Source of the DNA: Raillietiella orientalis
Lineage: Eukaryota
Assembly: GCA_036172245.1 (NCBI GenBank)
Contig: JAYWIR010000045.1
Span: 682,001 to 746,000 of the forward strand
Length of the DNA stretch: 64,000 nt
Direction: 5' to 3'
Under the pieces are notes generated by a model that did not search any database, was not told the origin of the DNA, and saw only the letters and a list, made by a program, of their open reading frames with translations. Position numbers and translations under genes: made by a program. Positions within the stretch are counted from its first letter, which is position 1; every line of letters begins with the position of its first letter. Shown here one piece after another: positions 1 through 64,000 of this stretch.

Positions 1-1500
1 GTACATTTCTTCTTGTAACAGCGAGCTCGTGAAAAACGATTGTACGATTGGCTGCTGCCAATCGTACAACCACAGCAGAGCTAGTTCTTCGTTTAGGTTG
101 CCAAAAAGCCTTCCTGATGTCTGCCTCACCAAACTTTCGTGCTACCCCAGATGATAAGTCATCTTCACCTATGAGAATGGGGAATGATCCTTTCTTTCAG
201 ATGCACGAACGCATGGTAGAGACTCAAATGAATCTCCTGGTGGAGCTTTCTTGTTGATCTCACTCCAGCAAATACACTCGCATATTCATTGATAGAAGTC
301 CTTGCTTGCTCCAAGGTCAAGAACGCTTCCATCGAGATTTCTCAACTACCTATCGATTCCTCTGTATCAGTCATACAGACTGCCGACAAACAACGAGACT
401 GGTTTTTCCGTGATGGAACTTCTCGTTCGCCTGTCGAATCACATCAGGAAGCCCTTCGAAATACCTTTTCCGAAGAGGAAGAGAGGGGTGGACTGGCTCC
501 AGAGTTGGTGATCTCAACTGCAGCAAGTTGACCAAAGCTTCTTTTGAATCCTTCCTGTACAGGATTTTAGAAAGGAGCTCCTTATGTACTCTCACAGCCT
601 CCATGCACTTCATATCCACAATAACAATGATGCTTCGTGTTTCCGAGCATTCTCTCCGGCACGAGAAATGGCCAGTAGTTTACTTGGACTTCAAGACCGA
701 AATCGTAGGATGGAGCCACATACCAGCACTATTTTCTTCTAGGAAGAAAAAGGTAGCACGAATTCACGAGGTTCCAATGATGTAGAATGTGAAACATTTT
801 GTGAAAAACTCCGTTTTCTACAGAAATGACTTCTTGAAGCCAGCCCGCTTCGAAGATCGCTACGTTTCGCCTCAAAGTCCGAAGTAAATGGAACGGTTTC
901 AAGTGGTTCACCCTGTATTTTATTCTAGCGTCTCTGACCGAAGTGCTGCGGAGAAGCTGCCAAGGTATCCATGAAGGTTTCTGTTTACAGCAAGAGTTCC
1001 ACGAGCAGCGCTGACAGTTAAAACTCTGAACTCCGTGATCCATTCTCATGCGTTTTCCTCACATCCTTATGGTGGGTTCCACAAACCATTTGGAAAGGGT
1101 TCTTACCGCCTAAATTTTCTTGGGCCTTCGAGAGGAATTTTACATCATGCCTTGTTTTCTTGCCATCCAGGAGGAACGCTATAGGCAGATGTTTTTCTGA
1201 GACCGATTGCTACGAGGTTGCACCCATTTTTCCAGGAATGGCTGCCATCACCTCCTAGACCACGCCCGTTCTTTACGGTGCAGTGGAACCAGTCTTCTTA
1301 TATGTACAGCATGTCCGGTCAGTTTTGCATCAGTCTATCCCTTTAATTGGGTCCACCGTTTCTGCCTTAGTCGTTCCGAACCGATGGAAAACGTTTTCAT
1401 TTGTCTTCTCCGGAAAATGGATCGTCCGTTCATCACGGATGAGTAAGTGATTCTGTTCCCTGTGAGAACGAAGATCACTTCGTTGCCATCGTAGCCCTCC
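1..1500 (-). pseudogene. Decayed Polinton/Maverick-type pPolB, C-terminal half
   Basis: Minus strand, in the expected order across frameshifts: SYDFGLEVQVNYWPFL (710-663; cf. GYxLEVDLxYP), ANEKFHHGKT (430-401; motif B NNSxFGKT), AFLTLEQARTSINEY (326-282; GFxILELSKxxMY). Confidence 0.55.
40..69. repeat. Perfect 13-bp hairpin
   Basis: ttgtacgattggc-tgct-gccaatcgtacaa read directly. Confidence 0.9.
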
Positions 1501-1599
1501 GTTGGTTGCTCATGTGTGTATTTTCTCCTCAACATAAGTGTTCACCACAACTTCCTAACATTCAATCTCAGGAATGCAGAATTATCAAGGAGAATTCAC

Positions 1600-2900
1600 G
1601 CTGAAGGACTTTGATTTGCAGAAAACAGGAAAGCATGGAATGTCCAAAGCAAAAGTCGCACACTCTTCATCTCGGTCTTCTATTTGTATCCATACTTCTA
1701 TTTGTATCGATGTTCCATTTAGAGAGAGTCAAGCGGAATTTGCGCTTCAGGAGTTTTACATTCCTAGAGACGCAAGCCTATTTTTACTACATCTACTGTC
1801 TGCAACGTTTTATAATGTGATGGCGAAAGCGATGGTCCATCAGAGGTCGATTTGCGCGTCTCCAACGGAAAATCTTCAGTCAGAAACTTTTAAATACAAT
1901 CTTTGTGTTTCAGAGACAATTTCTTTTTTGCCTCTCTGAGAAGAACAACTTTTGATTCGGTCTGCTGGAAGAGGAGGAGAACAAAATGATGTGATGAAAA
2001 CATCCAACAGTGGAAAACTTGCAGGAAGTGTGGCTAATGGGCGACACAAGCTGCTGTAAACCGTGTGGGAAGGTGAGGTTGGTGTAAGCCAAAAAAAAGC
2101 GCCTTTTGTTTAGAAGGCATTTTCTTCTGTTCTCATGTGGAGTATCAAAGAGAAAGGTGGATGAATGTTGGCATGAAATTCCAAGCACTCAGCTGTGGTG
2201 CCATGAATGGAAACGTGCTGTGTCTTGGGCACACAGTTCTTGCATGCGCGCAGAGTAACGACCGTTCCCAGAATTGTCTGCTTGTTTATGTTTTGGGCTA
2301 ATCCCACTGAAGTTGGACTTCCTTCGAAAGGGGAAATTTGCAGCCAGCCGCAAAATGTCAAAGTGAAAGATCGGGATTTGATTTCAGGTTTAAAAGGGAC
2401 ACTCGAAGGTGGTACGAAGTCCCTGCAAAATCGAAAAGACAAATGTTCGCTTGATACCCAATCATGCAGATATTAAAGTATGATCATCAAGCAGTGCCTG
2501 CGATCTAACCAGCAATATAATTCCATGCAGAAGTAGGGTTGATGCACGCTTCTTTATGCGGTAAACAAGAAAGAGGAAAGACTAGCTCTCCGGCGGATGT
2601 GTAGCTTCGCGACGGTCTTCATTCATGTGATTGCTTAAGATTGGTAGTTGGACATGCAACCATGATAAACATTGGCAAGCAAATTCAAATGAATCGCCCA
2701 TATGAGATATTTAGTGCCATGTGTCATAGAACTTCACTAATGGATACATTTATTCCACGTTATTAATCAAGTGTGAGCAGTGGGTTTGGCATGCTCGCAA
2801 TGATTCAGAATTCAACTAGTGACGGTTGAGGATGTTGCAATTTCGTCAACAAACTATGAAACACTTCCTTTCGGCTTTGAATGTAGCATCCCTTTGGTGT
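1600..2900 (+). pseudogene. Decayed pPolB, middle region
   Basis: VENLQEVWLMGDT (~2009-2047; cf. NLGEYxxLYxxxD) and GTLEGGTKSLQNR (~2396-2434; cf. GIRGGxS). Heavily degraded. Confidence 0.35.
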
Positions 2901-3149
2901 CGCCAAAGCTCCTGAGTGGCTACAATCCCCATGAACAAATGCGCCTCTTTCCCACAAATTATCCATCCTTGGTCACCGTAACGACGATGAGCATCTTGCA
3001 CTCACCGCAGCAAGAACAGTCTAATGCTCTGTTGCCTTTACTAGGAATAGCATCACGCAAGTACACACATCCAGCCACGCGCTAATGTATCACGAGGCAC
3101 AAAACTGAAAGATGCTGCTGAACAACGCATGCAAGTGTTTCGTGTGCTT

Positions 3150-3850
3150 TGACTCATGGATGAGTAAACTCCCATCGCAAGCAATACGCTTTGAACTCCA
3201 TTCGGACTATTCGGACCTTCATCGCAAAGGTTTCTAAAGAAAGTTTCTTAAGCCTGCGAACGATCCGCTCGCCCCGGATGGAAGTAGCTGTTACGAAGAG
3301 CTCCTCACTTTTGTGTTCTTGCATCCAACTCCAATGACCCTTTTCAGTATTTTTTCCGTCAGAGGCACGCGGTGCACTCATGCATTCCGGGTCTCCTGGC
3401 CAGATCAGAGTTGATTCGAGGTCCCCGTGTTGCTTTGTGCTGCCTTAGTCCGAGAAAAGCATCCTGGCGGAAGTTTCAACAGATCCCATTTTGGGGGTTG
3501 GTGTTCTTGAAAATCTTTCCCCAAGTACAGGGTATTCCTTCCCACAGATATTTTTGGAGCTGCAGGTCGTCACCTAAGAATCAGAGCACAGACACATAAG
3601 CAGTCTGGGTCCCATCCCAAATGCCTGCCTGGAATCTCAGCGGGAAGGAGAGAGAGAAGCGAGCGACTGAATCGCCTGCAGATGGCTTCAGATAATTCCC
3701 TTCACGTTCCTCCCAAATAATATATTGAACTTACCAAACGCTTTGGACAAAATACGTGGCAGGATTTCAACTTGGGAGCACACTGTGCTCTTGGTTGGAA
3801 CGCAATCCCTCTGCTCGTAACTTTCCATGGGACAAGGAGTATCGGAGGAA
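3150..3850 (-). pseudogene. Decayed pPolB, N-terminal region
   Basis: MESYEQRD (~3828-3805; cf. FEQRGSGW), DPDCLCVCAL (3611-3582; cf. NDxxCFxWxxLA), GHWSWMQ (cf. HYCWIK), in order. Confidence 0.45.
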
Positions 3851-4628
3851 ATCGCAAACCCAAGCCGAGACGCGGAGGAATTCAAATCTTTTTTTTTTTT
3901 TTTTCTTTACGGCTGCTCCGTCTCCTCCCACCCGTTCTGCCGATGCCTTCCAGGCCCGCGAGGAACTCTTTGAGAGAATTCCTGGCCCATGATCAGTGGC
4001 AAACGGGCGTTTCGTGCAAATCCTCGAAAACCCATTTTTGCGGGTTGGCAGGGATGAACGCTAGCGCCTTCTCACGATGAAACTTCACAGTGACACTGTC
4101 TCTAGGCTACGCGCGCACGGGAAGAGAAGATTTTTGCGTTCAGTACCTTCCATCACCGGTTGGATACACTTCGGAATGGCACATGAACTTTTTAAAAGCA
4201 ACCTTTTCAAATGATCAGATCATTTTGGAAAAATCGAACCCTCGCTTTCTCCTTCTAAAGCGATCTCGGGAGTCGACATATTGCTAATCTGCAAGAGGCC
4301 TTTTTTGCTCCTAGCACCTTAGGCAGAAGGCACTCGCATCTAGGCGACCATGGACTTGGACCAGAACGTAGGGCACAAAACGTCCCTCTTTCAAAGATTC
4401 CGTTCCAACTCACTCCATACAGAAGCGTGCAAAGACCTCGGTCGTTTCATGCTTCTGCTTCCGACTGACTTGATTCTTTTAAATTTAGATCTCAGAGCGG
4501 ATTTTAAGAAGGGACAAACCCATGTCGAAGAAGCGATCAATTTTGAGCGTATTTGGTAGAAATGTTCTTTTCGCCCAGAAGTTCAGTGTCTTCTTTTTCC
4601 AGCTGGAGTCGTAGATGATAACGATGAC

Positions 4629-4986
4629 AAGAAGAGCACGGGCGGTATGGCTTCTAGGAATCAGCTGGCAACGAAAGCGGCATTCAAGAGCTCTCCAGCC
4701 ATAGATATGGCAACACGGACTCCACGGAAGACTTGTCGTTCCCGGAAGCGCATGGGGCTGTTGATCCGCACCTTGCCTTCCTAACTCCTGGTCGGCTCTA
4801 CGACCCAGGATTCCAACACGGAACTACGTCTTCCAAGATCAGTAGCTCTGTACGCCCTGCAAGAAGACAGAGAAGCCTACTTGGTCGGCCTGTTTGAAGA
4901 CACCGTCTGTTCGCTGTCCATGACAAGCGCGTGATCATCATGCTGGAGGGTGTGAAGCTGGCCCTCGCATCCGCGGTGAGAGTGCC
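4629..4986 (+). pseudogene. H3: Histone H3 pseudogene (5'-truncated, internal deletion, stop and frameshifts)
   Basis: KKSTGGMASRNQLATKAAFKSSPA matches H3 [47 protein letters not shown]...ALQEDREAYLVGLFEDT and DKRVIIM...RIRGESA match the histone fold and C-terminus. Confidence 0.92.
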
Positions 4987-5138
4987 CAAGTCGGAGCAGG
5001 AAAAGGTCCGACGAAAATGAAGGCTCAACACCAGCCCTTCCCTCTTTCGGTGAGCCCAAAACCGGAGGACAAGGCCCTGGTTTTGAAGCGGGAGAGAAGC
5101 AGGTTTTTTGCACGGTGCCCCACTACTAAGTAAATAAG

Positions 5139-6700
5139 ATGGGATCCCTAGGCAGCCTCCGAAGTCCGGAAAGCCAGGATTTGGTCCATTCTGGGTTCAG
5201 ACATCAGGAGCCTTTACATAATTGCGGATGGCAGGAGGTTAAAGGCAGAGGTCAGCCATTCTGCTCTACCTCCTCTACCGCTGTTCCGGTTCTCGATTGC
5301 CGGATACCTGAAGCAGCATCTCAGATTCAGACCTGGCAAAAGGGTCAATCGAGCTCGCACGCCCATGCCTCTGCCGATTCTTTCCTGCCAAGAAGACGTC
5401 CCCAGTCGAGGGAAGGCAACCGGTTCGTTTCCAAGGTAGCGTCGGTAGCCGTGCATTTTCCATCAACCCACGCCAGCAACAACGTCACAGCGTTCTCGGG
5501 TCGTTCGTCGCTTGGGTGCCGGGCCCAGAGGATGGAAGGAGATCTTTCCTGTCAGCATCTGATCCTTTGGATCGCATGTCCTGGCTGTTCGCCGCACAGT
5601 CTCCTTCGTGGGGTGGGAGCGCTACCGCTCTCAGAGTCGAGAGGAGGGGCAGATGCGGTTACTAGGCGAAAAGCGGATCATGGGCCCACTTCCCCTTCCG
5701 TAGGAGCCGGCACAGGAGATCCACTCCTCTGGAAAGGGCTTGGAATCGACCTCAACAGCGCTACTGGGACGCGACTGTTTCGGCAGCCTCCTTCCGGTCG
5801 CATTTGAGGGTCCATCCGGGCGCTTCGGTGTTTCTGAGGTCTTCCTTTCCTTTCCGAAGCCGCTCAAGGACCTCAGGAATCGCCTTTTCTGCGCAGAGAG
5901 GGTTGGTGGTGGCCTTCTTTCTCTCTTTCTGTCTCCTTCCTCCGCATTTGCTTTCCAGACTCTCTTCCGTCTCCCGAACCGTTGCCCGGGATTTTCCCTA
6001 ATCCCGGAAGGGAAACAAAAAGCGAACTGTTCGATTTCCCCAGCTCGCACCGACGGTGGACGGCAGAAAAACCGGAGGTCCGTCCTTCTATTCCTCCGGA
6101 GCGCGATCCCTCGCGGCAGCGGCTTCCTCCTTTCCCATGGACAGAATCTCGCAAAGCCAGTTTCCGGAAACGCGCTTTCCGGCATTCCCTAAGAGACCGC
6201 CGGCGCCGGGCTGCTCTCGTGGATGGCTGCTGACTGAAAGTCAGCAGTCAACTGATGGAAGGACCCGCTGAGTGTACAACAAATGCTCTCTGCAGGGAAA
6301 ATTAGCCTCCAGGGAGCAGAGCTCTTTCCGGAGAGATGCTCGGGCTTTAGGCTTCATTTGGAATCCGAGTGATTCCCAGGAGACAGCTCGTCTGCTGCCG
6401 CAGCTTCGCGCGGGTTCACTCAGCAGTCCATTCCTCAGATCCAGCCTCCCCCGACAGAAGGGAACGTGTTATGAGTGGCGCGTCTTGCGGAGGGGAAAAC
6501 GACAGGGACTTCCCGGACGCTTCGGATGCTCGGAGTGCGAAAGCGCGCTTGGTACTGACCTCTACGGCTCCAGATTCTCCTTCGTAACCCGCTAGCCCGA
6601 AGCATACCCGTCCAGAAAAGGGACCAGGAAAGATCCCCAGTTTTTCGTGCTTTGGCGTTCGCACGCCTTTATTCTCCCATTCCCTTCCGGGCCGCCATTC
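5139..6700 (+). pseudogene. Decayed pPolB, N-terminal to middle region
   Basis: ORF 5139-5807 has LHNCGWQEV (GSGW), NRFVSKVASVAVHFP (cf. NPxRVSKY...IxFP) and QHLILWI (HYxWI). FLSFPKPLKD follows (cf. LxFxNxxKQL). Confidence 0.5.
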
Positions 6701-6859
6701 CTGAGAGGAGAGCACGGCGAGCAAAGTAGCTGCTCCAGCGACGACCTACTCGTACTGCAGCAGTCTTGGCGCCCAGCAATTCACGAGGAGTAGAAATCTT
6801 CTCCTGCAAGATGCATATGGTTTGCACTTTCACCCTCATTTCCGAATGGTTGACCCATG

Positions 6860-7230
6860 ATGAACTACCTCTTCAATAAGTTCATCAAGAACCAAGTTGG
6901 TCCTCTTCAGGAAGCAAGAAAGCCCTTGAGCTCTCCCATGAAAAAGAGAGGCGCAGCCTCGTACAGTCGGAAGTACAGCAACCTCTTCCGGAACCTTACA
7001 GTCAAGATAGACGCCCACCACAGGCATCCTAAGGGAGGTCTTTGCAAAAGCAAGATGATCGATCAGCTTCACCGAGGAACCAGCAAACAGGGAGGCTGCA
7101 TGGAAAGCCATAGTATCGACAACGAAAGCTATCGGCAAATGAAAAAGAGGGAACACCTTCCAGAGCCTTCCCATCCTGACTGTTCCTTCCATCCCGGTCA
7201 CACTGCAACCTGTGGTCCCTCTGAGCGACG
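6860..7230 (+). pseudogene. pPolB N-terminal fragment, inverted paralog of 9360-9690
   Basis: Clear nucleotide similarity to the reverse complement of ~9360-9690. LSSPMKKRG..YSNLFRNL resembles LxFPMKLKDIxKFEKLNxNL. Confidence 0.6.
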
Positions 7231-7440
7231 ATGAAGATGAACTGCTTCTTTTATCCCCACTGCACCCCAACCCTCGTTCAGAGTGCCTTGGAAGGACCGA
7301 GGCATTGCGAGCAGTATCCCAAAAGTCCTGTCTTTGCCCAAAGTGGTGCTAATGGATGCTCAGAGAGAGAAATCGACCTGCAAATGAAAACCTGCGGCCA
7401 ACCTCCTTCTCACTGGACGGTGGGCCAGTCAGTATCCGAG

Positions 7441-9420
7441 CTAGGCAAACGCCGGGAGCGGGTCTTCGAGAAGGCTGTGCCGAGAGTTGCGCTCGTAGAC
7501 TCCTCGTTCGATGCGAGCGAGTGAATCGCTCCCAGCCCGCGCACCACGCAACGCATCGCACCGTGTGCTCATCCCTCATCCCAAGGCGGAACGCGGGAGC
7601 GAGGGATACTTACCTGGCTTCGAGGCGTTCTTGGTCACCATGGAGATCCCTCCAGAGTGAGGCTCGATCATGCACTGCGATTGGACGGACCTCTGAGATA
7701 ACCCCAAACGTGGGTTACTCGGAAGCATAATTTTTAAGGCGGAACGCGCATCTTCACTGATCCAGGTGTGGACCCGGATCTCCATCGGAGGATCGCGTCC
7801 CGCTGATCCGGGACGCTTTCCGCCCGATGGAGAACCCTTTCCGCACCGCCCACGAGGTGCGGCTGAAGAGTCCGCCTGCGCGGGCACCACCCACCAGGGA
7901 CGAGAACGCCGGCAGTTTGTGACGGAGGGGAGCGGCGCGGGAAGGCGCGCGTGCTCAGTCACTGCGTCAGTGAAGAAACCATCGTTGCTGAAGATGCGGC
8001 GAACCAGCGGCCCGGACCAGACCGAAACTGGTCACCGCCTCGGAGGCGACCGAGGGCAGGTAACGGACTCATGTCCCGGGACTCATGGCTCCAGGATGCG
8101 ACGGCATGTGGTGGGTGTTCCGTGGAGAGGCATCTGTCGTCCCTTCGGAGACTCGGCCGCGACTGCGGAAGCGTTCCGAAGGCACGAGCGAGGGTGGCTC
8201 TCTCGTTTGACGGTGGGACGACAGGTGGCACGCATCGGCAACGACATGGCGTGTCCCGCTATTGAAGATGCCACCCCCATGGAGCGGCTTCCACCCTCAG
8301 AGAAGCGATTAGAAAGCTGGCGGTAGCCAAGTGCAACCCTGGATGAGGAGGAAGCAGTCCCGTTCGGCAGGAGGTACCCGAATAATAAGGGAAGAGCGGA
8401 CTGATTGTGGAAGCGGTGGGATATTTCCGCATTGCATCCTTCCTAACGCTGCGGCCAAGGGTCAGCCTTTCCCAGCCTTCCCTTCCGAAGTCGACTTGCG
8501 CTGCAGCCGCAAAGCACCTGGCATGGCTGTTCTCCATCGGTGGTCCTCGTAGCGCTGGAAGCGGGAGCGCGGACCGCGGTGGACTGCTGCTGTTGCTACT
8601 GCCGCACCCAGCACGCCTCCTCCGGGTCGTCACGAAGGAAGTCGGCAGCTCGCCTGCAGCCCGAGTTCCCTTCCGGCGGAGCGGGCCGTGACGGGGAGCG
8701 ATGCGACCACCAAACGGCGAAATCCCTTCTCGTGCAGGACCTCCTCACCGCCGGGTCGGGTGTTCCCGCGGACGAGATCAGCCTTCTGACTGAAACCACC
8801 TCTGCATTTCACTTCGATCCTTTCTCTTGCAGGTCTTCGTGCGACGCCTTGTGCCCGCGTTCGTGGAGGTGCGCGGCAGTTCTGATCTCTGGCATTCGTC
8901 CGATCTGCAAATGAGGCGGCCCTGCCGCCGGTGCAGATCCCAGCTTTAACGTGGTCGCGCGCGGACTCGTCCGAGAGATCCGATGTCCTTGGCAGCTCGT
9001 GGGACTGACAGCTGGTTGGTTGGTTCCCCTCGTTTTTTGTTTTCCGCTGACAAGACCGGAGCGAAAGAGATTCTTCCCTGTGTCCTCCAGGAGACAGGTC
9101 CTCCAAGGAGATTTTGCGCACGGCCAGTGACCTGTTCCGAGCATCTCGCCGCGCACGAATCGCGCGCGCTGTACGCTCCGGACGCCTGTACGGGAATTCC
9201 TCGTAGGTTCTGCGCGGTTTGGAGATCCGAAGAAGGACCTGGTGATGGGCGAGACTTCCGAGGAGACGGGTGGCGCGCATCAGGAAAGACGTGAACACGG
9301 CGGCCGTTCCAGAGACGCGTGGTGGAAGCATCCACCACTGGCATCTTCCTAAGGAACCACAGGCTGCTGTGTGGCCGGGATGGAAGGGACAGTCAGGCCG
9401 CGAAGGCGGTGGAAGGTGCC
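7441..9420 (+). repeat. ~1.98-kb near-identical direct repeat, copy 1 (copy 2 at 33366-35345)
   Basis: Constant offset of 25,925 bp. ORF translations are identical except for isolated substitutions (~8156, ~8931, a few near 9400-9420). Confidence 0.97.
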
Positions 9421-9950
9421 CCCTCTCCTTCATTTGCCGATACCCCGCTCCTCCTATTCCGTCGTGGTTTAAGCAACAGAACCTGAGGGCTTTCCATGCA
9501 GCCTCCCTGTTCGCTGGTTCCTCGGGGAAGCTGATAGATCGTCTTGCTTTTGCAAAGGCTCCCCTCAGAATGCCTGTGGTGACTGTCTGTCTTGACTGCA
9601 AGGTTCCGGAAGAGGTTGCTGTACTTCCGACTGGACGATGCTGTGCCTCTCTTTTTCATGGGAGAGCTCAAGAGTTTTCTTGCTTCGTAAAGAAGACAGA
9701 CAGTGAGCTGCCGTTCAGTCGTGAATTCGCACAAGGAAAGAATCGTAAAAGTAACACAAGCAGCAGTGAACTCTGATCAACTCTGATTATTATGGTAGTT
9801 CATCATGGGTGAACCACTTCGAAACGCAACATCTGTGTGCTCCACTCCGTCTCGTTCTGAAAGCTGGTTTTGTCTCCTTGCAACCTCCGATGGCAAGGAA
9901 TGGACGCCATTTGGTCAGTAAGCCTCCAGCGCTTCCGCTTTGGGGGCTTT
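7441..9950 (-). pseudogene. Decayed pPolB, N-terminal region to beyond motif A (GC-rich copy)
   Basis: In order: LSSPMKK, RFCCLN (HYCWIKN), FTSFLMR (FxNFxKQ), GHWPCA (QKHxPC), AGIC..NARDQNC..QGVAR (CHIC..VRDHCH..RGxAH), LFPYY (FPYEY), RLRGGD (IRGG). Confidence 0.6.
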
Positions 9951-10329
9951 TAATGGATTCCGCTTACTTTCCTCCACCCAGTGAAAAGTTGGTTACCGGA
10001 TAAAAAGTTCCTTTGCATTCGATGCAGCGTTGCCAGGACGTTCGTTTCCTGGCACGAATATCTGGGAATTTGATTGAGCAGAAGTGTTGCTGGGGAGCTC
10101 ATCAAGTATGTTCAACGTGTTGTGGTGAACGTGTTCCAACGGCATAACCGTCGAGGCATTTCCACGCTTGTGTTGGCGATCGCTCTAACCGCTAATCCGG
10201 AGGCTACTTTATTGGAGTCTGAGCATGCATCTCTTGCTAGCAAGAAGGCTGCGTTTATCTACTCTTTGCTATTCCACTGATCCAGCACTCGGATTATGCC
10301 TATTTTACCAAGATTTGCCATCCCATTAT

Positions 10330-11400
10330 CGCTGAACGTGATGAGCCTCCGTCGGTAACGGAGGCCGTACAAGAGGAATGAAATAATGACCACTCCGAGG
10401 GAGAAAGGCATGGAATCTCAGAGAATACCAAGAGGTTGGTAGAACGATCAATAGCGAACGAGAAATCTTTCGAGAAAAAAAAATGGGAAGAGCATGGCGA
10501 ATCAGATGAAGAGGACTTTTCTGGAAATCACCCTCTAGAAAGTATCGTGTGCTGGCCAGGATTCCATCGCAGCAAACGCCCGTCCCCCAAAAGTGGTGAC
10601 CGTTCGACATCCCTCAGGGAGGGATTTCCTTCTTTCTTTTTTTCATGCTGGCGGTGCATCTCGGAGGCATAGTGGAAGGAGACCTGCATCCCTCCAGTGA
10701 TCACCTCGAGGCTATCTCCACTCTGGGGAGCGCTGAGCAGAAATGTAATCTCTAATCATCATGCTTCTAAGTGAACCATTCCCTTCTCGGAACAGCATCC
10801 CAAGTAGGTACATTCCTTGTATATTGGAAAGTGCACGAGGTTCACAGATTACTGATTGACTCATTCTTGCAGCCCGACTAAGCCTCTGTCTGTACGTGCA
10901 TCGCCTTTCAGAGATGAAGTGGAACAGTTCTACGGAAGATGAGGATCGTGGGGGCGATCCTTACGGGAACCACGTCGACCACTGCAACCACCATCATACC
11001 GTGTCCAGAGTACGACATGATAAACTCGAGTACCAAATACACGGAGAGATACAAACAACAGCAGTGGAGTCTGGTAATAGCTTCCGAACAGTCCCCATTC
11101 CAGGCAGTGATTGCAGTTTGATTTGGTACTTCGACGGGAAGCCGTGGTGGTCATGATGGACGTGGCATATCCACACAAGTACTTCATCGTGGCGTTGGAA
11201 GACTGGCGAATGAAGCAGCGGTGCAAATATCGTGGTCTGGTTCTCCATTTCACCTCTGAAGGAATCCGGGTAACGGTATAGACAACAGTCGTCATGAAAT
11301 CCCTGAGACAGGGCGGAAAGCAATGTGCCCGAAGATCCCAAGTGAGGAGGCAGACCATCTTAAACAGACGATCTGCATAACCGTGCTATGCTCGGAATGC
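10330..11400 (+). pseudogene. Decayed pPolB, middle region with motif A
   Basis: NLREYQEV (~10415), RIVGAI (~10942; IRGG), SLIWYFDG (~11115-11138; motif A SYIMYxD), then MMDVAYPHK (EVDLEYP) after a deletion/frameshift. Confidence 0.5.
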
Positions 11401-12750
11401 ATTCATGGGAAGCACAGGGATGGATCTCACCTCTGGGATAGGCCGTCGGCAGAGAAAGCGCCAGCGGTCTGTCGCACGAGTTCTTGGACAGTCAGGAAAG
11501 CAGGAACATTCGACATTTCGTCTCCTTCCCCGGAGCCTGCACATGTAGGCAGGCAGCAAAGCGGAAGATATGGGGAGGCACTACAAAAAGGAAATCCGAA
11601 AGAACTGTCTCGAGGACGTAAAGGAGAGTTCATCTCGTCCAAAAAGCCCCTTCGCACCCCGGCGAGAGTTTGGTACCCCTTCGTTTATTGCTTTCGGTCG
11701 GCGATGCGGAAATGAGGAGGCTGAGAATCAGATTGTGCTTCCGATTAGGAGCTTGTTAATCACGTGGGAACATGGGAACTTCACTATCGTCCTCGATCCC
11801 GTCGACCGAAGGAATTCTTTCACTCGGTCATGATGTCCCACGCACTCATCTCGCAAATCCATTCCGGCTGCAACCGGATATTTGCTTCAGCCGACGCTAC
11901 GAAAGCTGGCAAAAGGGTTCGGCGCGGCGCCTGGTGGACTGTCACGGAAATACGCATATTGGTGGCCACCAGTTTTCACCGGCGCTCCGAAGTTTCGAAG
12001 CTTTTCCTTCCAGGTTCTCAGGACTTACGAAAACCTCCTGGATCAGGAGGAGAAATGAAGAGAGGAAGAAAAGGAGAGCAGCTTCAGAGGAGTCCCAATC
12101 GAATTCCTCTTCGGAGTTCTCTGGATCGTGGGGAATCAAAGAAGATTGGAGCAGAGAACCCTGAAAGCTCCTGAAGCAACTGGTGAATTTATTAATGAGG
12201 ATTCACTTGGGGAATGTGTCAAGGCATTCCAGAACTTGAGGATGCCTTCCCATTCTTCAGACGTGTCTTTGAGGAGAACCAAACGCCCTGCAGACCCTCA
12301 AGCGGCAATCTGTGGTTACAAGTGGACGTGAAGGTCGAACTTGACCGATTGCGAGGGAGTCCTTGATATTATCAGCTGAATTGTCGAAACACTGAAACAT
12401 CTGAAGATCTCGGCGAGATAGGTTTGACACTCATGAACAAAAAGTCCCAGCTCCTGGTGGATCCTGGCAACGGGGGGGAACCTGAGGTCTTGTTAGGCCC
12501 CCCTTTGTTACGGCGCAGCCGTCAAGAAGTCAAGGTACTCTGCTACCCTGGATCAGTAGAAGCTTCTGCCGATAGGAAGGAACAAAGATGGATCTCTCAG
12601 AATAAATAGAACGGGAGCTGCCCTTTTCTTCCTTGGAGAAATTGAGGGTTTGCTGGAGTTTCCAGTGGCTGAAAACTCCCGCAGATAAGATCTGTGCTGC
12701 TGAGACAAAGGCGTCCAGGGGATGATTAGAAATCCCCCTCAAGATGAGCT
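11400..12750 (-). pseudogene. Decayed pPolB, middle region
   Basis: VAEYLD (PYEYxD), YLAEIFRCFSVSTI (AxxVWxxFxIxTL), VLLKDTSEEWEG (12279-12244; LLxDVFExFR), VKTGG (IRGG), in order. Confidence 0.5.
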
Positions 12751-13159
12751 AGCATGCAAGTGATCCCATGGCGGAAAATGCTGCGTCTACTTTAAAGAGT
12801 GCAAAACATTGCGAAGGTGGAGACTAGCAAAGATTTTTTCATCTTGGTAAGCACCGGATCATTTACTCATGGAATGTAAATTAAAGAAAAAAGAAAGAAA
12901 GCTCTTTGTAGGCATTGCTTTAAATGAGTAGAAGAGGGCGAAACAGTTTGCAGGGGATCCAAAAATTTAAAGCGTACATAGAGTGAGATGCACTTGGGCA
13001 TGTAGGAGCTTGTAGGATCTCCGCGTCGGGGCAACAGGTAAGCAGGCAAAGGCAACAGAGAGTGGGTAGAGAAAGATGCAGCTGCCTTCATTGGTTCGTT
13101 ATCTCTCACGTAAGCAGACCACCGTGTTTTGCGAAGTCCTCTCACATTCGAAGGCTTGG

Positions 13160-13302
13160 TGCATTGCCGCACCCGAAGCCTAAAGGCCAACCAGCGTCAT
13201 CCTGAGGGGTGACTCGGAACCCGCCACGCACCCATCTCTCGGAGTCGATCTTATGAATCCAGGAAGGGTCGGTAGGAACATGTCCTCGCATTCGTAGCCA
13301 CC
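13160..13302 (-). repeat. Truncated copy of the tRNA-headed structured element
   Basis: Reverse complement gatgggtgcgtggcgggttccgagtcacccctcaggatgacgctggttggcctttaggcttcggg aligns with the copy at 44889. Confidence 0.75.
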
Positions 13303-14041
13303 TGTGTTGGTCCTGGCCTCAGGAGCTGTGGACATGACTGCAGCATCCGAACCGGCCGCGGGGTGAATACTGTTCTTTCGGGCGAGTATTGCGGTGCACG
13401 GAAGATGCGCTTACTCGAATGAGAGGAAGACCTCCCCAGATCCTTCAGTCTTGGCATCTCAAGGATGCATCTGGTTCCTGCTGGAGATTCTCTCAATGCG
13501 TTCCTGTCCTTGGAGCCCCTAGCAGTCCAGTTACCAGTATGGCGGCGATCTGGGTGCTAGTATAGGCCTAGAGAAGCTGGAAAAGCGAAAGATCTGAGGA
13601 ACTCTAAGAGAGATGCCATCAAAGAATGGGGAAGAGTTGTGTCCTGGACCAAAAACGTTCTGCCGTGAGGAGAAACGCGCTTAGCACAGGAGAGGAAGTC
13701 CGACTTCCTGGAAGATGAAGAGAGAAAAATTTTTTCCTCAGTTTCTCGTCCAATTCCGGAAGAGCCAGAGATCCTGTCTTTGCAGAACCGAAGGAACACG
13801 TGAGTCAGTTCATCGTGAGTCGATGCTATATGAGAGAAAGACTCCGATGACTGCCCCTGGCCACAATCATTAAGAACAGCTCGCTTCTGATCTCACTGGG
13901 ACAGATCTTAAGGGACCGAACCTCACGACCTCTCACCGACAGGCAGCACACTGCTGCTACTAAGAGAAGCAGCTGGGGTGTGACCAGCAGGCAGCAGCTC
14001 TCGCTGTCTGGTGAAGGGTCGAACTCTCTTCCAAGAGCGGC

Positions 14042-14093
14042 TCTTCTTCCCCTCTCCATGGCATCTTCTGGTGCCATGGAGAGGGGGAGGAGG
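14042..14093. repeat. Hairpin: 15-bp perfect core, ~24 bp with G-U pairs
   Basis: cccctctccatggca (14049-14063) pairs with tgccatggagagggg (14072-14086). Confidence 0.85.
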
Positions 14094-16606
14094 AGTGAGA
14101 GTCAGGCAAAAATTAGCGACCATTAGCATTTGCGCAGGAAAAGGGTGCTCTGGGTAGCATGGGAAAGGGGAAACGATACAGATAGGAAGAACGTTCTGGA
14201 GTAACATTGTGGATCGACGATGTTCAGTTCTTCAGCACTTCTTCCCCTCTTTAAGGAGTTGAGAGAGACGAAAAACGACACCAGTAAAAACGCAGAGTTG
14301 CTGACTTCCAAGGAGCAGATTGGGACCTGGAGGCGGTCGAAAGCCGTGATGAACTCAACTGAATGTCGTCTCAGCAAGCTGGTGACCCTCAAGAGGATTG
14401 CCAAAGAAAAGCTACGCAGATGGCTCCATATCTTTCCTTCCCTCTTCTTCCCTCCTGATGCACTGCTAGGGAGTGAAAGGAAGGAGATGGAAAAAGAAGA
14501 GGAAAAGAAGGATGAATGATGCCATCAGTGCTGTTGTTAATAATGGTAGTGTTGACAATGACGATGGGAGGAGAAATGGGGGAGGAAATTCCATGCTCTG
14601 CTTGGGGACGCCTGGAGGCAAGCAGCTTTCCAAACCATGGACACGGGCTCCTTCCTCCGCTGGATCCAAAGCACGACCACGTCCTTCCTTGAGCTGCAGC
14701 GAGACCCCAGATGCGGGCTCGCTGCTTGCAAATTGCGAAACCAAGGGTAAGGGCGACCACTCCCACCTCGCGGCCGAGGGAAGAAAGCTTTTCTTCCAGT
14801 GATGACGAAAAATCCCCCATCAATTTGGGAGTTTTCTTGTCGATTTCTTCCGGAGGCTATGGAGGTCCTGGATTCTCCCTTCTGGGAGCATCACGAAAGG
14901 GACCAGTCACTATCTGGGACCGTCTCACCTCCCGCGAAGGGAATGCTCAGTTGCCTTCTGCACCCAGGGTGACGGCGACTGTCTTGATCTTCTCTCCGCT
15001 CCTCGGTCTCTCACGAGCTTCTACTCGGCCATGACCCACATCAAACGTATTCATCAACCTAGCATCCCTCTTTTTTTGGAGTGGTCGGAGAGAAACGAGT
15101 GCGGGAGAAAGAAGGTCGTTCCCGGTCTTCCTCCTTCCCTCTCCCTGTCGCGCCTCTCCCGCCACTCGGAGGAACATCCCTCTGTAGCGCGGGACGAATC
15201 ACGCGCAGTCTCCTCGCACCGGCCGCCGATCTGGATCGAAAAAAAAACCACGAAGCATCTTAGGATGGCGACGAAGTCCGTCCTGCGCCATTTTCCCTGC
15301 TTCCCCATTGCGCGCCGCTTCCCTCCTATCCAGGACCGTCGTCAGGGAGCAGCTGGCAACTCACAATTGATTGCGAGCGCGATCCCAGGGAAGGGTGATC
15401 GTTGAAAAGATGGATCCTGTTCAGGGAAGGCGCGCATGGTTTCCTGTTTCCTTTTCCGAGAACGGAGCGGGTCGCCTGTCTCTTTGGGCTGGACAGAATC
15501 GTCGGACGGAGGCAAAGAGCAGGAGAAGGAACGTACGCTTCCAGGGCTCCGTTGCTGGCGCGGTGCTCGGTCTCTCCTCAGCGGGGGAGTCTCGCTTTCC
15601 CCGAGATCTCAAACCCTCGCAAGCGGCCGAGTCTCCAGCATCCGTCCGGGACGTCTCTCTCCTCAGAGCAGGGGAAAAAAGAGCGCCGTCGCCATGGCAG
15701 CGGAAGGGGAAGCTTCCCGGCATCAGCGGCAGTGGCGGAGGCGGCGGCGGCGCGACTCCCGGTTCGCATCGAGCGTCCCAGCGGAGCAGATGCCGCCGTC
15801 GCCGCTAAAAAGTTTTGCCTTTCGGGAGCGGTAGCTCCGGAGGAAGGAGGACGTCTCTCTCTCATCCCCAGCATCACCAGTTAATGATACGAATTTGTTA
15901 CAGCCTGACACGCGGATGAAGCATGGTGCTTCCAGGAGCGCGTAATTTTATTTTCCCGTCCTGGGAGCTTTTCAAAAATCCTCCTGGATCCGAGTGAGAG
16001 ATGGGGCGCATAAACTCATGAGAAAATCTCCCAGGAAACAATATGGGACACCGAGGAAATGAATCTCGTCCCTCTCCCTGAATTCATCGCTCACAGCAGC
16101 TGCTCCCAGAGATGTGTTCCTTGCTTTCCAAAACTAGGGAGCCAAGGATGGGAAAATACCCGCTACGGATGGGGGGTCACCGTGCAGCGTAGACGGCCGT
16201 TGCCATACCGTGCAATCCCCGTGGAAGGGGCTGTTGCCATGCGACCCCTGGAAGGTGATGTCGCTCTCCTGTTAGTGGGAGGAGTCTGGGTCTGCACCAT
16301 GGGGTCCGCCAGGTATTGGATAGAGGAGAAAGCGAGTCCTTCCTTTGACATCCTTGGGAACAGAGCCGGAAGAGGCCTTCGCTCTTGAGTTTCTGCCCTT
16401 CCGGGTTCCACCGGACCCAGCAGTCAGCAGCACCTCTCTCGTCTTGCAGACCGACCGACCGAAGGGCATCCTAGTAGTGGCCATCTCGCGAGCCTGCCCT
16501 CTGCTTCCTCTCTGGAACCGCGTCAGCCTCTAGGACAGCCAGCCAGTGGCACCTCGATGGGAACCGACGATGGAAGCGGATGATCTGCGCTCCTTCTCAG
16601 AACCGA

Positions 16607-16673
16607 GAATAGCGCAGCTCCCAAGGAGAAGTTTCTGCACGAGGACAACTTCTCCTTGGGAGCTGCGCTATTC
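16607..16673. repeat. Perfect 27-bp inverted repeat with 13-nt loop
   Basis: gaatagcgcagctcccaaggagaagtt / tctgcacgaggac / aacttctccttgggagctgcgctattc. Confidence 0.97.
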
Positions 16674-18999
16674 CCGAACAGACAACGTTGGATAACCGGA
16701 CAAGAGACGCGCCGCACGTCTAATGCTCAGAACCCTTAGAGCATCAAACGCCGGCACGATGATCCCTGGATGGCGCTGTCCAGGAGGAAGCTGTCAGAGT
16801 TCTACATAAGAGCTGCTTCTCCTTCGGGCACAGACGTGTGCACTCTAAATGCAACCCACCTACCTATCGGTCTCTGTGCCTAAAATGTCACCATGAATAC
16901 CAGGCACCGGACTTTTCCCTTCTCTATGTTACAGGGGTTGATCGCACATCCTAAAGTGATCATTGGGTGTCTTTAGCATGTTTGAGGTATCCCATTCTAC
17001 ATCTGGCCCTGCCACCATTAACCCTTCCTCAACGGCAGCCTCGTTGGGACTCTCTCTCCTTCCCTCTCCAGGATGCTCTTGGCATAATCATTACTTCACT
17101 CAGGAGCCCCAGCATCGTCAGTCCTGGACATGGAGTTTGAAAAAATACCCTATCGTAGAGCTGCACTGCTTTCCTGGAGACGGTTTCGGAGTAGGAACGG
17201 GCAGGCTGCGTCCCTCGCCGCGCGCCACCGGTCGCTGCCACCTTCCCCTTGCTCCTGCGGGTCTCCTCCGCTCGCGGGCAGCGACACTTTCCCTTCCTAC
17301 TTTCACCTCCCGAAATGCGCCCGTCCTCGTTCTCGGGAACCCAGATTAATACGGAATGTCGTTGTCTGAGAGCGGAAGCCACACAGGTGAACTCGTTTCC
17401 CTGGATTACGACCGCGTCGTCTTCCCAGCGACGGTATCACCAAGAGGTCTCTCGAGCTCCAAGACCAGGAGGTCCGGTAGGTGACGAGGGGCAACCAGCC
17501 GGGCTTACAGAGCGTGTGGGAGTGTAGAAGGAGGTTATATGGAAAAGGAAGGGTGGGAATGGGTTCCGAGACTGAAACAGGAAGCCTCGACCCCACCCAC
17601 TATCATCATTTGAAAGGATGCCTTTTTTTTCCTTTCTCCTTCCAGGTTTCTGTGGAGAGCGACCTTCCCCCTTCCAAGCACGCTTCCTTCACAGTTCCCT
17701 CCTCTCCTGCTGTCCCAACAACTCCTCCCCCTCAGCTGCCTACTGGTTATGGCGGCTTCCCTGTTGTGCTCGACCGAGTGATCTTGTGAGACTGCGGAGA
17801 CTTGCTTGCTGCTGTGCGGGGAAGGGGACACCAGGTGCCACACTGGGGCGCCGATCCTTCCGCGAGCGTGGAACGCATGCCGTGAGGTGGCGCTGCAACT
17901 CACCTTCCTTTCCGCTCGTCTCCTGTCCCTCCCTTTTGCTGCACAGGAGGAAGGGATCGATCTACCTCCCCCCTCCCTTCCTGGCCCATCTCCGTCCTCG
18001 GATGCGTGGAGATGAAGCACGCGCTTCCCTCAACCCCCCCCTCACTCCACCCTTCTAAGTGCGCACCTTTCACAAGGACTGGGTAGTAAACCTTGGTTCC
18101 TGGGAACGAGGAGGACAGACGAGGTTCGGGAGATGGAAGGAGGAGCAGAGGATGCTGCTGTCCGCGAGCGGAGGAGGCACGCGGGAGCAGAGGGACAGGA
18201 GGAGTCTGCCCGTCCATCCTTCGCATTCCGCTCGGCGCCAAGTCCCGGGAGTGAAACCGTGAGAGGAGAAAGAGGAAACGCTCCCAGACTGCTTCTCTAG
18301 GAGCCTGGCACGCGTTTGAGTCGGAATGGATCAGTGCTCAGGTCAATTGGTCCTTTCACTTTCGGAGGCGAGTTCACAGAAGGGCGATGCGCCTCCCGGC
18401 ATCGCCTGAGCGGGCCAATGTCAGAGTCCTCTCTACTTGACGGGGTCTGGAGCACGCCCGCAGGCGTTCACAAGTTCCCTGCGGCGCCGATCCTTTGAGG
18501 TGCCCGCTGCTTCTCGCACCTGCGATTGGCGGTGCGCCGGAGCAACCGGTTCGGTTCGAACCGACCTGGTTGCACCAGCGAGGAGCCAGCCGAGTTTTTT
18601 TCCCTCCAGCTGAGCTGCCGCCTGAGATCGCGCAGATAGAGCATCCCCTCTGAGAAGGCGTCGTAAGGGGATCTCACCCCCTCCCGTTCCCTGAATCGCA
18701 GTGCACTTCGTCTCAGCTTCCTCATTCCCGTGGAGAGCTTAGGAAGGTTTCAGGATCTCTCCTTCCAAACGAGTCGACCGCATCCACAGTCTTCCGACAA
18801 GCCTATGGAGGCACTTCAGCAATTCGGGAACAGCGAGGCCCCTGCCCCAGCGGCCTCTTTGCCTCCGGGGACTCCGAAGAGGGTCCCAGACTCCCCAGGG
18901 AGCGAGCGAGCAGGGAACCGGCGACCCTTCTCTCTCCACGCATGAGTCTCAAACATCTCTATTTATTTTATTCATTTTGCCCCATCTCCTCAGCTCCGC

Positions 19000-19900
19000 C
19001 TCGTGGTCTCACGGCTGGGTGTGATCCCGTCCGTGGAACAGGAGTCCTCCTACGGGTGTGCTCTATTCGTGGATGTATTCGTCATGCGTGCACATTAACT
19101 TCCTGGAGCGAATGGACGGTGGAAACCAAAGGAGCCATCTCGGAAGAGATTTGCGGTGGAGTCAACATGATGTGTAGTGCAAGAGGAGCGGTGAGGCGCT
19201 GGCAAAAAGGTGCTGGGAAGAGTCCAAATGTTGCTAGAATTCGTAACTGGGATGGGAGTGAGGACGAAGCAGACGGTCAAGTGAGGCCTTTTCCACCCTC
19301 TCCCAAACTGGCTGAGCATCTCGGCTGCAGTCACAGAAGCAGGATTGTGGCAGCAAACAGCGGAGGAAGTATTCGACGCTTGCGCGCTCCCTTCTTTGGT
19401 CGTGCCCGGACCAATGCAAAGGGTCTGGTGGCGTGTCCCGGATGAGTTGGCGAAGTGCTGCAGACCATTCCCTCTCTCTGGAGCACCAGCACCACCTTCG
19501 CCCTTGAGTGGGTTCTCGGAACGGCCTGCTTGAAGGCTGCCGACCCCGACTCAGCAGCAGGAGGTGCGAGAACGATTGAATCGGCGCACACCTGGAGTCC
19601 CTCAAGAAGAAAGCCGATCGTGTGCCGTCGCCTCCTGAGGGGGCAGCACGGGATTGAGGTTCGACTTGTCCGGAAACGAAGACCCTCCATCCTGGGGGTC
19701 CCTCGTTCCTGGTACTTTCATGCGCTCCCAAGAGTTTGCTGCGAAGACGCACTTCGAAGCGGAGAGCCACTCGGACAAGAGCGCTGCTCGAAAAGTGGGA
19801 GGAGGAGTGGAAGGAAGAGCCCTCAGCGATACCAGAGATTTGTGCTCGTGGGAATGACCTGGTTCTTCTGGGAGAGATAACTCCCAGTGTTTTGGTGTAG
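19000..19900 (+). pseudogene. Decayed pPolB, middle to C-terminal region
   Basis: AISEEICGGVNMMCSARGA (~19134-19190; cf. FxExGIRGGxSxCSxRYA), NWDGS (YDPS), GIEVRLVRK (GLxLxKIH). Confidence 0.5.
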
Positions 19901-20021
19901 ACTACCTGATTTGGGGATCACCAGCTCATTCCATTCGTGCTCCGGCTGTGAATGCATCCTTTGAGAATGTGAAGTAGCCATCCCTCCTATCTCCCATGCC
20001 TTCCTCACGGACGATCCTGAC

Positions 20022-21800
20022 CTACTCCCGGAGGATGACGTCTGCCCCAGGAAGAAGGATCCATGATCTGCACATCGAAGGCATCGGTCCGAAGCTGACT
20101 GGGCAAACTGGGGCCCGATGTCGGCGCAGGGCACGTACCTCCCCAGATCCAGACATTTCGTGACAAAGGATGTTCACGCCTCTTCCCCTTCCAACACGAG
20201 TGAACACCTCCCGCGCGAAACCACCCGCAAGCGCCTCGCCAATCAGCGAGCGTCTGCAATCCGAAATAAACATCACATACAGCTCCGTCTCCCGCCCCTC
20301 ATCCCAATCCACAGCATCACTCATTCTGATACCGCATTTACCCTTCCAAAATTTCGCGTAATCTTCGGCATCCATCACTTTCAACGCAACCTGCGGTACC
20401 ACAAATCACCGCTCTTCGCAAAGCACCTCAACACGTCAAGCTCACCTTCCCCGTCTCCCGGCACCCATTAGGGATGAAATCGGTCAAAAGGAACGGCGAT
20501 AAATTAACAGCGCGCCCAATACGGATTTAATTGCAATCCTGCGTAATCGGCCAGGGTTCATCCCGGAAGCTGGGAATCTCGCGTCCGCACCTCCTGCGAT
20601 CGATTTCGTCTGTTAGGTGTTCGGGGGGGGTGGGGGTGTCGCTTCGTCCGCGCGTGGCTCGGTAACCTGCGGGCGGCCGGGCCCCCGCAGCACGGACAAA
20701 GGAATCCCGCGAGGTCTCGCGACAGCCTTGGGAGAGCAGCTCCTCTATTGGGAAGCCGACAGGGAAGCCTTTGGAAGAGAAGGGCGAGTCAGGGAAATCG
20801 GGAGCGAATGCAGTCGTGCGCCTAGCAGCCGAGGAGTCGGCAACTCCGCCGCTCCCGTGTTCGTGGTCAAGGAAAAATCTTTCGCGGCTCGCCGTTCCGG
20901 GATCTCCCGGAAGTTCGCTTCCCGGCGCCATCTTGCCTACCGAATACTTTTCTTTTTTCGAGCGCGCACCGTTTCCTCCCTCCCCCACCCTGCGCCCGCG
21001 GAAAAACGAAAGCTCGCGAAAGATCCGGGGCGGCCGGTGCGCTAATGAAAGTTTACTTGCGGAGAAGGGATCTCTCGGGCAAGCTTAATCCTCCGCACTG
21101 GATGATGGATGCCGCGAGTCCTCGCGCTGCAGACCCTGTACAACAGGAGATACAACGCTCCGGCAAGAAACCGGAAGCTCCCTAGCCTGAGAAGGCGGTG
21201 GTGGCCTCGCTTCCATTCCGAGCGCCCACCCCTCCCCCTTTCACCCCGGTCGGGAAACAGGGACGGCATCCACGGTGTTTTCTCTCCCTGTGCTCCTCCT
21301 CTTAGCGTGCTCTCCGGAAAGAGATTTTCTCGCTCCCGCTTTTATGCCATCTCTCTTCCTTGGGAACCCTCAAACGCAATTTTTTTATTCTGTGGGGCTG
21401 ACGGGGAAATGCGGCTACGTGGTGGCTCACGCAGCCGCGTTTCCGCAGTATCCCATGGTCCCATTTGCAGCCCACGGTATCACATGGTATCCTATTCTTG
21501 ACTTGTGAAGGGTTGCAGATCCAACTTTCCTCGGCGCCATCGGTGATAGCACAGAAAAACTCCTCACCTCGCCGCATCGCTGGCTCCCCATTCGATCCAA
21601 GGGCCGTGTCGCCCCAGCGTGACTGATGGATCGTTCAGAAAGATCATTCAAAATCTTGTCTGCACCCGCGCTTTTCTGCTCAGCCTCCACATCGACTTGT
21701 GTACACTTCGAGTCCCCTTTGACGTCACGCACCGCCTGTCTCAGCTTAGTTGCTTCCCGCCACGTTCTTTCGAGATCCTTTGCCCGGACATCCCACACTG
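20022..21800 (-). pseudogene. Decayed pPolB, N-terminal region through endonuclease-VII-like motif
   Basis: DRMGSQ (GSGW), ALYLLLY..GIHH (LLLY..HY), KVMDAEDYAKFWKGKCGI (MTxEDxxxFxxAxxCHIC), DCRRSLIG (DHCHLTG), VNILCHEMSG (PVxFHNLSG). Confidence 0.55.
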
Positions 21801-23278
21801 CTTACAGCACTAACGGCCAACTCTTTTCTAGATTTCTCACAGAAAAAAAAAAAAATGCAAAAAAAATCCATTTGCAGAATTTTTTCCCCCCCTCCCTTCG
21901 AAAGGATTCCATCGCTAGGAGATGTGGTCTAGGAGCAGTGCGTGCTCTACCCACGGGATAGAAACTCGGAAACCTCACGGGCACTCCGCGTTTCGCCACC
22001 GCTCTCCGAACACTTCTCTCCTCACGCTCTTCTCTTTCCTATTCTTTGCTTGTGCCTGCCTTCCACGTGCCTCCTCCTTCGCCTGCCTCAGCTTCAACTG
22101 GAGTGAGGATTCCAGAAGCTTCCCCAGCCTGTTCCTTGCAATCCAGAACCTTCCTTCCGGGATCCCACACGTCAGGGACAGAGATTCGAAAGTTTTCGCC
22201 TCGAAGACCTGGTCGCACCACGAAGGGGTCCAGGACTCGACATCCCGACCTCAAAGAAGCTGAAGCTGCACTGCATTCTAGTTTAAGGCGATGGCCCGGA
22301 TGGCTGAGAACTGGATGCAGCGTTGGTGCCTCTATCTGCGTGCGAAATCCTGGGCGTGTGCGGTCGGTTGAGAGGGCATGGCATCGTTGTTACCTGGTAG
22401 CCGAGGCCGCACGAAAGCTCTGGGGTTCCCACCGAGACAGATCGCTTCCCTGTAAGGACATCAATGGATCTCCTGCCGCCGTGCAGACCACAACGCTTGG
22501 CGGCAGGAAACAGCGGACACTGAATCCCCATCGCAAGCTCAGACGCAGCCCTAATACGGCCCGTCCACAACCTGGGAGCAGTCTCTCTAAAGGAAGCGGG
22601 AAGGGGCAGAAAGTGGGCCCGAGCCACTTTTACCCCTCCAGCCGCAGGTTTGTCCTCTCTACGGGAGAGAAATAACAGGTTGCCAACCGGCAGGATCGGT
22701 GAGCTTGTAGCAGGAGCGACGAAATTCGTGTGTCGATGGGCGATGGGCCAGCGGACCGACTCGGCAACGCCCTACTGCTCGCGCTAGAGGACCGCTCCGT
22801 TTGGGCAGCAGAATACCTGGGCATTCCGTCGTAGGAGATGGTGACCCCTCCCATCCAGGTGGCAACATGAAGAGGCATCGCTGCTCGCGCTCTGGGTTTC
22901 CCGCTCAACAAGCAGCGTCGTCGTCGTTGGACGAGGGGGAGGGGTACCTCGAATCGCACCAGTCGCGGGGAGGAGGCAGAAACTTTCGACGCACCTGCTG
23001 CAGGATTGCGGTGGCCTTCGAAACGCCTCGCGGCTACCCTGCTCCGTCCCGAAGACACTCCTGAAGAGCTACCGCGGCGCTGCTTCACACGGGACGAGCT
23101 GCCTCCCTCCTCTAAGATAGCTCCATCCCTTATTGCCGCAGGGGGATTGTGACGTCCCGCAGTACCGAGGAGACACTCCAGCAAGGCAGAAGGAGCACCC
23201 GCCTCAAGCGGTGCCAGAATGGAGGAGGACGCCGCTTGAATCGCACTCCGACTTAAGAAGGTGCGGATGGACGTAACC

Positions 23279-23420
23279 GGTGACCCCTGTCCCTTCTTCC
23301 CCTTTTCATTTATTTGTTTATTGTTCCCCCCCTACAGCCTGCCTTCCTTCCTTTGTGGACGTCCTGAGCGTCAGTGGTTTTCTTTCCTTTTTTTTTCCTC
23401 CCTTGAATTTTTCGGGGACC
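23279..23420 (+). repeat. Short GTGACCCC-bounded T-rich element
   Basis: Starts gtgacccctgtccc, contains catttatttgtttattg, ends near tcggggacca. Similar to copies at 42099, 42895 and 43312. Confidence 0.5.
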
Positions 23421-23549
23421 AGTGGATTTCTTAGTCCACGTGGACTGTTGGCTTCCTTTTGGGAAGGAAACGCTCCAGCGCGACCGGATGAAAATGCAAG
23501 CCAGCACTTTCCCTCCTAGACCTCAGACGCCAGCGACAGGGGTTCGAAA

Positions 23550-26257
23550 GGTCCCTTCAAACAGCTCGAAAGTGTCTTGTAGTCGTGACAGGGAACATGG
23601 GTGAAGGAGGAGGGGAGCTCCCAGACGAACTGTCGGGGTAAACCTGCTTCGAGAGTCCCTGCGCCCAGCTTCATCTCGGGAAAGAAGAAGGAAAAGAAAA
23701 ACATGCATCCAGAAAGCGAGCAATAAATGATTTATGCGCATCATTATGAGGAAGAACGGTTTTGGTACTGCAGGTCTTGTCCGGTGGCCGGTGAGGCTGG
23801 AGGACTGACAACGAAATCGGGAAGTAATAATACTTGACTTCCAGCCTCCCTGAGGTACAACAGCGTCCTCCGGTTTCGCCTCCCCTGATTTCACGAAGAT
23901 ATCGGGAATTGATCATGCAGAGAGAAATCACTCCTCTGGATCGGGAACGCTTCCGGGAAAGCGATTTCGAGGATGCAGAATGAGCTGGCTTCGCAGGGCT
24001 CGCGTGGAAACGCCACGCATCCAGGTTTACGCTTGAAGGACGCACGCGTTCGAAGCACACGCGTTGCAGTGGCACGCGAACGCCCCCGCCCGCGGTAGCG
24101 CACGGAAGCTCTGTGGGTACGTATGACCTTCCGCCCCAGCCTCCTCCTTCCTCTGCAAGCTGTTAGTGGTCTGGGCACTTTTGCGGACAACCCCCTTCTT
24201 TCATGGGCGACTCCGAAGTCCGCGGGGGCGACGAAAACAGGCCGAAAGGCTGCCGGCACATCAGAGCGCTAATTGTGAATTGTTACCAAACGCAGGAGAG
24301 CACAGCGCCTTCCATTTGCGCTACATAAGTATTTAATGTCCTCCCGAACGTTGTCAAGAGTGTTGCGAATGGCAGTTGGTGTCTCTTTTTATGATCATCA
24401 GCTGCGAAAGTAATTAGATTAATTGAGAATAGCATCCTGGTGGCGACAGTAACGTTATAATCTACGTTCACATGGATGCCATGGAGATAAATGCCTTGGT
24501 AGCTGGGAACAAGGAATTGGAATCCTTTTATCTCTTTTCTGAGACGCTACTTCAGCAGTCATTAGCATCAGCACCGATAGCTATTACATTTACTACTACT
24601 AAATTCTTTTGAGGCGATTCGCGCCTCCAATGATACCCTCGGAGCGAACGCCTTCCGGGGACTTCCCTATCGATTTCCTCCGAACTTTTTTGCTATCTTC
24701 GGACAGGGATCATCGAAGTAGGACGAAATTTGACGTGTCCCCCACCTGAGTACTCCTCAGCATTCGAATGGATCAATTTCAGGACATCATCTTCCCAATA
24801 TAGTTGCAGTCAGTATTTCAAAAGCACCTCTGATCGCCCAGGGTGTTTCCGAAGAGATGTCATCCAGTGCCAGACGCCAAGCGAGAGCGTTGCAGTCGGA
24901 AATGAACGCAAAAGTCCAACGGATACGAGGACATCATAGAAGAGCATCTAAAACATTGAGGATCACACAGAGAAACGCAAGGGGCGGGTTTCCTCAGCTT
25001 CCAGAGCCTCCCTGCCCTGCTCTGCCCGGATTCGCGATTGCTGGCGGAAGGACGGCATGCCCCCGGGAGATACGCCACATCCGCTTCACTCCTTGCCAGC
25101 GTCGAGCAGGTTCGCCTCCGTAGGTTTCCAGCCTCGCAGCCCTCCTCCCGGAACTGGCATTCTCGTCGCCTCTGAGCCCCACACCTGCCTGCTTACGCGT
25201 GTGGGCTCTGCCCGGCTCTCCGGGTCGTTCGCTGGTCCTTTTCCGGCGACCTAGCTGTCCAGGAGGTGGCGACCCGGAAAAAGACCAGCGACCGATCCTT
25301 TCCCGGTCGCTTGGACCGCATCCGAGACGGTGGGCTCAGCGGATGCCCGGGCCGTTCGACGGCAGCATCCGCTCGCACGCACGGACGCAACAAGAATAAA
25401 CGACAAGATGGAGAAGATCGGAAAGTCATTCCGGACGGTTCCAATCCTCTCGCCGAGAGGAGCTTGGGAACGTTCCTGGAATTTCCAGCTCCTACGGGAC
25501 ATTGCCGTTCCTGGGATCCCGGGATGCCGACGAGCCTGCGACAAACGGAGGGCGAGCTGAAGTTCCCTCTTCCGAAATCAGTGCGAGGGAGAGGCGAGCG
25601 CCGGATCCCGATGGATTTCTCTTTCTCTCTTCGCTCGCGCGCCTTCCCGAATGCCGCCGCGGTGCTTTCGAACGAGCAGCGCAAGCCCGGCAGCATGGTG
25701 CGGCTCCCTCTTTTCCGGAGGTGATCAGGTCGCAACGACGTCGGGTTCCCTGCACCGCATCGCAGTCCTTCCCTGGAATTTTCGAAACGGGGCCTACCTG
25801 GCGCTGCTGCCCCGAGAACCAGGGCTTTCGAATACGCGGAGCGCTCCGACGTCAGACGTGCCTGCGAGGGGCGCCTCTCGAGGGAAACGCAAACTCTCGA
25901 GGAAATGTTGCCGCAAAGAAGAGGAAGATGTGCAGCACCACCCTGGAAAGACCACGTTCACAGGACCTCAGCGTGCCCTCGGCACTAGCTTGAAGGAAGA
26001 AAAAAAGCAAGAGAGACTTTTCCATCCTCTCCTGGACGCCGCAGAGCATGCTCGCAGGAGCAGCCCTCGCTGCTGCTTTCTCCGGAGAAAACCACCGGAA
26101 GTTCAGCCATCATCGGCGGAGGAATTTTCAATAGGTCACGGAGATTCCGGATGTTCGAACAAGGTTGCTGGTCATCAGAAGACGAGAACGAGAGACCTGC
26201 ATCGCCCCAAGCGCCGTTCTCTTAGGAGGACTCTGCTCGATTAGGGATTGCGGAGGT
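23550..26257 (-). pseudogene. Decayed pPolB, middle to C-terminal region
   Basis: LPVVF in the inverted-repeat arm, FISDCNALAW (~24907-24877; motif A), AADDHKK..TFGRTLN (ORF 24283-24471; motif B), EPCEASSFCILEIA (KPIYxGFCILELSK), GLPRQFVW (GxxIxEFVG). Confidence 0.65.
24959..26257 (+). repeat. 1,299-bp inverted repeat, left arm
   Basis: Reverse complement of 27491-28789 (paired coordinates sum to 53,748). Mirrored ORFs are identical; one mismatch seen near the outer end. Confidence 0.97.
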
Positions 26258-26399
26258 TCACCTCTTGAAGTATCAAAAGTTGCTGAGGATCACAGGGAAG
26301 CAAAGAGAGGAAAGGAGGTGCTGCATAAATTTTTCAATCAGCTGTCCTCCTATCGAGGAGCATGTGAAGACCGTGAAAGCAGATAACATCCCTGATTTC

Positions 26400-29350
26400 A
26401 GCGCTACCCTCTTTTGTGTGCCTGTCTTCGCTTTCTCCTAAACGGGAGGTTGAAGGAAAAGAATTGTTGGAAGCGCTAAGAACACAGCAAAGGTGATATA
26501 CATATTCGAGATGTCTGGTAAATCCAAACGGCGATTGGCAAGAAGACAGCTTTGGGTCCACGATTTTGGGATTAAAGACTTTCCAGATGACTAAAGAAAG
26601 CTTTTGGTTCCAGCATTCCAAAGCTCTCTGAAGTTGCAGATGAAGCTTCGGATTTCGAATCAGTTAATACGGGATAAGTTGGAAGAGGGAAGCGGGGATG
26701 GATCCCTAGACGATTGCTCAAGTCTGGATGACAGTTTCCTCGATTTACAAGCAAATTCCGTACCACTGGAGTTTTGCACTCTTAACGTGCTGAGTTCATT
26801 TAAGCAAGAGCGGTGCTGTCTTGTAATCCCTCGAAGCAAACGGGATAAACAGGAAAGCAGGATGTCGTCAGAAAACGAATTATAGGAAGCAGCTTTGGAG
26901 ACCTCGGAGTGAATTCCTGTTCATAAGACACCTTGCTTCATCGCGTACAACAACCGTGAATCTTTTGGGGAGCTGAGCATCGCGGTACCTTCACCGGAGA
27001 TGAGTTTCTCATCTCTATCAATCAGTAATTCGGTGTACGCAGTACAACTAGAGTCATTTATTGATGAATGTGTACGGAAGGCGAGGGATTTGAGCACCCT
27101 CCTCCCGAATGGATTACCTCCAAGAGGATGCATTACATTTTATAAAAGAGCAGGGTATGGGAACATTCCCATTCAATATAAACGGATACGCAGATATGAA
27201 TAGGAACGGATCTCAACGGGATACGCGCAGCACGGCGCATCCCGTAGAGAAAAATTTTATGGCACATTCGTCTTCATCGTACACGCGCCAAGCAGTTTCG
27301 AACGTGCGCGTCCGCACGGGCGCACTTTGATCTTAGCCCAAAGGCCGAAAAGGGCAGGAGCATCCAGAGTGCAAATCAGGCGCGACAAGAGGATCGGAAT
27401 AGGTCACTGGCAATGTGCAAAATTTCCTTGGAAGACCTGCACAGAAAAGAATCTCTTTCGTTCCCATCCTGCCAGAGACCATCAGGATGCACCTCCGCAA
27501 TCCCTAATCGAGCAGAGTCCTCCTAAGAGAACGGCGCTTGGGGCGATGCAGGTCTCTCGTTCTCGTCTTCTGATGACCAGCAACCTTGTTCGAACATCCG
27601 GAATCTCCGTGACCTATTGAAAATTCCTCCGCCGATGATGGCTGAACTTCCGGTGGTTTTCTCCGGAGAAAGCAGCAGCGAGGGCTGCTCCTGCGAGCAT
27701 GCTCTGCGGCGTCCAGGAGAGGATGGAAAAGTCTCTCTTGCTTTTTTTCTTCCTTCAAGCTAGTGCCGAGGGCACGCTGAGGTCCTGTGAACGTGGTCTT
27801 TCCAGGGTGGTGCTGCACATCTTCCTCTTCTTTGCGGCAACATTTCCTCGAGAGTTTGCGTTTCCCTCGAGAGGCGCCCCTCGCAGGCACGTCTGACGTC
27901 GGAGCGCTCCGCGTATTCGAAAGCCCTGGTTCTCGGGGCAGCAGCGCCAGGTAGGCCCCGTTTCGAAAATTCCAGGGAAGGACTGCGATGCGGTGCAGGG
28001 AACCCGACGTCGTTGCGACCTGATCACCTCCGGAAAAGAGGGAGCCGCACCATGCTGCCGGGCTTGCGCTGCTCGTTCGAAAGCACCGCGGCGGCATTCG
28101 GGAAGGCGCGCGAGCGAAGAGAGAAAGAGAAATCCATCGGGATCCGGCGCTCGCCTCTCCCTCGCACTGATTTCGGAAGAGGGAACTTCAGCTCGCCCTC
28201 CGTTTGTCGCAGGCTCGTCGGCATCCCGGGATCCCAGGAACGGCAATGTCCCGTAGGAGCTGGAAATTCCAGGAACGTTCCCAAGCTCCTCTCGGCGAGA
28301 GGATTGGAACCGTCCGGAATGACTTTCCGATCTTCTCCATCTTGTCGTTTATTCTTGTTGCGTCCGTGCGTGCGAGCGGATGCTGCCGTCGAACGGCCCG
28401 GGCATCCGCTGAGCCCACCGTCTCGGATGCGGTCCAAGCGACCGGGAAAGGATCGGTCGCTGGTCTTTTTCCGGGTCGCCACCTCCTGGACAGCTAGGTC
28501 GCCGGAAAAGGACCAGCGAACGACCCGGAGAGCCGGGCAGAGCCCACACGCGTAAGCAGGCAGGTGTGGGGCTCAGAGGCGACGAGAATGCCAGTTCCGG
28601 GAGGAGGGCTGCGAGGCTGGAAACCTACGGAGGCGAACCTGCTCGACGCTGGCAAGGAGTGAAGCGGATGTGGCGTATCTCCCGGGGGCATGCCGTCCTT
28701 CCGCCAGCAATCGCGAATCCGGGCAGAGCAGGGCAGGGAGGCTCTGGAAGCTGAGGAAACCCGCCCCTTGCGTTTCTCTGTGCGATCCTGAATTCTTGGA
28801 TTCTGCTTGTGATTCTCACTGGTATGCCGAATATTGAAGATTGCAGCTCAGAAGGGAAGGCCTGGAAGACGAAAAAGGTGGTAATCCTGTGAGTGTAGTT
28901 CTTTCGTTTTCCCGTCCCCGGCCTTTCCTTGCTTTGTGTCTCCCCTCCCCTTTCTTCCATCTGAATTATTGATCTACGTGCTTCCATCGCGGAGGCATCA
29001 CGAAGTGGTCATTCTTATTTGCTGGGGGTTTCGCTGGGTTTGCGCGAATACGATCACTTGTAATCCACGGTTCCCGGTTTCCTTGAGGGTTACTTAGGGA
29101 ATAGTTGTGCTGGTCAAATGAGTATTCTGGTTGTGTGCGTCTCGGAAACGATTCTTCGCTTCCGTTCGCCCTCTCCCTCTCCAATCTGACCCCAAGGGGA
29201 AGGGAGCAGATCGTGTTCCTGTTAGCAGGGCTACTCCCGAGATCCATTTTCAGCTGCTCATAATTGGAGCCACGGTCGAGAGAGCACCTAGGAAGCGACG
29301 TCATCCGGAGAGCCATAATTAGTAGACAAGAAACGACAGTTTTTTGGCTC
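26400..29350 (+). pseudogene. Decayed pPolB, N-terminal region to near motif B
   Basis: EEGSG/W (26682-26702), SISNSVY (ISINVY), HYIL*K, GHWQCA, LPVVF (27647-27661), IEDCSSEGKAW (~28835; motif A). Confidence 0.6.
27491..28789 (-). repeat. 1,299-bp inverted repeat, right arm
   Basis: Reverse complement of 24959-26257; spacer 26258-27490 (1,233 bp). Confidence 0.97.
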
Positions 29351-29499
29351 AGGGCAGCAGGCAACCTGGTCGAGCAGATGCTCACTGGGGAGGGAGCAGC
29401 GAAGAACCTGCTTCCACGTTCCCCGGCGAGGTACGAGTGCTTATACGGCGATCACCATAGCAGCAAGGGTGGAGGAAGGGGAAAGAAGCATCCCGTGGG

Positions 29500-31030
29500 G
29501 TCAGGGCCGGGTCGTTCGTGCTTGGGCAGGTGAGATCCTCCGGTGGTGGCTCTCTCCGGTGACGCTAAAGCGTCCGAGAAGAAACCGCCGTGCGTTTCTC
29601 CCCGACACCCCGGGCGCCGTACGTCGGAGGGACAGGCAGAACGAAAAGGAACATCTCCCTCGCTCTCCTCCCTCCCAGAGGGACACGGCTCTCTCAGGAA
29701 GCGGCCTCGCTCTGTCGCCGCCGTGTTCCACCATCCATTCCGCTGCCTGATCGGAGGAACCGCCGCCGCCGAGGCAAACTGCGCTGCCCGTAACCTCGTT
29801 ACGCGTCCTGACTAATCAACTCCAGCTTCCGGGAGGAAATTCGTTCGAAAGGTTCTCAACGTTATTGGGGCTAAGTGATTTTTAAGGCGCCAGTCTGGTT
29901 TGCTTGCAGTTGGGTTCCTCGGAAATTGGACGAGATGATGCTTCAGTGAGATCGTGGGCACCGGTTCGTGGAGGAAACGGGAGGACCAGAAGCAGGGAGG
30001 AAGGAAATGGGGAGGTATCGATTTGGAGGATTGAATAGAAGCTTTCCCCCACCGGAGGGATTGTGCACTGTAAGTTCGGTTTGGCGGGAGGGTGTTGTAT
30101 GCCACAGCATTCTGTGAGACCAATCGGCCTGTGTTTTGCAGCTTTGGTAGCAACGCGCCGCGGCACACGTAAAGTTAATTGACAGTTCCGAAGATGCTTC
30201 TGGGAAACGACGAAGCTGCCGATTTGCAACCTCCGTGATTATCTTGAGAATTTTCGACCATAGAGTTCCTGGTAACAGCTGGGATCTCCATGGCTTCGTC
30301 TCGAGGTTTCCGAAGCGGTTTCCCTCAATTTATTTATTTTCCATTGGATTTCTTTTTCAAATTGCAGCAGAGTCTGCAGTCATCATTTTTCGCTGATGGT
30401 ATGGGTTGGGTAAAGTTTTCCTAAGATTATAAAACTTGAGATAATCGTATATGCAGAAACCTCAAAATTTCTTTTTTGTATATTTACGGGAATTCTTGCA
30501 CCGTTTAATAGATGGCACTGTTCGATGCAAGGGTCCCTCTGTGATTAAGATCCATAATTAGCATGGAGAGCGTCTTGGAAATCGTGACACGGACTAAAGT
30601 ATTCCTCATACTGAGAACTCGACGAACTGATTGATCTGCTTGGAATCCAGATTCTCCGATGATTGATAATGATGGATCCTCCTAGGAGTATTCTCAGCTT
30701 GAAGGGAAAGCTGCTTTGAAGTCCAACAGGTGATCTTACGTCTGGCGGACATCTTCGTTTCTTGTACGCACAAAGAGCCTTTTTTGCTTGTTGTCCCCTG
30801 GATAAGCCGAATAAGCTGCACGCTCCAGACCCAGGCGATGCAACATCGTTCCTGCATTCTTGACGTAACAACAAGTTCAAGAGATGCTTGGTGGAAGAAG
30901 ATCCGGTGCACCCTCTTGCAATCAGCCTGATTCGTCCAGGATGGGAGGACTTCCCTATGAGTGACACAGGCGTAGGAGCAGAAAGAAAGCACCCTCTGCA
31001 TCGTGGATGCGGATTTGTTGCAGCTGCGTA
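29500..31030 (+). pseudogene. Decayed pPolB, C-terminal half with motif C
   Basis: DTPG, LIGG (IRGG), KLPICNLRD (~30212), HGERL..DTD (30586-30594; YTDTDS), FKRCLVEEDP..LIR, EQKESTLCIVD (EQNKxALSxxDDKR). Confidence 0.65.
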
Positions 31031-31099
31031 TTGTGAACATCATGAGATGCGAAGCAATGGAAGAATCATCTCATCCAAATTTAGAAACAAAAACGATAC

Positions 31100-31550
31100 A
31101 CTTCTCCCCCTAGTGATGGCCTCTTTTCCCACAGGAGAACAATCAACTAGGTGGTGATGGTAATGGTGACGGAAGACTCCATTGGGAAGTAGGTGTCCTC
31201 TCAAATGCGTTGGAACTTCGGGAATTGAATTCCCCGAGTTCGGCAGACAGCAGCCGGTAGGGACGTTGATCCCGAGACCGGAAAAAATGCGAGATACATT
31301 CGGTTCCTTCCCGGCTAGTTCTCGCTGCACAACTTTCCCCTGACTCACTCACCTCAGGTGACGCCGCCTGGACATGTCCAGTCAATGTGATTAGCATCAG
31401 GGAAGTCCACCCTGAAGAGATGAATTGAAGCAGCTCGCAAAGTGCTGAAGAGCCGTTCGGCTCCTCAAGGGGGAGCTCATGAAGCTCTTTAACGCTGATA
31501 CACGCCACCTGAGGGTGCATGCAACTCTTCGATTTAAAGGACGACTCCGT
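31100..31550 (-). pseudogene. pPolB fragment
   Basis: LLQFISS (LRFIDS) then HLLPNGVF (LLxKGVFPY). Confidence 0.35.
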
Positions 31551-31559
31551 AGGGACCAC

Positions 31560-32141
31560 CCTATGAGTCCAGGAAGGATCCGGAGGAAGGAGTCTGTTTC
31601 TCTTACGCTTGGAAGGGAACCTCGAAGGGAATCTCTTCCTTATTCTCTACGAAGGGGTCCCTCGGAGGGAACCTCTCCTGGAATTTCCCCTCCGGGAGGA
31701 ACCTGCAAGGGGCTGCTCCTTGTTTCCTCCTTCTCTGAAGAGACCCCTGAAAGGACGCTTCCAGATTTCTCTAAGTGGTCCTCTCCCCGAAGGAGGCAAC
31801 GCGCTTCCCGCACTTTGGAGAGACATCCACCAGCTTCGTGGTGCACGATGGAGGCTCCTCTTCGAGAGGGGAGACGGCCCCATTTGCACAACTGGAGAGG
31901 AACGACCCCGAAGCGAACCTCTCTTGTTTCCTGGAAGGATCCCGGAGGGTCGAATTCCAATCACAGTCAGTCAACGGAGGCAGTGCTCCACCCGAAGCTT
32001 ATGTGCCAACCAGCGTCGTCCTGTGGGAGGGATTGGAAACCCACGACGCACCCCCCGTTATCTGCGTCGATCCTTACCCAGGAGGGATTCGAACCCTCAA
32101 CTCCTGGTGCTACTCGCGTAGACCACACCTATGGGGCTGCC
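31560..32141 (-). repeat. tRNA-headed structured element (SINE-like or Pol III ncRNA), ~580 bp
   Basis: B-box/T-arm gggttcgaatccc (32096-32084), two further T-loop-like hairpins, and many short hairpins including cUUCGg loops. Colinear with 52620-53197. Confidence 0.7.
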
Positions 32142-32649
32142 AATGCGGGCTAAAAGAGAAGGGGTGAGCTCAAGGTGAGAACACCGCTTCGTCTTCGGTT
32201 ACGGAATCAGGGCCGTTGTTGCCCATTCTGATGCCCACGGAGATTTGGGCTGCTGTTAAGCTAGTTGCGCTCCAGGAGCCAAATCGACTACCTCTTGTCC
32301 TCTCGCCAGAACTGGATCTTCTGTGACATCCCCCTAACGGCGACTCAGCACCAGGAGCTAAGCAGAAGAGCTTTCCTTTAGGGAAAGCCTCTTCCACCAA
32401 TGAGGCTCGAACGAACCGTCAAACTGGAAGCCACAGACAATAGTGTGCCGCGCGTGTTGCCATCCTCCACTTCGAGGTGGACCGCGAGGAGTCGGCAATT
32501 GTAGAAATTGCGTCATTTCTGAGGGGCAGGATGCAGATCGCCGGATCGCCGGATTATGCACGGATCGCCGTCATCATTGCCACCATCGTCATGGTTCATG
32601 CACTTGCGGCAACCTTCATCTTGTCCAGAAGAAGAAACCATCGAGTGCT

Positions 32650-35600
32650 TGGCCCCGTTGCGGAGCAGCCAGTCCGCTGGAGCTTGGGGTTGACACCCAG
32701 TACTGGGTGGTTCGAGGAATCTTGCTCTCGCTAATTCTGCATCGCATTTCGAATTGAGCTTAGCGAATCGCCACGCTTCTTGGCGACGAGGCCAGAGTTT
32801 CTTCACCTGGCATCTAAGGATACGGGACAGTGGCTTCCTCTCTCACTACGCATCTTTGGCATGGCCACTCCCGCATTGTCTCTTACGAGCTCTGCTCGTC
32901 TGGAAGGGACGGAAGCACGCATGAAGCAGAAATGGGAGCACCTCGTATCACCTCCAGTACAAGCGAGATGCTGAGCGCGTGATGCCGCCACTATTCAGGA
33001 GAAGCGGCTCTTCTATGATCCGTTCCGCTTCCCAGGACGAAAGCGCCATTCTCCTCCATGCTGGACTGCGAGAGCGCAGGTGGGAAACTCGGACTGAGAG
33101 CGAATAGGAAGTCCCCCATCATAAGTTTGGGTTTGCCTTTCTCAGAGGTGCAGCGTGTCAGATGCAAAAATAGAAAAGAATCTTTGCCAGATGCAGACGT
33201 GAAAGAATTATGATTTCCAAATTTCACGTTCGGGGATGGAAAGGAGACCACACGAGCAACAGATGGATATTTAGGGGGTTGCATCTCCGGTTGGATCCAA
33301 GCAAAGGGATGCAGACCCAGGAGCGACATCAGGATGCTTTGGATGGCAAAAAAACAGTGTTCGACCTAGGCAAACGCCGGGAGCGGGTCTTCGAGAAGGC
33401 TGTGCCGAGAGTTGCGCTCGTAGACTCCTCGTTCGATGCGAGCGAGTGAATCGCTCCCAGCCCGCGCACCACGCAACGCATCGCACCGTGTGCTCATCCC
33501 TCATCCCAAGGCGGAACGCGGGAGCGAGGGATACTTACCTGGCTTCGAGGCGTTCTTGGTCACCATGGAGATCCCTCCAGAGTGAGGCTCGATCATGCAC
33601 TGCGATTGGACGGACCTCTGAGATAACCCCAAACGTGGGTTACTCGGAAGCATAATTTTTAAGGCGGAACGCGCATCTTCACTGATCCAGGTGTGGACCC
33701 GGATCTCCATCGGAGGATCGCGTCCCGCTGATCCGGGACGCTTTCCGCCCGATGGAGAACCCTTTCCGCACCGCCCACGAGGTGCGGCTGAAGAGTCCGC
33801 CTGCGCGGGCACCACCCACCAGGGACGAGAACGCCGGCAGTTTGTGACGGAGGGGAGCGGCGCGGGAAGGCGCGCGTGCTCAGTCACTGCGTCAGTGAAG
33901 AAACCATCGTTGCTGAAGATGCGGCGAACCAGCGGCCCGGACCAGACCGAAACTGGTCACCGCCTCGGAGGCGACCGAGGGCAGGTAACGGACTCATGTC
34001 CCGGGACTCATGGCTCCAGGATGCGACGGCATGTGGTGGGTGTTCCGTGGAGAGGCATCTGTCGTCCCTTCGGAGACTCGACCGCGACTGCGGAAGCGTT
34101 CCGAAGGCACGAGCGAGGGTGGCTCTCTCGTTTGACGGTGGGACGACAGGTGGCACGCATCGGCAACGACATGGCGTGTCCCGCTATTGAAGATGCCACC
34201 CCCATGGAGCGGCTTCCACCCTCAGAGAAGCGATTAGAAAGCTGGCGGTAGCCAAGTGCAACCCTGGATGAGGAGGAAGCAGTCCCGTTCGGCAGGAGGT
34301 ACCCGAATAATAAGGGAAGAGCGGACTGATTGTGGAAGCGGTGGGATATTTCCGCATTGCATCCTTCCTAACGCTGCGGCCAAGGGTCAGCCTTTCCCAG
34401 CCTTCCCTTCCGAAGTCGACTTGCGCTGCAGCCGCAAAGCACCTGGCATGGCTGTTCTCCATCGGTGGTCCTCGTAGCGCTGGAAGCGGGAGCGCGGACC
34501 GCGGTGGACTGCTGCTGTTGCTACTGCCGCACCCAGCACGCCTCCTCCGGGTCGTCACGAAGGAAGTCGGCAGCTCGCCTGCAGCCCGAGTTCCCTTCCG
34601 GCGGAGCGGGCCGTGACGGGGAGCGATGCGACCACCAAACGGCGAAATCCCTTCTCGTGCAGGACCTCCTCACCGCCGGGTCGGGTGTTCCCGCGGACGA
34701 GATCAGCCTTCTGACTGAAACCACCTCTGCATTTCACTTCGATCCTTTCTCTTGCAGGTCTTCGTGCGACGCCTTGTGCCCGCGTTCGTGGAGGTGCGCG
34801 GCAGTTCTGATCTCTGGCATTCGTCCGATCTGCAAATGAGGCGGCCCTGCCGCCGTTGCAGATCCCAGCTTTAACGTGGTCGCGCGCGGACTCGTCCGAG
34901 AGATCCGATGTCCTTGGCAGCTCGTGGGACTGACAGCTGGTTGGTTGGTTCCCCTCGTTTTTTGTTTTCCGCTGACAAGACCGGAGCGAAAGAGATTCTT
35001 CCCTGTGTCCTCCAGGAGACAGGTCCTCCAAGGAGATTTTGCGCACGGCCAGTGACCTGTTCCGAGCATCTCGCCGCGCACGAATCGCGCGCGCTGTACG
35101 CTCCGGACGCCTGTACGGGAATTCCTCGTAGGTTCTGCGCGGTTTGGAGATCCGAAGAAGGACCTGGTGATGGGCGAGACTTCCGAGGAGACGGGTGGCG
35201 CGCATCAGGAAAGACGTGAACACGGCGGCCGTTCCAGAGACGCGTGGTGGAAGCATCCACCACTGGCATCTTCCTAAGGAACCACAGGCTGCTGTGTGGC
35301 CGGGATGGAAGGGACAGTCAGGCTGCGAAGGCGGTCGAAGGTGCCTCCTCCTTTTCGTTTCCTTGACCTCTCCTGCTTCATCTCTTTGACAGTGTGGAAC
35401 GCCGACTCTTCCAGCATTTTTCTCGGCTCGCCTTGTTCAGAGCCGCAGTGGGCTGCTGATGCAAAGGCCTGGCACGTACGTGATCAAAGGAACCACATAT
35501 CTAAACCGTCTTATTGATGAACTGGTTCGTGTTGACGAAGCCTTCACGGGAGCAAGTCACGTGTTCTCTTCATCTTGAACTGTAGGCCCGTGCAAGAGAG
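32650..35600 (-). pseudogene. Near full-length decayed pPolB
   Basis: Contains the 1.98-kb repeat motifs, then EREIWK..SGK (motif B, ~33230-33185), TGGDTRCS (motif C position), RFAKLNSKCDA (32770-32738; EFVGLRSKxYA). Confidence 0.6.
33366..35345 (+). repeat. ~1.98-kb near-identical direct repeat, copy 2
   Basis: Matches 7441-9420 at offset 25,925. Confidence 0.97.
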
Positions 35601-35949
35601 AAAAGGTGAAGAAGATTAAGATTCCCGAGCATGAGCCCATGTTTTCAGTTTCCTTTTCAAAAAAAATTGATTCCAAGAGTTCGAAGGAGCTGAAGATCTT
35701 TGAATTCTCCCATACTGCTCACGTTTTTTCTAGAAAAATAAAATAAAATACATGGAAAGATGGAAAAAATCGAATTATGGATGAATGTCTAATTGAATCG
35801 GGTGGATGCGTAATTGCAATCACTCAAATCTGTAGTGAAGTAATTGAATCCTTTTAGATTACCAGTTATCATTTGATTGATGGTTTCCATAACTGAACAG
35901 CTTCTTTCCCCATCTCACGTGAGGCTTCGTAAACAGGAGCTTCCATTCC

Positions 35950-37520
35950 AGAAGAACTTTATTCCTTAAATGGATTATGTGTTTCTGAGTTGTTCCCGCC
36001 TCCGTATTATATTGAATTACACACCCGAGCTTCGGGACTCACTCAATCCTACCCTGCAGGGATCATGTTGCTGTGAAAATGGGCAAACCAATAGCACTCA
36101 TCACGGCGAAGCAAAAAAACAGAGGGCGCGCAGCCAGATCTGGTCACTGAAGCTCCTTCCAGCGACCTCTCTGAACTGCTGCCGCCGCATCCCTAGGGCG
36201 CCCGGCGCAAACGTCTCCCTTGTTGGTGGTCATGCTCAGGGGACTGCCTGTCACACGAACCGGCCCATCTGATCACTACATCTCATCTTCAAAAAAGGAA
36301 AAAGAAAGAAAGAAATTGGCCGTCGAGAGCTGTGCCCATGGGAGCGAAGCAGGTCAGTTTTTCATCCCGTTGTGAATCCCCGTGTGATGCCGGGCGTTGA
36401 GTGTCTTCGAGCCATCTCTTCCTCCGCTCATCTCCGTTCCCAGGAAACCTTTTTTTTTTTGCCGCCGACGATCCACACCTCTCCGAGAACCACTCGAAAT
36501 TTCCTGATTAATAGGAGAACGGGAGTTCTCGAATTCTGCAGACATCCCTTTGTAGCTCTGGAGGCTCGGCTTTGCGGATTCCTCCGTTCATCAGCTTCCT
36601 TCATCTGTCCTCCTCTTCCACTCGGAAGAGAGGACAAATTGCATTTGCTCTCGAACCTTATCTTCCTACATTCTTAGAATCCCCTGCTGCACTCGTATTT
36701 ATGCAGCAGCGATACTCCTCATCAATGGGTACCTCGACCAGCTTTGATTGCTTTTCTATCCAAGTGGGTGATTGCAGCTTCCTATCGTTTCCCCCGCGCT
36801 CCTGCCGGTTCCAGCACGAAACACAGTTCCAGATCTTTTCCCTCTTCCACGCAAACGCTCACCTCGTCAGTGTCCTTTGCATTGGCAATCACTCGCGCAT
36901 GTCCAAGGCGCAAAGCGCCTTATCGGACCGCCCGCAGCACGTCCGGCTGCTCTGCTCTTCCACGATCGTCGTGTCGCCTGCGGGAAGTGCATCTCGTGTT
37001 TCGTTGCATCATTTCCTGGGGATCTTGAAGTTGATCCTAGTATAGCAACTGTATGGACAGTCCCTCTTAAAGGTTTCCTGGCTTTTGCTCAGACACCGCT
37101 GTCGAAAGCCCGCAAGCATTTCCTCGGGGGAACAAACCGGAAAGAACAATACACCTAAAAGAACCATCCACAAGACAGACCAGTAGAGATGTCTCGGAGA
37201 GATCGCTACTGATGACATTTCGAAGGACACACATTGGAATCAGAGAGATCACCCTTCTTTTTGCACTCAGTGGCATGTTGACACGACCTCGGTCGATCGA
37301 ACGTTGTCGTGGCAATCCCTTGATGCATGATCTCCTTATGGAAGAAAAGAACGCATTTTACTCTTTGATGCAGATTCCTGGATAAACTGAAGTATCCAAC
37401 GATGACATTTGAAACGCTTCGACAAATGCTCATCCGGACTGGATTAGTTTGAAAAACAAAAATATGGCGTTCTGACTCCCTGTCCCTTTGATTTGCCCTG
37501 CACCATCATCAAAGAATGTG
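35950..37520 (+). pseudogene. Decayed pPolB, N-terminal to middle region
   Basis: VECLRAISSSAHLRSQ (CxRCLxxFxSxxxLxxH), RHPFVALE (PFVIYADFE), IGNHSR (VRDH), EKNAFYSLM (KExFYSxL), FETLRQML (FExFRxxC). Confidence 0.55.
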
Positions 37521-37559
37521 GCTCCCAGAGAGCTACACCCGGATCCAGTGTTCCAGAAC

Positions 37560-38100
37560 GGAAGTCGAGTCATCACAAGCAGTGTTGCCTGACCGCCGAA
37601 ACTCTGCAGCAGCAGCACTGGAAGAAGTGAGACAAAGGAAAAGACACCGAGTATAGGCAGCTGCTCTTCTCTCTTTCGCGCGCGCTTCTCGGCCTTTTGG
37701 CTAAGATCAAAGTGGCGGAGGACACCGCAGGATGGAAGTTGGTGTCGGTTGTGCCTAGGTCCGATTCCAACCAAAGATCGGATCCGGTGCTGCAGAAGGC
37801 GAATCGGGTATTTGTCCTGAAAGTCTCTTGTCCCTTCGAAAACAAGGAAGAGGCATAATTGGAAAAAGAAAAGAAGCACCAAGAGCTCGCCTTGTCATTC
37901 ACGAGAAAAGGTCTCCAGGCTCAGGTACGTGCATTTATTGTAGGTGCGCTAGGATCGTGAAACACTCGGAAAAATGGAGTCATTCGTGTGTTGGGCATCC
38001 CGAGGCGATATGCGGATACAACGAGGCGCTTGACGGTGGCGCCGTGTGTCTAGTATAGCAGGAACATCTACTCGACCCACCGTCTAGGACATCCTCCAGA
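37560..38100 (+). mobile_element. 3' end of an R2/NeSL-like non-LTR retrotransposon (restriction-like endonuclease domain), decayed
   Basis: Single frame from 37742: QRSDPVLQKANRVFVLKVSCPFENKEEA*LEKEKKHQELA..VRAFIVGALGS*..LGIPRRY..RRL..SRNIYSTH, matching the RLE pattern RPD..DVTCPFEN..K.KY..IVGALGSW..SRNIY..H. Confidence 0.8.
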
Positions 38101-39319
38101 TGATGCCACTAACCTGCAACATGGAACGATAGAAGAAGAGGAAAGGTGTCTCTCTCTCGCCGACTCCAGTGGAAACGACAGTGATAAGATTCCGAAAAAT
38201 CTGAAACCCAAAGCTACGCGATACTCAGGGAACTCGGGATCTTTCGCGGGTGGGCAGAAAACTCGAAGAGGTTGGATGTGGGTGTCAAAGGTCAGCAATC
38301 AGGTTGCTGTATAAGATGCTCACAAGCGCGTGACGATCATTTCGAGGTCGTGTCGAAACGGACCAAAAGGGTGAAGTTCCCCTACACATCTACAGAACGT
38401 AGCTCGATCCAAACTTGACTGAAATGATGCAGAGAGTAACTCCGAGTGGATGCAGTCACTGAGCGAACAAAGGACCAATCATCGTGCAGAGGAATCTTTG
38501 TCAGTATGAAACTCATCCTACGGTCATTGCTGCGGACAACTTCTGAGGCAAGTTCACTGCTGCCGTTGATAAGGTGGCTTGCAAGGAACTTCTAGAGGCT
38601 TACAGGCGTCTTGGCTTTAGATCTTGTTGCTCCTATATCGGTGCTGGAGAGTTGACGCTTTGGTTCCTTTCCCTTTTCTTTAACTGACTCGTCTCTTTCC
38701 AAAAACACAAATCAATGCTCTTGGCTCTCGCCATGAACGAAATTCAATAGAGCTATCGAATGAAATCAGCCTGCAGGAACTCAGAAAAATGTCTTCTTCC
38801 TCGACTTTTTCTTCTCTGTAGTCCATCAGGGAGTTGATCCTCTGCCGTCCACCCTGTGTTTTGAGTCTTCTCCAGCAGCTCCTCCGGAATCACAAAAGTG
38901 GACTCTCGGTGGCTCCAGAGAAGGCGTACAGAACATCTAGATGACTTCTTAAGAAAGCGGTAGCATGGCTGAAGAGGAGATGTTTCTCAGGAGATTCTCG
39001 GGTTTGAGAGGAAGAAAAGAAAATGAAAGCGAGGAGCCAAGTACATCGAAAGGGAAGCATGTCTGTACCCACTGGCTCACAGAGTCCTCTGCTAAGTGCA
39101 CTTGGACGACGACCGGAATGAGGAAGATACAAGAATGAACATTGTTGTGGCAATGCCAATGTCCTGCCTGAACATCCACCTCCTGCGTCGACGTCTTCTG
39201 TTCCCGAGCCTCCTCCTTGCCCCATCCTTTCCCTCCCCATTGCGAGCTCCCTGATCATTCCACAAGCCCGGCACGCTTCAGGATGTGCAAGTGTCTGAAT
39301 ACGAATGAATTTGGATACC

Positions 39320-42100
39320 GCTAAAGATGCGCTTTCACTTTCTCCCCGGTCGCCAGATGAAGAACTGAGTTGGGGGAGGCTTCGAGAGTCGAAGTCTACG
39401 TCAAAGAAACCAGTGGTTCATCTGAAGATGATTTGTGGCAATAGCTCCAACCTTAGAGCTTGCACTCTCGGACGAGAGCAGCTGGAGAGAGCACTAGGTG
39501 GACGTGAGCATCCTTCGATACAAAACCGTTGCACCTCTTACCGACGCGCAGCACTTTGTTTCCTTGACGCCATTCTTAATTCTCACCTGGTGGCACTGGA
39601 ACGTTGATTGCTAAATAAAAGTATTTACAAAAAAGTGGCTCTATAAAATACAAAAAATATCTTTCCTTGTAGTGGCTCTACATGATCACTACGAAGGGAA
39701 GTGCCGCCTCGAAATCTCTGCTTCTCATGAGCACAGGAGAAGTGGGAGGAAAGGGGTAAACAGGAAAAAAACGCCGTTCTTTACAGGCTCCACGAAAAGC
39801 AGGAGGCTGACAAAAGCACCTCCTCTCCGGAATAGGGAAAAGCGGATGCAGCACCGCTGTCAAAAGAGGGATTCCAGGGAAGGGAGGCAGAAACAGATAC
39901 TCATTGTATCTGTACGAAGCAATCTCGCGTGTGGAACTTTCCTCCTTGGATGCGAGCGATGCACGGCACCTTCGACTACCCTCCAAACAACGAAACGTAC
40001 TTCCCCATGCTCCTTACCCTCCCCTGGGTTTGCCGAGCAGTCCTTGGTGTGCCTCCCGTGGAGACTTCAGGGCAATCTGATCAACTAGGCACCTCAGGAG
40101 CAGGCGATGAAGGCAGCCCCGCGATTCTCCGATGAGCCGCAGCCATGCTGGAACGGGCCCCCATGTTCCTTGCTTCCTCCCTGTTCGGGAGCCAAGCCGA
40201 CGATGTTCCGAACCCCATGGAAACCTAGATCACTCCTATGCTTCCATCCGTCCGTTCAAAGTCGCTTCCGATCCCAGCGTGTTCCCGAGCAAATCTCCTG
40301 CGAGAAGTTGACAGCTGATCCAAGGACTTCACCGCTTTCTTGTCGATTGCCGCAACCACTCAGTCATCCATTAAACAGAATAGGATTCCATTCCTCGGGA
40401 TTTTTTTTTCTTCAATTTTTCTGTCAAAGAGGGAGGAAAAGATGAAAAATCGTGCTGCTCGGCCAATTTATCACGCACGCAATCCAGCGACTTTTGTTAG
40501 ATTTATCTGATACGGGGAGCCGCTGCTCCGCTTCTTGGAGGCGCCACCTCCGGTGCAAGTACCTCTCGATCCCATCGGAAGACATGTCATCGTTTTCCGG
40601 GAGATGATTTTTCCAGAGTTCAGGAAACTGCTGGCGTAGAAAAGGAACAGAGGCTGGCCGTTTCGTGCTTCGCCAGCAACGCGTCCTCGCGCCCTTTTCG
40701 CCTCGGCAGCGGCGGCTCTCCGCGTGAGCTCTAATGGTGTGCAGCCCTCGGGCTGTTCGCTGCCGGTCAGAACCGGAAGGGGGGATGCACGAAGGAAGGA
40801 ACAGAGAAAGCCGGGTACCAAGAAAGGGGAGCGCGTCCGAAGGGACGGACAAGGAAACTGTCGCTTACCTCTTCCGAGAGCGGCGTCCTTGTGACAGATG
40901 GCGCTTTCGCGAAAGAACCTGATGTGGAAGTTCCTTTTCGAGGGGTCCATTTCCTTCATCCGCACGGGTTGAGATCGGGGAAGGCGGTAGTTCGAACGGT
41001 CTATTAAACGCGCGAGCGACATTTCCCGGTGGAACAGCGCGGTTGCTCCCGAGCTGCAACCGGCGCTCCGCGCGGGATCTCGTCTTTTCGATCTCCAGAG
41101 GCCGGCCGCCTAGTCCCCTTCGATCGTCCCCGATGCTTCGAATTTCGGAGGATGCACCATCCTGGATCCCGACGACCATTTTCCCGAATGGATGCTGCTT
41201 GTTCTTGATCGCGTAATAGGACTCGCTTGGAAATGATGTATTCTCGATATTAGGGAAGCTTTGAATCCAACACCGCTGCGGAGTCGGATCCTCGAATAGG
41301 AGGAAAAATTTTCATCTCTTCACGGCTGACGGCGTCTCTTCTTTATGGTGAGGATGCTTCGGAATGAGAAGCAATCTGCGAGGAGGGGAGATAATCGAAA
41401 GCATCTGTACCTTCGAATTTTTTTTTTTGCCTCCGTCGTGCCCCATGAATCGTAAGAAATCGGATCACGTAGTAGCGAGCTCTGGGAACCACGTGGCGGC
41501 GCGATGGTTCAGGACGGATCTCGCTAGAGGACAACCGCGTCGCGCCTTTCCCCCTCTTTGGAGGTTTGACGAAATTACCGTTGGTTGCCCAGCAGTGGGG
41601 CAAACTCCTAAACTTCTCCCGCGGAAGAAAGAAGGGGGAAGAGGGGGGGGGGGAAGAGAATCGATATCCAGACCTTCCGAACGTGGTTCGAGGAACCTCC
41701 GTAAGGAAATCCAGTCGAAGGAGCAGCAGATCCGTCAAGCAGGGGCACACCCCCTAGCTGCACTCCCAGTGGCACCTCCTAGTAGACTGTGTTGCTCTCC
41801 GGTCTCTTTGGGGACGGCTTGCCGCGACCATTGGAACCCCTGGCCGCAATATCAGAGACGTTTTGAAGCGCCTCTTCCTGCACGACGCCCTCATGCCGGT
41901 CTCATCCCCAGCAGCACTTTGCTGTCTACACGGCAGGACCGTGGCTGCATGGAGCAACGCCAGAGGAGGCCAGAACGACAGGGACGCCATTTATTTTGCT
42001 GTCCTCTTCATGAGGACAAAATGGTCCCATCTGAAAGTCTTGAAACAGGAACTTGCCGGCATCCTTACAAGGATGCAGTGGACACCCTCCAGCACACAGT
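39320..42100 (+). pseudogene. Near full-length decayed pPolB
   Basis: SIQNR..CFLDAIL (39557-39577), GCERC, CRNH, DPDDHFPEWMLLVLDRVIGLAW (41165-41230; motif A), LFLHDALMP..YT (motif C region), PLHEDKMV. Confidence 0.65.
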
Positions 42101-43497
42101 GATCCCTTCCCTTTCCTTTTATTTTGTGACTGTATTTTCTTGTTTTATTTTTTTCTTTTTGTTTGTCTCTCCTTTTCCTGGGCTGCCGAGGCGAACCCTG
42201 CTAACCGGCGTGCCAGTTCCGGACAGGTCCTCCTCGTGTTTATAAGTGATGTGGCGGGATCAAACGTCCTGCCACAGGCGTGTTCGTTTATTTTTTTATA
42301 AATAAACGCCCCGGCATGTCAACCAGTGGCTGGGAGAAGGTGTGACCCCATGTCGTAGGGAGGCGGGAAGAGTGTGCTGGCAGCTGCATGCTTCCCGCTA
42401 ACAAGACCGTCCCCAGAAGCTGCTTCTCTTCCCCCCCACCTCCACCCCCATCTGCGCCACATGAGCGTCAGTGAGATGGGAAGGGGAAAGAAGATTCTCT
42501 AAGTGATGATTCGAATGAGGAGCAGAGTGGGAAATGGGCGCGCTGAATCGATCGTGCCTGCCGCAGCGGCAGGAATATTCCTGAGGCATTTCACAATTTT
42601 CACCGCCTTTGAAGCCGTACCATGCTCCCGGGAGTCCTACTGCTTGGTTTACCAGGGAGTCGCATCCCCAAAATGCTTGAGGCGAGGGTAGGCGGAATCG
42701 TTCCTGCATCTGCTTTCGGCTGCAGCGCCCACCAGGAACCCAGGAAGAGGCTGCCTTCAGCGCTCCTGGACCCCGAGCACATTGCCGAGGACCTACTGCA
42801 GGGATTCTTCTCGCATCTCCGTCTTCCTTCCCTCCTGGAAGGAAGGAGGGAACATGGTGATCGCCGGCATTGTGGGTTCCGGTGCGGAGCCAAAGGCCCC
42901 TGCCCCCACCCTTCCTCCATCTATTTATTTACGATCTTATTCTCCCTCTCTCCTGATGACCGACCTGCGCGACCTTCCCCTTGGAATTTTCTTTCCTTTT
43001 CTCGCTTCGGGAGCTGCCTTTTCCCCAACCTGCCTGTTTATTTATTTATTTTTAAATCAACGCCCCGCGTGAGGAACTGCGCTGCACCGCAGAAGAGCGT
43101 TCGCTTCTCTGATCCTCTTCCCCGCATCGCGCCCTCCATCGTCACGGCCCGCCACGTCCTGAAGACGCCAGACGAAGCAGAGGAAGGCCACCTGCACGGC
43201 GGCCCCACATGATGGCGGCTGAGAGGTGGTCTCGCCTGAAAGAAAAAGTGAAGATGGATGTCGGTGCCATCCAGCGCAGGTACTGAACTAGAAGGGGTGG
43301 CCACAGATAAAGACCCCTGTTCCCACGTTCCCTTCATTTATTTATTGTCTCATTCCTACTCGCTCCCGACTGCCCCGGTGATCGACCTGCGTGTCTGCGG
43401 ACCTTCCCCTTGCTTTTTTGTCTGTTGTTGTTTCGGAAGCTGTTTTTTTTTCCAGCTTACCTGTTTGTTCATTTTTAAAAAAAACCTCCGGGGGTGA
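42099..43497 (+). repeat. Cluster of three short T-rich elements (~42099-42320, 42895-43072, 43312-43497)
   Basis: Shared layout: g(t)gacccc/ggcccctg start, tttatttatt-like tract, gacctgcg..gaccttcccctt core (latter two copies), cctgttt..atttttaaa..cc(c)cg end. Confidence 0.65.
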
Positions 43498-43890
43498 TTG
43501 GGAGAAGAGCTGCCACCTCCTCGCCGCCCGAAAAGGAGAGTCCGCCGCCTGTATTTGGCGTCTTCCTTTGCCTCTCTTCTTTCATCCCTGCCGCTGAGTT
43601 TCTTCCGCTGGCCAGGCAGCACCACGCATGATGACTCCACCCCAACTTTCGTTCTGGGGTCGCGGAGTATGTGGTTTCCCGAGAATCTCCTCCCTCCCCC
43701 CTCTTCCTCCTCCTTCTCCACCTTGCACCACCTTCCTGGATGGCGATAGTAGAGCCAAATTCGTGACGGCATCGGAACGATTCTTGCATGCTTCCCGCTA
43801 ACAAGGCCGTCCCCAGAAGCTGCTTCTCTTCTCCCTCACCTCCACCCCCATCTGCGCCACATGAGGTCAGTGAGATGGGAAGGGGAAAGA
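42385..43890 (+). repeat. ~105-bp direct repeats (42385-42491 and 43785-43890)
   Basis: tgcatgcttcccgctaacaag(a/g)ccgtccccagaagctgc...gtcagtgagatgggaaggggaaaga at offset 1,400. Confidence 0.9.
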
Positions 43891-43949
43891 GGGAGAAGAA
43901 CCGGTTCTGTCCCGGCGTGACGCATGTGCGCCACCCGTCCCCTGGGCAG

Positions 43950-44880
43950 GGCTGGTGCTCCGGGCAAAGAGTCGCTGCGAGCACTCCTCCGCGGATCCCA
44001 ACTTGCCTGGTTGCCTACCGCCCTGCAACTGTCCGCAGCAGCCGGCACCTCCCATGGTACCCGATGAGCGTCGCATCAGGAGCTCCGTGAAGCTAACCCT
44101 CAGCTCATCCCACTTCGAGCATCTCTCCGACACGCCCTTCTCGTGGGCGCCCCGCTCGCGCCGGCAGGAGATGCAATTGGGGAGCAGTTGGACCGGAATG
44201 CAAGAGATTCTTGCGTGAATCTCGAAGAGTTCCAACAGTAAACCAGAGCACTTCTTGCCGAGTAATTCCTGGATGAGGTCAGGTGTCGCAGCGTCACGTA
44301 TCTTGAAATCCTCCTTGGATGGACTCACAAACCCAGGCAAGAAGCGCACGAGTCCCTTGGACTGCGGTGAAGCGCACCCGCCGAGCGATCGAGGTCGCGG
44401 ACAGAAGCATCCTCCTTGTCCAGTGCTAAACTCTCCCTGATTCTCCCTGCTGATAAAGGCCGCAGTCGTGAAAGGATTCCATCGTCAGCTTGTGACTCCC
44501 GGATCCCACTCTTTCTGCTTGTGAGCCGGGTTAGCGCATGACCGCGAGATGCGGCTCCAGCAACGAACCAGGAGGAAGGGGAAAAAATAGCATTCCCGAA
44601 TGCCTTTCCGAATTGGAAATCAACCGAGCAGTAAGCAGATCCGGAAAAAAGCATGTACCTGGCACATCCCTTATCATTCCTGTATTTTTCCCCTCTTTTT
44701 GCCAAATGAAAGGGTATATTTATATCCAGGAGACTCCGTTGCTAATATGCATAACGGAGAATTCCGTCTAGGTTTTACTACGCCGGTTGGCGACGTCCGC
44801 AGGAAATCATGGAGCAGATTTCTCGGGTGGACTCTTAAAATCCACTCAGCTACTCCTGGCACTTGCTGGACACGCTCATC
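43950..44880 (-). pseudogene. Decayed pPolB, N-terminal region
   Basis: GVAEWIL (GSGWxL), NSPLCILA (GSSYIxLP), NDKGCARY (NDxxCFxY). Confidence 0.4.
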
Positions 44881-44888
44881 CTTCTGTT

Positions 44889-45200
44889 GCCGGCCGCGTA
44901 GCCGCGGTCTCCACGTGCGGTACCGAGCTTTGAGGGTTCGAATCCCCACCGGGGGAAGGACCGACGGCGAAAAATGGGTGCGTCGTGGGTTGCAAGTCCC
45001 CCCTTCACTCCGCAGGATGAGGCTGGTTGGACCGTAGGCTTCGGCCGCGACATTGGATGTCCCTCTGACTGGCCAGGATTGGAAGTCGACCCTCCGGGGT
45101 CCCTTCCTGGAATCAAGATGTCGGTTTCCTTCGAGGTCGCTCTTGTGCCTCTACTCAGTATCGCAAACGGTGAGGAGTGATAGAAGGAGCCTTTCACGCA
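44889..45200 (+). repeat. tRNA-headed structured element, 3'-truncated
   Basis: gccggccgcgtagccgcggtc (A-box-like), gggttcgaatccc B-box (44934-44946), ggcttcggcc UUCG hairpin (45037-45046). Confidence 0.75.
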
Positions 45201-45599
45201 TGTGCGCCGAGCATCGACGGGAGAATGGCTCGCCAGACAGACACTGGACCTCGGTTCGGATTCAAAGAGAGTTCCGCAAACCTCATCATCTCCATCCTCT
45301 CTCTCGTGGCTTGAATTTCTCCAGAAGCCAGAATGCTGAAAGGCTCGCGATTGGTCCGGAATAGCTGATCCAGGAAGGTGGTCTGCAGGCCTGCACTCTT
45401 CTGCATCTTCGGCGCCTGGAACCAAGCAAGCAATCCCACCGCTTCCATGAGAGCTTTCTAAAACTTTCTCATTCTCCTGCCGCTCATTTGCCGTCATCCA
45501 CGCAGCAGCTGCAGGTAGTGGGAACGCTTCGCGGCACATCCCGAGCTTCAAAACCCACCCAGGGGGTCACCCGTCAGCTTTCGCAGAGATGATCCTTTC

Positions 45600-46850
45600 C
45601 CAACTCGTTGGGCAATCTCGCCGAAGGGAACTTTGCATCTAAGATTTCTCCCAAGCGATCCCAAACAATCTTCCTCCGTAGAACTAGGGATAATCCCTGG
45701 GAGGCGAACTCTTCTTACCAGGAAAGGCGTTTCGTTTTTCGTTTTCGAGTGGTGAGCTTCTTAGACCTTTCGGCTGCTTCATCCAGAAGGCAGTCTCAGA
45801 AGGGAAACAGAATCCTTTTCAAAGTTCGTCACCCAGTCCATCTTCATCTTCGACATCCCACAACTGATAATTGCAGAGATCGATCAGTTAGTACGGACCC
45901 TACGAAGGGCAACGCTTCCTAAAGTGGGCTGGCGATGCGTTTGCGAACGAGAGACTCCGGTCACGTCTTTTTGCTCTGCAGAGCTCTTCCTCCCCAAGGC
46001 ACCTTCCCTTCTGCACTCTGTCTCAGGTGAGCGTCCTCAACGGTCATGAGCTCGATGATATGACTACAGAGAGAGTGGAGCAATGCTCTCTGCACTCGAG
46101 GAAGCTGCGAGGGAGTGCCGAAGGACGAGAGGACAACGAGGTCCGAAGGAATCACATGTGGGGTCGTGTCAAAAGCGCTCCTCTGGATCCGCAATGCAGA
46201 GTCAGTGCAACCGGAAAGCTCGAAAAAAGACCTCTGAAAGTTGAAGGGCGCTACTCGGCCTTCCTTTGTTGGGAAGAGCGCCGTGTAGGAAATCAACCGC
46301 TCTGTTCTCGAGATCGTTGTGTGCCGCTCTTTCTGAAAACAGAAGGTTGAAATGAAATCTTCGTTTTTCTTGCTTTTCGTTTCAGTGAAACGGCGCAGTA
46401 ATCGTTTCAGATCATCAAAAAGATCCTCACTTCCCTGCTGTTCATTCTCTGGGTCTTTTAGAGAGGCATGTCCTATTGCCTGAACGACTTTCTCTCCTTC
46501 CAATCCTCTGCATGAGTCTTTGCACTCTGCCGTCTCAGTCGGTCCACACTTCCGTCTCGACCCACCGTTCTGTTTGGGTGTCTCACTCGGCCTCTTCCGA
46601 GGAAACATGGCTGTTCCTGATCGAGTTTTGTATCACTCTTCATCATCCCCTTTCAAATCCAGCAAGGAAGAATCCCATCGAGATCGGAAGGTCTCTCATC
46701 CCGTCACGACACCGTGTTCGAACCACGGGTTCCCGTTTTCAGTTTCCGTTTGTGGCATAAGCCAGCAACCAGAAATCGAGGAGAGTGGTCTTCCGGATGG
46801 CATTTCGAAGATGCCCGCTCTTTTCGTTTTCTCGTTTTCGTTTTTACTCC
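45600..46850 (-). pseudogene. Decayed pPolB, middle region
   Basis: ORF 45961-46608: YTALFPTKEG (ETxLPxKExF), SDLVVLSSF (TDVxLLxDVF), IIELMTVEDAHL (LELLTDxDMxL), EGKVPWGG (ExGIRGG). Confidence 0.6.
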
Positions 46851-47199
46851 CTTCCCTCTGATCCGTAGGCCTCTAATGTGAATTGGTCTCGTGCTTTCGG
46901 AAGAACAGCTTCTGCTTTTGAAGAGAAGAGATTTCTGCGAGCAGCGTTGCATCTTACCGAATTTTTCTTGGCAGAGAGACGTTTCACTCGCCATGTTTAT
47001 CCTTCTTTCATCCTTCCCGGAACATTTTGTTGTTGTTGTCGCTGCTGCTCCTGCTCCTGCTGTTCCTTGCTCCATCACCTTGCGCCGAGCCATGACGCTA
47101 ACATCCGCTGCTCCGATTCTCATCATCGATTCGAGCAGCTGACTTAGGTTCGTGCGGCTCCGCTTCGCCCCTAGCAGACCGTCTTAAAGCGTCCTCCAG

Positions 47200-48700
47200 A
47201 CTGGCGGACGATTGGTACGCAACGACAGGATGTTTTCATGAGACGACTGGAGGTCGGCGCCCAACGACAAGGGGCTGACATGCAACGACAGGAAGTCGGT
47301 ACGCAACGGCAGGAAATTTTCCCACTCTCTCAAGCAGGAGCGCTCGCTTATCATCGAATAGACAAAACAGGAATCAAGCCGGAGAAGAGTTCCTTTCTTA
47401 ATGAAGTTCAGGCGGACGGTATTGTCGGTGGTGAACGATTCTCTTCGGGGAGTGGGACCTGGAAGAACAGTAAGTGGTGGGAAGGAAAAGAAAGTGGATC
47501 GCGAGCAGAGGGGAGGATTTCCGGGATCTCTTCTCTTCCTGATGCAGATGAGGAGCCACTTCCCCCTGTAGAGATTGCTAGGAGATGACCTCGAGAGCTC
47601 AGGGAGGGAGCCAGTGCTGCTGCTCCCTGAGAAGCTGTGCCATAAGTAGGTAGCAGGAGACTGCCGTCTCGGATACCTCTCTTGGCGCAGAAAGACCTTT
47701 CCCCCCAAGGGTCCTCAGGAATGCCGTTCCGATGAGACAGGGCTCCGGCCGCGCCTTTGCCCCTACGCAGAGAGCACCGCAAGAGAGCAGCTGGAGCTAA
47801 CGGACTCCACCATTCCGTACCACGTGCGTCCCGTCCCTCGTTGGGCGGAGGCGGCATTCATCCTGGGTTGAGGACCCCCTCAATCCGTTATGAGTAGTCA
47901 GAGCATGGAGAAGAGCATGGAGTTGTTCGACAGTGGGAGAGGGAAGGACCTCCCTCCTACCGCTGGCAGCGATGCGAGGTCGATGCGCGGGAGGGCTGCT
48001 AAGCAGCGACAGCGAAGTTGTAGCAAGCAGCCACGAGAGGTCGGACCGGCAGCTACAGGAACCCTGCTGTGGAAGACAACCACGAGGAGCATGCGGCCGA
48101 AGGAGAGCGGACTGTTACGAAGGAGCGAATTTTTCGAACGTTCCAGAATTTCCTGCGAGCGTCTCCGGAGCGCCTCTTCGTCTTCGTCAGCGCCCCGCTT
48201 CCTTCCGAGAGAGTTAGATGCGTTGCCCAGGGCAGCTTCATCAGAAACGCTCCCACCGATGCGTAACTCTGCTTAATTCTGACCCAGGAAGTGGAAACCC
48301 TATTGGCAACTTCGAAGGCTGGGCGGTCCCTAAACCCCTTGTCTCCTTTCGGCCTTGCATTGCTCCTCGAAAGCCCTCCCATCCTGGACATTTCAGGAAG
48401 CGGAAATCCGACCCTCGGGCATCCCTCCGGGATGTGGCTGCAAAAGGACTCCTCATAGAGCGGTTCCGCCTGCTCTGAACCGTATCGCAGAGGTTGACTT
48501 TGCGAGAAAGTCGGACAAGGAGCTAAGGGTCCCGGAAACGAGGCACGCAGCTAACGAGCACCTGTAGCTCCGAGGTGCACGACCTCCTCACTCACCGGGG
48601 AGAACAAAAGATGGCGCCTCCCAAGAGAAACAACCTATCGTTCCTGGGTCCGGCAAGAGAGAGATTGAGGAGCGCTTCCAGCTGAAGACAGGGTCGGCTC
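47200..48700 (+). pseudogene. Decayed pPolB, N-terminal region with upstream 7-aa repeats
   Basis: ERFSSGSGTW (47433-47462), GISSLP, GGLLSS, TFQNFLRASPERLFVFV (FxNFxK..PFVIYA). Confidence 0.55.
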
Positions 48701-48899
48701 CTTCACTCGCCTCCGGTCTCGCCTCTCCAGAGAGAGACCATTCTCCGCGAGATCCCTTTCCCTCGGCCGCCGGTGGCGTTGGAACGCGCGTGGCAACTTC
48801 GCCGGTTTTCCGGGCCTTAGCAGCGCAAGCAGGAGCTGGAGGCTTGATGGATGCGAAGATATTGAGTGGTCACCGTGTCAGGAAAAAGGGTTCAACCCC

Positions 48900-50170
48900 G
48901 TCGAGGAACCCACCCCCTTCCTGACTTCATGACACGTCGAAGACGCGTGCTCTCCGTGTGGAACCAACGTTGCCTCAGACTGCTTCGAGGGACCCCCAAT
49001 GTTCCCGAACGAGACCGTAGTAGAAGGAGGGAGGGAGGGTAAGAGAAGGAGAAAGCACTCCTACGGCACCCACTCCTCGCTGTTTCTTCCTCCCGCCCTC
49101 AAGAAAGATCAGCACAGAAGGATGCTGCGCTTCTTCTTAGGAAAGAAGGGAGATGAGCATGGCATCAGAAGCAAGTAGAGGATTCTTTTCGGTCTCCCCC
49201 TTCCTTGGAGGCGCCTGCCTGGGAGCCTGAAGGGACACTCATCTTTCTTTTGGAAGCTCCCGTAGTCCGGACGGGGCTAGTCCAGGAGTAGGGAGACCGG
49301 CATCGTAACAAGGAAGAAAACGGGAAAAGGGGGCTCATCTCATCCAAGAGTTATCCACCTTTTCTTGAAGCGGATCCACGGTCTTCGAAGACAAACTTGT
49401 CCGCGGTGATGGCCTGTTCGATCGCTTCCGAGGTCGCAAGGTCTTCGAAGGAGGGGGAGCGACCTCCTAAAGTTTCTCTTGGAGAGTCCGTCTCTGAGAA
49501 AATTCAGTTGTCAGGACTCCTCCATTTGTTGCATCTTGGCTAATTCGGCCCGGGTCCTCGCAGGGTCGTAAAAGGGATGATGACTGGAGGAAGAGCCTCC
49601 CTTTGGTGAGCGAGCGGCTCGATGGCAGAGGACCAGGGCCGCGGCCCCAGCCCTCCTCCATCGTCATTCCTTGTGGAGGAGGATAGAGAAGCTGAAAGCG
49701 CTCCGGATACACCTCCGTGCATCCTGCTCGCGACCCCAGTTGGGGGCGGGATCGCTGGAATGGGGAAGAAAGGGAAGAGTACAGCTGTACCGGCTCCCCG
49801 AGTCTTCTCAGCATCCGGTAGCAGATGCGCGGCTTCGTCAGCTGGTCGAGAAGCACAAGAAGAATCCATCGGCTCCCTCATTTCCCAGCTCATCTCCTGG
49901 GGAGAGGGAGGAAGCAGAAAGGGAAACTTACGTTTTCGTGAGTGGGGAGTGAGGAAGGAAAAAGAGGAGGACAAGGCTGTTTCAGTGGAGCCTCCAGCCT
50001 CCCCAGTGGTGCTACCCGCACTTTCCGCGTAGGCCTGGGCCTCGGCGATGGCCGCTGCAGATAGCGCGGCGACCGCGACGCTGTAGTCCCTCGCCGGCGC
50101 GGGGGACGGAGCTTTCGGGGCAGGTGCCCCTATCTCCATGGGTACGGGGGACGTTCGCCCGTCCCCCACC
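48900..50170 (-). pseudogene. Decayed pPolB N-terminus with low-complexity leader
   Basis: KFVFEDRGSA (~49398-49369; FExRGSGW) downstream of the Ala/Pro/Ser-rich ORF 49540-50169. Confidence 0.35.
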
Positions 50171-50499
50171 CCACATTCACTAGTGGCGGGACATTCAATG
50201 TGGCGTCCGCGTTTGAATGAGACGATGCGGTTTCAGTGGCTGTAGAGGAGAGAGCATCCTCGGGGACGAAGACGCACCTTTGCCGTCCAGAATGAGGAAG
50301 ATAGCTCGAAGCAAAACACGATTGTCCTTCTCCCCTCTCCCTCCCCTCCTCTGACTTTTATTCCTCTCCAACAGATAAGGGGGAAGAAGGGGGGAGATCA
50401 CGTGGATGCCCGGAGGGCAGATTCCACGAAACTATTGATCTCTTCGTGCTGCTGGCACAAGTTCAGCGCAGGCCAAGGCACGGCTTCCCCGGATTCTCA

Positions 50500-52480
50500 G
50501 CGCCTCTTGCGGGAAGCGCGCCACACAGCAGCGGGGCGAAAGAATTGGCAGCATGGCGTGACCACCTCGCAAAGATGAGGACCCGTCAGCCTCGTATGGG
50601 TCGCGGTCCACGACGCCGGTTCAGCAGCTCGGGAAATTCCGCACCCTTGGGGACATTCTGACGATCGGGATGGGTGGAAATTGACTGCACCTTCCCCGTG
50701 GTTTCTGGGGCGAGGATCACAGGAACTCTCCCTGCGCCGGCGCGGGGCTGAAGAGGAGCGGGAGGGGTTCCGGATCAGAATAGGGCCCAGACCCTCCCTT
50801 CCGCATGTTCCACCAGGAAGCGTGGACAGTATCCGGTAGGAAAATCAGGAGGAAGCAGAGCACGGGATCAGGATCGGGCAAGGGGAATTCCCGGCCGGTG
50901 TCCTCCTGCCGTCAGAGGCAGAGACTCCGAGTCTGTGAGGGAGTTCGCCTCAACGAGGGTTCCTTCCCTCGCACCTTCAGAGTGACATCTCGAAGGCCTC
51001 TGTGACCACACCGCCGGAGCAGGAATCAGGTCACCGGCCGGCCATGACCGGCGACCTCTGCCGCGTGTCGGTATGAGGGCGTACCATCCAGGTTCGCATG
51101 CATTCTGACGATACTCGGAAATCCTCCAGGGTCCGTGAGCGAGGTCAGAAGCAGCAGTTCCCCCCTCCCCTCCCCTCTCGGAAAGCGGAGGGCATCTCTC
51201 GGTTTTCCCTTCTCCCCCTCAATTTCCGCACCAAATCCACTTCCTCGGCCTCGAGGACGATCCACGTTTCGCGCTACTCTGAGCCAGCCTGCACGGAGGG
51301 GAGCCTAACTTCGGATGAGTCGCTTGGCAACGGCCAGTCGTTGCCAAGAAAAGGAAACGGGGGGTCCCGGAGCCCACTTTGCCTAGCCGAGGGGCAGCAT
51401 GTGACTTCTCTTTGCTTGTGCTTCGGTGTCGAAGCTCCGTTCCAAACAGGAACGTGAAAAAACGGGAAACTCGCGACGCGGACGTCCCGAGACCGCACGC
51501 TATACCCGCCTGCAGAGGCTGAGGCAGCGCTGAGCACAAGCCAATGCAGCCCCCCGAGTAGCGAAGCCCGGAACCTCCTTCGATGCTGCACCCCCGAGGG
51601 ACATGCCCTGGGAGCGCGGCACGCTTACGGGGGCGCAGATCAGATTCTTCAGCACCCTGCAGCGCGTACCCTGCCCCCACCGTTTCCCAAATCCTGGGAA
51701 ACGTCGGCGAAAATCCATTCATCTACGTCGAGACTTCTTCCCCTTTCCTTCCCTTCCCCTCCCCTCCCCCCTCTCCTCAAAAAAAAATGAAATTCCTGAA
51801 GTAATGCCCCGTCCCGTGGAATAGTACTCTGGAGAGATTCCTCCTTCTTCCTGCTTCATTCCATCGAATAATTCTCGGCAGAGCCCATGGATAGGAGAGG
51901 GATGGGGGGCGAGGAATTCCGGCGGAGAGATGCCAGGGCGCGTCCACCCAACCTTCCTTAATCGGACTGTGACAAGGGAAGCAGCGCCGGCGGCGCATGC
52001 CTCCTCCGCCATCCTCCTTGAAGGAACGCGAGTGGTCGGGCAGGCAAAACTTCCCGCTGCAGCAGGTTCGATAGACCCGCCGGGAAAAGGATGTTCCTCG
52101 TCGGTGACTCCAGAAAGAATCTAAGGAAAAGAAGGCACTCGTTTCGATGCTCCTGGGCAGGAGAACTGAGAGGGATTCAGGAATGGGGGATGCTGGAAAT
52201 TTCCAGTGGGGAGGGGGGAGAGACCCCGCAGCCAAGATCGCTGCTGCTCCTTAAGAATGGTCTCGCTTGCTGCTCTCGATGTCCCGGTTTCCCTTGCGAC
52301 TTTTTCCTCTCTCGCGCTTGCGAGGCTCTCCCTGATTCCTCTGATGCGCTTTTTTTGCTTGGAGCTTCTCGTGTAGGCGCACACGGGGCCCTGAGAGCCA
52401 AAATGCTCCCCCTTGAGACCACTCGATTCTTTTCGCGCAAGCGCAGCCAGGAATCGTTCGACCGGAGAGACCATAGAGAA
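50500..52480 (-). pseudogene. Decayed pPolB, N-terminal half
   Basis: RKESSGL (~52430; GSGW position) and RVPVILAP (~50725; IPVxFHN). Weak. Confidence 0.3.
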
Positions 52481-52619
52481 GCGGAAACGTTGCTAGGATC
52501 TCTAGTGCTGACGTGGAGACCACGCGCCCACTCATGCCACGACTCTCTGTTACTTACCACCCACACTCCACCACACGGCAATCAACCCCTCCCTTTCCTC
52601 TTCACCCCGTACTGCGAAG

Positions 52620-53197
52620 TGGGACTCACGCTCGGGAGGGAACCTGAAGGGAACCCTCCACCCTGGTTGTCTCCGGAGGAACCCGTAAGAGGGGGCCGCT
52701 CCATCATTTCTCCTCCAAACGGAACCTGGAAAGGATCCACTATTGGAATTTCTTCTCCGGAAGGACCTTCCGGGAAGGATCTGCTCTTAGTCTCCTCCTC
52801 TGGAGAGAAATCCTAAGGGACTCTTCCCGAAGGGAGCAGAGTGCTTCTTCACACTCTGGAGAAGCAATATCGATCCACCATCTACATGGCACGCGATGGC
52901 GGGTCCCCCCGAAGGAGGGATGGCTCTATTTGCACCATCGGAGGGAAACCTCGAAGAAACTATTTGATTCTGTTTCCTGGAGGGACCCTGGAGGTTCGAC
53001 TCCCATTCCCGGTCACTCAACGGGTGCATCTGGTTTTTACCAGCTTCTACCAACGCCTCACCCGATTATGAGCCAATCAGCGCCATCTTGATGGAGGAAC
53101 TCGAACCCCCATTTCTCTGTCTTTGATCATCTCCGGGTGGGACTCGAACCCGCGAAGCTCGATGTCACTTGTCCAGATCGCATCCCACATGGCCACC
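52620..53197 (-). repeat. tRNA-headed structured element, ~580 bp
   Basis: Two B-box-like T-arms (gggttcgagtccc 53151-53139; gggttcgagttcc 53108-53096) and cUUCGg hairpins at ~52905-52919 and ~52821-52837. Colinear with 31560-32141. Confidence 0.75.
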
Positions 53198-53249
53198 GAA
53201 CAGGGTTTACTTCATTAAGGAAGAGGCGGCAAATGGTGCCCCTTCCTTA

Positions 53250-54330
53250 TATCTCAAGAATGAAATTTAGTGCACGAGCACGCCGTCCCTTCCCTGATGA
53301 GCGGGATGCAATCGTGAAAGAGGACCGGAATCGCCGGATGCGATCCAGGCTCCGTTATCCAGATGCACGGCGCCAGCGATCCCTGAGGGCTGAGGCAACA
53401 ACGCGCCGTGTTGGCAGCAGCCTGACGAGGTGCGCGACCGATTCCTCCCGCCGTCGGGCTTCCGGGATCATTCACTTTTGCTTGCTTGCGAGTCGTGTCC
53501 ATGGTGCAGCAGCGGAGGAGATGCGGACGAGATGGCGTGGAGGAATGAACTCCTCGAGATCAGTCCACCTTCCTCTTCTTCAGGAGCTTCCCGACGAGAC
53601 ATCTCCACGCCCACGTTGTGGTTGCCGGCCACGCCTCCTTCACCAGCCCGCTTTGGCCCTCGCTGTATGCGCTGGACCACCCTTCGAACAGGAAGAATGA
53701 TCCTGTCTGCTTTCGTGGAGAGTCAGGCCCGTCCGGCCCGGCATCTTTCGCAAGTTCCGACCTCTACCACGACCATCCCGAGGGAAACCGATCGATCGTC
53801 CTCCCCGAGGAACCAACGAACAGGGAAGCTGCATGGAATGCCCTCAGGTTCTGTTGTTTCAATCACGAAGGAGCAGGGGGAATGGGGTATCGACAAAGGA
53901 GTCAAAGGGAGGGAAAGGGAGGAGTCACTTTCCACCGCTCCCGTAGCCTGCCTGCTTCCTCTGACCCGGCCTCACAGAAATCTGTGGCCCCTCAGGGAGA
54001 TGCTAGTAGAGTCAACGATCCATTCGCTTCTTCCATCACGCGTCTTGGGAGCGCCCTCGTGCTCACGCCTTTCCTGATGCGCTCCACTCGTCTCCTCGGA
54101 ATTCTGTCCATCTCCAGGTCCTTCGACGGGCCCCTGCATCCCTCACGAGGAACTCTCCTGCTATCCTGGAAGGATGGCGGACTTCCTGCAAGGTCGTTTG
54201 ACCCTCGCCCTCCCCGGAGCACCCCATGCCGTCGAAGCGTGGAGTCCATCCCGAAGACGGACTGGCCAGAGGCCTCCGCCTACTCCTGGTCGCCTCCGGG
54301 TGACCCTCCCGATCCAGGACACCAGCTCGC
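53250..54330 (+). pseudogene. Decayed pPolB, N-terminal region with internal deletion
   Basis: SSRSVHLP (GSSYIxLP). PEEPTNREAAWNALRFCCFNH and FLMRSTRLLG are shared with the 7441-9950 copy. Confidence 0.6.
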
Positions 54331-54479
54331 CACTCAGCTCGCGACCACTACATTCCCTCGAAGGCTCAGGCGAGCTCCTGGTGCTCATCCTAGGGAAGGA
54401 GTGCAGCTGGCATGCAGAAAAAGTTCCAGGAAGAAGATAGCCCTTTGAAAACAGCGCAGCGGAGAGGGCATGAAATCCC

Positions 54480-56870
54480 AAGGAGCTAGGCCTCCACCGT
54501 CAACAGAGCGCAAGAAGTTTCCAACGCATGTTGGCAAAAAAGAGTAAAAATCTTCCCGGGAGGAGCAGCTGCTTAAGACGAGCGCAGTTCAAGCGCGCCG
54601 TTCCCAACAGGTACGGTGAGGACAGCTGGAGCGACATCGTGGATCTTCAGCGCCTCGAGCTACAGCGAGCTCGCAGTCGGTTCCTTGGGATGCAACCCTA
54701 AGGAAAGCATTGGGAACCTCCCGTGGGTCGCGTGCCGTCCTTGCGGCACACGGCCATGGCAGCAGCGTGCCGGGCTGCGAAATGAACGCAAAAGTGTCGG
54801 CGTGAGAGATCGTTGCTGAAGACGAAAGCAGCCGCCACTACTGATAAAGGGAAGATCCTCTACTCCGCAAGGCCGCCCGAGTGCAACGCGAAGGGAAGGG
54901 GGTGAGCAGGAATGATGGCAGAGCCAGCATGCCCATCGTCCGAGAAGCGTCATCTCGCCATCATCTCCGGATGTTAGAAGGATACAATTTCCCTGATCGC
55001 TCTTCCAATAAGGGGGGGGGGGAGGGGGAGAGAGAGAGAAAGAGGCGCTGCATTCGCATCCACGCCGACCCGACCCACTAGTGCACGCGAGATGTGAACA
55101 CTACGAAGGTTGTGGTACACAACATCCATTGAGCAAGACATAGAGGACGCAATTCCTCATCCGCGAATTAGCAGAATGACCATCCCCTAACGACTGGCGG
55201 GTCGTGAAATGAGAAGACGCCATCGTCTTCTGGAATGTGAGCGCTCATGGGCTGCCACTGATGCCGGGAAGGGAGCAGCAGAACCCGGAAGATGAAGTTC
55301 TTAAGATCGCTAATACTTTCCTCCCCCTCTCCCAGCCTCGAACCGACTGTTCAAACGTTGGTCGCCCTTGACGCAGCTTGTTCAGCCGGCCATCTCCGCA
55401 TTTTCTTCCAAAGCATCCCGATGCCTGGAACCAGGAATCTGCCTGGAGATTCATGCGGCACGTGCAATGGTTCGTTTTATCTTCGCACGACACTTAATGA
55501 TTTCTCCGCTATCGGCAGCTTTCCAGACGACGGCTCCTTCCTCCCTTCTCGTCCTTCGCCCTCTACTCTGCCATTGCAGGGAGGCTGCGCTTTCCTACGC
55601 TCGACCGCTTGTGGATCATCGTGAAGACGGATGAAAGCACATGAAATTCGAAACGAGAGAGTGCGCGCCTTGCCCTGGTGATGCTTGTTTGTATATCGCC
55701 GAAGCAGGCGGGACGTGCGAGATATCCCTCGGGGCAAAAAAGCAAACTGAAAGGCCTCCTAAGGGGAAAGCAGCGGAGTCGATTCCCGTGCTCCAGGAGT
55801 TCCATCCCCTTCCCACCACTCATACCTCGACGGACCACGCGCGTTCTTCCTGCTCTGCCGGAAGAACTTTCCGGATTCGCCTCAGGAGAGCATCGCCTCC
55901 TCCGCATCCTGATTAGTTCGACGACGTTTCTCCCCTCACCCCACCCTAACCCTTTTGTACGCCTGCCTGTCATGATCCCGGAACAAGGAAAGGTGCTCCC
56001 TTGAAACTGGACCTTTGCAGGCTTCAAGCCGCCGCGACGTGGATGGATCCGGAAGCGGAGCAGAAGTCAGCTTCCCTCCCAGTTCGGCTCGCGAATAGGC
56101 ACACATCAGCTACCCCACGAAAGTGGGCGGTGGTATTCTCGATGACCGTTCCGACGTTTCCTGGGATGGACGCACTGTAGGCCCCGTCGTATCCCCTGGA
56201 GATTTCAAATGCGTCCCCTCCGACGGTAACTCCCTTCTTGCTCATTTTTGCGGAATGCCGCAGCTTTCTCTAAGATTTATCTTTCGCAGCATCCGCCGCT
56301 GCCACTTGTGTGGATGTCCGCCAGCACCCAGTTGACGAGCATCCAGTCGGAACCACCGCTGTGAAACCGCCTTTCACGGTCTCCTCTTTTGGTAAGAAAC
56401 CTTGGCGAAAGCGCCATCGAGAAAGCAGCTTTCCGATCTTCGAATGGATGAAAGGACGGACGAGACCTTGGTTGAGACAAAGGAGGTCGACCGACTTGCC
56501 CTTCCCAGTACGAAGCTGTTGGAACCCGACCGAGGAAATGGCACCAAGGCAGCTTCGCCTTGGAAACAGCACCACGCCGACGAAGAGAGGGAGCAGCTCT
56601 CGATGAGTGTAGTCCGCAGGCATCCGATTTGCTGCAGCAACCCCGAAGCAACCGGTCCTGAAAATGGATGGCGCTCAGGCTTCGAGCCTATATCCAGCCG
56701 CCGCGGCAGAGCCGTTCCTGCCTTCTGGAGTTCCACCGCCCGAGGACGGCGGGTTCCTAGGGTTGCGGCGAGCAGAAAGCTCGCGACGGTGCGCACAGAA
56801 AGGTTTGGGCACTCGAGCTTTCCCGGAGCCGCCATCGGCGCAGATCCTGCTGGCAAAAGCAAACACTCCA
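54480..56870 (-). pseudogene. Decayed pPolB, N-terminal region to motif A
   Basis: RFHSGGSDWML (~56370-56340), SRLLRRYTNKH (SRLLxxQxSKH), AHIPE..VVR (CHICE..VRDH), VVYHNL (~55120-55103; VFHNL). Motif A nucleotides gaaatgaacgcaaaagt are shared with ~24899. Confidence 0.65.
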
Positions 56871-56909
56871 GTGAGGTCCTAGAGGTCTGATGCGGAGGAG
56901 GGGTTTATG

Positions 56910-57750
56910 TCCAAACTTCGAGCATCGTTCAGTCACTCTCAAATCCCCGGAGAAGAAGAGAAAGTTTTCCGAAAAAGGATCCTTTCTGATACCTTCCGGA
57001 AGCATCTGTTGGGAATAAGTGCAAGGTAGGAAGCATCCAAGAGAAACAGAAGCGGGACGTCGTCAGGATGAAACTACAGGACGGTGGAACACCAGGAGAC
57101 GCGCCAATGCAGCTTGGAGGAGATCCGCAGGGATGGAGCAGATTAAAGTTCGTTTCGCTATCCTTGAACCCGCTCAAGTCGTACAAGATCAGAGCAGTGA
57201 GCACTCGAAACTGCTGCGTGGGCGTTCGAGGACCACGCTGATCAGATGGGATTGATGGTCGTTTTCCCAGAATGGGTCGAACGAAGAGTTCCTGGTGGTA
57301 CACTGCAGGCATATTTTGAAGCAGTTTTAAAAGGTTGGGGTACGGAAACCCGAAAAGACAAGATTCGGGTTTAGTTGCGCCTTGACAACCGTGCTCATGA
57401 GCTGATGTTTTATTGGTGGATCATTGGATCCACCAGTGATATTCATCAGATATACTAAAAGCTACATCACATTACCTTCTAAGCACTGTTCTTAACAAGA
57501 GACACATAGCATACAGTCTCTTTATTTATGTACCACAATGGCATACACGTCTTCCCCTTTCGTAGGAAATTCGAGGACCATCACCTTCGTCAGCTGAGCA
57601 TCCTCTAGCAAAGCGTTCAACAACTGAGTACCACGGCGGAAGAAGGGAATCAACTCAACTTTGCGACTTCCTTTGCAAAGAGACAAGAGTACATGAGGCG
57701 CTCGATAAGCCTGGCTGGAACCGCCGAGAGGATGTGTGGAATTTCGAAAT
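56910..57750 (+). pseudogene. Decayed pPolB, C-terminal region
   Basis: EEKVFRKRILSDTFRK (motif B), VRFAILEPAQ (GFAILELSK), WYT (motif C position), TKSY, RTITF. Confidence 0.55.
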
Positions 57751-58499
57751 CGAAGCGGTACCTGCTTTCTCTTTACAGCATCCCTTTCTCGCTGGTGTGC
57801 CCATCCCAACACTTCGATCTGTGGGAAACCGCATTCTCTCTTTCGTAGACCCTCCAGGGCATGCTGCAGTGGCCAGGTTGGTCGCATCTCGAGGTCACAC
57901 TTGGGTGAGACGAGTCGCTGCGTCAACTACCGACTGCAAACAAAACTGAGAATGGAGGGAACTTTTGAAAGATGTTCCGGTAGTGTTAAGGCAACTTGGA
58001 AATTTTCTCTTTCAAATAGAAAACACACACACACACGCACACACACGTTTTCCATTTCATTTATTGATTGGAATCGAAGATTGCGAGTCCCAAGAAATTA
58101 GGAACCTAAGAGAAGAAGGGAGGAGGCAATTCCACGTGACGACCCCTTTCACGTACGGCCCATATCCCACAAGTGCAAAAAATTCCAGTCTTTTCCCAAG
58201 AGCCCAGCCAGGAACGAAATGACTCATGGCAAAATCTCTCTGTAATTCTCTGTAATCTCGGTAACAGGTGACCGAGTAAGGGGCGATAGTGCCCTCACAC
58301 GACCTGTAAAAAGCAGCGCCTGCTTGAATACGGACACCGCACTTTCTCTTATCAATCGGAAAAGGAAAGTGCAAAAAAAAAAAAAAGCAGGATGCGCAGT
58401 TTGATAGTTAAAGGAGGAAGTCGTATCAAGGAAGAACGTTCAAAAGAGAGAATTTACGCGCTAAAAAAGGAAGTAAAAAGCACACGTAAGCAAAAAGTG

Positions 58500-59200
58500 T
58501 ATGGAAAGTAACAGGAGGAAACTGGCGAAAATCAGAAGCACCAGGAATCCGGCATCCTCTGCGGAGAAATCCTGGAAAGAAGTCCCTTTCTGTCTTTTAG
58601 AATCGTGCCTCGGGAGCCTTGGGCAGACACCCGTAGACTCCCATCAACAGCAGGAAAACGGATGGGAGATCGCATCCTTCCGAATCACCCGAAGATTCTA
58701 CAAACCATGAGGAAGACATGGCTCACTGTGCTGGACAGAGCCAACAAAACGAGAGAATGGAGGTCGGAAAAGAAACATTTGTATCACCCTGGAAAAAGAA
58801 CCGCTGCTCAGGAAAACGGTAACATTCCGGGTAAAGACAAGAAGGCCATGCACCCATGCAAAGAAAAGACTGCTCTTGAAATCGGAAATGTGGCAGGAAA
58901 GCGAAGTCCACCAAATATCGGAAAGTGGGGAGAATAGAGGCACGGCAAACACAAAGCAGAAACGACCCTCTTCCCTGAGTTTTGGGGGTTATTACCGTTC
59001 CCGGACACTCGGCAATTCGAGAGCATGCAATCGCTAAAAGCTACATCATGTTACCTTCTAAGCATCTTTCTGATCAAGAGACACATAGCACACTCTCTCT
59101 TAAATCATGTACCATCTTGTGTTGTGTAATCTACATTGCCTGCATGCGACCGAATCAAATATTCAGTTGCGCTATCCTAGATTCAAGAGTTAAAAACCAG
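58500..59200 (+). pseudogene. pPolB C-terminal fragment, paralog of 57455-57535
   Basis: ctaaaagctacatca..ttaccttctaagca..caagagacacatagca occurs at both ~57455 and ~59034; translates AKSY. Confidence 0.45.
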
Positions 59201-59389
59201 ATTGCTGTGGTCCCCAGGAAGGCCAAGATTCACAAAACTTGGTCTTTAGATCCCTCCCACCACGTCGACCATCATTCGACCCCCATTTCTCCCCCATTCC
59301 CTCCTCAAACTCAGTGAATGCCGTTTGGTGCAAAACTTCAAGAGCTTCGCCCTCCCCGGATGGTTGACAGAGAAAGTCAGGCAGGAAGC

Positions 59390-61550
59390 CCCTCGTTGAT
59401 ACATTACGAAAAAACTTTGAGCAAAATGGATCCGGTAGCCCAGCTGAGAGTGATCCACTAGTTGTAACCAGAAGTGCTAAAGCACGGGTTAGGAAGAAAG
59501 GGAAAAAAATAACAATCCAGTTATTTATCCAGAAAAATGCAAGTTGATTAGATGACGTGGAGTTGAATTTGTATGCGAACGGATGCAACTGCTAACTGGC
59601 AAACTCAGACATGGGGTATGCTCTTTATGAGCGCATTCCACTTATCCTCTTCCAGTAAAACAAATCCGATAATCAGAATGCAGGAATCTATATTCGTTCG
59701 CATCTGCACCATTGACAACTACAGAATTTGATCCTGGAAAGATTCTCTGGGGAGTTACAATTTCCGGAAAGAATACTGAAAAGATCGGCCACGTGAACTC
59801 TTAAAGTTCGAACTAAAAGCAGCCACGACCACAGATGTCTGGCAGATCGAGACGACGTGCAGAGGAATGCGTTCATCAGTTCCATAATAGGGAACAAGAA
59901 TCATTCTAGATGTACAAGCAGCCAGAACGTACACAACCCAAAGTAAAGAGGACTGCTGTTGCATGTATTCACTTGTGTGACACATGCACTATCAGATAGC
60001 ACAAGAAGCATATGATCAACCCGCTTCATGGGAAAAGATCGGGCAGATCAACTTGAAAGTCGGAAATCTGAACGCATGCTCCATCAATAGAACTTGGTTT
60101 CATCGGCAGGCAATTTGCCCACAGCTTGAAGCACTTTCGCGAAGACAAAGAAGAAGAAAAAGAACGCCTACGCTCTTCACTTCCTGGAGAGGCCAAACGA
60201 ATAAGCCCAAGTGCTGAATGGAATCATTTTCGGTAATTAATGCTTTCGTGAAAACAGAATCATCGTGCTCATAATGCTTGGTGAACCAGTAAGTGGGATC
60301 ATGGGGCACCTCCCAAACAATTCATACCACACAGTTCGCTTCCTCTTCCGGAATGGGAACCTGCGTACGAAACAGTTGTACGGCAAACAGAAAGAAATAA
60401 GAGTGCGAGACACAGGCAAACGCATACACACAGTTAGCATAATGGAGATTAATGGAATCCACACAGATTATTTAGCCAAATCGAAGATGTTTGTACCTCG
60501 ACTTAGGTCCTTGCTCGCGCACACTGTGTCTTTGCATGGATCGCTGGTGATTTCGTTTATCTGCAAGGTAACTGCGACAGAATTTAAAAAATTTTTACAA
60601 CATGACGAAGTTATTTCGTAGAAATCTTTTGCGAGGATAAACCTTGAATTATGTAGGCGCATGAATAAATGGAAACGCACTGCACTGCAATTTATTTAAA
60701 ATCGAAAAATTACATCACACCAAATACAAAACTAGATTTCAAATGCTCTCCGTACATTCAAATCATTGGTCATTAAGACAGTCATTAATCGATACCCTGA
60801 ACGACAGACCCCATGGACGGCGCCACCACTCCATAAGAAACGCACAAAAAATTTTTGTGCGAGTGCACACACGACGTGTTTCCTATTACGCTGGCAACTT
60901 CCTTTAACTCGTTCACTTGCCATGGCATTACTATGAAGAAGCATTTTAAATGGAATACAACTTTTGCTACAGCACTAGGAAAACAGAACGCAGAAGCTGA
61001 GATTATGAGTACGTTACGAAGGCATGGAAGACCAACCGTACTGACTGATGAATTTGGACAGACTTTTACAGCAATACTTTGGGAACATTCAACCACCGAA
61101 CGCACCGTCCACGTGGCCGTTTCTGATCGCAGGCTCCAGTGGGAAGAAAGCTGCTTCAAAAGCAAACTCTGATGCCACTGACATGCACAGCTTTACCCGA
61201 ATCTTGTGCAGAGCTCGACTTTTCTCTTATAAGAGCACTCCTTGCATAGACCACGAAAACAAGTAAATTCAAAATGCAATCTTGCAGGAAATGGATAAAA
61301 TTGGTGGGAGCTGAGGAAGGCCATCCACAAATTTCCAAGTTGAACATGCGTGAGATCGAACACGGATGTAAGAAAAGAGTTCCCGAAAACAGATGTTTCC
61401 TGAGAAACGAAAATATTGCACGATGGTCCACAGACACACACAGAACGTGGTTTCTTCGAGTACGTGTGTGCAAAACTTGGATCCAAGGCGACATTCCTCG
61501 GTGCTTCTTACAGCTCATGATCGCAGCAAATCCAACGAGGAAGAACAATA
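59390..61550 (+). pseudogene. Decayed pPolB, N-terminal to middle region (AT-rich copy)
   Basis: NFEQNGSG (59413-59436), FSGELQFP, KFELK, MHYQI, FCASAHTTCFL (60853-60885; FRGAAHxxCNL), SKLNMREI, NLDP, in order. Confidence 0.7.
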
Positions 61551-62691
61551 CATCAGATGACAGTCTCCATGTCACCAACTTGCAGCTAATTAGAAACAAC
61601 GAGTTAGTAATGCAAAAAAGGTCAGTCCCATTCGACTGCATAATAAATTATCACCTTTGCTTCAATACACAAAGAGCTTCGACAAGTGATGAAATACAGA
61701 TGCAAGACTACAAACAAGGAACACTTTATTGCAATGACACGTACATCTGACCAAATAACCTGATTCATGGATCATAAATAAAGTGAAATGCTTCACACAC
61801 TAAAGTACAGTTTAATCAAAATTGGCGTGAATCTTGTTCGGACATGCAGAAAACGACTTGCACTAAGAGTCCCTGTAGTCATATATATCTTCTTGTGAAG
61901 TTGAAAAACGTTCAAACATGATCATATCAAAATCCAAGGATTGGATGAGTTTGATCCACGATGTCAATGACTTCTTTCACCACTCCATCATACACACATA
62001 CACAATAAAAAATGGCACCAGTAAATGATAATTTTTTCAGCAACGATACATTTACAATGTAACTTACAATTATAACTCACTTTAATTTTTCCATTAAACT
62101 GTAATCTAAAAATGCTTCTCAGGCAGAAGGCCACCAAGAAATCCTATTTCATAATGAGCTGAATGAAGGTGAACTTACTAATACAGAGTTTCAGTTGGTC
62201 AAGGTTACGAATGCTTAACATTACAAATGTCTTACAACTTGCACTTTCTTAGTTCGGAAACTCTTGGATTATTCTTTCCAAGGATTCTACAGCCAAACGT
62301 CAGACTTCAGCGTTGATGAATACGAAATGAGTTGGCTACACCAGCAGAGGAATGTTGCAAGGATCATTCTCACTCAGTGACACCCATGTTGTGTACGCTG
62401 TGTCAAAAACCAATCTCATTTGCAGGTATCATTACTGTTCTTGAAGAAACACGATGCCACTTGAATAAAGCCAAAACATACAAAGCAAAAATTCCACTGA
62501 AATTTTCTGCAAAAAAATTAAGAAAACCCTTTTGTTCAAAAATTTTTCAAAAGAAATAAAATAGGTGGTGGCGGGACTTCTATGGAATAAATATGAAAAT
62601 GCATATCAAAAAATTGTTATTCACTAAAATCACCGGTAAGCTAATGAGATTTACCTATATGGTAATGAAATTTCATGTCTTGCCTTTGAAA

Positions 62692-64000
62692 TTACACAAA
62701 CTGCACACCATCTCGCAAAAGAGGCTTTGCTTCCATAGAAATGTCGTATTTTTTGGTCCAGTCAGTGTTTTCTTTCTCTGGACATCCATAACATTGGCAT
62801 CCGAACATATTTACGGCATTAAGTAAAATACCTCGACTAAAGAAATGGTCTGAATGCAGAGGAAAAAAAAAAAAAACACATACTCGAAAGGGCTCTTGAA
62901 ATGATTGCTGCTTTCAAAATGCTCGTAACGATCACAGTTGATACGTTCATTTGTAGTCATTCCAAGAATGAGAACCTACGGTCACAAACTGGCTGCAGCT
63001 GCATGCTCCTACTAGTAACTAACCTGGTACATTTGACAAATGAACAGAATGCTGACCCATAAAGCATGAATCACAGCATTAATTGCTATCCATATAACCC
63101 AAACATCACAAGTTGACGATGATTTTAAATGAGATGGAATTTTCATAACAATGTCTTGGGCACATCCTGTTTCCTGTAGATAAACCAGACAACCATATGC
63201 CACCAAGGAAGTAAGAATTGTAAGGAGAAACAGAAACACTAGAAAATGCTTGTGGTTTCCAGCACCTAATAAGAAATATAGTCAGAGTGACATCCTTCTT
63301 TGTCCTCTGGCATTACCAATACAGTTTCCTACCCAAGGGCAATGATGATCAAATTTGGCCACACAATGATTACAAACAGAACAATGTTTAGACCGCAATG
63401 GACGTTTCACCAAACAAGTGGTACAAAACGATGTTGATTCAAAACCATTCGTCTTACCTAATTCTAAAATAGTCTTTATTTTCTCTGAATGAGTGGATAA
63501 AATAAAACCAGGATCATCCTTCCAAGTGTGCAGAAAGCTATACCAGAGCAAAATTGACAAAAGGAAAAATGGAATGGTAAAGGAGAAGCCCACAACAGCA
63601 TGCAACCAGAAGATCCAGGTCACATACATCCAAAATTTGGTTGATAAGTAAATGCCTAAAGGGATGTTATGCATATAGGTATAAAGAAAGGGGCATAGCC
63701 AGTGGCTGATATGCCCTAGTGCAACTACGGACAGCAGCAACATGAACTTCATAAAGTGACTGAGATGTGTGCTGATTAGAATACCAACTGCAGCAAAAGA
63801 GACAAATGGAAAAAAATCCACGACTAGTCTACAAAAGTGCTGCAAGAGGCTTGAGTCACTCTGATAATGCATTACTCACTTTATTGGTCAGAAACTTGTA
63901 GAAAGGTATCCACCGAGTGGTTCTTAGATGCAATTGTCTGATAGCTTGCTTGCTCAACTGATGCTGTTTCAACTGCAGTATCAAATCATAAGGCTTCTCT
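62692..64000 (-). CDS. ZDHHC17: DHHC palmitoyltransferase ZDHHC17/HIP14 orthologue, 3' exons (gene continues beyond window): 64000-63880, 63839-63317, 63265-63024, 62975-62884, 62836-62692
   Basis: [98 protein letters not shown] introns of 40, 51, 48 and 47 bp keep the frame; TAA at 62694-62692. Confidence 0.93.

What the first reader, a model, noticed from the sequence alone, without database searches (positions are those of the whole stretch)
24959..28789. 1.3-kb near-perfect inverted repeat of pPolB sequence: hairpin-RNA candidate made by conversion
Seen: arms 24959-26257 and 27491-28789 with a 1,233-bp spacer. Beyond both outer ends the sequences stay in pPolB register but are diverged (DPQCF..SDCNALAW vs DPEFL..EDCSSEGKAW). 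Inference: two older head-to-head paralogs were recently homogenised. Any read-through transcript would fold into ~1.3 kb of dsRNA, a potential endo-siRNA source against related polymerases. The spacer could also be invertible.
Basis: partly seen in the sequence, partly recalled or inferred. Interest (0 to 1): 0.7.

Follow-up and report, generated by a model that had tools for sequence, protein, structure and literature searches.

The report
Inverted copy of dead retrotransposon fragment
A 1.3-kb piece of a long-dead jumping gene sits twice, in mirror image and 1.2 kb apart, most likely because a recent DNA-repair slip pasted a backwards copy next door; it is not a polymerase gene and nothing shows that it makes a silencing RNA.

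Summary
The inverted repeat is in the assembly as described: 1,299-bp arms, one mismatch, 1,233-bp spacer, two copies found in the genome. The arm holds a decayed restriction-like endonuclease remnant of a NeSL/Utopia-type retrotransposon. The flanks resemble each other for only about 40 bp. An exact 11-bp direct repeat brackets the left arm alone, and the DNA on its two sides shares composition and probably one decayed reading frame. Best reading (0.55): a recent local templated insertion, right arm donor, left arm recipient, primed by microhomeology. Main rival (0.2): long-run GC-biased arm-to-arm conversion; both arms, and four other near-identical pairs nearby, are GC peaks, which the insertion reading does not fully explain. 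Assembly chimera 0.12. A read-through RNA would fold, but no RNA data exist, and no exact 21-nt target was found in 961 kb searched. The scan noted similar GC-rich inverted pairs and template-switch scars on other DNA of this genome (unchecked notes). Ordinary kind, low interest.

The parts
24959..26257 (-). Left arm; inferred recipient copy (inserted block 24968-26283)
   Evidence: bracketed by the 11-bp direct repeat; GC 0.61 against 0.45 on both sides
27491..28789 (+). Right arm; inferred donor copy
   Evidence: longest bracketing direct repeat only 6 bp; GC 0.61, inner flank 0.48-0.53, outer flank 0.51
24957..24967 (+). First copy of the 11-bp direct repeat; holds both outer-end differences between the arms (24958, 24965); matches the donor end 28781-28791 at 9 of 11
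26284..26294 (+). Second copy of the 11-bp direct repeat (target-site-duplication-like)
   Evidence: position-constrained null 52 of 200,000
26258..26283 (+). 26-nt filler between the left arm and the second repeat copy; short hairpin-forming; no template longer than 9 nt within 22000-31000
   Evidence: hairpin seen
24920..24958 (.). Outer homeology zone, partner 28790-28829; 14 of 23 ungapped matches over 24945-24967
27998..28289 (+). Decayed, frameshifted RLE (PD-(D/E)xK) endonuclease remnant of a NeSL/Utopia-type non-LTR retrotransposon: PD block 27998-28129 and GSWD block 28203-28289
   Evidence: tblastn E 8e-5 and 1.75e-4, profile iE 0.002, unbiased DNA profile E 5e-4, pairwise E 8e-6
25459..25750 (-). 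Mirror copy of the RLE remnant in the left arm
27178..27356 (-). Decayed, apparently full-length U2 snRNA-like sequence in the spacer, below the Rfam cut-off
   Evidence: 20.6 bits, E 0.026 in a 251-base search; collinear with a genomic U2 3' part at the Sm site and stem III
27357..27475 (-). About 120-bp local repeat (73% to 9047-9180 and 34972-35105) lying between the U2-like sequence and the right arm
26283..27200 (+). Decayed reading frame in the spacer: 5 stops in 306 codons against 15 and 19 in the other + frames; no relative found
   Evidence: P 0.019 over six frames; no homologs
24734..24967 (+). 78-codon open run in the left flank, in register with the spacer frame across the 11-bp repeat (other frames 5 and 2 codons)
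   Evidence: P 0.048
28453..28523 (+). Small internal hairpin of the arm (22-bp stem); mirror at 25225-25295

Best explanation
A recent, one-off templated insertion. The left flank and the spacer were once continuous. At a break or stalled fork at the 11-bp site, a 3' end paired by imperfect microhomology with the end of a GC-rich stretch 1.2-2.5 kb away that holds a dead retrotransposon endonuclease remnant. It copied about 1.29 kb of it in reverse, added 26 filler bases and rejoined so that the 11-bp site was doubled (MMBIR/template-switch type, return point before the leaving point). The result is a neutral inverted repeat. Shown: arms, direct repeat, homeology, compositional match of the two sides. 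Inferred: direction, single event, repair pathway, lack of function.
For: An exact 11-bp direct repeat brackets the left arm only: p 0.003 against 3,000 random intervals, 52 of 200,000 with position constrained. Both outer-end arm differences fall inside it, and the donor end matches it 9 of 11. GC is 0.452 left of the arm and 0.448 right of it; dinucleotide distance flank-to-spacer is 0.004-0.008 against 0.026-0.040 flank- or spacer-to-arm. The low-stop spacer frame is in register with the only long open frame of the left flank (P 0.019 and 0.048). 0 mismatches in 1,292 bp. No homology beyond about 40 bp. Junction microhomeology and inverted nearby templates are described for MMBIR insertions (PMC8421209, passages); events with point 4 before point 1 are described in PMC7954356 (passages). 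In the neighbouring 2-kb pair a truncated U1 copy is 131 of 140 identical to the best U1 with no GC skew (2 W>S, 4 S>W), which fits recent copying.
Against: The presumed donor is itself a GC peak (excess 0.113 over its flanks, p 0.003), and its outer end falls on a GC step (best split 28773, interval 28734-28800); a one-off copy gives no reason for that. The RLE segment is the most GC-rich of 33 homologous segments, with W>S 26 of 74 against S>W 12 of 68 (p 0.023). 9 of 10 copies of the five near-identical pairs in 664 kb are GC-elevated, and none of the other 8 copies has a bracketing repeat over 8 bp. The filler is not an exact copy of the donor's continuation but loosely resembles it. No empty-site paralog was found. 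Published MMB insertions come from within about 100 bp and are short. The frame statistics are modest.
Confidence: 0.55

Rival explanations
1. An old inverted duplicate (perhaps born by the same kind of insertion) kept near-identical by recurrent GC-biased arm-to-arm gene conversion, while its edges eroded.
For: Both arms at GC 0.61 above all four flanks; all 4 junctions lie inside the 2-unit interval of the best GC split; GC-skewed substitution in the RLE remnant, while the single-copy Utopia piece at 37.7 kb shows none (11 W>S, 13 S>W); ends fade through 20-110 bp of partial identity in most of the 7 pairs examined; elevated arm GC is documented for primate X palindromes (PMC8981503, passages).
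Against: The two 11-bp copies are identical although adjacent edges would have diverged by about 30% (rough chance 0.02-0.03, my estimate); no homology beyond about 40 bp; the inner GC split of the right arm is best placed 373 bp inside the arm; no GC skew in the U1 copy of the neighbouring pair; single-copy DNA in this contig also reaches GC 0.60-0.66.
Confidence: 0.2
2. Assembly or amplification artefact: a double template-switch chimera placed an inverted copy next to its source.
For: 0 mismatches in the 1,292-bp core; inverted chimeras are a known artefact of whole-genome amplification (PMC13265396, PMC6218980; search listing and abstract start only); the library type of this assembly is unknown; no read spans a junction.
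Against: The contig runs on in unique DNA on both sides rather than folding back; 26-nt filler without a local template; four other pairs with the same GC and edge signature carry 2-6 internal differences each and lie 7-24 kb apart.
Confidence: 0.12
3. A retrocopy: an RNA from the right-arm element was reverse-transcribed in trans into a nearby nick, giving the 11-bp duplication and 5' filler.
For: Duplication plus extra bases at the element's 5' side fit target-primed reverse transcription (recalled); weak alignment of the arm's outer end to one RLE relative (L065, p 0.005, one of many tests); at least 150 RLE-type copies in the genome, some with long open frames.
Against: Landing 1.2 kb from the source in 210 Mb; no A-rich tail at the outer end; arthropod Utopia make no target-site duplication (PMC4640811, passages); no U2 3' part at either outer flank.
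Confidence: 0.08
4. A functional hairpin-RNA locus that makes endo-siRNAs. This concerns function and is compatible with any of the origins above.
For: A transcript across both arms would pair over 1,298 of 1,299 bp; Drosophila simulans has young hairpin RNAs whose arms derive from a transposon or lie next to their source gene (PMC10317233, passages).
Against: 0 of 1,279 arm 21-mers match exactly elsewhere in 961 kb held (4 with one mismatch, 6 with two; longest exact match 16 nt); relatives are 35-54% identical over aligned columns; the only promoter-like cue, the U2-like sequence, points across one arm only; nearest Pfam-recognised gene in the window is about 34 kb away.
Confidence: 0.06
5. 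Terminal inverted repeats of a non-autonomous Maverick/Polinton or foldback-type DNA element.
For: Long arms around a short core; the outer ends read AG...CT (terminal rule recalled).
Against: No direct repeat of 4 bp or more at the outer ends within 4 bp, longest 4 bp in a wider scan; only two copies of the arm; no pPolB in the genome search; arms are retrotransposon-derived.
Confidence: 0.02

Closest known systems
Templated insertions by template switching (MMBIR/FoSTeS; four-point model). PMC8421209 and PMC7954356, passages read
   Same: Reverse-complement copy of nearby DNA, junction microhomeology, return upstream of the leaving point giving a short direct repeat, new near-perfect inverted repeat.
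   Different: Here 1.3 kb is copied from 1.2-2.5 kb away, against tens of bases from within about 100 bp in those surveys; 26-nt filler without a clear template; the donor is a GC peak.
Palindrome arms under GC-biased gene conversion (primate X). PMC8981503, passages read
   Same: Over 99% arm identity and GC higher in arms than in flanks.
   Different: Arms about 1.3 kb and gene-free; GC excess 11-16 points against 4-5; no outgroup here to show shared derived changes; a direct repeat brackets one arm.
Utopia, U2-targeting RLE non-LTR retrotransposons. PMC4640811, passages read
   Same: The arm holds the C-terminal RLE motifs, matched by own-genome copies that sit in U2 genes.
   Different: No reverse transcriptase, no U2 3' part downstream, frameshifted; arthropod Utopia make no target duplication.
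Drosophila hairpin RNAs (hp-ODox2, Dsim-hp58). PMC10317233, passages read
   Same: Inverted repeat made of transposon sequence.
   Different: Those are defined by transcripts, Dcr-2-dependent 21-nt RNAs and complementary targets; none is shown here and no close target was found.

Membership tests
Protein-primed family B DNA polymerase (pPolB, PF03175) | Match to the pPolB profile in the arm or its flanks | tested here: not met
Protein-primed family B DNA polymerase (pPolB, PF03175) | Ordered motifs A, B and C (patterns recalled) | tested here: not met
   fuzzy scan gave only scattered single matches in unrelated frames
Maverick/Polinton | 6-bp target-site duplication around the whole structure (rule recalled) | tested here: not met
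Maverick/Polinton | Dispersed copies or an autonomous partner | tested here: not met
   2 copies of the arm; no pPolB; searches give lower bounds
Utopia (NeSL-clade RLE non-LTR retrotransposon) | C-terminal RLE domain | tested here: met
   decayed; two collinear blocks, E 8e-6 to 2e-3 in five tests
Utopia (NeSL-clade RLE non-LTR retrotransposon) | Zinc finger upstream of the RLE | tested here: inconclusive
   one alignment reaching 27833 at E 0.005
Utopia (NeSL-clade RLE non-LTR retrotransposon) | Reverse transcriptase upstream | tested here: not met
   own-genome RT-to-RLE profile found only the RLE in 21001-33000
Utopia (NeSL-clade RLE non-LTR retrotransposon) | U2 sequence from nucleotide 39 at the 3' junction | tested here: not met
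   U2 3' profile from 30 loci gave no hit near either arm; so 'Utopia-like remnant', not a filed member
Templated (template-switch/MMBIR-type) insertion | Inverted copy of a nearby template | tested here: met
Templated (template-switch/MMBIR-type) insertion | Microhomology or microhomeology at the junctions | tested here: met
   outer 9 of 11 and about 40 bp (p 0.003-0.007); inner weak (p 0.04-0.06)
Templated (template-switch/MMBIR-type) insertion | Empty ancestral site | tested here: inconclusive
   indirect only; no paralog or relative found
Palindrome under GC-biased conversion | Arm GC above flank GC | tested here: met
Palindrome under GC-biased conversion | Shared derived substitutions in both arms against an outgroup | not testable with these tools
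   no relatives held; only distant paralogs
Hairpin RNA / endo-siRNA locus | Transcript across both arms and Dicer-dependent 21-22-nt RNAs | not testable with these tools
   no RNA holder listed
Hairpin RNA / endo-siRNA locus | Highly complementary target elsewhere | tested here: not met
   961 kb; genome search, lower bound

The most novel reading that the evidence does not exclude
In the GC-rich, retroelement-strewn domains of this arthropod genome, kilobase segments that are local GC peaks are systematically copied into, or kept identical with, sites 1-25 kb away (5 pairs at 98% identity or more in 664 kb, all GC 0.61-0.64). If general, this is a genome-wide local-copying regime tied to base composition that helps build the GC domains and keeps spawning perfect inverted repeats from dead transposons, the raw material of new hairpin RNAs, and this locus would be a fresh case with its insertion scar intact.
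Probability: 0.12. Interest if true: 0.55.

Novelty: new member of a known kind. Interest (0 to 1): 0.2.

Why it matters
As a single locus it matters little: a neutral inverted duplicate of dead retrotransposon DNA. Its value is as a test case. It carries signs of both a fresh insertion (intact 11-bp duplication) and GC-biased history (both arms are GC peaks), so a few population genomes would decide whether GC-rich near-identical pairs in this genome come from recent copying of GC-rich donors or from long conversion. The claim of an siRNA defence against Maverick polymerases should be dropped.

Tried and rejected
pPolB identity: all negative. Long flank homology: none. Outer flanks as decayed U2 3' parts: no hit. 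The local repeat at 27357-27475 as an snRNA promoter: no match to the upstream DNA of the 10 other U2 5' ends examined or of 11 U1 loci. The interrupted frame as a LINE ORF1 (resemblance recalled, by eye): PF02994 found nothing in the genome, and no homologs came; the Atlas look-up of this frame was not obtained, so a language-model match stays open. Empty-site paralog: none. RNA: no RNA holder listed. Run X1 (contigs only, share 0.07): two exact 151-nt pieces in the spacer, no cover on the arms, 8 of 25 pieces shown; says nothing on the junctions. Rfam at gathering score: only the two U1 copies in the window. Bacterial promoter scan is irrelevant to this genome. Fold of the spacer gave no shuffle control. 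The patch survey stops at 664 kb of one contig; a further 200 kb was not obtained. I did not search the literature to claim that anything is absent from print. No supplementary files were read; they may list longer templated insertions than the passages I saw.
Full report
Observation. The repeat is in the sequence. Arms 24959-26257 and 27491-28789 are 1,299 bp long and differ at one position (24965/28783); 24966-26257 has no mismatch in 1,292 bp. The window is G000:C45:682001-746000 of a 210-Mb genome in 491 contigs, and a DNA search with the arm returned 2 places, the arms themselves (a lower bound). The window lies in a GC-rich, gene-poor domain (GC about 0.55) beside AT-rich, CpG-depleted host-gene DNA. 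Of 150 ORFs scanned, only a DHHC exon at 63285-63875 passed a Pfam cut-off. The label 'arthropod' comes from earlier scan notes and is not tested here.

It is not pPolB. Eighteen stop-as-X frames over 21900-30500 gave no Pfam family at E 0.1 or better; 18 ORFs gave no PHROG. PF03175 over the genome gave 1 weak match on contig C2, an intron-flanked exon that I read as cellular Pol alpha (name recalled). These negatives cannot exclude a remnant decayed beyond recognition, but a positive identity was found.

What the arm is. Searching the genome with the 254-aa arm ORF gave 9 weak outside matches converging on 28000-28150. RLE-bearing ORFs from loci where a retrotransposon tail abuts U2 hit the arm independently: PD block 27998-28129 (E 8e-5; pairwise E 8e-6) and, in another frame at the right spacing, the GSWD block 28203-28289 (sum E 1.75e-4). 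A protein profile scored 9.4 bits against at most 1.3 in controls. A DNA profile gave E 5e-17 with, and E 5e-4 without, the six loci found through the arm; I rely on the second. The family is abundant: 150 scored of 2,041 candidates, with RVT_1 in 4 of 7 ORFs scanned. PMC4640811 (passages) defines Utopia by this RLE, an RT and U2 from nucleotide 39 at the 3' end; RT and U2 3' part are missing here, so I call it a Utopia-like remnant. About 290 bp of the arm are identified; the rest has no clear match.

The spacer holds a decayed U2-like sequence at 27178-27356 on the minus strand (20.6 bits, E 0.026, below cut-off), a 120-bp local repeat at 27357-27475 and a plus-strand frame with 5 stops in 306 codons (P 0.019) that has no relatives.

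Flanks. Anchored alignment shows resemblance for about 40 bp outside the outer ends (p 0.003-0.007) and weakly for 40-50 bp inside (p 0.04-0.06). Beyond that it is chance.

The insertion scar. The 11-mer TGAGGATCACA occurs at 24957-24967 and 26284-26294, bracketing the left arm plus a 26-nt filler. It occurs on that strand nowhere else in 664 kb. Chance: p 0.003 against random intervals, 1 of 13 intervals tested, and 52 of 200,000 with position constrained. Both outer-end differences between the arms lie in the first copy, and the right arm's end matches it at 9 of 11. GC is 0.452 and 0.448 on the two sides; dinucleotide distance between left flank and spacer is 0.004-0.008, against 0.026-0.040 to the arm; and the spacer frame is in register with a 78-codon open run in the left flank, where the other frames are open for 5 and 2 codons (P 0.048). 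The right arm has no such bracket (6 bp). I infer that the left arm was written into a continuous tract by template switching primed on microhomeology, as described for MMBIR insertions and four-point switches whose return point precedes the leaving point (PMC8421209, PMC7954356; passages). Those surveys concern much shorter events.

Results against this reading. In 664 kb of the contig, 5 of 15 pairs of 300 bp or more are at least 98% identical (3 inverted, 2 direct; gaps 1.2-24 kb). All have GC 0.61-0.64, and 9 of 10 copies exceed their own flanks at p 0.022 or less, including the presumed donor (0.113, p 0.003). All 4 junctions of this repeat fall within the interval of the best GC split, tightly at both outer ends, loosely at the right inner end; 7 of 8 junctions of the two direct pairs do too, one uninformatively. 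The arm's RLE segment is the most GC-rich of 33 homologous segments (0.63) with W>S 26 of 74 against S>W 12 of 68 (p 0.023; six comparators were found through the arm). None of the other 8 copies has a bracketing repeat over 8 bp. This is what long-run GC-biased conversion predicts (PMC8981503, passages). Against it stand the intact 11-mer pair, the unskewed U1 copy in the neighbouring pair (2 W>S, 4 S>W) and single-copy DNA of equal GC in the same contig. I could not close this; weights are 0.55 insertion, 0.2 conversion, 0.12 artefact, 0.08 retrocopy.

Function. A transcript across both arms would pair at 1,298 of 1,299 positions, but no RNA holder was listed and the one DNA run does not cover the arms. 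Of 1,279 arm 21-mers, none matches exactly, 4 match with one mismatch and 6 with two in 961 kb that include 68 loci, many of them RLE relatives. Drosophila hairpin RNAs are defined by transcripts, Dicer-dependent small RNAs and complementary targets (PMC10317233, passages); the target test fails in what I hold, and the rest is untested. Spacer inversion by crossover between arms is possible in principle and leaves no mark in one haplotype.

Verdict. A real near-perfect inverted repeat of dead retrotransposon DNA, most likely a recent templated insertion; a new member of a known kind; interest 0.2. The open point worth pursuing is why every near-identical pair in this region is a GC peak.

Noticed in passing
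window 7430-9425 and 33355-35350: 1,996-bp direct duplicate, 99.6% identical, 6 of 8 differences within 30 bp of the ends; each copy holds a U1 snRNA copy (7606-7740, 33531-33665) cut off just after the Sm site. It encloses the inverted repeat.
   Followed up: partly
G000:C45 about 784,870-786,750 and 810,170-812,045 (L017, L020-L021): A second, unrelated 1.88-kb direct pair, 99.7% identical, with nearly the same gap (23.4 kb against 23.9 kb).
   Followed up: partly
G000:C45:382001-1046000: All five pairs at 98% identity or more have GC 0.61-0.64 and ends that fade through partial identity.
   Followed up: partly
window 37681-38150 (+): U2 5' fragment joined directly to a well-preserved Utopia RLE tail (tblastn E 5e-31, profile E 3e-65), with no U2 3' part after it.
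   Followed up: partly
window 27178-27356 (-): The U2-like sequence keeps stem I and a perfect but re-lettered stem III, and its middle has become a GC-rich hairpin; it may be an old U2 variant rather than a simple ruin.
   Followed up: partly
genome-wide, L029-L058: 38 of 47 scored U2 matches pass the cut-off; the 30 printed all appear, by eye, to be U2 3' parts preceded by a retrotransposon-like tail, and no intact U2 was among them.
   Followed up: partly
window 4700-5000 and 5240-5380 (+): Frameshifted histone H3-like and H2A-like remnants by eye (resemblance recalled); Pfam did not detect them at E 0.1.
   Followed up: partly
window 31469-32155, 44887-45142, 52821-53182: A repeat of about 600 bp with ten or more diverged copies in 264 kb, with a tRNA T-arm-like motif at one end (recalled); possibly a SINE.
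   Followed up: no
window 6900-7220, 9047-9697, 53789-54124: Local repeat family of unknown nature in both orientations, 72-80% identical.
   Followed up: partly
L017:1295-1436 (+): U4 snRNA match just over the cut-off in the next GC-rich domain.
   Followed up: no
window 16596-16682 and 14040-14095: Short near-perfect palindromes.
   Followed up: no
window 61500-63875 (-): Host DHHC palmitoyltransferase exons at the AT-rich edge of the domain.
   Followed up: partly
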